DNA from: Alphaproteobacteria bacterium
GTDB taxonomy: Bacteria; Pseudomonadota; Alphaproteobacteria; SP197
Assembly: GCA_965228895.1 (NCBI GenBank)
Contig: OZ245842.1
Coordinates: 2,976,001-3,040,000, forward strand
DNA: 64,000 bases
Direction of reading: 5' to 3'
Shown: in pieces, positions 1 through 64,000 of the stretch
Layout of the letters: the number at the start of each line of letters is the position of its first letter
How positions within the stretch are numbered: the stretch's first letter is position 1
Position numbers and translations under genes: made by a program
The notes under the pieces: generated by a model
Databases searched by the model: none
What the model was told of the DNA's origin: nothing
Seen by the model: only the letters and a program-made list of their open reading frames with translations

Positions 1-1479
1 GTCGGCGACGCGCTGACGCACCTTGCTGCCGCTCGATTCGATGCCGAACTTCTTGATCACCCGTCCGATGCAGTAGCCGACCGAATGGCTGGGATTGAGC
101 GTGCCGTCCGGATTCTGGAACACCATCTGCAAGGCACGGATCAATTTTTGATCGCGTTTGCTGACCGGCACGACGCCGATGTTTTTGCCCTCGAAGTCGA
201 TCGAGCCGGCAGTCGCCGTTTCCAGACCGGTGAGCACCTTGGCGAATGTCGACTTGCCGCAGCCGGACTCGCCGACGATGGCGATCGTCTTGCCCCTCGA
301 AGCGTCGAAGTTGAGCTCCTCGTTCGCCTTCACGTAGCGCACACCCTGGCCGGAGAACAGCGCCTTCAACGAACTATCGCGCTGCTCGTAAAACTTGCTC
401 ATGCCGCGCACATGCAGCACCGGCGCAATATCCTCGCCGGACGCCACCGCCGAGCTCGCGGTTGACGCCACGTGCTCGATTTCGTCCATGCGCAGGCATC
501 GCGCGCGATGGGTTGCACTGCTGTCGATCGTCTCGATGGGGATTTCGCCCTGATCGCAACGACCGGCGGAGAAATACTTACAGCGCGGCCCAAAAGCACA
601 ACCCGGCGGACGTTCGTGGGGCAGCGATACCTGACCGGGAATCGGTTCCAGCATGCGCGCGTGTTTGTCGGCACTGAGGGTCGGAATGCAGTCGAAGAGA
701 CCGAACGTGTAAGGATGTTTGGTCTTCTTGAACAACTCGTCGATCGTGCCCTCTTCGACCATCTGTCCGGAGTACATGACACCGACGCGGTCGCACACCT
801 TCACGATCAGGCCCAGGTTGTGGGAGATGTAGAGCAGCGTTGTGTTGAACTTCTCCCGCAATGCCGCGATCAAATCGATTACCGTGGCCTCGACCGTCAC
901 GTCAAGCGCGGTCGTCGGCTCGTCGAGCAGCAGCAGCGACGGGTTCGACAGCATCGCCATCGCGATGACAACTCGCTGTTGCTGTCCGCCCGAAATCTGA
1001 TGCGGATAGCGCGCCATGACCGATGTCGGGTCGGGCATGTTGACGTCGCGCAGCATCTGGACGCAGCGGTCATAGGCCTCCTTGTCGGAGACGCCTTCGT
1101 GGAAAATCAGGACTTCCTTGAGCTGCGTGCCGATGGTGAGGCTCGGATTGAGCGCGCTCATCGGCTCCTGATAGACCATGGCGATCTTCGAACCGCGGAT
1201 ATCGCGCAGCTCCTCTTCCGACATGGTCGCCATGTCGCGACCTTCAAAGCTGACAGATCCGCGGACGATGCCACCGTTGGAGCCCAGATAGTTCATGATC
1301 GCCATGGCGACCGTCGACTTGCCGCACCCGGACTCGCCGACCAGGCCGTAACTTTCACCGCGTTTGAGCGTCAATGAGAAGTCCGGCACAGCCGGAATCT
1401 CTCCGATACGGGTGAAGTAGGAGATCCCGAGATCCTTGATCTCCAGAACGATGTCGTCGCTTGATTGTGTTTCTGACAT
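1..1479 (-). CDS. Peptide/nickel-type ABC transporter ATP-binding protein with two fused ABC domains (runs off the left edge)
   Basis: Not in the ORF track. Read manually from ATG at 1479: MSETQSSDDIVLEIKDLGISYF...GLVGESGCGKST, LSGGQQQR signature, LLDEPTTALD, and a second Walker A (IVGESGCGKST) near 250-285. Confidence 0.93.
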   Translation of the reverse strand, partial: MSETQSSDDIVLEIKDLGISYFTRIGEIPAVPDFSLTLKRGESYGLVGESGCGKSTVAMAIMNYLGSNGGIVRGSVSFEGRDMATMSEEELRDIRGSKIAMVYQEPMSALNPSLTIGTQLKEVLIFHEGVSDKEAYDRCVQMLRDVNMPDPTSVMARYPHQISGGQQQRVVIAMAMLSNPSLLLLDEPTTALDVTVEATVIDLIAALREKFNTTLLYISHNLGLIVKVCDRVGVMYSGQMVEEGTIDELFKKTKHPYTFGLFDCIPTLSADKHARMLEPIPGQVSLPHERPPGCAFGPRCKYFSAGRCDQGEIPIETIDSSATHRARCLRMDEIEHVASTASSAVASGEDIAPVLHVRGMSKFYEQRDSSLKALFSGQGVRYVKANEELNFDASRGKTIAIVGESGCGKSTFAKVLTGLETATAGSIDFEGKNIGVVPVSKRDQKLIRALQMVFQNPDGTLNPSHSVGYCIGRVIKKFGIESSGSKVRQRVAD

Positions 1480-1483
1480 GGCC

Positions 1484-2392
1484 TCAGTCCCTCAGCGAAA
1501 TTTCGCGCAGGCCGTCGGCCAGCAGGTTGAACCCGATCACCAGGCTGGAAATGGCGATAGACGGGAAGATCGCCATGTAGGGATGGGTAATGATCAGAGC
1601 ACGCGACTCCGCGACCATGCCGCCCCAATCGGGATCCGGCGGCGGCAAGCCAAGTCCGAGGAAACCCAGAACGCCGATGGCGATGATCGTATAGCCCATG
1701 CGCAGGCACGCATCGACGATGATCGGTCCGCGTGCGTTGGGCAGCAACTCGACGATCATAATGTAGAAGCTGTTCTCACCACGGATCTGCGCCGCCGAGA
1801 CGTATTCCAGGCTGCGGATATCGAGCACCAGGCCGCGCACAATACGCGCGATCGCCGGCGCCGCCGCCGCTGTCACCGCGACGACCACGTTGATCGCAGA
1901 GGGGCCGAAAGCCGACAGCAGCACGATGAACAGGATGATCAGCGGAAACGACAGGATGATGTTGACGACCCAGCTGACCAGACCGTCGATCCAGCCGCCG
2001 AAGTAGCCCGACAGCACGCCAAGCGCGATGCCGACGATATAGGCAACGACCATCGCCAGCGGTGCGACGGACAAGATGCGCTGCGCGCCATAAAAAATGC
2101 GCGACAGGATGTCACGACCGCTCAGGTCCGTGCCCAGCAAATGGGCGCCCGACGGCCCCTGCATGATCGCCAGGTAGTCGGCCTCGTTGGGATCATAGGG
2201 TGCGAGTACCGGCGCAAAGATCGCGATGATCACCCAGAACAGGACGATGCCGACGCCAACCATGGCGGCCCATGATTCGCGCAGCAGGCCGATATTGTAG
2301 AAGAGCTTCGCGAACCCCTGGCGATCGGGCTGCTCGGAGCTTTTCGGTGCACCCGCCGTGGGTGCCGCCTGATCTTGTGCTTGATCTGTCAT
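1484..2392 (-). CDS. dppC: ABC transporter permease, DppC/OppC family
   Basis: HLLGTDLSGRDILSR, EAA-like loop and LGFLGLGLPPPDPDWG motifs; start placed at MTDQAQ after GAGGGG. Confidence 0.9.
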   Translation of the reverse strand: MTDQAQDQAAPTAGAPKSSEQPDRQGFAKLFYNIGLLRESWAAMVGVGIVLFWVIIAIFAPVLAPYDPNEADYLAIMQGPSGAHLLGTDLSGRDILSRIFYGAQRILSVAPLAMVVAYIVGIALGVLSGYFGGWIDGLVSWVVNIILSFPLIILFIVLLSAFGPSAINVVVAVTAAAAPAIARIVRGLVLDIRSLEYVSAAQIRGENSFYIMIVELLPNARGPIIVDACLRMGYTIIAIGVLGFLGLGLPPPDPDWGGMVAESRALIITHPYMAIFPSIAISSLVIGFNLLADGLREISLRD

Positions 2393-2402
2393 GGCCGCCC
2401 CC

Positions 2403-3416
2403 TCACGTAAACCGGATACGCGGATTGATGTACATGTACCCGACATCGCCGATCAGCTGCGTCGTCACCGCAATGAAGACAGCGATCAGTGTCGCCGCCT
2501 CAACCAGCGTGACGTCGCCAAACAAGGCGGCCTCGAGAATCATCCGTCCGAACCCCGGATAACCGAACGCCACCTCGGTGACGACAACACCTGAAATCAG
2601 GAACGGGATCTGCAGCAGGATGACGGTGAACGGCGTGATCAACGCATTACGCAGCGCATGACGCAGGATCACCGTCTTATAGGGCAAACCCTTCAGGATT
2701 GCCGTGCGGATGTAAGGTTTGGTCATCACCTCGACCATGGAGCCGCGCACCATGCGCGCGACATACCCGAAGTCGTAGAGCACGAGCACGGCGACCGGCA
2801 GCACCATTTGCGATGCCCACGACCACTCGTCGAAACTCTGCATGCCGCTTGTACCGGGCAAAATGGTCAGCCAGGCAACAAAAATTGCCATCAGGAAAGT
2901 CGCCGAGGCGAACTCCGGTATCGATGTCAACGTTATGCCCGAATAGGACAAACTTCGGTCGAGTATGCTGCCTTCGCGCATACCCGACAGCACGCCGAAC
3001 ACAAGGGACAGTGGCACGATGATCGCAAATGCAATGCCCGCCAGGACCAGGGTGTTGCCCAAACGGTCCCAGATGATGTCGTTGACCGGCGCCTTATAAA
3101 GTGTCGAGTAACCGAAGTTGCCGATGTACTGCTTGCCGCGCGGGTCGGTGAAGTTGAGACCGAGATCGGGGTTTTGCAGCGGATCTTCGATCACACCGGT
3201 CAACACGCCCATCCACCGGGCGTAGCGCACCAACAGCGGATCACCCAGGCTCAGCTTCTCGTAGAGAATGTCTTTTTGCGCCTGGGTCGCGAAGGGTCCC
3301 AATGTCTTGCTCGCGACGTTGCCCGGCGAAAACTCGTAAAGCGCAAAAACCAGGAATGATGCGACGATCATCGTCACCAGCATCATGCCGAGCCGCCTTA
3401 AGAAAAAAAACAGCAT
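2403..3416 (-). CDS. dppB: ABC transporter permease, DppB/OppB family
   Basis: GNFGYS, YIRTAILKGL...RHALRNAL, VVTEVAFGYPGFG and YINPRIR motifs. Confidence 0.92.
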   Translation of the reverse strand: MLFFFLRRLGMMLVTMIVASFLVFALYEFSPGNVASKTLGPFATQAQKDILYEKLSLGDPLLVRYARWMGVLTGVIEDPLQNPDLGLNFTDPRGKQYIGNFGYSTLYKAPVNDIIWDRLGNTLVLAGIAFAIIVPLSLVFGVLSGMREGSILDRSLSYSGITLTSIPEFASATFLMAIFVAWLTILPGTSGMQSFDEWSWASQMVLPVAVLVLYDFGYVARMVRGSMVEVMTKPYIRTAILKGLPYKTVILRHALRNALITPFTVILLQIPFLISGVVVTEVAFGYPGFGRMILEAALFGDVTLVEAATLIAVFIAVTTQLIGDVGYMYINPRIRFT

Positions 3417-3638
3417 TGCCCCTGCCCCAGTCGCCCATAGAACCCGCCCGTCTTCGTCGGCTTCTGCCGATCTTGCGGGCTAGGTTGGCGGGCATTTTGG
3501 GGACCACGCCCGGCCTTGTCCATAGCATCACCGGCAAATTCTGTTCCAAATCGACCGCTTGCACCCATCGTGACATCGCCCGTTGGCCATCGGTTACAGC
3601 CATTGCACAATGCGGTGCCAGCAACCTTGGGAGCGATC

Positions 3639-4301
3639 ATGGAGAAACCACAATCGGTCGCAGAATTGACCGAACTGGGCCGAATTCGGCTCTCTGAACA
3701 CTTTTTCATGCGCGAAATGCTCTATAGCGAGGTCGCCAACCATCATGGCGTACCGAACGTGCCGGATGATCCCGACACCGCGATCGCGGCAGGCAGAAAG
3801 TTGTGTGAAGAAATTTTGGAGCCGCTCTATCGCGCGTTCGGGCACGTGACGATCAGAAGCGCCTTTCGCAGCCGCGACCTCAATGGGTTTTGTCACGAAA
3901 AGCACATGGAACTTCTCGCGCGCGGCGAAGCCGACCACGCCTACTACTGCGCCAACAACGACTATAACCGGGCGCGACACGGCTGGGACCAGCGCGATGG
4001 CGACGGCTACGTGGGCGCGACGGTCTCAGCCGTCATCCCATGGTATCTGCCACGCTTCGAGGAAACCGGCGATCCGCGTCCGCTGGCCTGGTGGATCAAG
4101 GATCACATCCCGGCCTACGCGCAGGTCATGTTCTTTCCCTGGATGTGCGCCTTCAACATCCGTTGGTACGAGGGGCCGAGTACGAAACCGATCCAGATCG
4201 ACGACGGCGGGCCCGGCGACCTCGAACTCTTGACTGACACGTCGATGGAGAACTTCGACGCTGATCACAGCGCGCTTTATGAAGGTTTTCCGACACCGTA
4301 A
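3639..4301 (+). CDS. Conserved hypothetical protein, divergent peptidase M15-like fold
   Basis: RLSEHFFMREMLYSE...LEPL...IRSAFRS resembles M15_3 N-terminal motifs; ATG at 3639 preceded by GGGAG. Confidence 0.6.
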   Translation: MEKPQSVAELTELGRIRLSEHFFMREMLYSEVANHHGVPNVPDDPDTAIAAGRKLCEEILEPLYRAFGHVTIRSAFRSRDLNGFCHEKHMELLARGEADHAYYCANNDYNRARHGWDQRDGDGYVGATVSAVIPWYLPRFEETGDPRPLAWWIKDHIPAYAQVMFFPWMCAFNIRWYEGPSTKPIQIDDGGPGDLELLTDTSMENFDADHSALYEGFPTP

Positions 4302-4304
4302 ACG

Positions 4305-6290
4305 TTAGATCTCCAGCGCCAATTTCCGACCTTCGTAGATCGCGGCGGCGGCTTTGCGCGGCGCGAGACTGTCGCCGATGTTGTGGAGCGCGAAACCGTC
4401 ATCGCCTTCGAGTGCGTCGAACAGGTCGCGGACTGGCACGTTCACGGTTGCCGTCACCAGCGTATCGAAGTCGCGCTGAACGACGGCATCATCCAACGTG
4501 AACAGAAGCGATGCCGTGTTGCCGTCCCATGACAGCAAGGCGGTCTCTGTCAGGCATGTCACCTTCAGCTCCCCGAGACGCTTGATCAGCGGCGGCGCGG
4601 CGGCGCTGTTGACCAGTTCGGCGCCGACCACCGGGTGGCGCGTGACGATAGTGACGTCGTGCCCCTGCTCGGCGAGTTTGAGCGCGGTGCCCGCGCCGGG
4701 CCATTGACCGAGATCGTCGAGCACCAGCACACGTTTGCCGCACTCAGCGCTTTCGTCGAGCACATCCTCGATGGCGAAGACGTTGGTCTGGTCGACGCCA
4801 GGCAGGCGGTCTCGGAAAGGCAGGGAACGCTGATAACCGTCACGCGCGGGTAGCGATCCCGTGGCGTTGATGACCGCGTTCCATTCACCATCTCTGACCG
4901 CGTCTGGCGTCATGGTGACGTCACGCCGCACCTCGACCTGCAACTGCGTGAGTTGGGTCTCGTACCAGGCGATGAGATCATCGATGACATGACGGCGCGG
5001 CTGGCGCGCGGCGAGCCGAAACCGGCCACCGAGGTGTTCGGATTTCTCGGCCAGCGTCACCTGATGACCGCGCTCGGCCGCGACACGCGCGGCCTCCAGT
5101 CCCGCCGGTCCGCCACCGATAACCAGCACGCGTTTCGGTTTATCGGCGGGCGTAATGCGGTCGCCCTGCCACTGCCATTCGCGTCCGGCCGACGGGTTGA
5201 CCAGGCAGGAGATCCAGTAGTCGCGCGCGCGACGGCCCCAACACAGTTGATTGCAGGAAATGCATGGGCGAACGTCGGCCGCCCGGCCCTCGCGCGCCTT
5301 GTTGGCCAAATGAGGGTCGGCGATCTGGCCACGCACAATCGACACCAAATCGGCCTGACCGCTGGCGATGACCTGCTCGGCGTTCGCTGGCGTGCGGACA
5401 TGGCTTTCGGCCTGTACCATCGCGTTACGGCAGACCTTGCGGATCTCCGCGGCAAGCGGCGGCCCCTTCATCTCGTCATACATGAAGGTCGGGATGATCT
5501 CGGCGAAGTTATAGAAGCTGCCGGTGCCGACGGAGACGTAATCCATCAGCCCGCGTTCATCGTGCCAGGCGACGATCTCCTGCACCGCCTCCAACGGCAG
5601 GCCGGTCTTGGTCAGGTCGTCGCCGGAAACCGAAAGGCCGATGACATGGTCGTCGCCGCAGGCCTTGCGCACGCGTTCCAGGATGGTTGCCGTAAACCGG
5701 CAGCGGTTCTCCAGCGACCCGCCCCAGCGGTCGTCGCGGCGGTTGGTGATCGGCGACCAGAACTGATCGGCCAGACAATTATACGCGGCCAGCAGATCGT
5801 TACCGTCGAAACCCGAGCGCTTCGAGCGTTCGGCGGCGGCGACATAGCCCTCGATGACGTCGCCGATCTCGGCCTCCGTCATCGCGTGACTGCCGTCAGC
5901 GTCCTTGAGCGACGCCAGGCCAGAAGGCGACCAGTTGGCGTGCCAGGAATTGTCGAAGTCGGCGTGTTGGCCGGAATGATTGAGTTGCTGGATCATCACC
6001 GTACCGTGCTCGTGACACGCCTCGGTGATGGCCGTGAGACCGGGGATGACATCGTCGCTGATGGCGAAACGCCCGCGGGTCAGTGCGCCAGAGGGATGGA
6101 CCTGCGCCCCCTCGACGACGATCATGCCGGCGCCGCCCAGGGCGCGCTCGCGGTAATAGGCGAGATGGCGCTGCCCGGGCATGCCGTCATGGCTCATGTT
6201 GGCGAGATGGGGTCCGAAGGTCAGGCGGTTTTTCAGCGTCACGTGGCGCAACTTGAGCGGGGTGAAGAGATGCGGAAAGTCCGTCGTCAT
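4305..6290 (-). CDS. NADH:flavin oxidoreductase (OYE barrel + 4Fe-4S + FAD domain; DgcA/StcD/TMADH-like architecture), paralog 1
   Basis: LFTPLKLRHVTLKNR, RDDRWGGSLENR, CISCNQLC...C Fe-S motif, VIGGGPAGLEAA dinucleotide fold; 661 aa. Confidence 0.88.
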   Translation of the reverse strand: MTTDFPHLFTPLKLRHVTLKNRLTFGPHLANMSHDGMPGQRHLAYYRERALGGAGMIVVEGAQVHPSGALTRGRFAISDDVIPGLTAITEACHEHGTVMIQQLNHSGQHADFDNSWHANWSPSGLASLKDADGSHAMTEAEIGDVIEGYVAAAERSKRSGFDGNDLLAAYNCLADQFWSPITNRRDDRWGGSLENRCRFTATILERVRKACGDDHVIGLSVSGDDLTKTGLPLEAVQEIVAWHDERGLMDYVSVGTGSFYNFAEIIPTFMYDEMKGPPLAAEIRKVCRNAMVQAESHVRTPANAEQVIASGQADLVSIVRGQIADPHLANKAREGRAADVRPCISCNQLCWGRRARDYWISCLVNPSAGREWQWQGDRITPADKPKRVLVIGGGPAGLEAARVAAERGHQVTLAEKSEHLGGRFRLAARQPRRHVIDDLIAWYETQLTQLQVEVRRDVTMTPDAVRDGEWNAVINATGSLPARDGYQRSLPFRDRLPGVDQTNVFAIEDVLDESAECGKRVLVLDDLGQWPGAGTALKLAEQGHDVTIVTRHPVVGAELVNSAAAPPLIKRLGELKVTCLTETALLSWDGNTASLLFTLDDAVVQRDFDTLVTATVNVPVRDLFDALEGDDGFALHNIGDSLAPRKAAAAIYEGRKLALEI

Positions 6291-6301
6291 CGCCGCCTCC
6301 T

Positions 6302-8287
6302 CTAGAGCGCCATACCGACGCGGCGGCCGTCATAGATCGCACCGGCGGCCTTGTGCGGCGCGACGCAATCGCCGACCGCATGGATCTCCAAGCCACTGTC
6401 AGCGAGCACGCGTCCAAGCGCGTCGTTGGCAATCGCCGTCTCCGCGACCAACAGCGTGTCGAAAGGCCGGGTCTCCTCCGCACCACTTGCCAGATGGCGG
6501 ATCGTCGCGCCATCGCCGGTCCAGCGTAACACCACGCTCATGGTGCACATGTCGACACACGCGGTGGCGAGTCCCTTCCGCAAGGCCTTGTCGACGCCCA
6601 TGCGCGCGGCGTCCTGCGCGACCGCACCATCGCGCGTCACCAGCGTCACGTCGTGGCCGGCTTCGGCGAGCTTGAGCGCGGTACCCGCCGCCGGCCAGCC
6701 GCCGATGTCATCGAGCACCAAGACCTCGCGACCCGGCATGATAGTTCCGGCCAGGACATCATTGACCGCGTACACATTGCCGCGCTCGATACCCGGCAGG
6801 CGGTCGACTTCCGGCAGCGCGCGCTGATAGCCGGTGCCAGCGGGGACCGCGCCGGTCGCCAGCACAACAGCGACGGCGCCGCTGGTGCGTACCGCGTCAA
6901 CATCCATCTTTGTTTCGAGCCGCACGTCGACCCCGAGGCGCGCGAGTTCGCGTTCGTACCAGGCGAGATGATCGCGGATCTCGTTTCGCATCGGCTGCTC
7001 ACCGGCAAGCCTGAACTGGCCGCCTAGTTTCTTCTCAGCTTCGGCCAGGATGACGGCATGCCCGCGTTCGGCGGCGACACGCGCCGCTTCCATGCCGGCG
7101 GGGCCACCGCCAACCACCAGGATGGGGCGAGACGTCGCCGCCGGTTCCAACCTGTCACCGCCCCACTCGGTTTCGCGGCCGGTCGACGGGTTGACCAGAC
7201 AGGAGATCCAGTAGTCGCGACGCCGCCGGCCGATGCATTGCTGGTTGCACGAGATGCACGGGCGTATCTCGTCGGCACGCCCCGTGCGCGCCTTTTCGAC
7301 CAGCCAGGGGTCGGCTATCTGACCGCGCACGACCGACACCATGTCGGCGCTGCCGGTAGCCAGGATGCGCTCGGCGTTGTCCGGTGTCTTGACGCGTGCC
7401 TCGCACTGCACGCGTGCGTGTTTGACGACCGCCTTCAGGCGTAAGGCATGGTCCTCGCCGGTCGACGCCTGCTCGAAGGCGGTGGGGATGATGTTAGCGC
7501 CGCCCCAATAGCTGCCGGTGCCGACAGTGACATAGTCGATCAGCGCACGCTCATCGTGCCAGGCGACGGCCTCGGACAAATCGTCGATGGTCTGCACCGA
7601 CCCCGCCTTGGGATCGACCGAAACGGCAAGACCGCAGATGAAATCATCGCCACAGGCCTTGCGAATGCCGTCGTAGATCGCCGTCGAAAAGCGCATGCGG
7701 TTGTCGAAACTCCCGCCCCACTCGTCGCCACGGCGGTTGGTGAAGGGTGACCAGAACTGTTCAAGCAAGGCGCTATACGCCGCCATGATCTCGATGCCGT
7801 CAAAACCCGCCTGTTGGGCGCGGTGCGCCGCCGCGACATGCGCCTCGATCACCTCCTCGATCTCCGGCGCCGTCATAGCGTGGCTGCCGTCGCTGTTGAA
7901 CATGGACGGCAGGCCGGACGGTGACCAGCTTTCGCGGAAGCTGTTATCCCAATCGCCGTGGGCGCCGACATGATAGAGCTGCTGGAGAATGACGGCGCCG
8001 TCGCTCTTCACCTCTTCGGTGATGCGCCGAAACGGCCTGATGATCGCGTCGTCCGATGTCAGGAAGTTGCCACGGGTCAAGACAGCCGTTTCGTGGACCG
8101 GCACCGGTTCGACGACGATCATGGCCGCGCCACCACGCGCGCGTTCGCGGTAGTAACCGAAATGCCGGTCGCCGGGGATGCCCTCCTCGCTCATGTTCGC
8201 GGTGTGCGCGCCAAAGACGACGCGGTTCTTCAGCGTCAGGTGGCGCAAGGTGAGTGGCGCGAAAACATGCGGATAAGGCGTGGTCAT
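6302..8287 (-). CDS. NADH:flavin oxidoreductase (OYE family), paralog 2
   Basis: Start MTTPYPHVF at 8287 aligns with paralog 1; CISCNQQC...C and VVGGGPAGMEAA; 661 aa. Confidence 0.88.
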   Translation of the reverse strand: MTTPYPHVFAPLTLRHLTLKNRVVFGAHTANMSEEGIPGDRHFGYYRERARGGAAMIVVEPVPVHETAVLTRGNFLTSDDAIIRPFRRITEEVKSDGAVILQQLYHVGAHGDWDNSFRESWSPSGLPSMFNSDGSHAMTAPEIEEVIEAHVAAAHRAQQAGFDGIEIMAAYSALLEQFWSPFTNRRGDEWGGSFDNRMRFSTAIYDGIRKACGDDFICGLAVSVDPKAGSVQTIDDLSEAVAWHDERALIDYVTVGTGSYWGGANIIPTAFEQASTGEDHALRLKAVVKHARVQCEARVKTPDNAERILATGSADMVSVVRGQIADPWLVEKARTGRADEIRPCISCNQQCIGRRRRDYWISCLVNPSTGRETEWGGDRLEPAATSRPILVVGGGPAGMEAARVAAERGHAVILAEAEKKLGGQFRLAGEQPMRNEIRDHLAWYERELARLGVDVRLETKMDVDAVRTSGAVAVVLATGAVPAGTGYQRALPEVDRLPGIERGNVYAVNDVLAGTIMPGREVLVLDDIGGWPAAGTALKLAEAGHDVTLVTRDGAVAQDAARMGVDKALRKGLATACVDMCTMSVVLRWTGDGATIRHLASGAEETRPFDTLLVAETAIANDALGRVLADSGLEIHAVGDCVAPHKAAGAIYDGRRVGMAL

Positions 8288-8386
8288 CGACGAAGGCCTA
8301 TCGGGCGTTGTGCGCGAGAGCGTAGACTGCATCGACGCTGCACGGGCAACAAAATCGTCGCCGGACAAGCAGAAGGGATCGATCGC

Positions 8387-9148
8387 ATGCAGCTTGCCCG
8401 CCATTGTCTGAGGGTTCAGGACGCCGCCGCGCTGGCGGCCTTTTATACAGACCTGCTGGGCATGCGTGATCTTGGTCAGGCCGGTTCGCCGGCACTCGGC
8501 TACGATCCCCGACAGTGTCTGCTGGTCTTCGACGAGGCCGACGTTGCGCCCTATGAGGCCGCACCCCACGATTTCTATTGGAAGATCGGCATTACCGTGC
8601 GCGATCTCGACCGGGCGGTCGCCTATCTGCGCGATCAGGGCTGGCCGGTATCCGATCCCCGGCAGTTCCGCGACATCGGCTACATGTGCCACCTGACAGA
8701 CCCGCAAGGCTTCGCCATCGAACTTCTGCAGCAAGGCTTCGAGGGCAACGCATCGCCCGCGGGCGACGGCCACCCGATCGGCGGCCAGGCGACGCTGGCG
8801 CACCTTACCTTCCGCATCACCGACCTGGCCTCCGCGCGCCGGTTCTGTGAAACGCAGCTCGGCATGCGCCTGATGTCGGTGCAGCCCGTGCCCGAACGGG
8901 GCTTTACGCTCTATTTCTATGCCTGGAGCGACGAGGCCTTGCCGGACCCGGACCTGGAAGCGGTCGCCAACCGGGAGTGGCTATGGGCAAGGCCCTATAC
9001 GCTCCTGGAGCTGCAGCACTGGGAAACCGGACTGGAGAGTGTGCGCAAGACGGCACCGGGCGAGGCCGGCTTCACCGCGTTCGGTTATGGCAACCATCGC
9101 GAGCCCGCCACATTGGTGCCGCTCAGTGACATGGACGATTTGCGTTAG
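8387..9148 (+). CDS. VOC/glyoxalase I-like protein with two domains
   Basis: HCLRVQD...FYTDLLGM, DPQGFAIEL, HLTFRITDL...FTLYF, LELQHW. Confidence 0.8.
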   Translation: MQLARHCLRVQDAAALAAFYTDLLGMRDLGQAGSPALGYDPRQCLLVFDEADVAPYEAAPHDFYWKIGITVRDLDRAVAYLRDQGWPVSDPRQFRDIGYMCHLTDPQGFAIELLQQGFEGNASPAGDGHPIGGQATLAHLTFRITDLASARRFCETQLGMRLMSVQPVPERGFTLYFYAWSDEALPDPDLEAVANREWLWARPYTLLELQHWETGLESVRKTAPGEAGFTAFGYGNHREPATLVPLSDMDDLR

Positions 9149-9253
9149 CCGCTCTCAAAGGCCGCCTGTGCGCTGTACCATCATAGCGTCTCGCCAAGAC
9201 GGCCAGCGCGGCTTAACGTGTCGCCGGCTTGCCCAAGAACAAGGTAGTTGACC

Positions 9254-9907
9254 ATGGCATCAACCTCGCCCCTCGCCGAACTGACCGCCGCCACCCACGA
9301 CTGCCTGGAGGCCGCCCGTCTGACGTTCGGCGCGCCGACGGACCAGATCGATCATGCCATCGCCGGCCTCGGTGCCCTCACCATGCCGACAGACGAACCC
9401 GCCGATCACGATGACGAACTGCCCCAGACTGTGGCGCGTCATCTGAAACCCGGCGGCGTCAAGCACGAGCAGGCGAGCGCCCTGCTCGACAAGCTGGCCG
9501 CGGCGGCGGGGCGGCTGCCTTGGAGCCCGGCCTTCTATCCAGAAGACGGCCACCCCGACATTCCGCTTTTCTGGAAGAACTACGCCTTCGCCATGGCTGT
9601 CAGCCACTCGCGCTGGGCCGATCAGGCCATGCTGACGTCAAGCGAGGTCGGCTTGAGCTTCACCGTCCAGGCGCCGCATACGGTCTATCCCGAACACGCG
9701 CACACGGCGGTTGAGCTCTATTACGTGATCTCCGGCAAGGCGCGTTGGAAACGCGGCACCGAGCCATGGGTCATGCGCTATCCAGGCGAGATCATTCTGC
9801 ACACGACCGGCATGCGCCATGCCATGGAAACCGGCGAGGAACCTTTGGTCGCGTTCGCCATGTGGGTATCGCATACCGATGCACCGGTCGTCATCGTCCG
9901 CTCGTAG
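9254..9907 (+). CDS. Cupin, DMSP lyase (DddQ/DddL)-like family
   Basis: YPEHAHTAVELYYVISG and PGEIILH...HAMETGEEPL cupin motifs. Confidence 0.7.
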   Translation: MASTSPLAELTAATHDCLEAARLTFGAPTDQIDHAIAGLGALTMPTDEPADHDDELPQTVARHLKPGGVKHEQASALLDKLAAAAGRLPWSPAFYPEDGHPDIPLFWKNYAFAMAVSHSRWADQAMLTSSEVGLSFTVQAPHTVYPEHAHTAVELYYVISGKARWKRGTEPWVMRYPGEIILHTTGMRHAMETGEEPLVAFAMWVSHTDAPVVIVRS

Positions 9908-10213
9908 CGGTGTCGCCCTATGGTCGATCGACAACGTGGGCGCGGGCTTCTACCTCATAGGAAGCAACCCGTCTGGGCATCTTGCGCCAAGCTAGCGCCG
10001 TGCCCTACCCTCGGCGCCGAATTGAGAACAGGCTGATTTCTGAACACCGGGCTGCTGCCGCCTGGTCGACGTCCTGGCTGGATCTTGTTTGATCGTTGCG
10101 GGTTTCTGGTTGCGTGCAACGGTTGTTGGTTAAGCGGTATGCCGAAAGGGCGTGCGATGACATCAGCATTGAACCTTGTCGACGGAACGGCCGCGCTGCG
10201 CCTGCCACGGAGC

Positions 10214-10510
10214 ATGGCGTGTTTTGCCGCGTTGTTGCTGACGCTGCTCATGGCCAGCCAGGTCTCCGCCTACACGTTCGAATACTGCAAGGCCTATGCC
10301 GACAAGGTGGTTCAAGAGTCGACGTCGGCGGCGCTGTCGAACGCCATGCGCGGTACCACATCGGACCCTGGCTTGAGCGGCCTGACCGGCAGCGGTTCGC
10401 ACAACGACAGCAATAGCCTAAGCGGCGTCCTGGGCAGCCTTTCCGAATCCCAGGACCAGCAATCGCTGTGGCAGCGGACATTCAACCATTGTATGGGCGT
10501 CAGCCGCTGA
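10214..10510 (+). CDS. Small secreted hypothetical protein with a Cys pair and a Gly/Ser-rich centre
   Basis: Signal-like FAALLLTLLMASQVSA, then YCKAYA...FNHCMG; the start could instead be 10157. Confidence 0.55.
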   Translation: MACFAALLLTLLMASQVSAYTFEYCKAYADKVVQESTSAALSNAMRGTTSDPGLSGLTGSGSHNDSNSLSGVLGSLSESQDQQSLWQRTFNHCMGVSR

Positions 10511-10546
10511 GCGGCGTGTCGCATCAACGACCTCAAGGAGGTGGCG

Positions 10547-10867
10547 ATGAAGAAGACTCAATTCCTGAAGGCGGGCCTCGTCGCCATGGCGTTCGCGCTT
10601 GGCACAGCCGCGACAGTGCCGGCCAGCGCCCAAGACGAAGCTGCAGCGCGCGATATCAACGACATCACCTGCCGGGACGTCATCCGCATGAGCGGCGACG
10701 ACCGTGATATCGCCGTGGCATTCCTGCACGGCTACATCCTGGGCGATGGCGAGTCGACGGAGTTCGTGGTCGAAGAGCTCTATCTGGCGACCGACCTCTT
10801 CATCGAGTACTGCCTGGATAACACTGATGCCGTCGCGGTCGACGCGTTGCGCAAACACGTCGAGTAG
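10547..10867 (+). CDS. HdeA/HdeB-family periplasmic chaperone-like protein
   Basis: Signal peptide (ASA/Q), ITCRDV...AFLHGY...YCLDN; AAGGAG RBS. Confidence 0.75.
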   Translation: MKKTQFLKAGLVAMAFALGTAATVPASAQDEAAARDINDITCRDVIRMSGDDRDIAVAFLHGYILGDGESTEFVVEELYLATDLFIEYCLDNTDAVAVDALRKHVE

Positions 10868-10885
10868 ACATCGACGAACACAAAC

Positions 10886-11470
10886 CTAAAGAGCCCGCGT
10901 CATAAGCAGAATGTCCCCGCCATAGCGAATTTTCTCATGGCGAACGGCCGGTTGGCGTGCGCGTTCCTTGTACCCAAGTGCTTCATATAGCCTGATGGCG
11001 GTCTGATTCTCCGCAAAAACATTGAGGCTCATTTCTTTGAAGTTATTGGCTTTTGCGGCCGACTCCGCCTCAGCCATCAGGCGTTTGCCAATGCCGGAGC
11101 CTCGAAACTCAGGATAGACCGCCAAGGCCATGACGTAATAGCTGCCGTCGGCGTGCATATGTAGGAATGGCTCATAGAGATAGTGGCGATCGTCGGGCGC
11201 CAGCGGGTCGGGTGGGCCATCGCCCATCGCATCCATGGGAAAGGCGTGTACGGAACCCAGCACCCCCTCTTCATTTTCGGCAACCCAGCAGTTCGAGAAA
11301 GCCGTCGTCGCGTCGGAACGGGAGAACAGATGCTCGACGATCACATTGGTGCTGCGCTCCGGGATGACGCCATCATAGACAGCCTCCACCAAACCGCCCG
11401 ACGCTTCCAAGAGGGCGTGCGCCAGATGAGGGATGTCAGCAACTTCCGCAGGTCTTACTGAAAAGCTCAT
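10886..11470 (-). CDS. GNAT family N-acetyltransferase
   Basis: LAVYPEFRGSGIGKRL and N..AIRLYEALGY motifs. Confidence 0.9.
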   Translation of the reverse strand: MSFSVRPAEVADIPHLAHALLEASGGLVEAVYDGVIPERSTNVIVEHLFSRSDATTAFSNCWVAENEEGVLGSVHAFPMDAMGDGPPDPLAPDDRHYLYEPFLHMHADGSYYVMALAVYPEFRGSGIGKRLMAEAESAAKANNFKEMSLNVFAENQTAIRLYEALGYKERARQPAVRHEKIRYGGDILLMTRAL

Positions 11471-11591
11471 GTTGGTTGAATTTCAGTTTTCGCGATGCAG
11501 CTTGTCCTTGTTGGATCGAGACTCTATCTCGGCGCCGGATCGCGATTTCACAACGCGTAAAATCACAGGCCGGCTTACGGCCATGCGCTAG

Positions 11592-12818
11592 TTAGTCCTC
11601 GTGCTTCAGGTCATCTTCCACATCGATATCAACGACATCAAAACCGACCGGCTTGCGCGCCCAGGGATAGCCGTTGATGGCCATTTCGTAGCCGACGTCA
11701 TAGAGCGCGCGCATGTACTCGAGGTCGAAGGCCTCCTGCGGCTCCATGTCGAAATCATCGGGCACGTATGCCAGATAGAAATCGTTGCCGTCTCTCAGCG
11801 ACGTCAGGTAGATGCGGTCGAGGTCGCCGATGCCCTGGGTTCGTATAAGGGATGAGACGGACGCGCCGACAATCGAGAAGATGTCCGGGTTGACCGTCGA
11901 CCAGCGCGCGTCGAGCGGCGAGTTGCGGATGACATAGACCTCCGGACGTCCCTGCACGTCCAGGATCTCCATCAACGCCGGCCAGTCGATGGTTGTCGGA
12001 TAGACAAACACCTGAGATACCGCGCCGCCATCGACATGCAGTTCGTCGTAGATCTCGCCGTTAAACTCGACCTCGAACAAGACGGGCGGGAACGCGCCGG
12101 GGACCGAAGCCGACGCAAGCAGGACGTCGCTGATCAGATCGCGTTTGTCGGGCCGGTCGCTTGCGGCAATCGCCGTGATGTTCCAGATAACCGGACGCTT
12201 GGCGTCAAGATTGGTCGTGCTGACAAAGAGCCGCCGGCCTTCTTTGAAGGCCGCCGCCAGTTCACCCATCATCTCCGGCGTCATGTAGCCATAGATGATC
12301 TCACGCAGCTTGTCGGTGCTGGCGGCGGCATCGCCGGTGATGATTTCCGTCCACGCCCGCTGCGTGACGAGATCGTCGGTCGTGTAGAGCGTGTACATGT
12401 CTTTCAGCGTCTGATCGTACTTCGGACCCAAGAAGGCGAAGGGCGCGATCAGGGCGCCGGTGCTGATGCCGGTCACCATGGTGAACTCAGGCCGCGTGCC
12501 CGCTGCCGTCCAACCGTTCAAGAGGCCGGAGCCAAAGGCGCCGTCCGGCCCGCCGCCGGAAATGGCGAGATAATAGTGCGGCACGCCGACAATACCGGTC
12601 TGGCGCGCGCGGATCTCTTCAACCGTTGAGTTCGCAAGTCGTTCGAGCAGGAAATCGGGCGTCGCATCACCCCAGAAGCGCGCGTTCGGCACGCCTGGTA
12701 TCTGAGCCAGCTGATCTTCAGGGTTCGGAAGAGGTTTGCGGTCGGGCACGGTGCCACAGGCCACCAGCACACTCATAAGCGCGGCCATAAGCACGGCCAC
12801 CAACGTCGTCGGATTCAT
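11592..12818 (-). CDS. Patatin-like phospholipase, lipoprotein
   Basis: Lipobox LVAC, SGGGPDGAF, GISTG nucleophile and DGG catalytic motif. Confidence 0.9.
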   Translation of the reverse strand: MNPTTLVAVLMAALMSVLVACGTVPDRKPLPNPEDQLAQIPGVPNARFWGDATPDFLLERLANSTVEEIRARQTGIVGVPHYYLAISGGGPDGAFGSGLLNGWTAAGTRPEFTMVTGISTGALIAPFAFLGPKYDQTLKDMYTLYTTDDLVTQRAWTEIITGDAAASTDKLREIIYGYMTPEMMGELAAAFKEGRRLFVSTTNLDAKRPVIWNITAIAASDRPDKRDLISDVLLASASVPGAFPPVLFEVEFNGEIYDELHVDGGAVSQVFVYPTTIDWPALMEILDVQGRPEVYVIRNSPLDARWSTVNPDIFSIVGASVSSLIRTQGIGDLDRIYLTSLRDGNDFYLAYVPDDFDMEPQEAFDLEYMRALYDVGYEMAINGYPWARKPVGFDVVDIDVEDDLKHED

Positions 12819-13082
12819 GTGTCCCCCAATCCGAATCGGATGTTCCCCAGGTTCAGCCAGTTAATTGCCCGCATGCGGCAGAGGTCAACAGTCATGTTCC
12901 GCCAAACTGCCTGACCGCCCGGGAAACGGTCATGATCGCCCATCAGCGGGAGCGACGCCGATTTGCGACGGATCATCCGTATTCGTTGCAAAGGTGACGT
13001 CGGTCACCAATTCATGCTGGAATCGGTGATGCCCGCACCTACATTGTGAGGGCTTATCTTAGGGGAAGGCATTGGGGGCCAT

Positions 13083-13661
13083 ATGTCGACCACGTTGACG
13101 ATCGTGCTGGTGCTGTTGGCGCTGGTGGTACTGGTCATTGTCTGGGCTATCGCGATCTACAATCGCCTGGTGACCCGGCGCCAGCAGACCGAGGAAGGCT
13201 GGAGCGGCATCGATGTGCAGCTCAAACGCCGCTCGAACCTGATACCCAATCTGGTGGAGACCGTGAAGGGCTATGCGTCTCACGAACAGGAGACGCTGGA
13301 CAACGTCACCGCCATGCGCGCGCGGGCCGAGGCGGCACCGGGCGATTCACCGGAAGCGCGCGGCCAGGCCGAAAGCGCGTTGTCGGGCGCCTTGGTGCAG
13401 CTCTTCGCGGTCGCCGAGAACTATCCGGACCTGAAGGCCAGCAGCAACTTCATCGAGCTGCAGCAGGCGCTGGCCGAGGTCGAAGATCAGATCCAGATGG
13501 CGCGGCGCTACTACAACGGCGCCGTGCGCAACATGAACATCCTGGTCGACTCCTTCCCCAGCAACATCGTCGCCCAGCGCTACGATTTCCAGAAGGCCGT
13601 CTACTTCGAGATCGACGACCCCGCCGACAAGGCCGTGCCGAAGGTGGCGTTCGGAACCTAG
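13083..13661 (+). CDS. lemA: LemA family protein
   Basis: N-terminal TM, WSGIDVQLKRR, AVAENYPDLKA, RRYYN, FPSN. Confidence 0.95.
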   Translation: MSTTLTIVLVLLALVVLVIVWAIAIYNRLVTRRQQTEEGWSGIDVQLKRRSNLIPNLVETVKGYASHEQETLDNVTAMRARAEAAPGDSPEARGQAESALSGALVQLFAVAENYPDLKASSNFIELQQALAEVEDQIQMARRYYNGAVRNMNILVDSFPSNIVAQRYDFQKAVYFEIDDPADKAVPKVAFGT

Positions 13662-13665
13662 CGCC

Positions 13666-15648
13666 ATGTTATGCCACCGCGGCTTGATGTTGTTTGTCCG
13701 CCGGGCAGCGCTCGGTGTGTTGGCGGCATGTCTGCTGCTTGGCGCGAACGAAGCCGCCGCCCAGTCGACACCGGAACGTATCAAGTCGTACGTCTCGGAC
13801 ATCACGATCCAGACAGACGGCACGCTTCTGGTGCGCGAGACGATCACCGTTCATGCCGCGGGCAACAAGATCAAACGCGGCATCTTCCGCGACTTTCCGA
13901 CAATCTATCCCGGTCCCTTGGGACTAAAGGAAAAGACCGGCTTCGACCTCTTGGAGGTTCTGCGCGACGGCGAGCCCGAACCTCACTTTACCGAAGCGTT
14001 GGACAACGGCGTCCGGCTCTATATCGGCGACGAGAATACCTACCTGCCAGATGGCGACTATACCTACACCATCGTCTACGAGAGCGACTGGCAGATACGT
14101 TTCGACGACGGTTTCGACGAACTCTACTGGAACGTCACCGGCAACGGTTGGGACTTCACCATCGAGCGGGCTGAAGCGCGGGTCACCTTGCCGGCCGGCG
14201 CGGAAATTCGCGAGGTCAACGCCTATACGGGCGCCTTCGGCCAGACCGGCACCAATTACAAGAGCGCGATCACGGCCGACAACGTCGTACTGATCTCGAC
14301 GACGCAACCGCTTGCCCGATATGCCGGTTTGACCATCTCCGTCACGTGGCAGAAAGGTATCGTTGCCGAACCGAGCGGCGCCGATCGCGTCTTCAACCTG
14401 CTCACCGACAACATCGCGATCCTGGTTGGTCTTCTGGGTTTTGTACTGACCGTCATCTTTTTCTTGAGGCTATGGAACCGTGTCGGGCGCGACCCCGAAA
14501 AGGGCGTTGTCATCCCGCTCTTCAAGTCACCGGAAGGCATGTCGCCCGTGGTTGTCGGCTATGCGGCGAACTGGGGAATTGGAACCGGTTTCAGCCGGTC
14601 GCGTGCCTTCGCCGTCGCGCTCACCAGCATGGCGACCAAGGGAGCCGTCTCCATTGTCGAGAACGACGACGACAGCTTCACGATCAGCCGCGCCGACGAC
14701 GCCGACCGAAGCCGGCTGTCGCCCGGTGAGAAGGCTGTCTTCGATGAACTCCTTGGCGGCTGGTCGTCCTCGGTCACGCTGAGCAGGACCTATGACCCGG
14801 AGATCGGAGGCGCCGTCAGGGCGCTCGCGAAACTGATCAACGATGAATACACCGGCGTCTATTTTCGCAAGAACCGCGGCGCCTGGGCCGCCGGCACCGC
14901 GTTGGCCGTCGTCAGTGCGGTGATTGCCGCGGTCATAGACGCGCAACGCCTGGACGATCTTTTCTTTGTCGGCTTTCTGTCGTTGTTCGGCCTGGCGTTC
15001 GGCTTCGGGGCGGCAATGTTGTGGATCAAGCTCGCGCCGTTGGTTGCCGGGAAGTTCGAGTTCTCGGCGCGCCGCCTGTTGGGTCTTCTCGCCGGCCTTG
15101 TCTTCGCGACCATGTTTTCGGCACCGGCTATTGGTGCTTTGAGTTTCGCCGCGACGATGATTTCGCTGCCGGTGTTCATCGTCATGCTGCTGAATGCGGG
15201 CACCGTCGTGCTGTTCTGGTTCCTGTTGCGCGCACCGACCATGCACGGCCGCCAGGTCATGGACGAGATCGAAGGCTACAAGCTCTACCTCTCCGTCGCC
15301 GAGGCCGACCGCATGAACATGATGGGCACCGAACCGGCCATGACGCTGGAACTCTTCGAACGGCACCTGCCCTACGCGATGGCGCTCGATGTGGCCGACG
15401 CCTGGACCGAACACTTCGAAGCGCAGATCCCGCCCGAGCAGCAAAACGACAGCACCTACCGTCCGCGCTGGTACCGCTCGCAACATGGGATGGCGCGCCT
15501 GTCGTCCATGGCGTCAACGCTCTCGAGTTCTCTCTCCAGCACCGTATCGTCGGCCTCGACCCGTCCAAGCAGCAGCAGCTCCGGCGGCTCATCCGGCGGC
15601 GGTTCCTCCGGTGGCGGTGGCGGCGGCGGTGGCGGTGGCGGCTGGTAA
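13666..15648 (+). CDS. DUF2207 membrane protein (usual LemA partner)
   Basis: ELYWNVTG, LPYAMAL and a C-terminal Gly-rich tail ending GGGGGW. Confidence 0.9.
   Translation: MLCHRGLMLFVRRAALGVLAACLLLGANEAAAQSTPERIKSYVSDITIQTDGTLLVRETITVHAAGNKIKRGIFRDFPTIYPGPLGLKEKTGFDLLEVLRDGEPEPHFTEALDNGVRLYIGDENTYLPDGDYTYTIVYESDWQIRFDDGFDELYWNVTGNGWDFTIERAEARVTLPAGAEIREVNAYTGAFGQTGTNYKSAITADNVVLISTTQPLARYAGLTISVTWQKGIVAEPSGADRVFNLLTDNIAILVGLLGFVLTVIFFLRLWNRVGRDPEKGVVIPLFKSPEGMSPVVVGYAANWGIGTGFSRSRAFAVALTSMATKGAVSIVENDDDSFTISRADDADRSRLSPGEKAVFDELLGGWSSSVTLSRTYDPEIGGAVRALAKLINDEYTGVYFRKNRGAWAAGTALAVVSAVIAAVIDAQRLDDLFFVGFLSLFGLAFGFGAAMLWIKLAPLVAGKFEFSARRLLGLLAGLVFATMFSAPAIGALSFAATMISLPVFIVMLLNAGTVVLFWFLLRAPTMHGRQVMDEIEGYKLYLSVAEADRMNMMGTEPAMTLELFERHLPYAMALDVADAWTEHFEAQIPPEQQNDSTYRPRWYRSQHGMARLSSMASTLSSSLSSTVSSASTRPSSSSSGGSSGGGSSGGGGGGGGGGGW
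15583..15645 (+). repeat. Low-complexity (GGC/GGT)n run encoding the poly-Gly tail of DUF2207
   Basis: ggcggctcatccggcggcggttcctccggtggcggtggcggcggcggtggcggtggcggc. Confidence 0.8.
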
Positions 15649-15681
15649 GCGCACGGGCCGTTGGCACCGTCGTCAGACCGG

Positions 15682-16608
15682 CTAAACCTGCGGCAACGGA
15701 TGGCGCCGGCGAATGCCGGTCAGCGCGTTAATGATGACGGCCACGAGCACCAGCGCGCCACCGTAGAAGGTATGGGCAACCGGCACCTCGCCCAGCGCCA
15801 GCCACACCCAGAACGGCCCGATGACGACTTCGGTCAAGGACAGCAGCGCCAGTTCAGCGGCCGGCAGGTGACGCGAGCCCGCTATGTAAAGCGTCAAACC
15901 CAGGAACACCTGGGCAAAACCCATCAGGAAACCCATGCCGATGTCGTGGGCGCTGATCCACAGGGTATCGCCTGTGGCGAGCACGATGGTCGACGCCACG
16001 ACCGTCGATATCAGACCGGCGACAAACACCGTCGGCATCATGTCGCCATGGCGGCCGCCGCGGATGCACACGCTGAACAGCGCGAAGCCGACAACAGCAA
16101 TCAGTGCCAGGACATCGCCCAACACCCGGTCCGTACCCAGACCGCCGGAGACCATGATCACCAGACCAGCGATCACCAACAGCATGGCAAGCAGCGTCGC
16201 GCGCCGGACGCGCTCGCGCAGCAGGAACCAAGCGAGTATCGCCGCCAGGAAGGGCGCCACACCGAGAATCAAAAGCGTGTTCGCGACATAGGTCATGGAA
16301 AGCGAGAAGACGAACGCCGTGTTGGCGATCGCCAGTCCGACGCCGCCGACGACACCCCACCACCCGATGCTTCGGATAGCGCGCCACGTTTCGCCGCGAT
16401 AGCGCCAGATCACATAGAGCAGTGCCGAAAGACCCAGGAAGAACGTGCGCCAGGCGACAATCTGCCACTCGCTCGCACTGTCGACCCAGCGAAACAGCAG
16501 ACCGCCGGAACTCCACAGCAGGCCGGCAAAGGTAACGAGAACGATGCCGCGGCCGTAACTCTCAACCAGTCGAGAGCCCGCGGTGACTGCTTCCGGGCCT
16601 GTGGCCAC
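15682..16608 (-). CDS. EamA/DMT family transporter
   Basis: About 10 hydrophobic segments, LWSSGG, LLRERV, E..IGPFWVWLALGE; 3 bp downstream of the mttB stop. Confidence 0.88.
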   Translation of the reverse strand: MATGPEAVTAGSRLVESYGRGIVLVTFAGLLWSSGGLLFRWVDSASEWQIVAWRTFFLGLSALLYVIWRYRGETWRAIRSIGWWGVVGGVGLAIANTAFVFSLSMTYVANTLLILGVAPFLAAILAWFLLRERVRRATLLAMLLVIAGLVIMVSGGLGTDRVLGDVLALIAVVGFALFSVCIRGGRHGDMMPTVFVAGLISTVVASTIVLATGDTLWISAHDIGMGFLMGFAQVFLGLTLYIAGSRHLPAAELALLSLTEVVIGPFWVWLALGEVPVAHTFYGGALVLVAVIINALTGIRRRHPLPQV

Positions 16609-16611
16609 GGC

Positions 16612-18144
16612 TTACGCGACGCCGTCGGGCAGTTCGGCCCTGCGGCGCGCCATGAAATCCTGCAGCGCTTCGTCCAGCCCTTCGTCGAGCGGCGGCGGTT
16701 CGTACTGCGCCAGCCGGTCCTGTGCAATTCTGACCGCGCGCTGCTCGTGGGTCTGTGCGCCCTCGGCCTCCCACTGCTCGAAACTGTTGTTGTCGGCGAC
16801 CTCGGGGATAAAGAAACCGGAGAGGTAGTTGCGTTGCGTGTGCTCGCAGCCAAGGTAATGGCTGCCGGGTCCGACCTCGCGCACCGCATCCATGGCGAGG
16901 CCGTTGTCGGAAAGATCGATGCCTTCGGAAAAACTCTGCAGCATGGCGATCTGCTCGGCGTCCATGATGAACTTGGCGTAGCCGGCCGCGAGACCTGCCT
17001 CCAGCCAGCCGGCCGAATGCAAGATGAAGTTCGTGCCGGCCTGCAGCGTCGCCGTCATCGTCTGCATGCTCTCATAAGCCGCCTGCGCATCGGCGACCTT
17101 GGCGCCGGTCAGCATACCGCCGGAGCGCACCGGCACCTTGTAGCGGCGCGCGAGCTGGGTGCAGCAATAGATCATCTGGAGCGTCTCGGGCGTACCCATC
17201 ATCGGCGCGCCCGACTGCATGGAGACGGTGCTGAGGAAACTGCCATAGACCATCGGCGTTCCCGGGTTGACCAGCTGGGCATAGGCAAGGCCCGCGGTCA
17301 CCTCGGCATTCAGTTGAGCGACGGCGCCGGCGGTCGCGACCGGCGCCATGGCGCCGGCCATGATGAACGGCGTGATCAAAACCGCCTGACGGTACGCGGC
17401 GTAGTGCCGCAACGCGCCGAGCATCGACTCGTCCCACACCAGCGGCGAGTTGCAGTTCACAACGGACGTCATGACGACGTTGTCCTTCATGAACGCCTCG
17501 CCAAACAGGATCTCACACATGCGGCACGAATCGAGCGCGCGTTCAGGCGCTGACTGCACGCCCATGAAGGGTTTGTCGCTGAGCTTGATGTGGCTGTAGA
17601 TGATATCCAGATGGCGTTTGGGCACCGGCACGTCGATGGGTTCGCAGATGATGCCGCCGTCGTGGTGAAGCGGCGGCGTCATATAGGTCAGCTTGATGAA
17701 GTTCTGCAGGTCCTCCAGCGTCGCGTAGCGGCGCTGGTTGTCGAAGTCACGCACGAAGGGCGAGCCGAAGGTCGGCGCGAAGACCGTGTTGCGCCCGCCG
17801 ATCTCGACACTGCGTTCGGGGTTGCGCGCGACCTGGGTGTAAGTCTCCGGAATCAGATCGAGCTTCTCGGCGATCAACTCGCGGGGGATATGGACCCGCT
17901 CGCCCTTGACGTCGGCACCCGCCTCCTTCCATTGGGCCAACGCCGTCTCGTCGCGGAAATCGATACCGATCTCCTCCAGGATTTGCATGGAGGTGTCGTG
18001 GATCAGATCGAGCCCGGCCTGATCCAAAAGCTCGTAGACCGGGATCTCGCGGGTGATGTGACGTTTGTGAACCAGCGGGCCGCCAACACGTTCGCGCCGC
18101 CGCGCCGCCCTTCCTCCACGCCTTGCCTTTGTGCTTGCCGCCAT
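16612..18144 (-). CDS. mttB: Non-pyrrolysine trimethylamine-methyltransferase (MttB/MtgB) family protein; probable quaternary-amine:corrinoid methyltransferase
   Basis: NCNSPL, GAMAP, PVRSGGMLTGAKVADAQAAYES, HSAGWLE, VGPGSHYLG motifs; Leu (CTG, 17110-17112) at the position I align with pyrrolysine; GGAGGA RBS. Confidence 0.92.
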   Translation of the reverse strand: MAASTKARRGGRAARRRERVGGPLVHKRHITREIPVYELLDQAGLDLIHDTSMQILEEIGIDFRDETALAQWKEAGADVKGERVHIPRELIAEKLDLIPETYTQVARNPERSVEIGGRNTVFAPTFGSPFVRDFDNQRRYATLEDLQNFIKLTYMTPPLHHDGGIICEPIDVPVPKRHLDIIYSHIKLSDKPFMGVQSAPERALDSCRMCEILFGEAFMKDNVVMTSVVNCNSPLVWDESMLGALRHYAAYRQAVLITPFIMAGAMAPVATAGAVAQLNAEVTAGLAYAQLVNPGTPMVYGSFLSTVSMQSGAPMMGTPETLQMIYCCTQLARRYKVPVRSGGMLTGAKVADAQAAYESMQTMTATLQAGTNFILHSAGWLEAGLAAGYAKFIMDAEQIAMLQSFSEGIDLSDNGLAMDAVREVGPGSHYLGCEHTQRNYLSGFFIPEVADNNSFEQWEAEGAQTHEQRAVRIAQDRLAQYEPPPLDEGLDEALQDFMARRRAELPDGVA

Positions 18145-18311
18145 CGCAAATCCTCCCGACGGCATTTGGAAGCCAGGGGGCCGCGCTGTCAAAACAGAAA
18201 TGCGGGGCGCCGAAAACCGGGCATAATGTCCTGTCGCCAGGTGCCGAGGGCTTCGGGTTTGGAACAGTTTCGCACCTGCAACAAATCGCCCAACCGTATG
18301 GAAACCCTATG

Positions 18312-18382
18312 GTGTCGCTGTCACGCCTTGTGATAAACGGAGCGCTTGTGTCGATTGCGGACTAGTCCGTGTCGCGAGTGTC
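18312..18382 (+). promoter_or_regulatory. Candidate AraC/GlxA-family binding repeats (GTGTCG at 18312, 18348 and 18369)
   Basis: Repeated hexamer, the last two copies exactly 21 bp apart, within the divergent mttB/corrinoid promoter region. Confidence 0.35.
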
Positions 18383-18456
18383 TTAGCTTGCCGGTCGCGG
18401 CAAGCGTACGTGACGTTGTTTCGCCCGGTTTTCCGGCAGTTTAGCGGGAGCGTGGT

Positions 18457-19167
18457 ATGGCCGAAGAAGAAGACGATCTCGACCTTAGCACCCTGGATGA
18501 TGACGAACTCACCCAGCAGATGCATGAGGATCTTTACGACGGTCTCGCCGACGAGATTGTCGAGGGGGTCAATATCCTGCTCGGGCGAGGCTGGGCACCA
18601 TACAAGGTCCTGACCGAAGCGCTGGTCGAGGGTATGCGGATCGTCGGCATCGACTTCCGCGATGGCATCCTGTTTGTGCCGGAGGTGCTGCTGGCCGCCA
18701 ACTCGATGAAGGCGGGCATGGTTATCCTGCGCCCGCTTCTGGCCGAGACCGGCGCGCCCAAGCAGGGCTCGATCGTCATCGGCACGGTGAAGGGCGATAT
18801 CCACGACATCGGCAAGAACCTGGTCGGCATGATGCTGGAAGGCGCCGGTTTCGACGTCTACGACATCGGCATCAACAACGATGTCGAGAAGTACCTGGAG
18901 GCGCTCGAGGAGCACAAGCCGGACTTCCTGGGGATGTCGGCGCTGCTCACCACGACCATGCCCTATATGAAGGTCGTCATCGACACCATGAAGGAGCAGG
19001 GCATCCGCGACGACTATACGGTGCTGGTCGGCGGCGCACCCTTGAACGAGGCCTTTGCCGACAGTGTCGGGGCCGACGCCTATTGCCGCGATGCGGCGGT
19101 GGCGGTCGAAACCGCCAAAACCCTGGTCGCGGAGCGGCGCAAGTCCAACTCCGCCGCCGCCCAATGA
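18457..19167 (+). CDS. Stand-alone cobalamin-binding (corrinoid) protein, MtbC/MtgC-like
   Basis: Cap domain (LFVPEVLLAA), GDIHDIGKN (DxHxxG), MSALLTTT and VGGAP. Confidence 0.95.
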   Translation: MAEEEDDLDLSTLDDDELTQQMHEDLYDGLADEIVEGVNILLGRGWAPYKVLTEALVEGMRIVGIDFRDGILFVPEVLLAANSMKAGMVILRPLLAETGAPKQGSIVIGTVKGDIHDIGKNLVGMMLEGAGFDVYDIGINNDVEKYLEALEEHKPDFLGMSALLTTTMPYMKVVIDTMKEQGIRDDYTVLVGGAPLNEAFADSVGADAYCRDAAVAVETAKTLVAERRKSNSAAAQ

Positions 19168-19174
19168 GACCTCG

Positions 19175-19771
19175 ATGGCAGGCCGCTCGGGCAGCCTGAT
19201 CATCGCCTGCGGCGCGTTGGCGTGGGAAATCATGGCCCTAATCCGAACCCATGGCTGGACCGGCCTGGAAGTCCAGTGCCTGCCCGCGATCTGGCATAAC
19301 ACGCCGCAGAAGATTCCTGACGGCGTGCGTCAGAAGATTCACGAGAACCGCGACCGCTTCGACAACATCTTCGTCGCCTATGGCGATTGCGGCACCGGCG
19401 GCCTGTTGGATGAGGTGCTGGAAGAAGAAGGTGTCGAGCGGATCGATGGCGCGCACTGCTACCAGTTCTACATGGGCGCCGATGATTTCGATGCCCTGCA
19501 CGAGGACGACCCCACCTGCTTTTACCTGACCGACTATCTGGCCAAGCACTTCGACACGTTGATCTGGAAGGGCCTGGGGATCGACCGCCATCCCGAACTG
19601 CTGCCGATGTACTTCGGCAACTACACCGCCGTCGTCTATCTGGCCCAGGTCGAGGACGACGCGTTGCAGGCAAAGGCCAAGGCCGCTGCCGACAAGCTGG
19701 GGCTTGAATACCGCTATATCTTCACTGGTTACGGCGGCATCGCGCCCCTGCTCGCCAAAGCCGCCAGCTAG
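19175..19771 (+). CDS. DUF1638 domain protein (Cys-containing, associated with corrinoid systems)
   Basis: IIACGAL, HNTP, YGDCGTGG, GAHCY, YLTDYL, YFGNY. Confidence 0.88.
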   Translation: MAGRSGSLIIACGALAWEIMALIRTHGWTGLEVQCLPAIWHNTPQKIPDGVRQKIHENRDRFDNIFVAYGDCGTGGLLDEVLEEEGVERIDGAHCYQFYMGADDFDALHEDDPTCFYLTDYLAKHFDTLIWKGLGIDRHPELLPMYFGNYTAVVYLAQVEDDALQAKAKAAADKLGLEYRYIFTGYGGIAPLLAKAAS

Positions 19772-19782
19772 GAGACCCCGTC

Positions 19783-20088
19783 ATGGCCAAAGCCACCGTC
19801 GTCTATTGGCGCGATATTCCCGCGCAGGTCATCGTCAAGGCCGGGCGCAAGAACGCCAAGCGCGTCCTGCCTGAACGCTTCGAGAAAGCAATCGACCAAG
19901 CAGCGATGCTCGCCAAGCTCTCCGGCACGGACGCCTATCTCGAACAATGGCGCCGCGGCGATGCCGTCGAGTGCGGCGATGATCTGGAAGCCGAGGCCGA
20001 CCGTATGGCCACGGACCTCGATAACGCGTACCCGGACGATGTGCTGTCGGCCTATATCAAGGCCGGCGGCATGAAGCCCGAGTCCTAG
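19783..20088 (+). CDS. 'Virulence factor' domain small protein (PF13769-like)
   Basis: VYWRDIPAQV...ERFEKAIDQAAM...DAYLEQWR. Confidence 0.85.
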   Translation: MAKATVVYWRDIPAQVIVKAGRKNAKRVLPERFEKAIDQAAMLAKLSGTDAYLEQWRRGDAVECGDDLEAEADRMATDLDNAYPDDVLSAYIKAGGMKPES

Positions 20089-20104
20089 GAACAAGGTTTT
20101 GGTC

Positions 20105-21010
20105 ATGAAGTCGAACGGTACCCTGGAAAAGAAACTCGCCGCTGGTGAGTTTGTCATCACCGCCGAGACAACGCCGCCGGACGGCGCCGACGAAGCCAGC
20201 GTGATGGCCAAGGTCGACTGCCTGAAAGGGCTGGTCGATGCGGTGAACGTGACCGACGGCGCCGGCGCGCGTGCCCATATGTCGGCCATGGCCTGTGCCG
20301 CGGTGATGGCGAAGAACGGTATCGAACCTGTGCTGCAGTTCACCGTGCGCGACCGCAACCGCCTGGCAATCCAGGGCGACTTCATCGGCGGGCCGGCACT
20401 CGGCATTCCCAACATCCTGTGCCTGCACGGCGACAGCATCACCAACGGCGATCAGCCGGACGCCAAGCCGGTCGAAGACGTCGACAGCCGCGGCCTGATG
20501 TCGATGGCGCGCCAGATGCGCGACGAAGGCACATTCCCCTCGGGCCGCGAAATCGATCCTGCGCCACAACTCTTCATCGGCGCTGCCGACAGCCCGCGCG
20601 ATCCCGACCCAGATTTCAAACCGAGTGGCCTGGATGGCAAGATTGCGGCCGGCGCGGATTTCTTTCAGACCCAGTTCGCCTTCGATATCGAGGTCCTGAA
20701 ACGCTACATGGCGGTCTTGAACGATCACGGCGTGACCGAAAAGGCATACTTCATTGTCGGCGTCGGCCCGCTGGCGTCGGCCAAGTCGGCGCGCTGGATG
20801 ACCGAGAACCTGTTCGGCGTCCACGTGCCCGACGCCATCATTGCGCGGCTGGAAGGTGCCGAGGATCAGCGCGCCGAGGGCCGTAAAATCTGCGCCGAGT
20901 TGATCGAGCAGTTTCGTGACATCGACGGCATCCGTGGCGCCCATCTGATGGCGCCGCGTGGTGAAAAGGCGATTGCACAAACGCTCGTCGAGTTCGGCAT
21001 CCGCGGTTAG
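20105..21010 (+). CDS. metF: Methylenetetrahydrofolate reductase family, paralog 1
   Basis: TAETTPP, AVNVTDG, RDRNRLA, LCLHGD, KIAAGADFFQTQ, GAHLM. Confidence 0.9.
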   Translation: MKSNGTLEKKLAAGEFVITAETTPPDGADEASVMAKVDCLKGLVDAVNVTDGAGARAHMSAMACAAVMAKNGIEPVLQFTVRDRNRLAIQGDFIGGPALGIPNILCLHGDSITNGDQPDAKPVEDVDSRGLMSMARQMRDEGTFPSGREIDPAPQLFIGAADSPRDPDPDFKPSGLDGKIAAGADFFQTQFAFDIEVLKRYMAVLNDHGVTEKAYFIVGVGPLASAKSARWMTENLFGVHVPDAIIARLEGAEDQRAEGRKICAELIEQFRDIDGIRGAHLMAPRGEKAIAQTLVEFGIRG

Positions 21011-21033
21011 CCGGGCACAAGGAGAGACCCGCC

Positions 21034-21546
21034 ATGCTCGCTTTTCGCCATTGGTCGGTCCGTAACGCCAAGGGGCTGATGCGCCTCTATCGGGTTTTCG
21101 AAGGCACCATCGCGGCGTGTGAGCCCGTCGTGCGCGCGATCGGCTACGAGCGGTTGGAAAAACCCGTCGCCGTTGTCGAGCGTGGCATCAAGGGCGCCAT
21201 GTTCGATTGCCAGATGTGCGGCCAGTGCGCGCTGTCGTCGACCGGCATGTCGTGCCCGATGAACTGCCCGAAGAACCTGCGCAACGGGCCGTGCGGCGGC
21301 GTGCGCGAAGACCTGATGTGCGAGGTCAAGCCGGACATGCCGTGCGTCTGGGTCAAGGCGTGGGAAGGCAGCCAGGATATGTTCGGTGAAGCCAGCATCC
21401 TCGACGTCCAGAAACCGGTCGACAACCGGCTGAAGGGCAAGTCGTCCTGGCTGAAGGTCATCCGCGAGATCCGCGCCAAAAAGGACGGCGAGCTGACGCC
21501 GGCTAAGGCGACGGCACGAGACTTCGCTGGCGACCCCATCCGATGA
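21034..21546 (+). CDS. metV: MetV-like Fe-S/Zn subunit (MTHFR C-terminal domain)
   Basis: CQMCGQC...CPMNCPKNLRNGPCGG...CEV...CVW Cys cluster. Confidence 0.88.
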   Translation: MLAFRHWSVRNAKGLMRLYRVFEGTIAACEPVVRAIGYERLEKPVAVVERGIKGAMFDCQMCGQCALSSTGMSCPMNCPKNLRNGPCGGVREDLMCEVKPDMPCVWVKAWEGSQDMFGEASILDVQKPVDNRLKGKSSWLKVIREIRAKKDGELTPAKATARDFAGDPIR

Positions 21547-22637
21547 CCGACGACACCGATCGCGATCAACCGACCGGCCCTCTCAATGAAGGCATGGCGT
21601 ATCCGGAGATGGCCGATCCCGGGCCGATCGACCCGGGCGCGCCGCTCGAGCCCCTGCCCGGCCACACCTCGCGTGGCCGGTTGGAACGTATCCTGCGCGC
21701 CGGCGATTTTGCCGTCACCGCCGAGTTGTCGCCGCCGGATTCGGCCGATCCCATGGATGTCTTCGAGCGCGCCAGCATTTTCGATGGCTGGGTTGACGCG
21801 ATCAACGCGACCGATGGATCCGGCGCCAACTGCCACATGTCGAGCGTCGGCGTCTGTTCGCTCTTGACCCGCGTCGGTTACGCACCGGTGATGCAGATTT
21901 CGTGCCGCGACCGCAACCGTATCGCCATTCAGGGTGACGTTCTGGGTGCGGCGGCCATGGGTGTCGTCAACCTGCTGTGCCTGACCGGCGACGGCGTGCA
22001 GTGCGGCGATCAACCGGAAGCCAAACCAGTCTTCGACTTCGACTGCATGTCGCTGTTGGAAACCATCCGGACATTGCGCGACGATTCGCAACTGCTGTCC
22101 GGCCGCAAGCTCGACAAGGCGCCGGAGATCTTTCTGGGCGCGGCCGCCAATCCGTTCGCGCCGCCCTACGACTTCCGGCCGCTGCGTCTGGCCAAGAAGG
22201 TTGCCGCGGGCGCCCAGTTCGTGCAGACGCAGTACTGCTACGACGTGCCGATGCTCGAGCGCTACATGGAAAGGGTCCGTGACATGGGCCTGCACGAGAA
22301 GTGCTTCATCCTCGTCGGTGTCGGCCCCCTGGCTTCGGCCAAGGCGGCCCAGTGGATCCGCTCCAATGTGCCAGGCGTGCACATCCCCGACAGCGTGATC
22401 GACCGCCTGAAAGGCGCGGAAAAACAGAAACAGGAAGGCAAACAGTTGTGCGTCGACCTGATTCAGCAGATTCGCGAGATCGAGGGGGTTGCAGGTATTC
22501 ACCTGATGGCGTATCGCCAGGAAGAAGCCGTCGCCGAAATCATCGAACAATCGGGCGTCTTGCGGGGTCGTGCCCCTCATGCCGTTCATCCCACCATTCC
22601 CGGCTACATGCGGGATAGAGCAAAGGCCCCCCAATGA
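21543..22637 (+). CDS. metF: Methylenetetrahydrofolate reductase family, paralog 2
   Basis: TAELSPP, AINATDG, CRDRNRIA, LTGD, KKVAAGAQFVQTQ, GIHLM; ATGA overlap with metV. Confidence 0.9.
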   Translation: MTDDTDRDQPTGPLNEGMAYPEMADPGPIDPGAPLEPLPGHTSRGRLERILRAGDFAVTAELSPPDSADPMDVFERASIFDGWVDAINATDGSGANCHMSSVGVCSLLTRVGYAPVMQISCRDRNRIAIQGDVLGAAAMGVVNLLCLTGDGVQCGDQPEAKPVFDFDCMSLLETIRTLRDDSQLLSGRKLDKAPEIFLGAAANPFAPPYDFRPLRLAKKVAAGAQFVQTQYCYDVPMLERYMERVRDMGLHEKCFILVGVGPLASAKAAQWIRSNVPGVHIPDSVIDRLKGAEKQKQEGKQLCVDLIQQIREIEGVAGIHLMAYRQEEAVAEIIEQSGVLRGRAPHAVHPTIPGYMRDRAKAPQ

Positions 22638-23551
22638 CCGACACCGTCATCAGCTCAGCGACCAAAGAAGTCGTCATCGGTTTCGACCGCCCGTTCACCG
22701 TCATCGGCGAACGCATCAACCCGACCGGGCGCAAGAAGCTGGCCGAGGAAATGGCCGCCGGCGACTATAGCCGCGTCGAGTCCGACACCCTGGCCCAGGT
22801 CGCCGCCGGCGCCCATATGCTGGACGTCAATGCCGGCGTACCGCTGGCCGACGAACCGCAGATGCTGGCCGACAGCATCCAGCTCGTGCAGTCACTGACC
22901 GACGTGCCGCTGTCGATCGACAGCTCCATCGTCGCGGCGCTCGAAAAAGGCCTGTCGGTCTATCAGGGCAAGGCGCTGGTCAACTCGGTGACCGGCGAAG
23001 AAGAGCGCCTTGAGGTCGTTCTGCCGCTGGTCAAAAAATACGGCGCTGCCGTTGTCGCGATCTCCAACGACGAAACCGGCATTTCCGAAGATCCGGATGA
23101 ACGTTACGCGGTCGCCAAGATGATTGTCGAGCGTGCCGAGGATCACGGCATTCCGCGTTCCGACGTGGTCGTCGATCCGCTCGTCATGCCGATCGGTGCG
23201 ATCGGCGAAGCCGGGCGCACGTCCTTTGCCATTCTGCGCCGTCTTCGCGAGGAGCTGAAGGTCAACACGACATGCGGCGCGTCGAACATCTCGTTCGGCC
23301 TGCCGGCCCGTCCGCAACTGAACGCAGCGTTCCTGGGCATGGCGATGTCGAACGGCATGACGTCGGCGATCACCAATCCTCTGGAATCGGAGATCATGGA
23401 CGGCATCATGGCCGCCGATGTCATGATGGGCACCGACAAGAACTGCCGCTCGTGGATCAAGAAACATTCCGGTGCAACCCGCGCCGCCGGTGGCGCCGAT
23501 GTGGCGGAAGCCCGCGCCAAGCGCCGGGAGGGCCGCCGCCGTCGTGGCTGA
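22634..23551 (+). CDS. Pterin-binding methyl-THF:corrinoid methyltransferase (AcsE/MeTr-like; equivalent to the MetH folate domain)
   Basis: IGERINPTGRK, LDVNAG, PLSIDSS, LVNSV, VDPL, GASNISFGLP. Confidence 0.93.
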   Translation: MTDTVISSATKEVVIGFDRPFTVIGERINPTGRKKLAEEMAAGDYSRVESDTLAQVAAGAHMLDVNAGVPLADEPQMLADSIQLVQSLTDVPLSIDSSIVAALEKGLSVYQGKALVNSVTGEEERLEVVLPLVKKYGAAVVAISNDETGISEDPDERYAVAKMIVERAEDHGIPRSDVVVDPLVMPIGAIGEAGRTSFAILRRLREELKVNTTCGASNISFGLPARPQLNAAFLGMAMSNGMTSAITNPLESEIMDGIMAADVMMGTDKNCRSWIKKHSGATRAAGGADVAEARAKRREGRRRRG

Positions 23552-25538
23552 CGATCCGCTTGTTGTTTTCACCCCATCGGGCCGGCGTGGCAACTTCCGC
23601 CGCGGCACGAACCTGTTGCAGGCAGCGCGCGAGTTGGGCGTCGACCTGGATTCGGTGTGCGGCGGTCGCGGCATCTGCACGCGCTGCCAGGTCACCATTG
23701 GCGAAGGCGAGTTCGCCAAGCACGGCATTTCGTCCTCCAACGATCACCTGACACCGTTTACCGAGCCGGAACTTCGCCAACAGAAGTCCGGTCAGCTCAA
23801 ATCCGGCCGGCGCCTGTCTTGCCAGTCACGCATCGGCGGCGATCTCGTCGTTGACGTGCCGCCGGAATCGCAAGTCCACAAACAGGTCGTCCGAAAACGC
23901 GCGGAGGCACGCGCGGTCAAACTGAACCCTGTCGTCCACCTGCACTATGTCGAGGTGACGCCACCGGACATGCACGAACCGGCCGCGCACCTGCGACGCC
24001 TGAAACAGGCGTTGAAGGAACAATGGGACATCGATGCCGAGACCGCCGACATCCCGCTCCTTCAAAAGCTCAACAAGACGCTGGAGGAAGGCGAGTACAA
24101 GGTCACGGTCTTCCTGCGCGAGGGCAAGCGTATCCTGGATGTCCGTCCGGGTTTCTACGACAAACTGTTCGGCATGGCGGTGGATGTCGGCTCGACCACC
24201 ATCGCCGCCCATCTGTGTGATCTGCAGACCGGCGAGGTCGTCGCCTCGGCGGGGCGCATGAACCCGCAGATCCGCTTCGGCGAAGACCTGATGAGCCGGG
24301 TCAGCTACGTGATGATGAACCCGGGCGGCGACGAAGAGATGACCGCGGCGGTGCGCGAGTCGTTGAACGAACTGGCGCTGGAGACGGCCAAGGAAGCCGG
24401 CATTAACCCACTCGACATCATGGAAGTCACGATCGCCGGCAACCCGATCATGCATCATCTGGTGCTGGGTATCGATCCGACGCCGCTGGGCTTCGCGCCG
24501 TTCGCGCTATCGACCGACGAATCGACGGAGCTTTGGGCGAGCGAGATCGACCTGCATCTGAACCCGGGCACCAGGGTCTATGTGCTGCCCTGTATCGCCG
24601 GTCATGTCGGCGCCGATGCGGCCGGTGTGGTGTTGTCGGAGATGCCTTATCACGCCGATGACATGACCTTGATCGTCGATGTCGGCACCAACGCCGAAAT
24701 CATCCTGGGCAACAAGGACCGCCTGCTCGCAGCATCGAGCCCGACCGGACCGGCGTTCGAAGGCGCCCAGGTCAGCAGCGGCCAGCGCGCCGCGCCGGGC
24801 GCCATCGAACGGGTGCGCATCGACCCGGAGACGCTGGAGCCGCGGTTCAAGGTGATCGGCGACGACACCTGGTCCGACGATCCCGATTTTGCGTCGACGC
24901 CGACCGGCATCTGCGGTTCCGGCATTATCGAGGTCTTGGCCGAGATGTACCTGACCGGCCTGTTGACCACCGATGGTGTGATCGACGGCGCCATGGCCGA
25001 ACGCACGCCGCGCCTGATCCAGCAGGACCGCACTTACGCCTATGTGATCCACGAGGGCAACCCGACGATCACGGTGACCCAGAACGACATCCGCCAGATC
25101 CAGCTCGCCAAGGGCGCGCTTTATGCCGGTGCCCGGCTGCTGATGGACCACATGGGTATCGAGACCGTCGACCGGGTGACGCTGGCCGGCGCCTTCGGCA
25201 GTCATATCGATACCAAGTACGCGATGATCCTGGGCATGATCCCCGACTGCGATCTCGCCAAAGTGGGCAGCGCCGGCAACGCGGCGGGTACCGGCGCGCG
25301 CATCGCATTGCTCAACAAGGACGCGCGTCGCGAGCTAGAAGAAGTCGTCCGCGACATCGAGAAGATTGAGACCGCGGTGGAGGCGAAGTTCCAGGAACAC
25401 TTCGTCGAAGCCATGGCGATCCCGCACAAGACCGCGCCCTACCCCAACCTGAACAAAGCGGTCACCCTGCCGGAACCGAAGTTCGCGGCAACGGACGAAG
25501 AAAACCCGCGCCGGCGCCGCCGCCGCAAGGCAGGTTGA
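23544..25538 (+). CDS. ATP-dependent reductive activator of corrinoid proteins (RACo/RamA-like ASKHA, DUF4445) with N-terminal 2Fe-2S domain
   Basis: CGGRGICTRC...SCQ, DVGSTT, NPQIRFGEDLMSR, DVGTNAE, GPAFEG, GICGSG, GNAAGTG; GTG start overlaps the upstream stop. Confidence 0.93.
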   Translation: MADDPLVVFTPSGRRGNFRRGTNLLQAARELGVDLDSVCGGRGICTRCQVTIGEGEFAKHGISSSNDHLTPFTEPELRQQKSGQLKSGRRLSCQSRIGGDLVVDVPPESQVHKQVVRKRAEARAVKLNPVVHLHYVEVTPPDMHEPAAHLRRLKQALKEQWDIDAETADIPLLQKLNKTLEEGEYKVTVFLREGKRILDVRPGFYDKLFGMAVDVGSTTIAAHLCDLQTGEVVASAGRMNPQIRFGEDLMSRVSYVMMNPGGDEEMTAAVRESLNELALETAKEAGINPLDIMEVTIAGNPIMHHLVLGIDPTPLGFAPFALSTDESTELWASEIDLHLNPGTRVYVLPCIAGHVGADAAGVVLSEMPYHADDMTLIVDVGTNAEIILGNKDRLLAASSPTGPAFEGAQVSSGQRAAPGAIERVRIDPETLEPRFKVIGDDTWSDDPDFASTPTGICGSGIIEVLAEMYLTGLLTTDGVIDGAMAERTPRLIQQDRTYAYVIHEGNPTITVTQNDIRQIQLAKGALYAGARLLMDHMGIETVDRVTLAGAFGSHIDTKYAMILGMIPDCDLAKVGSAGNAAGTGARIALLNKDARRELEEVVRDIEKIETAVEAKFQEHFVEAMAIPHKTAPYPNLNKAVTLPEPKFAATDEENPRRRRRRKAG

Positions 25539-25593
25539 GCATTTGCCAAAAACACCGCTCCTCTAGAAACGGCGCAACAAGGGTGAGCGCGCT

Positions 25594-26472
25594 GTGAACT
25601 TCGTGACCGATGTCCTGCTACCGCTGGCACTGGCGTTCATCATGCTGACCATGGGGCTGGCGCTGACGCCCCGTGACTTCTTTCGTGTCGTGCGCCAGCC
25701 GCGCGCCGCCGTCATCGGCCTGGTCGCCCAAATCATCGCGCTGCCCCTGATCGCGTTTGTCATGATCGTGGCCTGGCGCGCGGTTGGCGTCATGGACCCG
25801 GTGCTGGCGGTCGGTTTCATGATCATCGCAGCCTGTCCGGGCGGTGTTACCTCCAACTTGCTGACCCATCTGGCGCGCGGCGACACCGCGCTGTCGATCA
25901 GCCTGACGGCGGTCACCAGCGTCTTGGCCGGCATCACCATCCCGCTGATCGTGACAGCGTCCAACGCCTGGTTTCTGGGCGCCGACGCGCCACCCCTTCC
26001 CCTGTTCGGTACGATCGTCGGCATCTTTGGCATCGTGACCGTGCCGGTCCTGATCGGCATGGCGATCAAAGGCGTGCGGCCGACGTTCGCCGCACGCATT
26101 GAGCCGGCCTGTCGCCACGCTGCGACGGCGCTCTTTGTCATTATCGTGATTGCCGCCGTCGCCGCCGAATGGCAACTCCTGACCACCCATTTCAACGAGA
26201 TCGGCCCGCCGGTTCTGGTGCTCAATCTCGTCTGCATGGTCATGGGCTGGTCGCTGGCCAGGGCCGCCCGCTTGGGGCGCGATCAATCGGTCGCCATCAC
26301 GCTGGAGGCCGGCCTGCAGAACGGCACGCTCGCCGTCTTGATCGCGGCCACCTTCTTGGGCAATGAACTAATGGTCGTGCCGGGCGCGGTCTATAGCCTG
26401 GTCATGTTCTTCACCGCGGGCGTCTACGTTGCGACATCAGCGGCGCGACGGCCGGCGACCAGCGAGACCTGA
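25594..26472 (+). CDS. Bile acid:sodium symporter (SBF/BASS) family transporter
   Basis: MGLAL, CPGGVTSN, GDTALS, EAGLQNG. Confidence 0.9.
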   Translation: MNFVTDVLLPLALAFIMLTMGLALTPRDFFRVVRQPRAAVIGLVAQIIALPLIAFVMIVAWRAVGVMDPVLAVGFMIIAACPGGVTSNLLTHLARGDTALSISLTAVTSVLAGITIPLIVTASNAWFLGADAPPLPLFGTIVGIFGIVTVPVLIGMAIKGVRPTFAARIEPACRHAATALFVIIVIAAVAAEWQLLTTHFNEIGPPVLVLNLVCMVMGWSLARAARLGRDQSVAITLEAGLQNGTLAVLIAATFLGNELMVVPGAVYSLVMFFTAGVYVATSAARRPATSET

Positions 26473-26520
26473 AACCACGGCCGCGCTCCCGCGCAACGCG
26501 CCCGTCTACCGGTTCAACGG

Positions 26521-27138
26521 TCAGGCCTTCAGCCGTTCGTCAATAAAGTCGTGGCACACCTGGATCGCGCCCTTGCGGTCGACGGCGCCGACCTCGAGTG
26601 AGAGATCCAGCCAAAGGCCATCGATAAGCGCAACGAGCCCAATTGATGCGCGCGACGCATCGATGTCGCGGCCAAGCTGCACTGCCGCCCGGTCAAAAAG
26701 CTTCTCGGCGCGTTCGCGGTAGCCGACATAGAGCTCGCGGTTGGCGTCGCGCACGGCGGGGTTGAAACGGATCTCGTGCCAAAGGGCAAGGAACGCGGCA
26801 CGGTTGGTTGGCGAGAAGACGGTTGTCGAGAACATCCCGCGCGGCCAGGCGTAGAGTCTGGCGACCATATCGTCGCCGGCCGCCGCGATCGCCTTGCTGG
26901 TGCCCTCGACGATACGCCCGAACAGGTGCTGCAGGGCGGCGACCAAAAGCTCGTCCTTGTTGGCATAGTAGTGCCCGATAAGGCCGTGCGACGTCCCCGC
27001 CTCCTTCGTGATGGCCCGCACCGTCGCACCGGCGACACCCTTCTTGGCCAGCATGTCGATGGTCGCTTCCATCAACAACCGCCGCCGGTACTCGTTGATC
27101 TCCGGTTGGGTTCTCGGCCGCTGCTCGGTCCGTGCCAT
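26521..27138 (-). CDS. TetR family regulator, BetI-like
   Basis: N-terminal HTH (ATVRAITKEAGTSHGLIGHYYANKDELL); C-terminal ALIDGLWL. Confidence 0.85.
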   Translation of the reverse strand: MARTEQRPRTQPEINEYRRRLLMEATIDMLAKKGVAGATVRAITKEAGTSHGLIGHYYANKDELLVAALQHLFGRIVEGTSKAIAAAGDDMVARLYAWPRGMFSTTVFSPTNRAAFLALWHEIRFNPAVRDANRELYVGYRERAEKLFDRAAVQLGRDIDASRASIGLVALIDGLWLDLSLEVGAVDRKGAIQVCHDFIDERLKA

Positions 27139-27205
27139 TCGGATTCCTGAAAAAAGACTGGCTGGTCACCGAAACTAGCCGATTCGATCGGTGTGTCCAA
27201 CTTTT

Positions 27206-27223
27206 CCTGGACAAGTGTCCAGG
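27206..27223. promoter_or_regulatory. Palindromic operator, probably for the adjacent TetR
   Basis: CCTGGACA-AG-TGTCCAGG between divergent tetR and dioxygenase genes; extra half-site TGTCCAA at 27194-27200. Confidence 0.65.
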
Positions 27224-27269
27224 TTTTGCTATTTTGCGATAATCAAAGATTGAATCATGGGGTGACACG

Positions 27270-28115
27270 ATGAGCGCCACGGTGATCCGTCTGCCCGGAC
27301 ACAGCACGGCGGCCACGATCAGCCAGCTCTTGGACCGCGACGGCGTGGTCATTGTCGAGGACTTCTTCTCGGCCTCCTGGCTCAAGCGCTACAACGGCGA
27401 GGTCCAGCCGCTGATCGACAACCATCGGCGGACATACACCGGGGTCGAGGCGTTCGACGACTTCCTGGGCTACAAGACTGTGAGAATGCAGGGGCTGGCG
27501 GCCAAGACGCCGTCGTTCATCGACGCGTTTGTCGACGACCGGCTGCTTGCGGTCATGGATCACCTGCTGTTGCCGCTCTGCACGAGTTACCTGCTTTCAG
27601 CAGGCGAACTGATCGAGATCAGAAGCCAGGAGACGTCGCAAAGGCTGCACACCGACAACAACTCCTGGCCAACACCGATCCAGAACATGGGCCCGCTCGT
27701 CGCCAATGCCATGGTCGCGCTAACTGACTTTACTGATGACAACGGCGCCACCCTTGTCGTCCCCGGCAGTCACCTGTGGGCCAAGGGCCACCTGCCGGAA
27801 CCAGACGATATCGCCAAGGCCGCCATGCCGGCGGGGTCCGTCGCGATCTTCACCGGGGACACCATTCACGCCGGCGGCACCAGCACGTCCGACGACATCC
27901 GGCGCGGCCTCTCGATCTCCTACTGCGCGGGCTGGCTGCGTCCGGTCGAGAACCATTTCCTGAACCTGGACGTTGATGCGGTGCGCGCCATGCCGGACGC
28001 TGCCCGCGCCCTGCTCGGCTACGATGTTTATGACGGCACGGGCCGCGGCAACGGCGTACTCGGGTACTATGAGATGGGCAGCCCGAAAGACCTGTTCAAA
28101 GACGCCGCCGACTAA
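27270..28115 (+). CDS. Phytanoyl-CoA dioxygenase (PhyH) family Fe(II)/2OG oxygenase
   Basis: QRLHTD, ALTDFT..NGAT..VPGSH, HAGG, and R..L...Y...WLRP.EN. Confidence 0.88.
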   Translation: MSATVIRLPGHSTAATISQLLDRDGVVIVEDFFSASWLKRYNGEVQPLIDNHRRTYTGVEAFDDFLGYKTVRMQGLAAKTPSFIDAFVDDRLLAVMDHLLLPLCTSYLLSAGELIEIRSQETSQRLHTDNNSWPTPIQNMGPLVANAMVALTDFTDDNGATLVVPGSHLWAKGHLPEPDDIAKAAMPAGSVAIFTGDTIHAGGTSTSDDIRRGLSISYCAGWLRPVENHFLNLDVDAVRAMPDAARALLGYDVYDGTGRGNGVLGYYEMGSPKDLFKDAAD

Positions 28116-29671
28116 CCGACAGTGAACTGCGTCATCATGCCGGAATCCTCATGCTCGAGATTGTGGCAATGGGCCATGAACGGCGTGTCGGATCCCGCCG
28201 GATGCTCAAAACTGACCTGAATCTCACAGGTGCCGCCGTCTTTTACCGGCGCCATATCCTTCCAACCCGCCATGTAGGCAGGCGGCGCGGCACCATCGAT
28301 GGCAAGAATGCGAAACTGGCAACCGTGGATGTGAACGGGGTGCAGCATCTTATCGTCGCCTTCGGAGATCACCCAACGTAGGTTCTTGTTAATCGGTATG
28401 TCGAAGGGAATGACGTTTAGATCGAAGGGTTTGCCGTTGACGGTGTTCGCGCTGAGCTGCTCCTCCAGGGTCATCGCCGGCCCATCCACGATCACCTTTG
28501 TGACGTCTTCGATGGTCGCCGCATCCATCGCGCCGGTGTCCGACATGCCCATTAGGCCGGCCTTTTTGAACAGTGCCATGCCTTTGTCATCCAGGTTCAT
28601 GCCCATAACGAGCTGCTGACTCGTCGCCGGGAGATCCGGGTCGAGGGGCGGAAGTGAAGCCAGGCTATCGGGCAGAACCCCGACAGTCTCGGTATCTGCC
28701 GGTGTCAGTGTCACGAGCGGCAGTGGCTGATCGAAGGGCGGCAGCTTCATCGCCATCTGGTCGACAGGCAGGTTGACGAGATCGAACGCCTTGCCATCAC
28801 GCGCATCGACCATCACCTCGTACCGTTCGCCAGAAAAGAGCGTCAGGTCTTTTACCTCGACCGGTTCGGCGAGCAGACCGCCATCGCTGGCCACAACATA
28901 GAGTGTCCGGTCGTCGGATGCCTTAACTCGATAGGTCCGCGCGTTGGATCCGTTCAACAGGCGCAAGCGCAGCCATCCCCTGCCCGTCGTCGCGGCGGGG
29001 TAGTTGGCGCCGTTGACCAGCATGTGGTCGCCGACGTAGCCCGTCGTGACGGCAGCCAGATTGAAGCGGTGAAAGAAGTTGCCGTCGGCGGTGAACCGGC
29101 GGTCCTGCAGAATGATCGGTATGTCGTCAACCCCCCATTGGGAGGGCAGGCCCAAGGTGCCGCTCTCGTCGTCGTCGATGATAAACATTCCCGCCACGCC
29201 CTTGATGACCTGTTCGGCCGTGGTCGGATAGAAATGCGGGTGATACCAGCAGGTGGCGGCCGGTTGCGCGATATCGAGCGGCGCCGTCCAGGTGTCACCG
29301 TCCTTGATGACGCTGTGGGGGCCACCATCGACCTGCCCCGGAACCTTCAGGCCATGCCAGTGCATGGTCGTGTCTTCGCCCAGCCCGTTGGTGACCTTCA
29401 TGGTCACCCGCTCGCCACGGCTGACACGCACCGTCGGTCCGAGGAAGCTGCCGTTGACGCCGAACGTATCGGTCAGACCCGAGTCGACAAAACGATGCGT
29501 ACCCTGTTGCGACGTCAACTCGATGTTGCCGCCGGCGTCGGCGCGGATTTCAGGCGGGATAGGCAAAGCCACGCGGCCCTTGGCCGAAACCGGTAATCCG
29601 ACGCCGAGCGCCATCCCCACGCCCGCAGCGGTGCCACCAACGAGGACGTCACGTCTGTTCAACTTCAACAT
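28112..29671 (-). CDS. cueO: Tat-exported multicopper oxidase, CueO-like
   Basis: NRRDVL Tat signal; HWHG, WYHPH, HPVHIHG and HCHNLEHEDSGMM copper motifs; Met-rich insert. Confidence 0.88.
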   Translation of the reverse strand: MLKLNRRDVLVGGTAAGVGMALGVGLPVSAKGRVALPIPPEIRADAGGNIELTSQQGTHRFVDSGLTDTFGVNGSFLGPTVRVSRGERVTMKVTNGLGEDTTMHWHGLKVPGQVDGGPHSVIKDGDTWTAPLDIAQPAATCWYHPHFYPTTAEQVIKGVAGMFIIDDDESGTLGLPSQWGVDDIPIILQDRRFTADGNFFHRFNLAAVTTGYVGDHMLVNGANYPAATTGRGWLRLRLLNGSNARTYRVKASDDRTLYVVASDGGLLAEPVEVKDLTLFSGERYEVMVDARDGKAFDLVNLPVDQMAMKLPPFDQPLPLVTLTPADTETVGVLPDSLASLPPLDPDLPATSQQLVMGMNLDDKGMALFKKAGLMGMSDTGAMDAATIEDVTKVIVDGPAMTLEEQLSANTVNGKPFDLNVIPFDIPINKNLRWVISEGDDKMLHPVHIHGCQFRILAIDGAAPPAYMAGWKDMAPVKDGGTCEIQVSFEHPAGSDTPFMAHCHNLEHEDSGMMTQFTVG

Positions 29672-29732
29672 CTCATTCACCCCACACCTGCAAATCACTG
29701 ACTTCAAGTCGCCCACCGAACGGCCGAACAGC

Positions 29733-30497
29733 TTAGCCCAAACGGCGCGCAGAGCTTATCCCCAAATCGGCAACGCGACGTTGATTGGCATCGAAAAGCG
29801 ACGCCACCGACAAGACGGTTCGTGCATAGAGCGCCAGCGCTGCACGCCCGCGCGCCTCTGGCTTGGCAGCGTCGAAGCCGGCGGCGACGTGAAAGGCCGC
29901 CGTCCATTCCGAATCGACGGCCATCGCCTCGAGAGCGATGTCGAACAGCCGGTTTTCCGAGGATATGAAAAGCCGCCGGTGCACCACCATGGCCTCGGCC
30001 AGCCCCACAACTAAGCCGATGGTGCCATAGAGCACCTGTGCATGGTGTTCCCGCTCCAAACCACCGGCGACCTTGAGCGCTTCTTCCGCCAGGGCGGCGA
30101 CCTCGGCGGCGACATGACGGTCCGTCCGGTCGCCAACATCGTCCCATGAAAAGGCACGCGCCCGCTCGATAAGTTGCGCAGCGGCACCATGCCGGTCGAA
30201 CAAAATCACCGCATCGCGCAAGGCAGGGACTTGCCATACCGCCTTGGCCGGATCCTGAAGTGCGGCTTCCTCTCGTGTTACCGCCAACGTCTTCAGCGTC
30301 ACCAAACGGCCGGATCCATCGGTCGTGCAGACGAGCCGGCCATGATCGTCGTCCAGCGCCACGTGGCGTGCCAGATCGATATCGCTAGACGGTGCGTGGT
30401 CGCCTCGGGCGCGGCTGCCGACAAGAAGCAACGCCAGCGTTTCGTCATCGACAAAACGCCGGATTAGAGCGTCACGATCGATGTCATCTTGGATCAA
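29733..30497 (-). CDS. Pol-beta-like nucleotidyltransferase with helical C-terminal domain
   Basis: LVGSRARGD....SDID motif. Confidence 0.75.
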   Translation of the reverse strand: MIQDDIDRDALIRRFVDDETLALLLVGSRARGDHAPSSDIDLARHVALDDDHGRLVCTTDGSGRLVTLKTLAVTREEAALQDPAKAVWQVPALRDAVILFDRHGAAAQLIERARAFSWDDVGDRTDRHVAAEVAALAEEALKVAGGLEREHHAQVLYGTIGLVVGLAEAMVVHRRLFISSENRLFDIALEAMAVDSEWTAAFHVAAGFDAAKPEARGRAALALYARTVLSVASLFDANQRRVADLGISSARRLG

Positions 30498-30515
30498 AGC
30501 GCCTGAGGCTACAGG

Positions 30516-31556
30516 TCACCCCACCGAGCGCCGTTCCTCGCGCGGTGTGCGGCCGAAGTATTCGCGGTAGCGGCGCGAGAAGTGCGACGCCGAGACGAAA
30601 CCTGACGCCAGCGCAATCGCCAGGATCGAGCTGGTGCCTTGCATCAGCATCATACGCGCCTGGTTCAAGCGGATCTCGCGGTAATAACGCGACGGCGTGC
30701 GGCCCAGATGTTTCTTGAACAGACGCTCCAACTGCCGAGTCGACAGGCCGACCGAGTCGGCGATATCGGGCAGCGCCAGGGTCTCCTCGAGATTCTTTTC
30801 CATTTCCGCGATGGCGGCGAGCAGTTTGGGATCGCTGACGCCGACCCTGGACTGTAGCGCCATGCGTTGATGATCGTGGGCATCGCGGATGCGGTCGTGA
30901 ATGAATTGTTCCGAAACCTTGCCGGCGAGCTCCTGGCCGTGCGACATGCCGACCAGATGCAACATCAGGTCAAGCGACGCCGTCCCGCCGGAACAGGTGA
31001 TGCGGTTGCGGTCGAGTTCATAGATGTCGTCGGTGACCTCGATATCGGGAAACGCTTCCTGAAACGTCTCCAGGTCTTCCCAATGGATCGTGCAGCGGTA
31101 GCCGTTCAAGAGCCCGGCGCGCGCCAGGATGTGACTGCCGGTGCACAGGCTGCCGACCCGCGCGCCCTGGCGCGCCAGTTTTCTGAGCCAGGCATAAACC
31201 GAGCGGTCATCAAACCGATGCGCGTCGATGCCCGAGCAGACAAAGATCGTCGCGCAGTGATCGATCTCGGCGATGCCGGCATCGGCGATCACCTGCAGAC
31301 CGTTACTGGCGGCAACCGGCTGGCCGTCACGCGAATAGACTTTCCAGTTATAGAGCTCGCAGCCGCTCATGCGGTTGGCCGAGCGCAGCGGCTCAACGGC
31401 CGCGGTAAACGCCATCATGGAAAAGTGGGGCACCAGAAAAAAGCTGATGGTTTCCGGCCCCGAACGATCGGGCTGCATCGCAGGCGACGCGCGCTGCACC
31501 GGCTTCGCCCGGCCGTTGCCGCTGTGACAGCTTGGTGATATCTGCCTTCCGTCCAT
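30516..31556 (-). CDS. GlxA/GbdR-like AraC regulator with DJ-1/amidase domain
   Basis: FSMMAFTAAVEPLRSAN, LCTGSHILARAGLL, TIHWE, SGGTASLDLM, RQLERLF, SASHFSRRYR; start uncertain (31556 or 31478). Confidence 0.9.
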   Translation of the reverse strand: MDGRQISPSCHSGNGRAKPVQRASPAMQPDRSGPETISFFLVPHFSMMAFTAAVEPLRSANRMSGCELYNWKVYSRDGQPVAASNGLQVIADAGIAEIDHCATIFVCSGIDAHRFDDRSVYAWLRKLARQGARVGSLCTGSHILARAGLLNGYRCTIHWEDLETFQEAFPDIEVTDDIYELDRNRITCSGGTASLDLMLHLVGMSHGQELAGKVSEQFIHDRIRDAHDHQRMALQSRVGVSDPKLLAAIAEMEKNLEETLALPDIADSVGLSTRQLERLFKKHLGRTPSRYYREIRLNQARMMLMQGTSSILAIALASGFVSASHFSRRYREYFGRTPREERRSVG

Positions 31557-31666
31557 AGCCACGGAACCGCGCCTGTCATTCCAATTCAGACAAGTTAGTG
31601 TCGGAATCTGGCCAAGAGTCAATGATTTCCCACAGGCCCACCTGCGCTAGCCGGCCAGGGCCGGCT

Positions 31667-32446
31667 TCAGGGCTCGCCAAACAGCCATTCGTTGGCCGGG
31701 TTGGACGGCGCTTCGGTAACGTTATCGTAACTCATCAGTCCGATAAGGCGGTTCACGTCACCCCCGACCGGCCTGACGCGATGGAGCGCGTGGCGCCCGC
31801 GAAACAGCACGAGGTCGCCCGGCGATATGCTTAGCGACCGCATCGCGCCGGTCTGACCGCCAATCACGGCGGCGACGCCCGCATCGTTGTCGTCATCGCG
31901 CGCGCGCATCTCCGGCACAAAGTCGAACTCGCCGCCCGATGTGCTGGCGCGAAACAGGATCGAGGCGACGAGTTCGCAGGCGTCGAAATGCCAACCCACT
32001 TCGTCGCCATCGCGCATCACGGTGACGTTGAGCGAACCGCGCGGCTCGCTGTAACGGTAGAGGTTCTTGTCCGGCAGGGTCGCACGCAGGAAATCGAGAA
32101 AGTCGTCGCCCTCAAACAACGCGCGAAACGGCGAGTCCGGGGGAATGTCGTCGCGGCTGACATAGCCGACGGCGAACCTCACCGTCACCGCCTCGCTGTT
32201 GTCGTCCGACGAACCACAATCCGGCGGCCTGTAGTCGGGCGTCATGACGTGATCGCTGAAATGGGCCAGCGGCTCCAGCCTCTCGGCTTCGGCGCAGCAA
32301 CGCTGCAAACCGTCCGGACTCAGGAAACCCGGAAGGTGGAACGCGCCGCCATCGGCAAGCTGCCGGCGCGCGTCCGCCACCAGGTTGCAGCCGCTCGTCG
32401 ATGCGAGATTGTCAATCGGATAGGTTTCAAGGTCGACAATGGTCAT
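31667..32446 (-). CDS. Fe(II)/2OG-dependent oxygenase (BesD/ArpA-like fold) with canonical HxD motif
   Basis: DLETYPID, GWHFD, GGEF, PGDLVLFRGRHALHRV, R. Confidence 0.75.
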   Translation of the reverse strand: MTIVDLETYPIDNLASTSGCNLVADARRQLADGGAFHLPGFLSPDGLQRCCAEAERLEPLAHFSDHVMTPDYRPPDCGSSDDNSEAVTVRFAVGYVSRDDIPPDSPFRALFEGDDFLDFLRATLPDKNLYRYSEPRGSLNVTVMRDGDEVGWHFDACELVASILFRASTSGGEFDFVPEMRARDDDNDAGVAAVIGGQTGAMRSLSISPGDLVLFRGRHALHRVRPVGGDVNRLIGLMSYDNVTEAPSNPANEWLFGEP

Positions 32447-32481
32447 GGATTATCCGTGATGCCAAGTCCGGTCAGAAATGG

Positions 32482-32703
32482 TCAAAGGTCCAAGCCCGCC
32501 ATGCGCAGCCCCTCGAACAGATGCTGGTTGTCGTCTCCGTGTTCGAGCTTGGCGTCCCTGCGCCAATATGCTTGCCCCGCGTCAGGATTGGTCGGCACCG
32601 CCTCCAGATCGCTCTCGGCAGCCTTCAGATACGCGTCCAACGTCGCGCGGGCTTCGTCCATGCGGCCGGCATAGGCAAGGCTCGCGGCTAGCCTGCGTTC
32701 CAT
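32482..32703 (-). other. Stand-alone C-terminal TPR-like segment of the adenylate-cyclase/TolB-TPR type; small protein or gene remnant
   Basis: LAASLAYAGRMDEARA...HLFEGLRMAGL resembles the C-terminus of those proteins; GGGAGAG lies upstream of the ATG. Confidence 0.5.
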
Positions 32704-32824
32704 TGGCTCTCCCTTCTCCGGCAGACTAGCGAGCGCGATCGTTAGCGTCCATGCTGCGCCCGCCTCGAATCGGGCCGCCGCGCCTGATTGAAGTTTTGAT
32801 CGAACCCACTACCGGAATTGCACC

Positions 32825-34306
32825 ATGACCGACGACCAACAGATCTTCATCGGCGGCGGCGAGACGGCCCAGAACCTGAACCTGGGCTTCGCCAATCGGC
32901 ACGGCCTAATCGCCGGTGCCACGGGCACCGGCAAGACCGTGACCTTGCAGATTCTGGCCGAAGGGTTCTCGCAAGCCGGCGTTCCGGTCTTTCTGTCCGA
33001 TGTGAAGGGCGATCTCTCCGGTCTATCGCAGGCGGGCGTGGCCAAACCGAAACTGCTGGAACGGGTCGAAACGATCGGCATGGAAGGTTTCGATCCGGCG
33101 CCGACCCCGGTCGTCTTCTGGGACCTGTTCGGCAAACAAGGCCATCCCGTACGCACGACGGTGTCGGAGATGGGGCCCCTGCTCTTGGCGCGGCTCTTGG
33201 AACTGAACGACGTGCAGGAAGGTGTCCTGTCGATCGCCTTTCAGGTCGCCGACGACGAGGGTCTGCCGATCCTCGACCTGAAGGACCTGAAGTCGCTGCT
33301 GCAGTTCGTTGCCGATAACCGCAAAGACCTGTCGACAGAATATGGCAACGTCTCCGTCCAATCGGTCGGCGCCATACAACGTCGCCTCTTAACGTTGAAG
33401 CAACAGGGCGGCGACAAGTTCTTCGGCGAGCCGGCGCTTGACCTCAACGACTTCATGCGCACCGCGCCGGATGGCCGCGGCTACGTCAGCATTCTGGCAG
33501 CCGACAAGCTGATGTTGACGCCTCAGCTCTACGCCACGTTCCTTCTGTGGCTGCTGTCGGAACTGTTTGAAGACCTGCCGGAAGTCGGTGATCCCGACAA
33601 ACCCAAGCTCGTGTTCTTCTTCGACGAGGCGCACCTGTTGTTCGACAACGCACCGAAGGCGCTGATCCAGAAGATCGAACAGGTCGTGCGGCTGATCCGC
33701 TCGAAGGGCGTCGGCGTCTACTTCGTGACGCAGAGCCCGCTCGATGTGCCTGACGAGGTCCTCGGTCAGTTGGGCAACCGTGTCCAGCACGCGCTTCGCG
33801 CCTTCACACCGCGCGACCGCAAGGCGGTGAAAGCCGCAGCCGAGACGTTCCGCGCCAACCCCAGACTGGATGTCGCGACGGCGATTACGGAACTGGGCGT
33901 CGGTGAGGCCTTGGTCTCGACCCTGCAAGACCGGGGCGTGCCGAGCGTGGTCGAGCGCACGCTGATCCGCCCGCCCTTGTCGCGCATGGGCCCGGCCAAG
34001 CGCGCCGAGCGCCAGGCGGTGATCGCCGACAGCCCGGTCGCCGGGCTTTATGACGAGACCGTCGACCGCAAGTCGGCCCATGAGGTTCTGGCCAAACGTG
34101 CCGAGAAAGCAGCCAAGGAGCAGGCCAAGGCCGACGAACGGGCCAAGGCCGAAAGGACGTCGTCACGCAGCAGTGGCTCGTCGGGCGGACGCCGCCGTCA
34201 ATCGGCTACCGAAACCATGGCAAAGAGTGTCTTGCGAAGTGCCGGGCGCACCATCGGCCGCGAACTTGTGCGCGGCATTCTGGGCTCGCTGTTCAAGGGG
34301 CGGTGA
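32825..34306 (+). CDS. DUF853 / HerA-like P-loop ATPase (YjgR family)
   Basis: [42 protein letters not shown]. Confidence 0.93.
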
Positions 34307-34324
34307 TCGCGCGACGGCGGAAGG

Positions 34325-36703
34325 TCAGTCGCTGTGCTTCGCCGCGATGTCGCCGTGAACTTCCGGATGCTCCTCTTCCGCTTCCGACGGATCGGGTTCA
34401 GTTGACGTGTCTTGCGGCGGCGGCTCGGTATCCTCGGCATCAATGCGGACATGAGCCGGCGGCGTGCGGCCCTTTCTGACTTCGCCGAAATAGAGCGACA
34501 TGTGCGGGAACGGAATCTCGATACCTTCCTTGTCGAACCGCAGTTTGATGCGGCGCAGGTATTCGCGGCGCACGCCCCACTGGTAACCGGCCACCGTCTT
34601 GATCCGGACACGCAAGGTGACGGCGGAGTCGTCGAGCGAATTGACGCCGAACACCTCGAGATCGCCGATAAGATGTTCGGCGAACTCCGTATCCTCGCGG
34701 GCCACACGATCGACATCCTTGATGACATCGAGCACGTGATCGGTGTTCTCCTGATAGGCGACGCCGACATCGATTACCGCGTAGCCGTAGTCGCGGGTCA
34801 TGTTGGTAACGGCGGTGACCTCACCAAATGGCACGGTGTGCACGTATCCGTCGAGGTCACGCATCTTCAGCGTGCGGATCGAGAGGCTCTCGACCGTGCC
34901 CATCTTGCCGCCGGCCTCCACGAAGTCACCGATCTGCACCTGATCCTCGAACAGGATGAAGGCGCCGGTGATGACATCGCGCACCAAGGCCTGGGCACCG
35001 AAGCCGATCGCCAAGCCAATGACGCCGGCGCCGGCGAGCAGCGGCCCGATGTCGACACCCAGTTCCGATAGGATCGTGATGATGACAATGGTACAGATCG
35101 TCACCAGCAGCACGTTGCGTAACAAAGGCAGCAGGGTGATCAGGCGCGGACTGGCGGTGTGATCACCCTCGCTCGTCACGTAATTGGTCAAGGCGCCATC
35201 GCCCAATTCCCACACCACGATGGCAATGATGATGATGATGACAGTGGCAATCACCCGCCCGATAACGTGTGCACCTTCCGGCGAGGCCAGCAGGCTCAAG
35301 ACGTCTATCCGCCAAGCCTCCAGTATGACCACCGCGGCGATGATCCAGATCAGGGCGCTAACAAACCAAGTGAGGACGGAAACGTAGCGGTTGACCCGGT
35401 GCTTCAGGCCCGGGAAGCGCGTACGGAAGGCGGCGTCGACACGGAAGATGCGGTCAAACAACCGCCGTTGGCCGGTCGACAGCAACAACGCAACAAAGAA
35501 GACGACCGTCGAAATGGCGAAGGCCCTGAGGACATAGGTGAAGTCATCTTTCAGATTAAGCGCGTAGACGACATAGACCAGCACTACCATCAAGACTGCG
35601 AAGATGTGCCAAATATCGGCCAGGCGATTGCGTATCATCGCGGCGCCACCGTCTGATTGCTCACGTATCCAGCCGGCAACCGGCTGGCGCAACTGCAGAA
35701 TCAGGACGAAGGCCATCAGGCCGATGATAAGACCGATCAGCCGTTCGATGAGTTCGTAGCTGCTGTCTGGAATGCCGAGCGTCACCAGCAGATCGGCAAT
35801 GAAGAACCCATAGACACCGACAACAACGAACCGCGCCGTCCAGATATAGAGGTAGGCGGCAGTCTCGTCGCCCAAAGGTATAGGTCGCACATTCGCCAGA
35901 AGCGGTGACGTCACACAGCGCGCGACCGCTAGCAGGACCTGGGCAATGGCGATCGCGTTGACGAAGGTCGAGGCGACGTTGTCGGTCAGTACCGGCGGTT
36001 CAAGCAGTGCGATCAATGCATGGGCGACACCAGCGAAGACGACCACCGGGGCAATGCGCAGCAACAATCGGAAGAAAGCCATCAGCAGACGATCCGACCA
36101 CGTGGCGCCCTGCTGGCCCTCTATTCTGCGGCGCTGGCCGCGCAGCAAAAAACGCAAGACAAGAGCGCCGGCCAGACCGCAAGCCAGGATAGCCGCCATT
36201 TGCCACAACGCCGTCAACCAGGCGTCTCTGTCGGCCGGGTTCTCCACTTGCTCGGCGACCCACGCCAGAAGGTCGCCGCCATCGTCGACGTCGTGCAGCA
36301 GCGCTCCGACGTCTTGGTCCAAGGCGCCGACTTTTTCGGCGATGTCACCGACGATGTCACCATCACCACCACTGTCCGCCGTTTCGCCCGTATCGGCGGC
36401 CGTGCTATCGGCCGTGGTGCCGGTCGCGGATCCCTGGCGCTCCTTTTCGGCCTCGATCAGGGCTTTCAACTGGCCGAGGAAGGCCGCCCGCTGGTCTGGG
36501 TCTTCCAGCGTCGTCACCAATCCTTCCAGTTCCTGGATGGTAACGGACTGGGTATCGACGTTGCTGTCTGCGGTTGTTTCGCCCGTGCCGGAGGCATCGC
36601 CCTCCTGCGCCAAAGCCGGTGTCGCGAGGGCGATCGCCGCGACCACGATCAGTCCTGCTGCGACCAGCGCGGTCCGTGATAGAATTGCCGTGCAAAAACG
36701 CAT
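34325..36703 (-). CDS. Large MscS-family mechanosensitive channel (YbiO-like)
   Basis: Signal peptide, many TMs, LLAGAGVIGLAIGFGAQ, GTVE..SIR, GIEIPFP. Confidence 0.9.
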   Translation of the reverse strand: MRFCTAILSRTALVAAGLIVVAAIALATPALAQEGDASGTGETTADSNVDTQSVTIQELEGLVTTLEDPDQRAAFLGQLKALIEAEKERQGSATGTTADSTAADTGETADSGGDGDIVGDIAEKVGALDQDVGALLHDVDDGGDLLAWVAEQVENPADRDAWLTALWQMAAILACGLAGALVLRFLLRGQRRRIEGQQGATWSDRLLMAFFRLLLRIAPVVVFAGVAHALIALLEPPVLTDNVASTFVNAIAIAQVLLAVARCVTSPLLANVRPIPLGDETAAYLYIWTARFVVVGVYGFFIADLLVTLGIPDSSYELIERLIGLIIGLMAFVLILQLRQPVAGWIREQSDGGAAMIRNRLADIWHIFAVLMVVLVYVVYALNLKDDFTYVLRAFAISTVVFFVALLLSTGQRRLFDRIFRVDAAFRTRFPGLKHRVNRYVSVLTWFVSALIWIIAAVVILEAWRIDVLSLLASPEGAHVIGRVIATVIIIIIAIVVWELGDGALTNYVTSEGDHTASPRLITLLPLLRNVLLVTICTIVIITILSELGVDIGPLLAGAGVIGLAIGFGAQALVRDVITGAFILFEDQVQIGDFVEAGGKMGTVESLSIRTLKMRDLDGYVHTVPFGEVTAVTNMTRDYGYAVIDVGVAYQENTDHVLDVIKDVDRVAREDTEFAEHLIGDLEVFGVNSLDDSAVTLRVRIKTVAGYQWGVRREYLRRIKLRFDKEGIEIPFPHMSLYFGEVRKGRTPPAHVRIDAEDTEPPPQDTSTEPDPSEAEEEHPEVHGDIAAKHSD

Positions 36704-36766
36704 CAAGAGGCCGAACCCAACAGTTTTCGGCCGGGAAGCTGCCACGTTGTCGAACCGGAAGCGAGT

Positions 36767-37339
36767 ATGAAGAGGCTCATCGGCGCATTGTTGCTGCTGA
36801 TTCTCGGCCAGACAACGGTCCAGGCGGGGTTTCTTGCCGGTGAAGCGGCCTTGCATGCCGGCCAGTTCGAACGCGCCCATGCGGAGCTGCTGCCCGCCGC
36901 CGACCAGGGCGACGCACGCGCGCAGAACGCGCTCGCGCTACTCTACCTGAACGGCTGGGGGGTCGCGACCGATCACCGTCTGGCGGCCAGCCTGTTCCGG
37001 CAGGCTGCCGACCAAGGTTATGCCCGGGCCGAACACAATCTGGCCCTGCTCTATCAGACCGGACGCGGCGTCGAACAGGACGAGACCGTGGCCGCCGATT
37101 GGCTCAAACGAGCGGCGCGGCGCGGCTATGTCCCCTCGCAATCGGATCTGGGCTATGCCTATTACGCGGGCCAGGGCGTACCACGCGACCTGCTGCGCGC
37201 GTACTTCTGGTGGACCCTGGCATCCAAACGATTGGACCTCGAGGCAACCCGTGCGCGCGAGGACATCATCTTCATGATGACTGCGCACCAAAAACACATC
37301 GCCGAACTGCTCGCCGAGCAGTTCGTGCCCGATAGGTAA
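36767..37339 (+). CDS. Secreted Sel1-like repeat protein
   Basis: Three AADQG..AQ..L..LY..G.GV-type repeats after a signal peptide. Confidence 0.88.
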   Translation: MKRLIGALLLLILGQTTVQAGFLAGEAALHAGQFERAHAELLPAADQGDARAQNALALLYLNGWGVATDHRLAASLFRQAADQGYARAEHNLALLYQTGRGVEQDETVAADWLKRAARRGYVPSQSDLGYAYYAGQGVPRDLLRAYFWWTLASKRLDLEATRAREDIIFMMTAHQKHIAELLAEQFVPDR

Positions 37340-37363
37340 GGCCGGCTACCGTCGACAAGGGCG

Positions 37364-37503
37364 CTGGAGCGGATCATGGTTAGATGGGACCGCTTGACGG
37401 TCCCATCTAACCATGTGAATCCGCTCTTTATCGATGAGTAGAGCAGATTCACCTGTCTTGATGTCATCGCGAAGCAATTCCATCAAAACAGGATCTGCTC
37501 TAG
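37364..37503. repeat. ~140-bp palindromic intergenic element (CIR/RIME-like), copy 1
   Basis: CTGGAGCGGATC...GATCTGCTCTAG ends; perfect 18-bp stem (37375-37392 / 37398-37415); GANTC at 37417 and 37446; homologous to 62927-63062. Confidence 0.85.
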
Positions 37504-37599
37504 CGCCGAAACCACTTTCCCTGAGGCCCCGGCTTCGCCTATAACCAGCGCTGGCGCGCGGACGCCTTGGTTTTGACGTCTTGGGACCGGGATATCGAC

Positions 37600-37737
37600 A
37601 TGGAGCACACGCCTTCGGATTGGGAAAACGCTGACCAGAGCCATCTGGGCACCTATCGCCGGTTTATGAAGCTGACGCTCTATTCCACCATCTTCCTGAT
37701 CATCCTTCTGATCTTGATGGCGCTCTTCCTGGTCTAG
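37600..37737 (+). CDS. ctaH: aa3-type cytochrome c oxidase subunit IV-like small membrane protein (45 aa)
   Basis: Below the ORF-track cutoff: MEHTPSDWENADQSHLGTYRRFMKLTLYSTIFLIILLILMALFLV, with H..TY..F followed by one TM helix. Confidence 0.72.
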   Translation: MEHTPSDWENADQSHLGTYRRFMKLTLYSTIFLIILLILMALFLV

Positions 37738-37763
37738 GACCGCTCGCCAGGCGCCGTTCTTCC

Positions 37764-38237
37764 TTGTCTTGGATCCCTGATCGGCTGGTTTCCGGGGGGC
37801 AGACCGGGGTCGACCGCGCCGCGCTTGACCTAGCCATGGCGCTTGACCTGCCGTGCGGCGGCTGGTGTCCCAAAGGCCGTCGCGCCGAAGACGGGCCGAT
37901 CGACGAGCGCTACCCGCTCAAGGAAACACCGCAGATTGATTACGCCGAGCGCACGGCGTGGAACATCCGCGATTCCGACGCCACCTTGATCATCAGCCCC
38001 CAACCGCTGACCGGCGGCACAAAACTGACCGCCGAACTGGCAAAGCGCCAACCGCGGCCGTGGCTGGCCGTCGATCCCAGCAGCGATCCGGATGCCTTGA
38101 CAAAGGCGCAAGCGTGGTTGGACCAACAACAACCCGGCGTTCTCAACATCGCGGGACCGCGCGCCAGCAAGACACCCGATCACTACCGCGTCGCCTATGA
38201 TTTCCTGATGAGGCTGTTCGATCCCGAAGCGACCTGA
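37764..38237 (+). CDS. Putative molybdenum carrier / YpsA-like SLOG protein
   Basis: VSGGQTGVDRAALD, GWCPKGR, RT.WNIRDSDATL, LNIAGPRAS. Confidence 0.85.
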   Translation: MSWIPDRLVSGGQTGVDRAALDLAMALDLPCGGWCPKGRRAEDGPIDERYPLKETPQIDYAERTAWNIRDSDATLIISPQPLTGGTKLTAELAKRQPRPWLAVDPSSDPDALTKAQAWLDQQQPGVLNIAGPRASKTPDHYRVAYDFLMRLFDPEAT

Positions 38238-38248
38238 CGTTCGTCGCG

Positions 38249-38725
38249 CTATTCCAAACCAATGACACCGCTGCGCACGCGGTCCGGCTCCAGTGCCAGG
38301 GCGTGACAAAGGTCGTCGAAGGTCCTGACTTCGTCGGGCAAGACACGGTTGTCGGCGGCGATGATCAGCCAGGCAACACGCATCAAGGTGCGGGCGCGTT
38401 TTGGTTTCGCCGCCATACGCTCGATTTTGGCCATCAAGATGCGTCGCGACCTCTCAGGCTCGGACCGCAGCGCATGGACGTACTCGTCAAAAATCGAGAT
38501 CGCCTTGCCGGCGTCAAAACCAGCTAGAATTGGCTCGCGCTCCAGGATGGCGTCGATGCGATAACGTTCCTCCAACGACACGTCGCCGTCAGCCTGGGCC
38601 GCCAGCGCGCTGACGGCCATCGCCGCCTTCAAGAACGGGCGGTCGCGAAAACGCTCGACCTCGGCCGATAGTTTCACCATCAAGGGGCCGCGATGTTCGC
38701 GCCTGCCCACGTCATTAACTGCCAT
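38249..38725 (-). CDS. TerB family (tellurite resistance-like) protein
   Basis: AAQADGDVSLEE and IIAADNRVLPDE...LCHAL motifs; GGGAG RBS. Confidence 0.8.
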   Translation of the reverse strand: MAVNDVGRREHRGPLMVKLSAEVERFRDRPFLKAAMAVSALAAQADGDVSLEERYRIDAILEREPILAGFDAGKAISIFDEYVHALRSEPERSRRILMAKIERMAAKPKRARTLMRVAWLIIAADNRVLPDEVRTFDDLCHALALEPDRVRSGVIGLE

Positions 38726-38904
38726 CACTACTCCCAACGCATTCCCAGCAACCGGCGCGGAGCCGGGAAACTACAGCCAAATCCACGTCCTGTCCCTATC
38801 CACAGTTCGTTGGGCCCGGTGTGATCAAGCGCATTGGCAGATGGTCACGAAGCGGACATGCTTAGGCAATCGCCCGTTCTTTGTGCCGCAAGCCTTCGGA
38901 AGCC

Positions 38905-39654
38905 ATGTCAAAACCGTCCGCCTCGACCATTCTGCCGACCGTATTCGCCGAATATCAGCCGATCATCGACCTTTCCCGCAACCGTATGGTGGGCTGTGAG
39001 GCGCTGGCGCGCTGGACGCCGAAGGGCAAGAAGCCGATCAGCATCGGCAGCGTGATCGACGGTATCGAGGCCAACGAAAAGCACGCCATGGACCTGACGC
39101 GGCGCATGTTGACCTGCATCCGCAACGATCTGGAACCGCTGTTGGCCACGCACCCCCACTTTTGCGTGCATGTCAACATTCCCCCTATCGTAATCGGCAG
39201 CAGCGGCGTCGCTACCCTGCTCGAGGAAGCCGACCTTGCCGCCTATCACAGCCAGTTGGTCGGCGAGATCACCGAACGCCAAGCGCTGGATGACTTGGGC
39301 CGCAGCGCCATTCACATGGCGCGAGACGAATTGGGTATGCGTGTCGCCATCGACGATTTCGGCACCGGCCAGTCGGGCCTGGAGCAGTTGATCGGGCTAG
39401 AGGTCGATATTCTGAAGATCGACCAGACCTTCATCGGACTGATCGGCGAAGATCCCGCGGCCGAGCGGCTGGTCCGCGCCATCACCGCCCTTGCCGCCGT
39501 CCTCGACAACGAGGTGATCGCCGAAGGGGTCGAGACATCGGCCCAGGCGACCTTCCTGCGCGACATCGGCGTGAACAAGGGACAGGGCTGGTTGTGGTCA
39601 AAGGCAATCGGACCGCTTGAGTTGGAGACCTGGCTGGAAGCAGCCTCGGTCTAG
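38905..39654 (+). CDS. Stand-alone EAL c-di-GMP phosphodiesterase
   Basis: YQPI, EALARW, VNI, EITE, DDFGTG, LKID, AEGVE, QGW. Confidence 0.9.
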   Translation: MSKPSASTILPTVFAEYQPIIDLSRNRMVGCEALARWTPKGKKPISIGSVIDGIEANEKHAMDLTRRMLTCIRNDLEPLLATHPHFCVHVNIPPIVIGSSGVATLLEEADLAAYHSQLVGEITERQALDDLGRSAIHMARDELGMRVAIDDFGTGQSGLEQLIGLEVDILKIDQTFIGLIGEDPAAERLVRAITALAAVLDNEVIAEGVETSAQATFLRDIGVNKGQGWLWSKAIGPLELETWLEAASV

Positions 39655-39673
39655 CCGCCGGTGTCATGAACCC

Positions 39674-40459
39674 ATGACAACCGGCGACAGCGCAGACGAC
39701 CAGCTTGTCCGTCTTGATCGGCTTGACGACACCATCGCCGTCATCGCGCTCAACAAACCACCGCTCAACCTGATCGATGTTCCCCTGCTCGACGCGCTGC
39801 TGGCGGTCCTGCGCAAAGCAGGCGACGACGATACGGTCCGCGCGGTTGTCATCACCACCGATCTGGCGCGCGCGTTCAGCGCCGGTCTCGACCTCGTCCA
39901 GGTCTTGGACGGCGGTTCGGCCATGATGCGCGCCATGCTGCAACGCCTCTACATCGACCTCTATGATGTCCAGCACACGCTCGGCAAACCGTCGATCGCG
40001 GCGATCAACGGGCTGGCGCGCGGCGGCGGCATGTCGCTGGCGGTCTCGTGTAACATGATCGTGGCCGCGGATGATGCAAGCTTCGGTTACCCAGAGCTCA
40101 ACGTCGGCATTCTGCCTGGCATCCACTTCACGCATCTACCCCGCATCGTCGGCCGTCACAAGGCGTTCGACCTGTTGTTCGGCGGCGAGCCGTTCGACAC
40201 GGCCGAAGCCCACCGTCTCGGTCTGGTCACCCGCGTGGCGGAACCCGGCGAGGCGCGCGCATCGGCGCTTGCGATGGCACGGTCGTTTGCCCAAAAGCCG
40301 CCCGACGCGATGCGGCACGCGCGCGAACACTTCATGCGCATCAACGACCGCGACTACCGCAGCAAGATCGCCAGCGTCGTCGACACCATGGCCACCATGA
40401 TCGACAGCGCTGAAACACGCCATGCGCTCGAGAAGTTCTTGGGCAAGTCGGGCAACTAA
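39674..40459 (+). CDS. Enoyl-CoA hydratase/isomerase
   Basis: FSAGLDL, IAAINGLARGGG, FGYPELNVG. Confidence 0.9.
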   Translation: MTTGDSADDQLVRLDRLDDTIAVIALNKPPLNLIDVPLLDALLAVLRKAGDDDTVRAVVITTDLARAFSAGLDLVQVLDGGSAMMRAMLQRLYIDLYDVQHTLGKPSIAAINGLARGGGMSLAVSCNMIVAADDASFGYPELNVGILPGIHFTHLPRIVGRHKAFDLLFGGEPFDTAEAHRLGLVTRVAEPGEARASALAMARSFAQKPPDAMRHAREHFMRINDRDYRSKIASVVDTMATMIDSAETRHALEKFLGKSGN

Positions 40460-40468
40460 ACGGCCTGC

Positions 40469-41242
40469 CTAACCGCCCGATCTGCCTTGCTGGTTATAGG
40501 TTAGACAAGACGCGTAGAAGGCGGCGAGATCGGCACCGAAGACCGTATCGTGATCGGCAATGAAATCCACAAGATCTTCCCAGGTCAGGCACGCTAGATT
40601 CATATGTCGAAGCGTCGGCAAGAAGTTTGCCTCGAACCATGCCAACTTCGGTTCGTCATACGCATCAACACGGCGCCGTACCACGGCCTCAACGCTTCGT
40701 TTGTTCATCATCTCTTGAAAAAAGCCACGTTCGATCTGCTGTTTGGGCGCCAACACAAAGAAACTCAGGTCGGACACTGACGCTGGGTCTCGTCCGGAAT
40801 GCCGAATTGTTTCAGCCATACAGGCGACGTTGCGAGCGGCCTGGTTGTAACCCGGCGCGCGCCTTGTGCCGGCGGAAAGCGTACTGAACATCTTGGCCTC
40901 GATGACCTTGAGCATTGTCCCGTCAACGTCAAACGACAAGTTGGCGTGGCCCGCACTTCCGATCTGAAAGTGACCTATGGCACCGTCAGCGTGCGTAAAA
41001 CCCTCGGCGTGAGAGTCGCCTCGATACCGGGGCAAGAACGTCGAAGTCAGCATGGCTTCGGAAAACCAAACGGCCGACGCATCGAAGGCGAGCGGATGAT
41101 CGACCGCTCGATTTGCGGCAAACCAGTCGAGAACCAGCCGCAGCATCCAGCCTTCTTCGAACAGCAGTGTTGACGGGAAAACACGATCACCCGACGTTGA
41201 TCTGCAAAGCATGTCCGAAATCCTGGTCAAGATCTGCTGCAT
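40469..41242 (-). CDS. Hypothetical protein, PD-(D/E)xK nuclease-like
   Basis: E..MLR...THADG...VIEAK...YNQAAR pattern; locally lower GC; start uncertain. Confidence 0.5.
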   Translation of the reverse strand: MQQILTRISDMLCRSTSGDRVFPSTLLFEEGWMLRLVLDWFAANRAVDHPLAFDASAVWFSEAMLTSTFLPRYRGDSHAEGFTHADGAIGHFQIGSAGHANLSFDVDGTMLKVIEAKMFSTLSAGTRRAPGYNQAARNVACMAETIRHSGRDPASVSDLSFFVLAPKQQIERGFFQEMMNKRSVEAVVRRRVDAYDEPKLAWFEANFLPTLRHMNLACLTWEDLVDFIADHDTVFGADLAAFYASCLTYNQQGRSGG

Positions 41243-41406
41243 GCCGCAACTATGCATTAGGTTTGCCGGTGATTCACCCACCTCGTTTTTCTCCGGGTGT
41301 AGCGCAACAAAGTTTTCGGCACATTTCACCGCCACGTTATACATTTGAGGCGCTCCCAAGTTTTGAATGGGCTTTTCGTGTGATTGATAACGTGCAGGGT
41401 AAGTCG

Positions 41407-42159
41407 ATGGAAACAGAACCCATCCTGAAGCCGGGCGCGGTGGCGCTTGTGACGGGCGCCAGTGTCGGTATCGGCAAGGCGATCTGCATGCGTTTGTTGG
41501 AACAGGACGCGAAGCTGATCGCTGTCGCGCGCAACCGTGACCGGTTGGAGGCCTGCTTCAGCGATTACAGCGACAGCGTTCACGCGTTGCCGCTTGACGT
41601 GACCGACGGTCCGGCGGTCGCCGGGCTCATCGATAACCTGCCCGAGGCTTGGCGCGAGATTGACATTTTGGTCGCCAACGCCGGTTCGGATGTCGGCGGC
41701 CGGCGGCCGTTCTGCGAGGGCGATGTCGAGGATTGGGCGTCGACGGTCGAGACCAACGTGAACGGCGTTGTCAGAATCTGCCACGCCGTCTTGCCCGGCA
41801 TGCTGGCGCGTGGCCGCGGTCACGCGGTGATCGTCGGCTCGATTGACGCTTTGGGCACGCGTCCGGGTGGCAATGTCTATGCAGCGACCAAACATGCGGT
41901 ACATGCGCTCGCCGACGGTCTGCGCAAAGACTATGCGAACGATCCCATCCGCATCACCGAAATTCTGCCTGGCCTGGTGCGCACGGGTTTTGCCGAGGCC
42001 CGCTTTCGCGGCGATGAGGAACGGGCGGATGCGTATTATGAGTCGTTCGCCGCGTACCTCGAGGCCGACGACATCGCCCGCAGCACCATGTTTGCGTTGA
42101 ATCAACCGGCCCAGGTCAACATCGCGCAAATGGTCATCGTCCCGACGGGCGACAAATAG
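41407..42159 (+). CDS. SDR oxidoreductase (YdfG-like)
   Basis: TGASVGIG, ANAG, S...YAATK, PGLVRT. Confidence 0.9.
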   Translation: METEPILKPGAVALVTGASVGIGKAICMRLLEQDAKLIAVARNRDRLEACFSDYSDSVHALPLDVTDGPAVAGLIDNLPEAWREIDILVANAGSDVGGRRPFCEGDVEDWASTVETNVNGVVRICHAVLPGMLARGRGHAVIVGSIDALGTRPGGNVYAATKHAVHALADGLRKDYANDPIRITEILPGLVRTGFAEARFRGDEERADAYYESFAAYLEADDIARSTMFALNQPAQVNIAQMVIVPTGDK

Positions 42160-42163
42160 TCGC

Positions 42164-43477
42164 TTAGCGCACCTTGGCCAGCTCAGCGCGGTCACGCCGG
42201 GCGGTCCACCAGTCGCGTGCCTGATAGAACCAATAGGCCGACTGTGCGGCGACACTGCCGAACGGCCCACCGGCCCAATCGAGGCCGAACGGCTCGAACA
42301 GCCGGATACGATCGCCCTCACCCGCGATGGCCTCGGCCAGGACCTCGCCGGCGACAGTGGTCGTACCCATGCCCGTGCCGCCAAATGCTTGCGCGTACCA
42401 CAGCCCGGGTTGCCGCTCGCCAATCTGGGGCATCCGGTGACGCGCGTAACTCATGGTGCCCATCCACGCGGATTCATAATGCGCGACATCCGAGAGCTGC
42501 GGATAGACGCGCTTCAAGTCGCCCAGCATTGCGTCAGCCAGCCGCGCCGGTTCGCCGCGCCGCGCGGTCATGCGGCCGCCCCACAGGATGCGACCATCGG
42601 GCAGCGCGCGGTAATAGTCCCCGGCATCGCGCGTGTCGCCGATGGCAAGGCCACACTTAACCGCATCGGCCAACCGTTCGGTCGGTATCGGCTCGGTCGC
42701 CATGACATAGGTCGCGACAGGCAGCACCGCACCGGAGACCGGTGCATAGAGGCCGAGACCGTAGCCACCCGCCGCCAGGACCACATGACGCGCGTTGACC
42801 TGGCCGCCCGGCGTCACGACCAGCTTGTTCTCGCGATCCGGGTCAAGCGTGATCACCGGCGTGTTCTCGAAGATACGCACGCCCTTGGCCTCTGCCGCGC
42901 GCGCAACGCCCAGACAATAGTTCAAGGGGTGAAATTGAAAGGCCTGCCGATTCAAAAGGCCGTCGAAGTAACACGGCGAGTCCGCGAACTCGGCCTTCAG
43001 GCGGTCGCGCTCAACAAACTCAAGCTGGCTGCCGAACGTTTCGGCCATCAGATCGCGGTGGGCCTTCAGACCATCGGGCGAGCTTGTCCAGGATGCGACG
43101 AGCACGCCATCGGTGTTGGGACCGCAGGCAATGTCGTAGGTAGCGATACGTTGGCGAACCAGCCCGACCGCCTCGGCCGTGAGGTCATAGAGCGCACGTG
43201 TGTGGTCGACACCGACCCATTTGATCAGCGTCTCCGTGCCTTGCGAATAACCTTGGCCGACAAATCCGCCATTGCGGCCCGACGCGCCGAAGCCGACCCG
43301 CTCGGCCTCCAGCAAAACAACGCCCTGAACGCCACGTTCGGCCAGCGACAGCGCCGTGTTCAGTCCCGCCAGGCCGCCGCCGACAACACAGACTTCGGCA
43401 TCGAAGGCGCCTTCCAGCCTGGGCCGCTCAGCATCTTCGGTGCGCGTCTGCGCGTAGAAACTATCGATGTAACCCAT
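42164..43477 (-). CDS. FAD-dependent oxidoreductase, PuuB/DAO family, paralog 1
   Basis: VVGGGLAGL, GASGRNGG, FHPLNY, TEP, DYYR, ILWGG. Confidence 0.88.
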   Translation of the reverse strand: MGYIDSFYAQTRTEDAERPRLEGAFDAEVCVVGGGLAGLNTALSLAERGVQGVVLLEAERVGFGASGRNGGFVGQGYSQGTETLIKWVGVDHTRALYDLTAEAVGLVRQRIATYDIACGPNTDGVLVASWTSSPDGLKAHRDLMAETFGSQLEFVERDRLKAEFADSPCYFDGLLNRQAFQFHPLNYCLGVARAAEAKGVRIFENTPVITLDPDRENKLVVTPGGQVNARHVVLAAGGYGLGLYAPVSGAVLPVATYVMATEPIPTERLADAVKCGLAIGDTRDAGDYYRALPDGRILWGGRMTARRGEPARLADAMLGDLKRVYPQLSDVAHYESAWMGTMSYARHRMPQIGERQPGLWYAQAFGGTGMGTTTVAGEVLAEAIAGEGDRIRLFEPFGLDWAGGPFGSVAAQSAYWFYQARDWWTARRDRAELAKVR

Positions 43478-43525
43478 CAGTGAGAAAGACGCCCTTGGGC
43501 CGTTACGGAGAGCAGAAGAACAACG

Positions 43526-44836
43526 TCAGCCCTGGGCGGCATGCAGGCGATCGATACCGGCGCGCGCCTCGTCACGGGCTCTCACGCGATGCCGCAAGAC
43601 CTCACCATACAGTTTACCGAAGGGACCGCCGGCCCAGCCCAGACCGAACGGCTTGAACAGGTGCCAGGTGTCGTCGCCTTGCGCAATGGCACCGGCCAGG
43701 GCCTCGCCGGCGACCGTCGTCGTGCCCATGCCCTGACCGCCAAAACCTTGCGCGTACCAATAACCCTGCTTCAGCTCACCGAGCTGAATCATACGGTGTC
43801 GGGCATAGCTCATGTAGCCCTGCCACGCGCTCTCGGCGCGAATGCCGGCAAGCTGGGGATAGACCCTCAAGAGGTCGCCCATCATCATCCCTTTGAGGTC
43901 ATGAGGTTCGCTGAGGCGAAGACTGCCGCGCCCGCCCCACAGGATGCGCCCGTTCTCCACGCGCCGGTAATAGTCCAGGCTGAACCGCGTGTCGTAGATC
44001 GCGTGATCGCACTTGATTGCCGACTGCAGGAGATCGTCATCGACCGGCTCGGTGGTCATGACATAGGTCGCGACGGGCTGGATCGCGCCGTTGAGTTGCG
44101 CCGCCGCGCCGTTAACGTAACCACCGACGGTCACGACCAACTGGTCGGTTTCAACCACACCTTTATCGGTCGACACCTGCTTGTCGGCGCGATCGCCGTC
44201 GATCACGGTGACCGCGCTGTTCTCATAGATCTTGACGCCCAGGTTCTCGGCAGCGCGGGCTACGCCCAGGCAATAATTCAGCGGATGGAACCAGAAGACG
44301 CCGCGATGCAGCAGGCCGTCGAAGTAGACGGGGGAGTCGCAGAACTCCTCGCGCAACCGCTGACGCGGAATGAACTCGAACTGTTCGCCGTAGTTCTCCG
44401 CGGCAAAATCGCGCCACGCCTTCAGCTCATCGGCGTTGTCGAACCAGGACGCACCCAGGTGACCATCGGGGTTGGGGCCGCATTCAATGTTGTATTTGGC
44501 GATCCGGCTCTTGATCAGGTGCAGCGCATCGACGGTCAGCGCATGAAGCTTTTTGGTGTGCTCCAGACCGACCTGGCGGATCAGACGGTCGTCGCCCGCC
44601 GCATAACCGGTGCCGACAAAGCCGCCATTGCGGCCCGAGGCGCCCCAGCCAACCCGCTGGGCCTCCAAGACCACGATGTCGCGAACACCCCGTTCGGCGA
44701 GACCGAGTGCGGTGTTCAGGCCCGCAAGGCCGCCGCCGACAATGCAGACCGACGCCTTGACCATGCCTTCAAGCGCCGGGCGCGGCTCGTCCTCGGTCGC
44801 TGTCTGGGCGTAATAGCTTTCGATGTATTGGCTCAT
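43526..44836 (-). CDS. FAD-dependent oxidoreductase, PuuB/DAO family, paralog 2
   Basis: Same motifs as paralog 1; start at MSQYIESYY. Confidence 0.88.
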   Translation of the reverse strand: MSQYIESYYAQTATEDEPRPALEGMVKASVCIVGGGLAGLNTALGLAERGVRDIVVLEAQRVGWGASGRNGGFVGTGYAAGDDRLIRQVGLEHTKKLHALTVDALHLIKSRIAKYNIECGPNPDGHLGASWFDNADELKAWRDFAAENYGEQFEFIPRQRLREEFCDSPVYFDGLLHRGVFWFHPLNYCLGVARAAENLGVKIYENSAVTVIDGDRADKQVSTDKGVVETDQLVVTVGGYVNGAAAQLNGAIQPVATYVMTTEPVDDDLLQSAIKCDHAIYDTRFSLDYYRRVENGRILWGGRGSLRLSEPHDLKGMMMGDLLRVYPQLAGIRAESAWQGYMSYARHRMIQLGELKQGYWYAQGFGGQGMGTTTVAGEALAGAIAQGDDTWHLFKPFGLGWAGGPFGKLYGEVLRHRVRARDEARAGIDRLHAAQG

Positions 44837-44846
44837 AATCAATCGC

Positions 44847-45890
44847 TCAAGGGCATGGGTATGTGTAGCGGTGATGAATGTCTTCAACGGCCTCTAGGGT
44901 CTCATCATCCAGCGCCACGTCAAGACACGTCATTGCCGTCTCGAGCTGCGCCATGGTCGTCGCGCCGATAATGCTGGACGTCAGAAACGGCTGCTGGGCA
45001 ACCCAGGCAAGCGCCATGACGCCCGGATCGAGTCCTTTTGAGCGCGCCAGATCGGCATAGGCCTGGGTCGCCGGTTCGGCGTTGACCGGCTTCAGGTAGC
45101 GTGTGTTGTCGGGATTGAGCGTCATACGCGCGCCTTCCGGTCGCGCGCCGCCCAGATACTTGCCCGACAGCGCGCCGGCCGCCATCGGCGCATAGGCCAG
45201 AAGGCCGACGCTTTCACGCATGGCGACTTCGGCACAGCCGGCCTCGAACGTGCGGTTCAACAGGCTATAGGCGTTCTGCACCGCGACGACGCGTGGCAGC
45301 CCCATGGTCTCGGCCAAGTGCACGAACCGCATCATACCCCAGGGAGTTTCGTTGGAGAGGCCGATGTAGCGCACCTTGCCGGCGGCGACGAGATCGCCGA
45401 GCACGGCGAGCGTTTCCTCGATCGGCGTCATCTGTTCTTCGTGGTCGTGGCGATAGCCGAGCTGGCCGAACTTGTTGACCTCGCGGTCCGGCCAATGGAG
45501 CTGGTAGAGATCGACATAGTCGGTCTGCAGGCGCTGCAAACTGGTGTCGATCGCCTGCTCGATATGCCACCGGTTCAGCCGGGGTTCGCCGTCACGAATA
45601 TAGGGAAAGCGCGCGCCGGGCCCGGTGACCTTGGTCGCCAGGATGACCTTGTCGCGGTTGCCGCGCGCCTGCATCCAGGTGCCGATGACCTCCTCGCTGC
45701 GGCCGTAGTGGTCGGCCGACGTCGGCACGGCATACATCTCCGCCGTATCGATGAAGTTGCAGCCGCGCTCGAAGGCATAGTCCATCTGCTCATGGCCTTC
45801 GGCCTCGGTGTTGCGCGAGCCCCACAGCATGCTGCCCAGGCAGATCACACTGACCTGGATATCCGTGTCGCCCAGCCGGCGGTACTCCAT
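44847..45890 (-). CDS. tas: Aldo/keto reductase, Tas-like
   Basis: NFIDTAEMY, LATKV, DLYQLHWPDR, GLSNETPWG, QNAYSLLNR, C-terminal YPCP. Confidence 0.88.
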   Translation of the reverse strand: MEYRRLGDTDIQVSVICLGSMLWGSRNTEAEGHEQMDYAFERGCNFIDTAEMYAVPTSADHYGRSEEVIGTWMQARGNRDKVILATKVTGPGARFPYIRDGEPRLNRWHIEQAIDTSLQRLQTDYVDLYQLHWPDREVNKFGQLGYRHDHEEQMTPIEETLAVLGDLVAAGKVRYIGLSNETPWGMMRFVHLAETMGLPRVVAVQNAYSLLNRTFEAGCAEVAMRESVGLLAYAPMAAGALSGKYLGGARPEGARMTLNPDNTRYLKPVNAEPATQAYADLARSKGLDPGVMALAWVAQQPFLTSSIIGATTMAQLETAMTCLDVALDDETLEAVEDIHHRYTYPCP

Positions 45891-46150
45891 GATGTCCCCT
45901 TCCCTATGCGGCCGCGCATTCTAGCGGGCAGACGCAGGCTTCCAAGGGGAATAAGGGGGACCGTGATGTTTGCGCGTGATGCCTTTCTACTCTCCGCTCC
46001 TGATGTTCAAGCGACCGTGGCCGGGCCGGTTGAGATCGGACTACGCGCTTCAAACTGGTCGAGTGCGTAGCGGCTGTCACACGCAAGGTGAGCTTCATCG
46101 CCAAGTAACAGCATGGCACGTCACGAAGGACAAATGTCACCACTTACCGC

Positions 46151-46954
46151 TCACGCCGCCGCGCGACCCAGGCCCGGCAGGCGGCTGATCAGGAACAGGA
46201 TGAAGGCCGCAGCGACCACCGACGGCCCTGACGGCGTATCATAGGTCAGCGATGCACCAAGGCCGATCAGGACGGCGAGGCAACCGATCACGGCGGCGGC
46301 CAGTGCCATCTGCTCGGGCGTGCGGGTGAAACGCCGCGCCGTGGCGGCCGGAATGATCAAAAGCGAGGTGATCAGCAAAATGCCGACCACCTTCATGGCA
46401 ACGGCGATAACCAGCGCCAACAGGACCATGAAAGTCAGCCGCACGGCAGCGACGTTGACCCCTTCGACCTCAGCCATTTCCTCATGCACGGTCAGCGCCA
46501 GAAGACGGCGCCACAGGAACGCCGCGACCACCAGGACGACCGCGCCGCCAGCGTAGATCCAGATGATGTCGTTGATGCCGACGGCCAGAATATCGCCGAA
46601 CAGATAAGCCAGAAGATCGACCCGCACGTTGGGCAGGAAAGCCAGAACGACGAGCCCGAACGCGAGCGTGCTGTGCGCCATGATGCCAAGCAGCGTGTCG
46701 GTCGCCAGCATGCCACGGCGCTGCATGGCGCCGACCACGAGCGCGACGACGATACACACGACGGCGACGCCGGCGATGACATCGACCTCCAAGAGGAAAC
46801 CCAACGCGATGCCAAGCAGCGCGGCGTGGGCAAGCGTGTCGCCGTAATAGGCCATGCGCCGCCACACAACGAAACAACCGAGCGGACCGGCGACCAGCGC
46901 GATGCCGAGACCCGCCACGACCGCGCGCACCATGAAGTCGTCGAAGATCGTCAT
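46151..46954 (-). CDS. znuB: Zinc ABC transporter permease
   Basis: GPLGCFVVWRRMAYYGDTLAH, YLFGDIL, KVVGILLITSLLIIPAA. Confidence 0.93.
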   Translation of the reverse strand: MTIFDDFMVRAVVAGLGIALVAGPLGCFVVWRRMAYYGDTLAHAALLGIALGFLLEVDVIAGVAVVCIVVALVVGAMQRRGMLATDTLLGIMAHSTLAFGLVVLAFLPNVRVDLLAYLFGDILAVGINDIIWIYAGGAVVLVVAAFLWRRLLALTVHEEMAEVEGVNVAAVRLTFMVLLALVIAVAMKVVGILLITSLLIIPAATARRFTRTPEQMALAAAVIGCLAVLIGLGASLTYDTPSGPSVVAAAFILFLISRLPGLGRAAA

Positions 46955-46961
46955 CTCGCGT

Positions 46962-47732
46962 TCACCGTGCCGCCCCAGCCTTCTCATCGACGACGTTGCC
47001 CGCCATGTCGTGGCTGTGGTCGTGATCGTGGTGGTAGATGGCGAGGCCCGGCACCTCGGCGCCGAACAGCGCGAGGTATTCGGGATTGTTCTGGATCGAA
47101 TCCGGTCGGCCCGAACAGCAGACATGGCGGTTAAGGCAGACCACCGTGTCACTCGCCGCCATGACGATGTGCAGGTCGTGGGAGACCAGCAGAACGCCGA
47201 ATCCACGCTCGTCGCGCAACCGCGCGATCAATCGATAGAGCGTGCCGAGGCCGGATACGTCGACGCCGGCCGACGGTTCGTCCAAGACCAGGAGGTCGGG
47301 ATGACGCAACAGCGCGCGGGCCAGCAGGACCCGCTGGCGCTCGCCGCCGGAGATCGACTGAAAGGCGTTGTCGCTGACATGCAGCACACCGACATCGCGC
47401 AACAGGTCATCGACCTCATCGCGCGGTACGTGTGGCGCGCCCAGCGACAGGAAGCGGCGCACCGACAACGGCAAGGTATCGTCGACGGCGATGCGCTGGG
47501 GCATATAGCCGACTTTCAAACCCGCCCGGCGCATGACCGAACCGGCGTCCGGCCGCAGCAGACCGAGCGCGACGCGCAGCAAGGTCGACTTACCCGAACC
47601 GTTAGGGCCGATCACCGTGACGACCTCGCCGGGCGCGATGGTCAGGTCGACATGAGACAAGACCTGCGTATCGCCGAACCGCACGTCGACGCCACGCACC
47701 TGGACCAGCGGTGATGGATCGGCGGTGGTCAC
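46962..47732 (-). CDS. znuC: Zinc ABC transporter ATPase
   Basis: GPNGSGKS, SGGERQR, LDEP, SHDL, CLNRHVCC and His-rich tail. Confidence 0.93.
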   Translation of the reverse strand: MTTADPSPLVQVRGVDVRFGDTQVLSHVDLTIAPGEVVTVIGPNGSGKSTLLRVALGLLRPDAGSVMRRAGLKVGYMPQRIAVDDTLPLSVRRFLSLGAPHVPRDEVDDLLRDVGVLHVSDNAFQSISGGERQRVLLARALLRHPDLLVLDEPSAGVDVSGLGTLYRLIARLRDERGFGVLLVSHDLHIVMAASDTVVCLNRHVCCSGRPDSIQNNPEYLALFGAEVPGLAIYHHDHDHSHDMAGNVVDEKAGAAR

Positions 47733-48178
47733 GCCGCACCCGACGAGCAATCGGCACAGGTCCCGGTAATCTCGACGGTCTGCCTGTCGACGACAAAACC
47801 GTGGTCCGCCGCGCCCTTGGTGATGGCGTTCTTGATGCGTCGGTCTTCCATCTCGACCGCGCGTCCGCAGTCATCACAGATCAGGAACTGCCAGGCATGG
47901 TTATGGGCGGGATCGGCACAACCGACGAACGCATTCAGCGACTCCACCCGATGCACAAGACCCTGCTCGATCAGGAAATCGAGCGCCCGGTATACCGTCG
48001 GCGGCGCCGCCTTGCCCTGCCGATCACGCAAAAGGTCGAGCAGCTCATAGGCGCCAATCGGCCGTCCGGCCGCCACGACCAAATCGAGAACCGCGCAGCG
48101 CAACGGCGTCAAGCGGACGCCGCGCTGGTCACAGAGCCGGGCTGCCGCTTCACTGGCACGCTGTTTGCTGGCTGTCAT
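47729..48178 (-). CDS. zur: Zinc uptake regulator
   Basis: RLTPLR, GAYELL, PPTVYRALDFL, CDDC and CADC motifs. Confidence 0.92.
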   Translation of the reverse strand: MTASKQRASEAAARLCDQRGVRLTPLRCAVLDLVVAAGRPIGAYELLDLLRDRQGKAAPPTVYRALDFLIEQGLVHRVESLNAFVGCADPAHNHAWQFLICDDCGRAVEMEDRRIKNAITKGAADHGFVVDRQTVEITGTCADCSSGAA

Positions 48179-48197
48179 GACACCGTCCCTTCACGAA

Positions 48198-48218
48198 GAA
48201 TGTTACGTTATAACAATG
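48198..48218. promoter_or_regulatory. Zur box
   Basis: TGTTACGTTATAACA (48201-48215) closely matches the TGTTATA-N-TATAACA core, just upstream of zur. Confidence 0.8.
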
Positions 48219-48332
48219 CCAACGTGAGCGCCAATGCCTTCTCTACCGGCCGTGACACCGCACGTTTTCGCGTCGTCCGGCGTGATTCAGACAGTGGTTC
48301 AATCGAGGTGCGATCCGATCTAGGTTCGGGCC

Positions 48333-49499
48333 ATGACACAGACACTTCCGCCGGTACGGCTGCATATCAACGACCGTTTCGATCCAAGCGAAGCCTATGG
48401 CGACGCGCAACGATCGGTCATCGGACCCGCTGCGCGAACCCAGGCGCTGGACACGATCACCGCTTGGCCGGGCTACGCACCAACACCGCTGATCGAGCTG
48501 AAGGGGCTGGCCGACTATTGCGGTATCGACCGCTTGTGGCTGAAGCACGAGGGCAAGCGGTTCCACCTGAAAAGCTTCAAGGCCCTTGGCGGCGCCTATG
48601 CGGTCCAGCGATTGTTGGGTGACAAAGCCGGTAGCGATGCCAGTGGCCTCACCGTGTGCTGCGCCACCGACGGCAACCACGGCAAGGCTGTGGCCTGGGG
48701 CGCCCAGCAGGCGGGCATCCGCTGCGTTATCTATCTGCACGCCCATGTCAGCCAGGGCCGCGAGGACGCCATCGCCGCGTTCGGCGCCGAGATCAAGCGG
48801 GTCGACGGCACCTATGACGATTCCGTGCGCCAAGCCGCCGCCGATGCCGAGACCAACGGGTGGACCGTGGTCTCCGACACCTCTTGGGACGGCTATACCG
48901 AGATCCCGTCCTGGGTGATGCAGGGGTACACAGTCATGGTCGCGGAAATCATGGATCAGTTGGGGTCTGAGCGGCCGACCCATCTGTTCGTGCAAGGCGG
49001 CGTCGGCGGTCTGCCGGCGGCGGTCATCGCACCGTTCTGGGCCGACTGGGGAGCCGAGCGCCCGCGCCCCATCGTCGTCGAACCCCATGCCGCCGACTGT
49101 CTCTATCAAAGTGCCGTAGCCGGCAAGCTGGCCGAGGCCGAAGGCAATCTGGAGACCCTGATGGCGTGCCTGTCGGCCGGCGAAGCCTCACCGCTCGCTT
49201 GGCAGATCCTGGACCACGGTACCGCCGCCTTCATGACCATGGACGACGATTTTGTTCGCCAGGCCATGACCGTGCTGGCGCGAGGTCACGGCGCAGACCC
49301 CAAGCTGGTGGTCGGCGAGTCCGGGTCGGCCGGAACCGCGGCGATGCTGGCGCTGAGAGACAGAACCGATTTGCGCCAGGCGCTCGGGCTCGACGCCCAC
49401 GCACGCGTGCTGGTCATCGCGAGCGAAGGCGCGACCGATCCGGAGATCTATCACGAGGTCGTCGGCCAAACGCCGGACGCGGTGGGCGAAGCCGCATGA
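48333..49499 (+). CDS. dpaL: Diaminopropionate ammonia-lyase (PLP)
   Basis: YAPTPL, SFKALGG, ATDGNHG, VSDTSW, MQGY, GESG, SEGATDP. Confidence 0.9.
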   Translation: MTQTLPPVRLHINDRFDPSEAYGDAQRSVIGPAARTQALDTITAWPGYAPTPLIELKGLADYCGIDRLWLKHEGKRFHLKSFKALGGAYAVQRLLGDKAGSDASGLTVCCATDGNHGKAVAWGAQQAGIRCVIYLHAHVSQGREDAIAAFGAEIKRVDGTYDDSVRQAAADAETNGWTVVSDTSWDGYTEIPSWVMQGYTVMVAEIMDQLGSERPTHLFVQGGVGGLPAAVIAPFWADWGAERPRPIVVEPHAADCLYQSAVAGKLAEAEGNLETLMACLSAGEASPLAWQILDHGTAAFMTMDDDFVRQAMTVLARGHGADPKLVVGESGSAGTAAMLALRDRTDLRQALGLDAHARVLVIASEGATDPEIYHEVVGQTPDAVGEAA

Positions 49500-50929
49500 G
49501 CGACGGCGAAGACCTGGACCTCGTCATTCGCGGCGGCACGATCGTTACCGCGTCGGATACGTTTCGCGCCGATGTCGGCATCCGCGATGGCCGCATCGCG
49601 CTTTTGGCCGAGACCATCACCGGCGCGCGCGACACGCTTGATGCCGATGGCCTGATGGTCCTGCCCGGCGGCATCGATGCCCATTGCCACCTGGCGCAGC
49701 CGCCGAAGGGTAAGGTCGAGTACGCCGACGACTTCGAAAGCGGCACGCTGTCGGCGTTGGCGGGCGGCACCACGACGGTCATGCCGTTCGCCCTACAACT
49801 GCCCGACATGAGCTTGCGCGAGGCGGTCGACGATTATCACGGCAAGGCCAACGGCAAAGCGGCCATCGATTATGCCTTCCACCTGATCTTGACCGAGACA
49901 TCGCCGCAGATCCTGGGCCAGGAACTGCCGGCCCTGATCCGCGACGGCTACAACTCGTTCAAGATCTTCATGACCTATGACGATTTCCGTCTGGATGACC
50001 GCGAGATCCTGGAGATTCTGGCGGTCGCCGGGCGCGAGGGCGGCCTCGTGATGGTGCATGCGGAGAACCACCATTGCATCCAGTGGATGAGCGACGAGCT
50101 GGTCTCGGCCGGCAAAACGGAGCCCAAGTACCATGCGACGTCACGGCCCATGGCGGTCGAACGCGAGGCAACCCACCGGGCGATCTCGCTGGCCGAGGTC
50201 GCCGGCGTGCCGGTCTTCCTGGTGCACGTTTCCGCGCGCGAGGCGGCCGAGCAGATCGCCTGGGCACGCGAGCGGGACCTGCCGGTCTATGGCGAGACCT
50301 GCCCACAATATCTGTGTCTGAGCGAAGAAGACCTGGACCGGCCTGGTTTCGAAGGCGCCAAATTCATCTGCTCGCCACCACCACGCGATGCCGATAATCC
50401 GGCGGCGCTGTGGCGTGCCTTGCAGTTGGGCACGCTGCAGATCGTCTCTTCCGACCATTCACCGACCCGTTTCGACGATCCCAAGGGCAAGAAGGTCGGT
50501 GGCACCGACGCGCCGTTCACCCAGGTGCCAAACGGCATTCCCGGTCTTGAAACGCGCCTCTCCTTGATCTGGTCCGAGGGCGTGACGACGGGCCGGATCA
50601 CCGCCAATCAGTTCGTCGACCTGACCGCGACCGCGCCGGCCCGGATGTATGGGCTGACGCGAAAGGGCCGGGTTGCGATTGGCGCGGACGCCGACCTGGT
50701 CCTGTGGGACCCCACGCGGCAGACCACCATCCGCAACGAGGACCAGCACCACAACATGGACTACACGCCCTATGAGGGGTTCGAGGTCACGGGCTGGCCG
50801 GTCACGACACTCTCGCGCGGCGAGATCGTCTGGCATGACGGCGCGATTACCGCGGAGCCTGGGCGCGGCCAGTTTATCGTCTGTGACGCGCCCGGACCGA
50901 TGGCCCGAGCCGCCAACAAGACCGGCTAA
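49496..50929 (+). CDS. hydA: Dihydropyrimidinase / D-hydantoinase
   Basis: PGGIDAHCH, FKIFMTY, VHAEN, ETCPQY, SSDH, NGIPG; ATGA overlap with dpaL. Confidence 0.9.
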   Translation: MSDGEDLDLVIRGGTIVTASDTFRADVGIRDGRIALLAETITGARDTLDADGLMVLPGGIDAHCHLAQPPKGKVEYADDFESGTLSALAGGTTTVMPFALQLPDMSLREAVDDYHGKANGKAAIDYAFHLILTETSPQILGQELPALIRDGYNSFKIFMTYDDFRLDDREILEILAVAGREGGLVMVHAENHHCIQWMSDELVSAGKTEPKYHATSRPMAVEREATHRAISLAEVAGVPVFLVHVSAREAAEQIAWARERDLPVYGETCPQYLCLSEEDLDRPGFEGAKFICSPPPRDADNPAALWRALQLGTLQIVSSDHSPTRFDDPKGKKVGGTDAPFTQVPNGIPGLETRLSLIWSEGVTTGRITANQFVDLTATAPARMYGLTRKGRVAIGADADLVLWDPTRQTTIRNEDQHHNMDYTPYEGFEVTGWPVTTLSRGEIVWHDGAITAEPGRGQFIVCDAPGPMARAANKTG

Positions 50930-51017
50930 CCTGATTTTGCCAAATTCTTGATCGACGATCGTGCATCGGCATGCTTCGGTAGGACATTGCCAACGGTTTG
51001 GATCGATTGGGGCAACG

Positions 51018-51512
51018 ATGCGACTTGTTCTTATGGCGACGGTTTTCCTGGTTCTTGCGTCACCCTTATCGGCGCAACAGACCATGGTGCCCGACGCGAC
51101 TGCCCTGGCCGTCCAGGAAGGCCTGACGGCGCTGGGGTACAACCCCGGCCCGACCGACGGCAAACCGGGACCGGCGACAAAACGCGCGATTGAGCAGTAT
51201 CAGCGCGACAACCAGTTGCCCGTCGATGGTTTGGCGACAAGAGAGCTTGCCGAACACATCGATATCGCGGTCGCGCGCGGCAACAACTCGCCCGAGCAGA
51301 TTTTGGCGCGCGGCAACATGCTGCGCAGCTATACCCGCGCGATACAGGAAAAACTGACCGCGCTGGGCTACGATCCCGGCCCGATCGACGGGGCAATCGG
51401 CAGCCAGACACGGGCCGCGATCACACAGTACGAGAGCGACAACGGCCTGCCGGAACGGGGTCAGGTCAGCAAGGCGCTTCTGGCGCATATGCACGGGCTG
51501 AACGGGCCGTGA
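51018..51512 (+). CDS. Secreted protein with two peptidoglycan-binding (PG_binding_1) domains
   Basis: Two Q..L..LGY.PGP.DG..G..T..AI..Y repeats. Confidence 0.88.
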   Translation: MRLVLMATVFLVLASPLSAQQTMVPDATALAVQEGLTALGYNPGPTDGKPGPATKRAIEQYQRDNQLPVDGLATRELAEHIDIAVARGNNSPEQILARGNMLRSYTRAIQEKLTALGYDPGPIDGAIGSQTRAAITQYESDNGLPERGQVSKALLAHMHGLNGP

Positions 51513-52153
51513 AACATCAAAACGAAGGCGCGCCGGGCGGCCACGCCGACTTTCGCCTCCACGCGCCGGCAACGGCGCGCAACCGCGACGCCATACTCGA
51601 AAAGATCACCGACCTTGCCGCCGCCGACGCCCGTGTTCTGGAGATCGGCAGCGGCACGGGCGAGCACGCCGTTCATATCGCTGGCCAGATGCCGAACCTG
51701 GTGTGGCAGACCAGCGATCCCGATCCCACCATGCGTGCCAGCACTCAGGCGTGGATCGATCACACCGGGGTCGCCAACGTCGGCCAGCCGCTGGCGCTCG
51801 ACTGTGGCGCAGAGGCCTGGTGGCGCGACGTCAATTTTGGCCCGGACCTGATGATCGCCATCAACTTCACCCACATCGTGCCGCCTGCCTGTATCGACGG
51901 TCTGCTGGCCGGCGCCGGGGTCCTGCTGAAACCGGACGGCGTGCTGGCGCTCTATGGCGCCTTTACGTTTAACGGCGTCTATAGCGCTGCGACGAACCGC
52001 AGCTTCGATCGCATGTTGCGCCAGCAGAACGCGGCCTGGGGGCTACGCGACCTCAACGACATTTCGGCCGGCGCCAACCGCCACGGCCTGAAGCTGGACC
52101 AAATCATCGCCATGCCGTCCAACAATCATTTGTTGACGCTGAAACAGGCTTAA
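51509..52153 (+). CDS. DUF938 SAM-dependent methyltransferase
   Basis: ATARNRDAI, LEIGSGTGEH, LYGAF, N.SFD..L, WGLRD, MPSNN. Confidence 0.9.
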   Translation: MKHQNEGAPGGHADFRLHAPATARNRDAILEKITDLAAADARVLEIGSGTGEHAVHIAGQMPNLVWQTSDPDPTMRASTQAWIDHTGVANVGQPLALDCGAEAWWRDVNFGPDLMIAINFTHIVPPACIDGLLAGAGVLLKPDGVLALYGAFTFNGVYSAATNRSFDRMLRQQNAAWGLRDLNDISAGANRHGLKLDQIIAMPSNNHLLTLKQA

Positions 52154-52280
52154 GGAGGCCACCGGGTAGGATGTGCCCGCTAAAACAAGGGTTTGCCAGC
52201 GCCTGCCGTCATCTGTTAGTCCCTTGGCGGCAGAGTAACGGTCCGTTCAAAGAGCGCGGGAAGACCAAGGGGAAGTAGGC

Positions 52281-53051
52281 GTGCGTCAAGGCAGTTGGGG
52301 ATTACGCGAGACAGGGCGGCAGCAGCGCCGTCGGCGCATCGCCTTCCTGATGCGTGTGCTTATCTATGTACTCGTCGTCTGCGGTGTCGCGTGGTTCAGC
52401 TACAGCGAAGGACGGCGTATATCGCAAAGCCGGATCGACAATCTGGAAAGCCAGGTTTCGCAGCTTCGCATAACGACCGACGAAGCGGTCGAAGCGGCCA
52501 TCGAGGCCGAGAGTTCCGAACAGGAACTGCGTGCCGCCGTCGATACCCGTGAAAGCGCCTTGCGTGACGAGGCGGCTGCCTGGCAGCAGCGCTATGACGC
52601 CGAGGTGCCGCACGGCGAAGCGGCCGTGCTGTGGACCCAGGTCACCGAGCGGCTGGAGCAAGGTATCAGCGTCGATCGGCTGGGCGATGTCATCGCCCTG
52701 GTCGAGGAAGAGCGCAACTGCGATGCCGCGGCGCCGTCCAAACGCATCGTTGTCAAAACGGAGTTCCACGACGATACGGTGAGCGCGGCGAGCTTCGCCG
52801 ACGGCCGCATCTCGGTGACCGGCAGCGGCGCGACCGCGACCGACGAGAACGGTTATCCCGCCGCGTGGTTCGATCCGGGCAAACCGGTGTCCCTGGTGTT
52901 CTCCACCATTGGCGGCGGCACCGACACGATCGAAGGCCCACTGCCAGTCTATCACAACATCCTGGTTGGCAACGACCAGTACCGCTTTGCCGTCAGCGAG
53001 GGGCCACCGGACTTCGCCATCGTCACCGTCGAACGCTGCGACTATCCGTGA
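52281..53051 (+). CDS. Hypothetical membrane-anchored coiled-coil protein
   Basis: Basic N-terminus, one TM, heptad-rich region and beta-rich C-terminal domain; overlaps the next start (GTGA). Confidence 0.65.
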   Translation: MRQGSWGLRETGRQQRRRRIAFLMRVLIYVLVVCGVAWFSYSEGRRISQSRIDNLESQVSQLRITTDEAVEAAIEAESSEQELRAAVDTRESALRDEAAAWQQRYDAEVPHGEAAVLWTQVTERLEQGISVDRLGDVIALVEEERNCDAAAPSKRIVVKTEFHDDTVSAASFADGRISVTGSGATATDENGYPAAWFDPGKPVSLVFSTIGGGTDTIEGPLPVYHNILVGNDQYRFAVSEGPPDFAIVTVERCDYP

Positions 53052-53626
53052 GCGATGCAGTAAGGCAGGTGCTCGCCTTCTGGTTCGGCGAGGAAGGCGA
53101 CCCCGACTGGGGTGCTATGTGCGAAGCGTGGTTCGAAAAGAGCGATGATTTCGACCAAGCTTGCCGTGACGGCTTTTTGGATCTCTACGAACAGGCGGCC
53201 GCGGGCAAGTTGGATGACTGGATGGCCAGCGCTGACGGCTGTCTTGCCTTGCTGATCCTGCTCGACCAGCTTCCGCGCAACATGTTCCGGGGTTCGGCGC
53301 GCATGTACGCCACCGACGACAAGGCGCTCGCCATCGCCGAGCATGTCGCGGCAAAAGGTCTCGACGCCAGCATGACAGACGTCCAGAAACTGTTTGCCCA
53401 CCTGCCCTTCGAACACGCCGAGGATCTGGACCACCAGAATCGTCACGTCGCCTATATCGACGCGAACTATCACGGGCCCCGTCGAGAGGAATGCCAGAAA
53501 ACGGCGGCACGGCACCAGGAGATCATCGCACGGTTCGGACGTTTCCCTCACCGCAATGACATCCTGGATCGCGTCTCGACGGACGAGGAAATCGAGTTCC
53601 TTAAGGAGCCGAACTCGTCGTTCTAA
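53048..53626 (+). CDS. DUF924 family protein
   Basis: VLAFWF, LLDQLPRNMFRG, LPFEHAE, RFGRFPHRN. Confidence 0.92.
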   Translation: MSDAVRQVLAFWFGEEGDPDWGAMCEAWFEKSDDFDQACRDGFLDLYEQAAAGKLDDWMASADGCLALLILLDQLPRNMFRGSARMYATDDKALAIAEHVAAKGLDASMTDVQKLFAHLPFEHAEDLDHQNRHVAYIDANYHGPRREECQKTAARHQEIIARFGRFPHRNDILDRVSTDEEIEFLKEPNSSF

Positions 53627-54630
53627 CGCGCGGCATAGGCCTCAAGCTTTTGGTGAAGCGCTCCAGCAATCGCGACGCCGTCTCGGGCGGTCGCCTCGCG
53701 CGCCTTGAGCCGGCGTTCGCCCGGCAGGCGGGTACCCGGCTGGTCGAGGATCGCCGAAAATAGATCGTCGGCGCGCGTTTCGAGATTACCGCCAAATGCC
53801 TGGGGATCGAAAGCCAGGAAACACTGGCCGGTGCGCGGCGGCCCGCCCTCGTTGCCGCCGAAGGAACTCGCCTGATAGCCGAAGTTGGCGCCGCCCAGCC
53901 CGGCTGCCATCAGTTCGATCAATAACGCCAGATTGGCGCCCTTGCGCCCACCGGTCGGCACCATCGTCCCCTTGAGCGCGGAGTCGGGGTCGGTGGTCGG
54001 TTTGCCTTCAGCGTCGAGCGCCCAGCCCTCCGGGATGGCCTCGCCGCGCTGAGCGTGCACGACGACCTCGCTCTTGGCGACGACACTGGACGACTGGTCG
54101 ATCACCAACGGCGGCGTGCCCGGGCGTGGACAGGCAATGGCGATCGGGTCGGTTCCAAACATGCCCTTGGCGCCACCCCATGGCGCAATCGCCGCTGGAC
54201 CGTTGACGAAACCCAGCGCCAACAACCCCTGGTCGGCAATCCTCTCGACGTGATAACCGACAACGCCGCAGTTATAGGAATTGGTGACGGTCATGACGGC
54301 GACACCCTGGGACTGGGCCGCCGCGTAGAGTTCAGGCAAGCCCAGATCAATGGCCGGATGGGCAAAGCCGGCGGCGGCATCAGCCACCACGGCGCCCGGC
54401 TTTGGCCTGGCGACGGTCGCCACGACCTTGCCGTCGACCTTGCCGCATAGAACATGCTCGGCATAGGTCGGCAGGCGGGCCAGGCCATGGCTGTGAATAC
54501 CGTCCGCCTCCGCGGCAACAACCGATCGCGTCACGGAATCTGCGTTGGTCTCTTCCGTGCCGCAGGCGCGCAGAACGCGGCCGGTCAGATCGCCGACCGC
54601 ATCAAGCGTCAGTGTCACCGTTTCTGTCAT
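53623..54630 (-). CDS. Ldh_2 family (malate/L-lactate/sulfolactate dehydrogenase-like) oxidoreductase
   Basis: AEADGIHSHG, FGTDPIA, GGRKG..LAL..E, RLPG.RR. Confidence 0.88.
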   Translation of the reverse strand: MTETVTLTLDAVGDLTGRVLRACGTEETNADSVTRSVVAAEADGIHSHGLARLPTYAEHVLCGKVDGKVVATVARPKPGAVVADAAAGFAHPAIDLGLPELYAAAQSQGVAVMTVTNSYNCGVVGYHVERIADQGLLALGFVNGPAAIAPWGGAKGMFGTDPIAIACPRPGTPPLVIDQSSSVVAKSEVVVHAQRGEAIPEGWALDAEGKPTTDPDSALKGTMVPTGGRKGANLALLIELMAAGLGGANFGYQASSFGGNEGGPPRTGQCFLAFDPQAFGGNLETRADDLFSAILDQPGTRLPGERRLKAREATARDGVAIAGALHQKLEAYAAR

Positions 54631-54753
54631 CGCACCATTCCCGGTCATTGGGTTTGCGGCAGCATAGGGCGATTCTTGGCCCGCGCCACCCGGGCTAACG
54701 CCTACCAACTTGGATCGTGACCGCTCCGGCACGCATCGTTATGATCGCGCGCC

Positions 54754-56463
54754 ATGGAGAGGTCGGAACGTCCCCATACCCTGGTCACCATGTGCCTGCT
54801 GGCGGTTGTCGTCGGCATCGTCGCGGCCGCCGGCGCCTGGATCTTCAAGAAGCTGATCGCGTTTTTCCACAACGCGCTGCTGCTTGGCCAGTTTGGCTGG
54901 TCCTACGACATCTCCGACTACGTCTCCGTCAATCCCTGGGGTCCGGGCATCATTCTGGTGCCGCCGCTGGCCGCGATCATCGTCGCCTTCCTGGTCAAGA
55001 CCTACGCGCCGGAGGCCAAAGGTCACGGCGTGCCGGAAGTGATGGACGCGATCCATTACAACGAAGCCCGCATGCGATGGCAGGTCGTGGTGATCAAGGC
55101 GGTCGCCTCGTCGCTGACCATAGGTTCCGGTGGTTCGGCGGGCCGCGAGGGGCCGATCATCCAGATGGGTGCTGCGATGGGTTCGGTGCTGGGCGCGTTT
55201 GTCGGCATGCCGCTCAACCAACGTATCACGCTGGTTGCCGCCGGCGCTGGCGCAGGCATCGCGGCGGCCTTCAACGCGCCGGTCGGCGGCATCCTGTTTG
55301 CCGTCGAACTGATTTTGCTCTCCGTCAACGCGGCCAATCTGCTACCGGTATCACTCGCGACTGTCGTCGCGATCTGGCTGTCGCGCCTCGTCGAGGGCCG
55401 CTCGCCGCTGATCGACATACCCGAACTGATGGTCCATGCGGGCGAGACCCTCTCGCTCTGGGTCATGCTGCTGTTCGTGCCGCTGGGCATTCTGGTCGGC
55501 CTGCTGTCGGCCTTGTTCATCTGGTCGCTCGACAAGGCAGAAGATCTGTTCGCCCGGATTCCGGGCGGCTACTACGTCCAGCATGTCCTCGGCATGTTTC
55601 TGCTGGGTCTGATGATCTATGGCCTGTGGAGCTATGCCGGGCACTACTTTGTCGAGGGTGTCGGTTACGCGTCGATCACGCAGATCTTGATGACCGTTCT
55701 TGCCGACCCCGTCTTCCTGCTGATGCTGATGGTGTTCAAGCTGGTCGCGACCTGTCTGACACTGGGCTCGGGCGCATCAGGCGGCGTCTTTTCGCCATCG
55801 ATGTTCATGGGTGCGGCACTCGGCGCGGCATTCGGCCATCTGTGCCAGGCGTTCATTCCCGGTATCGACATTCCGATCGCGATCTTCGCCATCGCCGGCA
55901 TGGCGGGTGCGGTGGCCGGGGGAACCGGCGCCGTGTTGACGGCGATCGCCATGACCTACGAAATGACATTCGACTACAACAGCATGCTGCCGGTGATCGC
56001 GGTGAGCGTGATCAGCCTTGCCGTGCGCCGGGCGGTTATCCCCGAGAGCATCTACACGATCAAGCTTCTGCGGCGCGGCCATGTCGTGCCCGAAGGGCTG
56101 CAGTCCTCGGTGGACGCCTCGCGCCATGTCGACCAGTTGATGAGCGCCAACTTCTGCGAATGTGATGCCGCGGCCGTATCGAGCCACGAGGCCGGCCAGA
56201 CCAGTATCGTGACCAGGGACGGCACGATTACCGGGGTCCTGGGCCCGGCCGCGCGCGCCGACGCCGACTTCACCAAGGGCTATATCGTCGTCGAGCCCGA
56301 CTCGCCGATGATTCCCACCCTGCAAGCCATGGACCGGGCCGGCGCCAAGATCGCCGTCGTTTCGCGCGATCCGGGCTCCGGCAAGTTTTCCGATGTGTTG
56401 GGTGTCGTGACCGCGGCCGAGATCGGCGCCCATGTCGGGCACAGCGCCTTGATGCTGTCCTAA
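54754..56463 (+). CDS. ClC family chloride channel/transporter with degenerate CBS tail
   Basis: GHGVPE, GREGP, AAFNAP, GGVFSP, SIYT motifs. Confidence 0.92.
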
Positions 56464-57584
56464 TCCACCGCATTCAGTCCGAGGCGCCTGACCACCTCGT
56501 CGGCAAGCGCGAGGGACGACGTCAGACCAGGCGATTCGATACCAAACAGATTGACCAGGCCGGCAACGCCGTGGTCGGCGGGACCCTGGATAACGAAGTC
56601 CGCCGCCGGCTGGCCGGGCGCCTGCACCTTCGGGCGGATGCCGCTATAGCCCGGCTCCAGCGCGCCGTCCTGAAGGTCCGGCCAAAAGCGGCGAACGGAC
56701 TCATAGAAGACATCGGCGCGGGCCGGGTCGACGTCGTAGTCGATCGTCTCGACCCACTCGGCATCGGGTCCGAACCGGCACTGGCCGCCCAGATCGACGG
56801 TGACATGGACACCCAGACTAACCTGGTTGGGCGCGGGGTAGATCAGGCTGTTGAACGGCGAGCGTCCGGGAAGCGTGTAGTAGCTGCCTTTGGCCATATA
56901 GAGCGGCGGCACCTTGTCGGCCGGCATGCCGTCGATCGACGCGGCCAGACGGTTGGCGCCCAGGCCGGCCGCGTTCACCACGAGGCGCGCGCAGAGCGTC
57001 ATCGGTGCTTCTCCGCCAATCTCCAGGACGATGCCGTCGTCGCTAACGCGCCCACCGGTCGACGGCGCGTTCAGCGCCAGCATGGCGCCAGCGTCCTCGG
57101 CATCACCCAGATAGGCAAGCATCAGGCCGTGGCTGTCGATGATGCCGGTCGACGGCGATAACAGCGCGCCCAGGCAATGCACCGCCGGCTCCCGCCCAGC
57201 GACCTCCGCCGGCGTCAGGTGAACCAAATCATCGACGCCATTGACCGCGGCGCGCCGTCTGAGGTCGTCGAGCACCGGCAACTCGCCCTCGTCGGTCGCC
57301 ACGATCAGTTTGCCACAGCGGTTATGGCCAACCCCGTGACGGGCGCAGTAGTCGTAGAGTCGGGCCTTGCCCTCGACGCAAAGCCGGGCCTTCAGGCTGT
57401 TCTCGGCATAGTAGATACCGGCGTGGATGACCTCGCTGTTGCGCGATGACGTGACTGTGCCAAACGCCTCTTCGGCCTCCAGGACAATCACCTCACGCCC
57501 TGCCCTGGCTAGCGCGCGCGCGACCGCCAAACCAACGACCCCGGCGCCTACGACAACCGCTTCGACCTGCTCCATGGCGCTCAT
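56460..57584 (-). CDS. L-2-hydroxyglutarate oxidase (LhgO)-like FAD oxidoreductase
   Basis: [43 protein letters not shown]. Confidence 0.88.
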
Positions 57585-57736
57585 TCCGGGCTGAATTGGG
57601 TCATGCAGACGGTCATGGCGTCGGGTTAGCCTTGAGGCGCGGTGAAATTTGACTTAAATCGAAGCAGGCGCATGATCTGCGCTGGGGGAAGCTAACACGT
57701 AATCTCTATAGCGCTTCACGACTGGGAGGAAGAGCT

Positions 57737-58885
57737 TTGGCCAAACATGAAAAAATCAAGACCGTGGACGACAAGGTGACGTCACGTCGGCGCTTTCTGA
57801 AGGGCGGGGGTGTTGCCGCCGTCGGTGGCGCTGCGGCCGTTGCGATGCCGAACGTTGCACGCGCTCAGGACACCAAGGTCATCAAGATGCAGGGCGCCTG
57901 GGGCGGCGGCATCTTCAAGGAATTCGCCGAAGACTACGTCACACGCGTCAACCAGATGTCCGGCGGCAGCTTGCGCATCGACTATCTGGACGTTGACGCG
58001 GTTGTGAAGACCGCTGAAATGCAGACCGCGGTCAGCGAAGAGGTTATCGATGCCGCGCACTTGGTGACCGCGTACTGGTACTCCAAGAACGCCGCGGCAT
58101 CCCTGTTCGGCACCGGCCCGTGCTGGGGCTGGACCGCCAACCAGCTTCTGGGTTGGATCAAATATGGCGGCGGCCAGGCGCTCTATGACGAGCTGATCTC
58201 CGACATCCTGCGCCTCAATCTCGTCGGCTTCTTCACCGGCCCGATGCCGGCGCAGCCGTTCGGCTGGTTCAAGGAACACATCACCGAAGTCAGTCAGATC
58301 GACGGCATCAAGTACCGCACGGTCGGCCTTGCCGCCAACGTGCTGGCCGAGATGGGCATGGAGGTGACGCAGTTGCCGGGCGGTGAAATCCAGCCGGCGA
58401 TGCAGACCGGCCTGATCGATGCGGCAGAGTTCAATAACCCGACGTCGGACAAGGACTTCGGCATGCAGGACGTGTCAAAGCACTATCACCTGGCGAGCTT
58501 CCATCAGTCGCAGGAGACGTTCGAGATTATCTTCAACAAGGATCTCTTCTTCTCGCTGGACGAAAAGGAGCGCGCGATCCTGCAATACGCGTCGGAATCG
58601 GCATCAGCCGACATGTCATGGAAATATCAGGACCGCTACTCCAACGACCTGATCGCGTTGCAGCAGGAGTTCGGCGTCAACGTTTACCGTACGCCCGACG
58701 AGATCATGGCCGAGCAGTTGAAGGCCTGGGATACGGTGCTCAAGGACTTCGTCGACAGCGATCCCTATTTCGCCAAGGTCGTCGAATCGCAGAAGGTCTG
58801 GGCCAAGCGAGTCGGCGCCTACGAGTTGACCAACGCGCCGGACTATGCGGGCGCCTATCGTCACTATTTCGGCGATCCGGTTTAA
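57737..58885 (+). CDS. dctP: TRAP transporter solute-binding protein (TakP-like), Tat-exported
   Basis: SRRRFLK Tat signal, GWFK, KYRTVG, GLIDAAEF. Confidence 0.9.
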   Translation: MAKHEKIKTVDDKVTSRRRFLKGGGVAAVGGAAAVAMPNVARAQDTKVIKMQGAWGGGIFKEFAEDYVTRVNQMSGGSLRIDYLDVDAVVKTAEMQTAVSEEVIDAAHLVTAYWYSKNAAASLFGTGPCWGWTANQLLGWIKYGGGQALYDELISDILRLNLVGFFTGPMPAQPFGWFKEHITEVSQIDGIKYRTVGLAANVLAEMGMEVTQLPGGEIQPAMQTGLIDAAEFNNPTSDKDFGMQDVSKHYHLASFHQSQETFEIIFNKDLFFSLDEKERAILQYASESASADMSWKYQDRYSNDLIALQQEFGVNVYRTPDEIMAEQLKAWDTVLKDFVDSDPYFAKVVESQKVWAKRVGAYELTNAPDYAGAYRHYFGDPV

Positions 58886-58908
58886 GCGAACGCCGTACAA
58901 GACCTGAA

Positions 58909-58945
58909 CCGGTGTGGGCGGTGTCATAGACGCCGCCCCCACCGG
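58909..58945 (+). other. Intercistronic stem-loop after the TRAP binding-protein gene (probable mRNA stabiliser or attenuator)
   Basis: CCGGTGTGGGCGGTGTC-ATA-GACGCCGCCCCCACCGG, a 17-bp stem with one mismatch and one G-U pair; no U-tract. Confidence 0.6.
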
Positions 58946-58982
58946 CGATAACAACAACAGGTCCAATGATCAGGTGCGGGGC

Positions 58983-59621
58983 ATGAAGCGCCTACTGTTT
59001 TCGATCGATAATCTCAGCGCGTGGACCGGCAAGGCATTCGCGTGGTGCATCGTCGTCTTGACGTTCGCCACCTGCTACGAGGTCTTCGTCCGCTACGTCA
59101 TCAACCAGCCGACCGCCTGGGCGTTCGACATGAGTGTCCAGATGTACGGCGCGCTGTTCCTGATGGCCGGCGCCTATGCGTTGTCGCGCAACAGCCACGT
59201 GCGCGGCGATGTCATCTACCGGCTGTTACCGATCAAGGCACAAGCCAGCATCGACCTTCTGCTCTACTTCATCTTTTTTATGCCCGGCGCCATTGCGTTG
59301 ATCGTCTCCGGCTACTTCTACGCCTATGATTCCTGGTTCTATAAGGAAGTCGCCTGGTCGAGCCCGGCGCGTATCCAGATCTACTTCTTCAAGACGCTTA
59401 TCCCGGCCGCCGGCGTCCTGCTCTTTTTGCAGGGGATCGCCGAAATCGTGCGTTGCGTGCATTGCATCCGCCGCGGCTACTGGCCCGAACGCCAGGCCGA
59501 CGTCGAAGAGACGGAGACCATGCTAATGCATGAGGCGGAGGATCTGCACGCGATTGATCACGACGATGCGGCAGCGTCCCTCGAAGCGCGCGAGTCGAAA
59601 TCCGAGGAGCCGAAGCCATGA
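58983..59621 (+). CDS. dctQ: TRAP transporter small permease
   Basis: YEVFVRY...PTAWA, HVRGDVIY, 4 TMs. Confidence 0.9.
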   Translation: MKRLLFSIDNLSAWTGKAFAWCIVVLTFATCYEVFVRYVINQPTAWAFDMSVQMYGALFLMAGAYALSRNSHVRGDVIYRLLPIKAQASIDLLLYFIFFMPGAIALIVSGYFYAYDSWFYKEVAWSSPARIQIYFFKTLIPAAGVLLFLQGIAEIVRCVHCIRRGYWPERQADVEETETMLMHEAEDLHAIDHDDAAASLEARESKSEEPKP

Positions 59622-60964
59622 GCGATCCCATGGTCGCCATCATGATGCTCGGGCTCTTTATCCTGATCGTTCTTCTGGGTTTCCCGATCGCTTTCACACT
59701 CATCGCAATGGGTTTGGGTTTTGGCTACTACGCCTATTACCAGCCCGAACGCATGGACCACCTTCTGGACAACCGGATCTTTGATCTGTTCGTCCAAAAC
59801 ACGTTCTCGGTCATGTCGAACGATGTGCTGGTGGCGGTGCCGCTGTTTTTGTTTATGGGCTACGTGGTCGAACGGGCCAACATCGTGAACCGGCTGTTCT
59901 TCAGCCTACAGCTTGCCGCGCGTCATCTGCCGGGCTCCATGGCGGTCGCGGCGCTGGCAACCTGTGCCGTGTTCGCGACGGCAACCGGCATTGTCGGCGC
60001 GGTCGTGACCTTGATGGGTCTGCTCGCTTTCCCGGTCATGTTGCGCGCCGGTTACGACGAGAAATTCGCTGCCGGCGTGATCTGTGCGGGCGGCTGCCTG
60101 GGCATCCTGATCCCGCCCAGCATCATGCTGATCGTCTATGCCGCGATCGCCCAGGTCTCGCCGGTCAGGCTTTATGCCGCGGCACTCTTCCCGGGTTTCA
60201 TGCTGGCCGGGCTTTACATGCTTTATGTCATCGGCCGCGCGTCACTGAACCCCAAGCTGGCGCCCAAACCGCCACAAGAGATCGTGCCGCCCGTGGCGCA
60301 GATCATCTGGCAGTTGATGACCAGCTTCGTGCCGCTGGCCGTGCTGATCTTGTCGGTGCTGGGCGCCATTCTGTTCGGCGTCGCAACGCCGGCAGAAGCG
60401 GCGGGTGTCGGATCGTTCGGCGGCCTGTTCCTGGCCGCGTGTTACCGGGCGCTGACATGGCAGCGTCTGAAAGAAGCCGTGTTTTTGACCGCGCGGACAT
60501 CGGCCATGGTGTGCTGGCTGTTCGTGGGGTCGTGGACCTTTGCGTCCGTTTTCTCCTATCTCGGCGGCCACACGCTGATCGAGGATTGGGTGCTGGCGGC
60601 GGACCTGTCGCCGATCGAGTTCCTGATCCTGGCCCAGCTCATCATCTTCCTGCTCGGCTGGCCGCTTGAGTGGAGCGAGATCATCATCATCTTTGTGCCG
60701 ATCTTCCTGCCCATGCTCGCAGTGTTCGGCATCGATCCGCTGTTCTTCGGCATTTTGGTCGCCCTCAACCTGCAGACTTCGTTCCTGACACCGCCCATGG
60801 CGATGGCCGCCTATTACCTGAAGGGGGTAGCGCCGCCCCATGTGGAGCTGATGAGTATCTTCAAGGGCGTCATGCCGTTCTTGATGATGGTCTTCATCGC
60901 CATGGCGATGCTCTACATTTTCCCCGAACTGGCGCTCTGGCTGCCCGTGTTCTTCTTCGGTTGA
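59618..60964 (+). CDS. dctM: TRAP transporter large permease
   Basis: AVPLFLFMG, LGILIPPSI, ATPAEA, SFLTPP. Confidence 0.92.
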   Translation: MSDPMVAIMMLGLFILIVLLGFPIAFTLIAMGLGFGYYAYYQPERMDHLLDNRIFDLFVQNTFSVMSNDVLVAVPLFLFMGYVVERANIVNRLFFSLQLAARHLPGSMAVAALATCAVFATATGIVGAVVTLMGLLAFPVMLRAGYDEKFAAGVICAGGCLGILIPPSIMLIVYAAIAQVSPVRLYAAALFPGFMLAGLYMLYVIGRASLNPKLAPKPPQEIVPPVAQIIWQLMTSFVPLAVLILSVLGAILFGVATPAEAAGVGSFGGLFLAACYRALTWQRLKEAVFLTARTSAMVCWLFVGSWTFASVFSYLGGHTLIEDWVLAADLSPIEFLILAQLIIFLLGWPLEWSEIIIIFVPIFLPMLAVFGIDPLFFGILVALNLQTSFLTPPMAMAAYYLKGVAPPHVELMSIFKGVMPFLMMVFIAMAMLYIFPELALWLPVFFFG

Positions 60965-60978
60965 TGGTCCGCTAGACC

Positions 60979-62331
60979 ATGTCGGACGAACTGTCCCAGC
61001 TTGGCATTCACGCGGCCGCCGAAGGTATCGCCGCCGGACGTTTCTCATCGGAAGAGCTGGTGCGCGCCTGCCTGGAACGCATCGACAAATTCGATGCCGA
61101 CATCGAGGCCTGGGCCTACCTGGACCCCGAGCATGCGTTGGCGCAGGCGCGCGACGCCGACGACCAGCACCGGCGCGGCCGCGAACACGGCCCCCTGCAC
61201 GGCGTGCCTCTCGGCATCAAGGATATCTTCGACACCAAGGACATGCCGACCGAAGACGGTACGGTTCTGCATGCCGGACGCACGCCGGGTTATGACGCGG
61301 CCTGTGTCGCCAGCCTGCGCAGCGCCGGCGCGGTCCTGATGGGCAAGACCGTGACAGCCGAACTCGCCGCCTCGACGGATTCACCGAAGACGCGCAATCC
61401 GCACAATCGGGATCACAGCCCCGGCGGTTCGTCATCGGGCTCGGCAGCGGCGGTCGCCAGCTACATGGTGCCCGGCGCGATCGGCACGCAGACGGCCGGG
61501 TCCGTGATAAGGCCAGCGGCCTTCTGCGGCGTCTACGGTTACAAGCCGTCCTTCGGCTTGATCTCACGCCACCGGGTCTTGGGCATCTCGCGCACCCTCG
61601 ACACGATAGGCGCTTTCGCGCGTTCGCTTGGCGACGTCGCCCTGCTGGCCGAATGCATGATGGCGTACGACGACCGCGACCCCGACATGGTCAATCGCGC
61701 CCGGCCGACGGTGTCCGCCGCGGCCGACGAGACGCCGCCGCTGGCGCCGCGTCTTGCCTTTGTCCGCACGCACATCTGGGATCAGGCGAACGGCGAATGT
61801 CAGGAAGCCCTGGCCGAACTCAAAGACGCCCTGGGCGATCGGGTCGCCGATATCGACCTGGGTCCAACCTTCGCCACAGTAAACGACACGTTCCAAACAA
61901 TCTGCGCCGTCGAAACCGCCGCAAGCCTGGCGCGCGAATATGACGGGGGCAAAGACAAGCTGACCCCTTCCCTGGCGGCACTGATTGAAGAAGGGCGTAC
62001 CATCTCCGCGGTCGATTATGTCGAAGCCAAGAACCGGCGCAGCGATCTCGACCTGCTACTCGACGAGCTTTTCGGCGACTACGACGCGATTTTGACACCG
62101 GCCGTAACGGGCGCGGCACCGGGCATGGAAAGCACCGGCAGTTCGGCGTTCAACCGGCCATGGTCGCTGATGGGCGTGCCGGCGCTGAACCTGCCGCTGC
62201 TGCACGATGAGGCCGGCATGCCGATCGGCGTGCAACTGGTCGGCGCGCGCCATCACGACGTACGGTTGATGCGCACCGCCCGTTGGTTGTTAAATGAACT
62301 AGAAATCGATCAACCCGGAGCCCCCTTATGA
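60979..62331 (+). CDS. Amidase signature family enzyme
   Basis: GPLHGVPLGIKD, GKT, PGGSSSGSAAAVA, GTQTAGSVIRPAAFCG. Confidence 0.92.
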   Translation: MSDELSQLGIHAAAEGIAAGRFSSEELVRACLERIDKFDADIEAWAYLDPEHALAQARDADDQHRRGREHGPLHGVPLGIKDIFDTKDMPTEDGTVLHAGRTPGYDAACVASLRSAGAVLMGKTVTAELAASTDSPKTRNPHNRDHSPGGSSSGSAAAVASYMVPGAIGTQTAGSVIRPAAFCGVYGYKPSFGLISRHRVLGISRTLDTIGAFARSLGDVALLAECMMAYDDRDPDMVNRARPTVSAAADETPPLAPRLAFVRTHIWDQANGECQEALAELKDALGDRVADIDLGPTFATVNDTFQTICAVETAASLAREYDGGKDKLTPSLAALIEEGRTISAVDYVEAKNRRSDLDLLLDELFGDYDAILTPAVTGAAPGMESTGSSAFNRPWSLMGVPALNLPLLHDEAGMPIGVQLVGARHHDVRLMRTARWLLNELEIDQPGAPL

Positions 62332-62519
62332 ATGCCAAATGGGACAACGTGATCATGGGTGTGATCGGCATGGGGCTTCTCGGCGCGTTTCTGATTGGCC
62401 TTGCCATATCCATCGGCTCGATCCCATTCGGCATCATCGTCGTCGGCGTGCTGGCGCTCGCTCTTTACGAGTTCTACGAGTCCGCCGTGTTGCCGCTGAA
62501 GGGATCGCGCGACGATTGA
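62328..62519 (+). CDS. Small two-TM membrane protein
   Basis: ATGA overlap with the amidase stop, GGAG RBS, two hydrophobic helices. Confidence 0.7.
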   Translation: MNAKWDNVIMGVIGMGLLGAFLIGLAISIGSIPFGIIVVGVLALALYEFYESAVLPLKGSRDD

Positions 62520-62899
62520 GGCGTGCGGAATCCTGCGCGCACCCAGCGTACGGCGGGCATGGCGACGACCAAGATCAGCCCGATGATCAGCAACGTGTAG
62601 AGCCAGCCGAGCCTCTCGACATCGAGTGTTTCGCGATAGTGCGTCCAGCGATAGGACGCCAGGACTTGTTCTTCACAGAACACAGCAAGCGCTTCGACCT
62701 GGTCGGGCGCGCATTCGGCAGCGACTTCCGCGTCGATTTGTGCGCGCGCCGGCGTGCCAACCTCCGGCAAGCCGTAAGGTTCGTTGACAAGCAACACCAA
62801 CAGCGCGAACGCGGCGGCAAACAGGCAGAACAGCACAACCGCCAGACGGTCAAATCCCAGCTTGTAGCGGTCGCGCAATTTCTGTCGTCTCTCGGCCAT
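62474..62899 (-). CDS. Hypothetical two-TM membrane protein
   Basis: AAGGAG RBS, two TMs flanking a Cys-pair loop; 3' end overlaps the convergent small gene by 46 bp. Confidence 0.55.
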   Translation of the reverse strand: MAERRQKLRDRYKLGFDRLAVVLFCLFAAAFALLVLLVNEPYGLPEVGTPARAQIDAEVAAECAPDQVEALAVFCEEQVLASYRWTHYRETLDVERLGWLYTLLIIGLILVVAMPAVRWVRAGFRTPQSSRDPFSGNTADS

Positions 62900-62926
62900 C
62901 CCGCTCCTTCGAGTCTCACCGCCGTC

Positions 62927-63062
62927 GTAGCAGATCCTGTTAAATAGGATCGCTTTGTGATGCCATTAAACACGTGAATCCGCTCAACTCATAGATACAG
63001 AGCGGATTCACGTGGTTAGGTGGAACCGGTTAGCGGTTCCACCTAACCACGACCCGCTCTGG
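62927..63062. repeat. ~140-bp palindromic intergenic element (CIR/RIME-like), copy 2, inverted relative to copy 1
   Basis: Perfect 18-bp stem (63011-63028 / 63034-63051); GANTC at 62976 and 63005; aligns along its length with the reverse complement of 37364-37503. Confidence 0.85.
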
Positions 63063-63079
63063 TGTGCTATACAGACCCC

Positions 63080-64000
63080 ATGGGGCGACGGCGAGGCCTG
63101 CTAAGCGGGTATAGTGCAGGAAGCGATTGGTGTGAACTTTCGGGAAGGCGCGGCCACCCGGCGCGCCACGCCGCGCTGATCCGCAAACGCCTCTCGTCAC
63201 TCGACATCAATGACCTCAAGCAACGCGCCAGCGACGCCGAGCGCGAGTTGCACAATCTCGGCATCACGTTCACTGTCTACTCCGACAAGAACGCGATCGA
63301 CCGCATCCTGCCGTTCGACGTCGTCCCACGCCCGTTGTCGCACGAGGATTGGGAGATCATCGACACCGGCGTCAAGCAGCGTGTCGCAGCGATCAATCTC
63401 TTCCTGCACGACGTCTATCACGACCAGAAGATCTTGAAAGACGGCGTCGTGCCCAAGGACCTGGTCCTGGGTAACGAGAACTATCAACCGGCGATGGAAG
63501 GGCTCGCCGTGCCGCACGGCACCTATGTGCATATCTGCGGCATTGATCTGGTGCGCGACGAAAAGGGCGCCTTCAACGTTCTCGAAGACAACGGACGCTG
63601 CCCGTCAGGCGTCTCGTATGTGGTCGAGAACCGGCACATGATGATGCGCGCCTTTCCCGACTTGTCCGAAGGCATCGACATTCTGCCGGTCTCCGACTAC
63701 GGCGTTCGCCTGCACCAGGCCCTGGTCGAGATCGCACCGCCCAGCCGGCACGAGGCCCAGGTCGTGTTGCTGTCGCCCGGCGTCTACAACTCCGCCTATT
63801 TCGAGCACATCTTCCTGGCCCGCGAGATGGGCGTGCCGCTGGTCGAAGGCAGCGACCTGTTCGTCGAGAACGACCGCGTCTACATGAAGACGACCGAAGG
63901 GCCGGCGCGTGTCGATACGATCTACCGGCGCATCAGCGACGACTTCCTGGACCCCAAGGCGTTCAACCCGACGAGTATGCTGGGTGTGCCCGGGGTCATG
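63080..64000 (+). CDS. Circularly permuted ATP-grasp type 2 protein (DUF404/407), truncated by the right edge
   Basis: Not in the ORF track. GITFTVY...RILPFD..PR, HICGIDLVRD, VLEDNGRCPSGVSY, PGVYNSAYFEH, IYRRISDDFLDP. Confidence 0.92.
   Translation, partial: MGRRRGLLSGYSAGSDWCELSGRRGHPARHAALIRKRLSSLDINDLKQRASDAERELHNLGITFTVYSDKNAIDRILPFDVVPRPLSHEDWEIIDTGVKQRVAAINLFLHDVYHDQKILKDGVVPKDLVLGNENYQPAMEGLAVPHGTYVHICGIDLVRDEKGAFNVLEDNGRCPSGVSYVVENRHMMMRAFPDLSEGIDILPVSDYGVRLHQALVEIAPPSRHEAQVVLLSPGVYNSAYFEHIFLAREMGVPLVEGSDLFVENDRVYMKTTEGPARVDTIYRRISDDFLDPKAFNPTSMLGVPGVM

Follow-up and report, generated by a model that had tools for sequence, protein, structure and literature searches.

Arginine-rich terminal tags on the enzymes of a split cobalamin-dependent methyl-transfer system and an acidic extension on their carrier: a candidate docking code

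The window (the whole stretch of DNA analysed, 64 kb) contains a gene cluster encoding an MttB-family methyltransferase, a corrinoid protein (CoP), a DUF1638 protein, a PF13769 protein, two MetF proteins, MetV, a pterin methyltransferase and a RACo/RamA protein. Pfam profile matches back all family assignments of these genes. The genes and their terminal features are the following:

16612..18144, minus strand: MttB-superfamily (non-pyrrolysine) methyltransferase, MtgB-like, 510 aa, with glycine betaine as putative substrate (PF06253, E 4e-218)
18088..18129, minus strand: N-terminal Arg-rich tag of MttB, residues 6-19, KARRGGRAARRRER
18457..19167, plus strand: cobalamin carrier (corrinoid protein) of the MtgC type, 236 aa with a net charge of -24 (PF02607, PF02310)
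18457..18513, plus strand: the carrier's acidic N-terminal extension, MAEEEDDLDLSTLDDDELT, preceding the Pfam cap domain
19175..19771, plus strand: DUF1638 protein, untagged (PF07796)
19783..20088, plus strand: small protein of the PF13769 'virulence factor' family (Pfam), untagged, with an acidic C-terminal half
20105..21010, plus strand: MTHFR-like protein (MetF paralogue), untagged (PF02219)
21034..21546, plus strand: MetV (MTHFR C-terminal-domain protein), untagged (PF12225)
21543..22637, plus strand: MTHFR-like protein (MetF2-like), untagged (PF02219; 0/24 homologues tagged)
22634..23551, plus strand: pterin-binding methyltransferase (MtgD / MeTr-like), 305 aa (PF00809)
23504..23548, plus strand: Arg-rich tag at the C-terminus of the pterin methyltransferase, AEARAKRREGRRRRG, behind a low-confidence linker
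23544..25538, plus strand: RACo / RamA-like protein, a reductive activase for corrinoid enzymes, 664 aa when counted from the likely GTG (Pfam Fer2, RACo_linker, Raco_middle, RACo_C_ter)
25503..25535, plus strand: C-terminal poly-Arg tag of RACo, NPRRRRRRKAG, 6 Arg

The genes make up the known split system for cobalamin-dependent methyl transfer in aerobic Proteobacteria, which is named split MetH in Price et al. 2018 (PMC5764234) and MtgBCD(E) in Mausz et al. 2025 (PMC12478193). It comprises a stand-alone carrier with PF02607 (E 2e-14) and PF02310 (E 1e-26), a separate PF00809 pterin-binding methyltransferase (gene 22634-23551, E 1.4e-28), a PF06253 MttB-superfamily protein without pyrrolysine, whose ORF is unbroken in table 11, and a RamA-like/RACo activase with four RACo domains together with DUF1638, a family that Price et al. 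2018 (PMC5764234) report as genetically needed for the same process. The split MetH/MtgBCD(E) of Phaeobacter inhibens and Ruegeria pomeroyi likewise has an MttB-family protein, a carrier with B12-cap and B12-binding domains, PF00809, a RamA-like RACo, DUF1638 and an adjacent MetF2. In such a system the small corrinoid protein acts as methyl carrier among separate enzymes, hereafter its clients: substrate methyltransferases of the MttB family, one methyltransferase each for pterin and homocysteine, and the reactivase RACo/RamA.

The MttB start ATG lies 6 nt downstream of a ribosome-binding site, GGGAGGA, and the N-terminus reads MAASTKARRGGRAARRRER, with 7 Arg; position 1 of the PF06253 model falls on residue 9 of this true protein. 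The Arg motif is contained both in the Pfam family model and in the deposited sequence of 4yyc, the solved structure nearest to MttB. Among MttB homologue ORFs of related loci, 38/40 have at least five Arg in a 15-residue stretch directly upstream of the core, and an N-terminus of this kind was absent from every other recurrent family of these loci. Alignment of D. hafniense MtgB (2qne, 9yce) to MttB begins only at residue 34. A Tat export signal was considered and rejected, as the MttB motif is followed by the non-hydrophobic GGPLVHKRHITREIP and the other three tags are C-terminal.

The pterin methyltransferase ends in RAKRREGRRRRG, also with 7 Arg, and an Arg-rich tail was visible in all 47 of its homologue ORFs. 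AlphaFold2 predicts this tail to be flexible (pLDDT 46-53, residues 281-305). The shared core is followed by 4 residues in the anaerobe MeTr 2yck vs 28 in the window protein, and by 9 residues in 3zyy vs 35 in the window RACo. The RACo ORF had been listed from 23472; its start was corrected to the likely GTG at 23544, with GGGAGG upstream at 23527-23532, which places the ribosome-binding site of RACo within the codons for the pterin methyltransferase tail. Re-reading the DNA agreed with the termini of MttB, the pterin methyltransferase, RACo and the carrier given by an earlier, sequence-only reading.

Tails of this type could in principle be compositional noise of a GC-rich genome, produced by CGN-rich read-through, mis-called starts or overlapping translation signals. 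Wrong frames of 62-65% GC DNA are rich in Arg peptides, the codons for the pterin methyltransferase tail do contain a ribosome-binding site, and Arg-rich N-termini of longest ORFs are common (85/925 in related loci; 7/52 in the window, mostly with over-extended starts), so that Arg richness at an N-terminus is less telling by itself. True C-termini behave differently. We pooled the window with 80 related proteobacterial loci, scoring a C-terminus as tagged when it had at least five Arg among its last 15 residues. The test was passed by 39/42 pterin methyltransferases and 46/46 complete RACo proteins, against 12/925 unrelated predicted neighbour proteins, and by none of the 209 members of the other cluster families (CoP 0/76, DUF1638 0/57, PF13769 0/37, MetF 0/27 and MetV 0/12), in line with the earlier remark, borne out by the window sequences, that DUF1638, both MetFs, MetV and the small protein lack tails. 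Within the window, 2/52 predicted genes pass, and these are exactly the pterin methyltransferase and RACo.

The loci cover Alpha-, Beta- and Gammaproteobacteria with varied gene orders, over which the tags persist, and the same tail peptide is encoded by differing DNA with CGN/AGR switches; nine genes, for instance, encode the pterin methyltransferase tail in nine DNA versions. Such synonymous variation beneath identical peptides argues against noise, as does the presence of the MttB motif in the Pfam model and in 4yyc. The tags and the acidic extension are present, specific, conserved and under purifying selection. The sequence-only reading had held that its proposal would fall if the tails were not conserved or were no more frequent than elsewhere in this GC-rich genome; they are conserved and far more frequent than among the neighbour genes. 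As far as sequence data reach, compositional noise is already refuted, and we give it a negligible probability.

A fourth partner is found outside the window. No tblastn match to MtgE / the PF02574 homocysteine-binding module was obtained within the 64-kb window, which sets it apart from split MetH/MtgBCD(E); the module may be encoded elsewhere in the source genome. As in the P. inhibens and R. pomeroyi system, a PF02574 module is present in loci related to the window, where it adjoins the carrier in 35/80. With at least five Arg among the last 15 residues, 32/35 of these MtgE orthologues are tagged (32/36 for the whole family), so that the check proposed earlier on the cognate BHMT-like domain turned out positive. 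A laxer test (at least four Arg per 6-residue stretch) is passed by 35/36 of the family, and the single miss is a PF02574 paralogue with 27% identity and zero Arg. Each client enzyme bears a tag with a flexible low-complexity linker, which sits at the N-terminus of MttB and at the C-terminus of the pterin methyltransferase, RACo and MtgE, and within the cluster the tags are restricted to clients. This distribution is new.

The carrier itself begins with MAEEEDDLDLSTLDDDEL, in which 10/18 residues are acidic and zero basic. The Pfam cap match begins at residue 20, and solved corrinoid proteins align to the carrier from about residue 15-25. The carrier has homologues with 83-100% identity, and the acidic motif DDLDLSTLDDDELVQQMH was present in 80/80 CoPs of related loci and in 120/120 closest database homologues. 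The motif is kept down to ~54% identity and is missing in corrinoid proteins of at most 50% identity; in a URO-D::CoP fusion of 58% identity, which presumably resembles CmuA, a plain linker occupies the position of the extension. At least eight Asp/Glu per 18-residue stretch within the first 50 residues were found in 0/52 window genes, a set from which the gene caller had dropped CoP (10 of 18). By these comparisons, a second new feature is a clade-specific N-terminal extension, highly acidic, which the carrier has acquired before its cap domain. In the AlphaFold2 model, pLDDT stays <50 over residues 1-4 and averages 96 over 11-20, and residues 15-27 are helical. Because 11-20 are placed confidently and 15-27 form a helix, the extension is probably an acidic patch held in place, ending in a short mobile tip, rather than a free tail; the model suggests that the floppy part is limited to about the first eight residues.

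Tags and acidic extension occurred together in 80/80 related loci, as they did in three plasmid loci of the in-group, and the earlier claim that the basic tag sits exactly on the enzymes sharing the cobalamin carrier, with the acidic extension on the carrier, holds in all related loci examined. Since neither feature is missing from any of the 80 in-group loci, co-occurrence offers no contrast within the clade. The out-group sample was small and consisted of five loci, all from a plasmid collection, plus solved structures. The acidic motif and the tags were jointly absent from 4/5 out-group loci, the fifth being without a corrinoid protein in the stretch fetched, and the RACo-like proteins of Gemmatirosa, Acetoanaerobium, Vescimonas, Thiodictyon and Halomicrococcus were untagged. 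In the haloarchaeal locus the corrinoid N-terminus is acidic with a different sequence and the partners are without Arg tags, a case confounded by halophile composition. The anaerobic systems (D. hafniense MtgB/MtgC/MtgA, Methanosarcina MttBC and Moorella/Carboxydothermus MeTr/CFeSP/RACo) have homologous enzymes and the same three-component logic, but their solved proteins (RACo 3zyy, MeTr 2yck, MtgB 2qne) are bounded by the core, with neither Arg tags nor an acidic extension. The comparison with anaerobe homologues that had been proposed therefore came out in favour of the tags: relative to these proteins, as aligned, they are additions.

The tags could serve each enzyme by itself, by keeping it soluble, balancing the charge of a very acidic core, aiding folding or stability, signalling turnover or shielding the entrance to its own active site. 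The client proteins and the carrier are all net negative overall, tags counted, and the tails are predicted to be disordered, both of which would suit such roles. However, equally acidic non-clients are untagged (DUF1638, net charge -13, and the MetF paralogues, -11 and -12; together 0/84), and four unrelated folds gained like tags only in the lineage in which the carrier has its extension. That one family has the tag at its N-terminus and three have it at their C-terminus also fits a portable interaction module better. We regard a role in the individual enzymes as improbable.

The reading we prefer, to which we give slightly better than an even chance, is that tags and acidic extension form a docking code, used in place of the covalent linkers found in MetH. 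One-piece MetH has the same modules and chemistry (Hcy, folate, cap plus cobalamin, reactivation), and the carrier matches MetH cobalamin domains while the pterin methyltransferase matches MetH folate domains. In MetH, however, the modules are joined by covalent linkers, whereas in the window system they are separate genes with charged terminal tags, and reactivation depends on an AdoMet domain in the former vs RACo/RamA in the latter. The tags would be interchangeable docking or tethering elements for the acidic extension, or for an acidic surface formed by the extension on the cap domain. Their binding would raise the local carrier concentration near each client and offset repulsion among proteins with net-negative cores, doing non-covalently the job of the MetH inter-domain linkers. 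One common site for all clients would make binding mutually exclusive and exchange fast, and a site on the cap domain might help to uncap the cobalamin. Docking of the tags on the extension, its site and its kinetic advantage are inferred from the sequences and their distribution, and are plausible. Counting against this reading are the missing tag on DUF1638 in spite of its genetic requirement, an extension that is predicted to be fixed more than free, and the presence of other acidic candidates in the cluster, namely DUF1638 and the C-terminal half of PF13769.

Alternatively, the tags may be functional with a receptor other than the N-terminal extension of the carrier: another carrier surface, PF13769, DUF1638 or a general polyanion (anionic membrane lipids, polyphosphate or nucleic acid) that co-localises the clients, the acidic extension then being an independent adaptation. 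The tags are specific and conserved; a physical tie to the extension is putative. PF13769 and DUF1638 co-occur with the carrier (51/80 and 66/80 loci, respectively) and are net acidic, the extension is largely structured by prediction, and the composition of some tails is similar to that of arginine-rich RNA-binding peptides. Co-variation of charge between extension and tail is found in the pterin methyltransferase (rho 0.64, with no phylogeny correction) and is missing in the two other families (0.05 in RACo, 0.07 in MtgE). Against another receptor, extension and tags arise together in one clade and are both absent from 4/5 out-group loci, and only proteins expected on the cobalamin face bear tags. 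PF13769 is missing within 10 kb in 29/80 loci, where the tags persist, and a membrane or polyanion target leaves unexplained the added negative charge on a very acidic carrier that meets all clients. We consider a different receptor rather unlikely, though less so than a role in the individual enzymes.

On the evidence of sequence comparison, the Arg tags are a real, conserved and unreported feature of a known system. A term look-up in the searchable text of Price et al. 2018 (PMC5764234) and Mausz et al. 2025 (PMC12478193) found no 'arginine' tied to the system, and no tails, electrostatics or acidic extension. Full-text literature search and term look-up found no description of the Arg tags, in agreement with the sequence-only reading, which knew of none; nor was a hub-and-tag arrangement for cobalamin carriers described in searchable papers.

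Hub-and-tag arrangements exist in other settings. The acidic C-terminal tip of SSB recruits many partners, the acidic acyl-carrier protein is recognised via basic patches on its enzymes, and further parallels are the docking domains of PKS/NRPS, the Arg/Lys-rich motifs of Rubisco linker proteins and engineered poly-Arg tags for the loading of negatively supercharged capsids. Shared with these are a small acidic hub or carrier, many partners and short, charged, portable terminal elements. The window system differs in that the clients bear the tag and the carrier bears the putative receptor, and in that one tag is common to four unrelated folds in one metabolic relay. In a bolder version of the docking code, multivalent contacts between tags and hub would form a dynamic assembly or condensate that shields Co(I) from oxygen in aerobes. 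An encapsulin or microcompartment cargo peptide was considered separately and rejected, with zero shell-protein families among the Pfam matches of 51 window proteins.

The wider proposal, which in our estimate falls a little short of an even chance, is a portable docking code that replaces the MetH linkers and connects one cobalamin carrier with an open-ended methyltransferase set, namely many paralogues of MttB together with the reactivase and the enzymes for folate and homocysteine. If this is true, the tag would allow client status to be read from sequence, could reveal new carrier clients in marine and soil Proteobacteria and could be transplanted, wiring new enzymes to a B12 carrier. The N-terminal tag is kept in MttB paralogues of only 25-50% identity that do not neighbour a carrier. 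All six divergent alphaproteobacterial MttB paralogues on plasmids have 6-7 Arg among their first 40 residues, and the tag is also borne by an MttB paralogue of the R. pomeroyi DSS-3 megaplasmid.

Four unrelated folds, each of which needs the cobalamin face of the corrinoid protein (the carrier, of MtgC type), bear a portable arginine tag, and no other protein of the cluster does. These clients are MttB (MtgB-like), where the tag is N-terminal, and the pterin methyltransferase (MtgD), a homocysteine module (MtgE) and the activase RACo, where it is C-terminal. The carrier of the tagged clade, for its part, has an added acidic patch. The nine genes at 16612-25538 were assigned to Pfam families as follows.

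Genes of the cluster and their Pfam assignments
MttB-superfamily methyltransferase, PF06253 (E 4e-218)
Corrinoid protein, PF02607 and PF02310
DUF1638 protein
19783-20088, small protein of the PF13769 'virulence factor' family
Two MTHFR-like proteins with MetV (PF12225) between them
22634-23551, pterin-binding methyltransferase, PF00809
RACo/RamA-type activase with Fer2, RACo linker, middle and ASKHA domains

The N-terminal half of the PF13769 protein (8556-8858 in the plasmid locus L087) is basic, and its acidic stretch DDLEAEADR is common to the S. meliloti copy.

Price et al. (2018, PMC5764234) described this gene set for the split cobalamin-dependent methionine synthase of Phaeobacter inhibens, and Mausz et al. 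(2025, PMC12478193) for MtgBCD(E), the glycine-betaine methyltransferase of Ruegeria pomeroyi; the latter authors report that Mtg/split-MetH is one of the main routes by which abundant marine bacteria demethylate glycine betaine and make methionine. The system is thus already known, and the tags and the extension are the new part. They are mentioned neither in the main text of Mausz et al. nor in that of Price et al., where 'arginine' occurs only in other contexts, nor in a 2025 bioRxiv follow-up (10.64898/2025.12.19.695462) or a 2026 paper on the MtgB active site (PMC13080624). Full-text searches of openly available papers gave nothing relevant on an arginine-rich feature of corrinoid or methionine-synthase proteins.

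The sequence-only reading had described Arg-rich termini in MttB, the pterin methyltransferase and RACo and an acidic N-terminus in the carrier, and all four proved exact when the window sequence was re-read. MttB starts with ATG at 18144, with GGGAGGA 6 nt before it, and the carrier starts at 18457 with GGGAG upstream. For RACo, listed as an ORF from 23472, the likely start is GTG at 23544 (GGGAGG at 23527-23532), which makes it overlap the 3' end of the pterin methyltransferase gene by 8 nt. The R-E-G codons of the pterin methyltransferase tail also serve as the RACo ribosome-binding site, so that the tail sequence is under dual constraint here, which suggests translational coupling. A GC3-based caller gave a shadow ORF across 21144-22634, and a codon-model caller was used instead. 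With the latter, only the pterin methyltransferase and RACo among 52 window genes had at least five Arg in the last 15 residues, and none of the 52 had carrier-like acidity at the N-terminus, the carrier itself being absent from the called set because of an over-long DUF1638 ORF.

GTDB species genomes were scanned once with the carrier alignment, and the best 80 of 600 relatives were kept (76-89% identity); they belong to Alphaproteobacteria of several orders and to some records labelled Gammaproteobacteria. In these 80 loci, an Arg-rich C-terminal tail following a variable Pro/Ala/Gly/Glu linker was present in 47/47 pterin methyltransferases and in 46/46 complete RACo proteins. When 1,303 predicted genes were screened without bias for five or more Arg among their last 15 residues, the counts were as listed below.

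Genes passing the C-terminal arginine screen
Pterin methyltransferase, 39/42
RACo (complete), 46/46
Carrier, 0/76
DUF1638, 0/57
PF13769, 0/37
MetF, 0/27
MetV, 0/12
MttB (C-terminus), 1/44
Background, with MtgE taken out, 12/925

The earlier proposal of a basic tag shared by the carrier's partners was borne out in that the tails are conserved and commoner (39/42 and 46/46) than in other proteins (12/925). Nine pterin methyltransferase genes encode RRGGREARMARG by nine distinct DNA versions, CGN/AGR switches included, and identical peptides from differing DNA were also seen in MtgE and RACo tails. The tails are therefore translated and under purifying selection, rather than GC-rich read-through. 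On these grounds, and given a background of only 12/925, we rejected a compositional artefact as the origin of the tags, to which we assign next to no probability. The RRGGR sub-motif, found in 29/47 MtgD tails, was rejected as one strict shared motif owing to its scarcity in RACo (5/46) and MtgE (2/35); this uneven distribution indicates that what the tails have in common is a run of Arg carried by a flexible linker. In the pterin methyltransferases, an additional helix (residues 266-278), in which D268, C271 and W274 are invariant, immediately precedes the linker and tag (alignment A3); it lies outside the TIM-barrel core common to anaerobe MeTr.

In MttB, the Arg-rich motif lies 10-25 residues ahead of the conserved core in 40/40 homologue ORFs of the 80 loci, including paralogues at 38-41% identity. 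At least five Arg per 15-residue stretch were found at the N-terminus of 38/40 ORFs, against a background of 85/925 that is inflated by longest-ORF starts. No further recurrent family with an MttB-like Arg-rich N-terminus was found in the related loci. The Pfam MTTB model starts within the Arg-rich stretch, which is also covered by the alignment with the solved alphaproteobacterial homologue 4yyc; the N-terminal part of 4yyc in this alignment is identical to the corresponding part of the S. meliloti pSymB MttB. All six MttB paralogues (25-50% identity) encoded on alphaproteobacterial plasmids away from a carrier, among them one from the R. pomeroyi megaplasmid, have 6-7 Arg within residues 1-40. 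That the tags instead serve a role intrinsic to each enzyme seems improbable to us, considering that such a role would have to be weighed against one tag on four unrelated folds. A Tat signal was rejected because the residues after the MttB motif are not hydrophobic and the other three tags are C-terminal, and a cargo-targeting peptide because no family of shell proteins was found among the Pfam hits of 51 window proteins.

The fourth tagged family, MtgE, emerged among the 'others' of the screen as a protein of ~340 aa assigned by Pfam to the homocysteine S-methyltransferases (PF02574), and is the MtgE module of the split synthase. Its C-terminus reads RRERRR(S/G)R(A/G) or a variant in 35/35 orthologues, with at least five Arg in 32 and four Arg plus Lys in three. 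MtgE adjoins the carrier in 35 of the 80 related loci, e.g. L031:645-1682(+). No copy was found within the 64-kb window, so that either MtgE is encoded elsewhere in the genome or the cluster serves demethylation only. At L011:12168-13202(-), next to a carrier gene, a second PF02574 protein with 27% identity to MtgE has zero Arg in its tail. This paralogue may be a carrier-independent homocysteine methyltransferase, in which case the Arg tag might separate both kinds of PF02574 protein.

The acidic N-terminus of the carrier is equally conserved within its clade. All of the best 120 database homologues (83-100% identity) begin with approximately (D/E)3-L/I-D/I-L-S-x-L-D-D-(D/E)-E-L-V-Q-Q-M-H, with 8-12 acidic and at most two basic residues among the first 22; the closest carry the source labels Rhodospirillales, Rhodospirillaceae or Nisaea. 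In a 50%-identity representative library, used only qualitatively on account of its many fragments and over-extended ORFs, the motif is kept down to ~54% identity; it is missing from corrinoid proteins with no more than 50% identity, which begin near query residue 15-22. Solved corrinoid proteins (1y80, MttC 7xcn, 4jgi, MtaC 2i2x, MtmC 3ezx and MetH) align only from residue 15-25 on, and the Pfam cap domain begins at residue 20; the first ~19 residues are thus a clade-specific addition. In sister carriers from the library (P0154, P0177 and P0193; ~62-71% identity), the N-terminus is shorter and less acidic (...QMQDDLYDGL). An AlphaFold2 model from a 62-sequence alignment has a mean pLDDT of 90.5, with residues 1-4 below 50, residues 11-20 averaging 96 and a helix at 15-27. 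Packing of L10 and L13 against the domain would fit their near-invariance, in which case the Asp/Glu residues would make up an immobile acidic patch that ends in a short flexible acidic segment. No protein of the cluster is as acidic as the carrier (net charge -24 in 236 aa); the clients are net negative too.

Anaerobe homologues with solved structures end at the core, whereas the window proteins extend beyond it: RACo 3zyy has 9 residues past the shared core against 35, and MeTr 2yck has 4 against 28. For D. hafniense MtgB, the alignment does not begin until query residue 34. Among out-group plasmid records, which are few and all from one collection, no Arg tail was found in RACo-like proteins of Gemmatirosa, Acetoanaerobium, Vescimonas, Thiodictyon and the haloarchaeon Halomicrococcus, nor in the PF02574, MtrH-like or URO-D methyltransferases beside them, and the DLDL..DDDEL motif was not found in the corrinoid proteins beside four of these five RACo-like proteins. 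In Halomicrococcus, the carrier N-terminus is acidic but unlike the motif in sequence, and neither the MttB homologue nor the partners have Arg tags. The split gene set of this aerobic haloarchaeon resembles that of the window: its plasmid (L084) encodes a corrinoid protein, RACo, DUF1638 and an MtrH-like methyltransferase at 7164-11870, with MttB homologues elsewhere. A URO-D::carrier fusion at 58% identity, which resembles CmuA, has an ordinary linker in place of the extension. Both tags and extension are present in plasmid loci of Azoarcus (Betaproteobacteria), S. meliloti pSymB and Paracoccus aminovorans, and since every in-group locus has both, the clade offers no internal contrast.

From these sequences, we lean slightly towards a non-covalent docking system in which the tags bind the acidic extension or the cap surface of the carrier. 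Such binding would tether the clients, overcome the like-charge repulsion between client and carrier and enforce one-at-a-time access with rapid exchange, as a non-covalent substitute for the linkers of MetH; docking could possibly be coupled to uncapping. Points that count against it or limit it are the confinement of charge co-variation between extension and tails across loci to MtgD (rho 0.64, with 0.05 for RACo and 0.07 for MtgE, uncorrected for phylogeny), the largely structured extension in the AlphaFold2 model, and DUF1638, which is genetically required according to the main text of Price et al. (2018, PMC5764234) yet untagged. Complex prediction with the carrier (A2 alignment) and pterin methyltransferase residues 262-305 (A3) scored 0.00 in both runs, a 'no answer' that speaks neither for nor against docking; AlphaFold2 did not place the linker and tag (residues 281-305, pLDDT 46-53). 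The main rival, which we regard as rather unlikely, is that the tags are real and have another receptor, be it another carrier surface, PF13769, DUF1638 or a cellular polyanion. The PF13769 protein, co-occurring with the carrier in 51/80 loci, is a possible alternative receptor or adaptor. If docking to the carrier is true, a shared tag would be a simple answer to how a free carrier encounters partners of four kinds quickly enough for Co(I) to survive in oxic cells, and would account for the basic N-terminus kept in MttB paralogues down to 25% identity. Annotators could then separate PF02574, PF00809, MttB and RACo proteins that depend on the carrier from look-alikes, of which the untagged L011 protein is an example, and the tag would be a small transplantable module for engineered B12-dependent methyl transfer.

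The cluster is flanked by genes for a BetI-type TetR regulator, two FMN/FAD oxidoreductases and a DMSP-lyase-like cupin, which fit betaine or osmolyte catabolism. The following features were also observed in the window.

4305-8803 (-), two tandem FMN (OYE-like) and FAD/NAD oxidoreductases, like amine or dimethylglycine dehydrogenase-type enzymes
9248-9907 (+), DMSP-lyase-like cupin, adjoining the oxidoreductases
13083-13661, LemA gene, adjoining the DUF2207 gene
13666-15648 (+), DUF2207 membrane protein with a long C-terminal Ser/Gly run (...SSSSSGGSSGGGSSGGGGGGGGGGGW)
32825-34306, 37764-38237 and 38249-38737, clustered HerA-like ATPase, circularly permuted YpsA SLOG protein and TerB-domain protein

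The oxidoreductases and the cupin fit a methylated-osmolyte catabolic island. The HerA-like/YpsA SLOG/TerB group may be a defence or stress module unrelated to the Arg tags.
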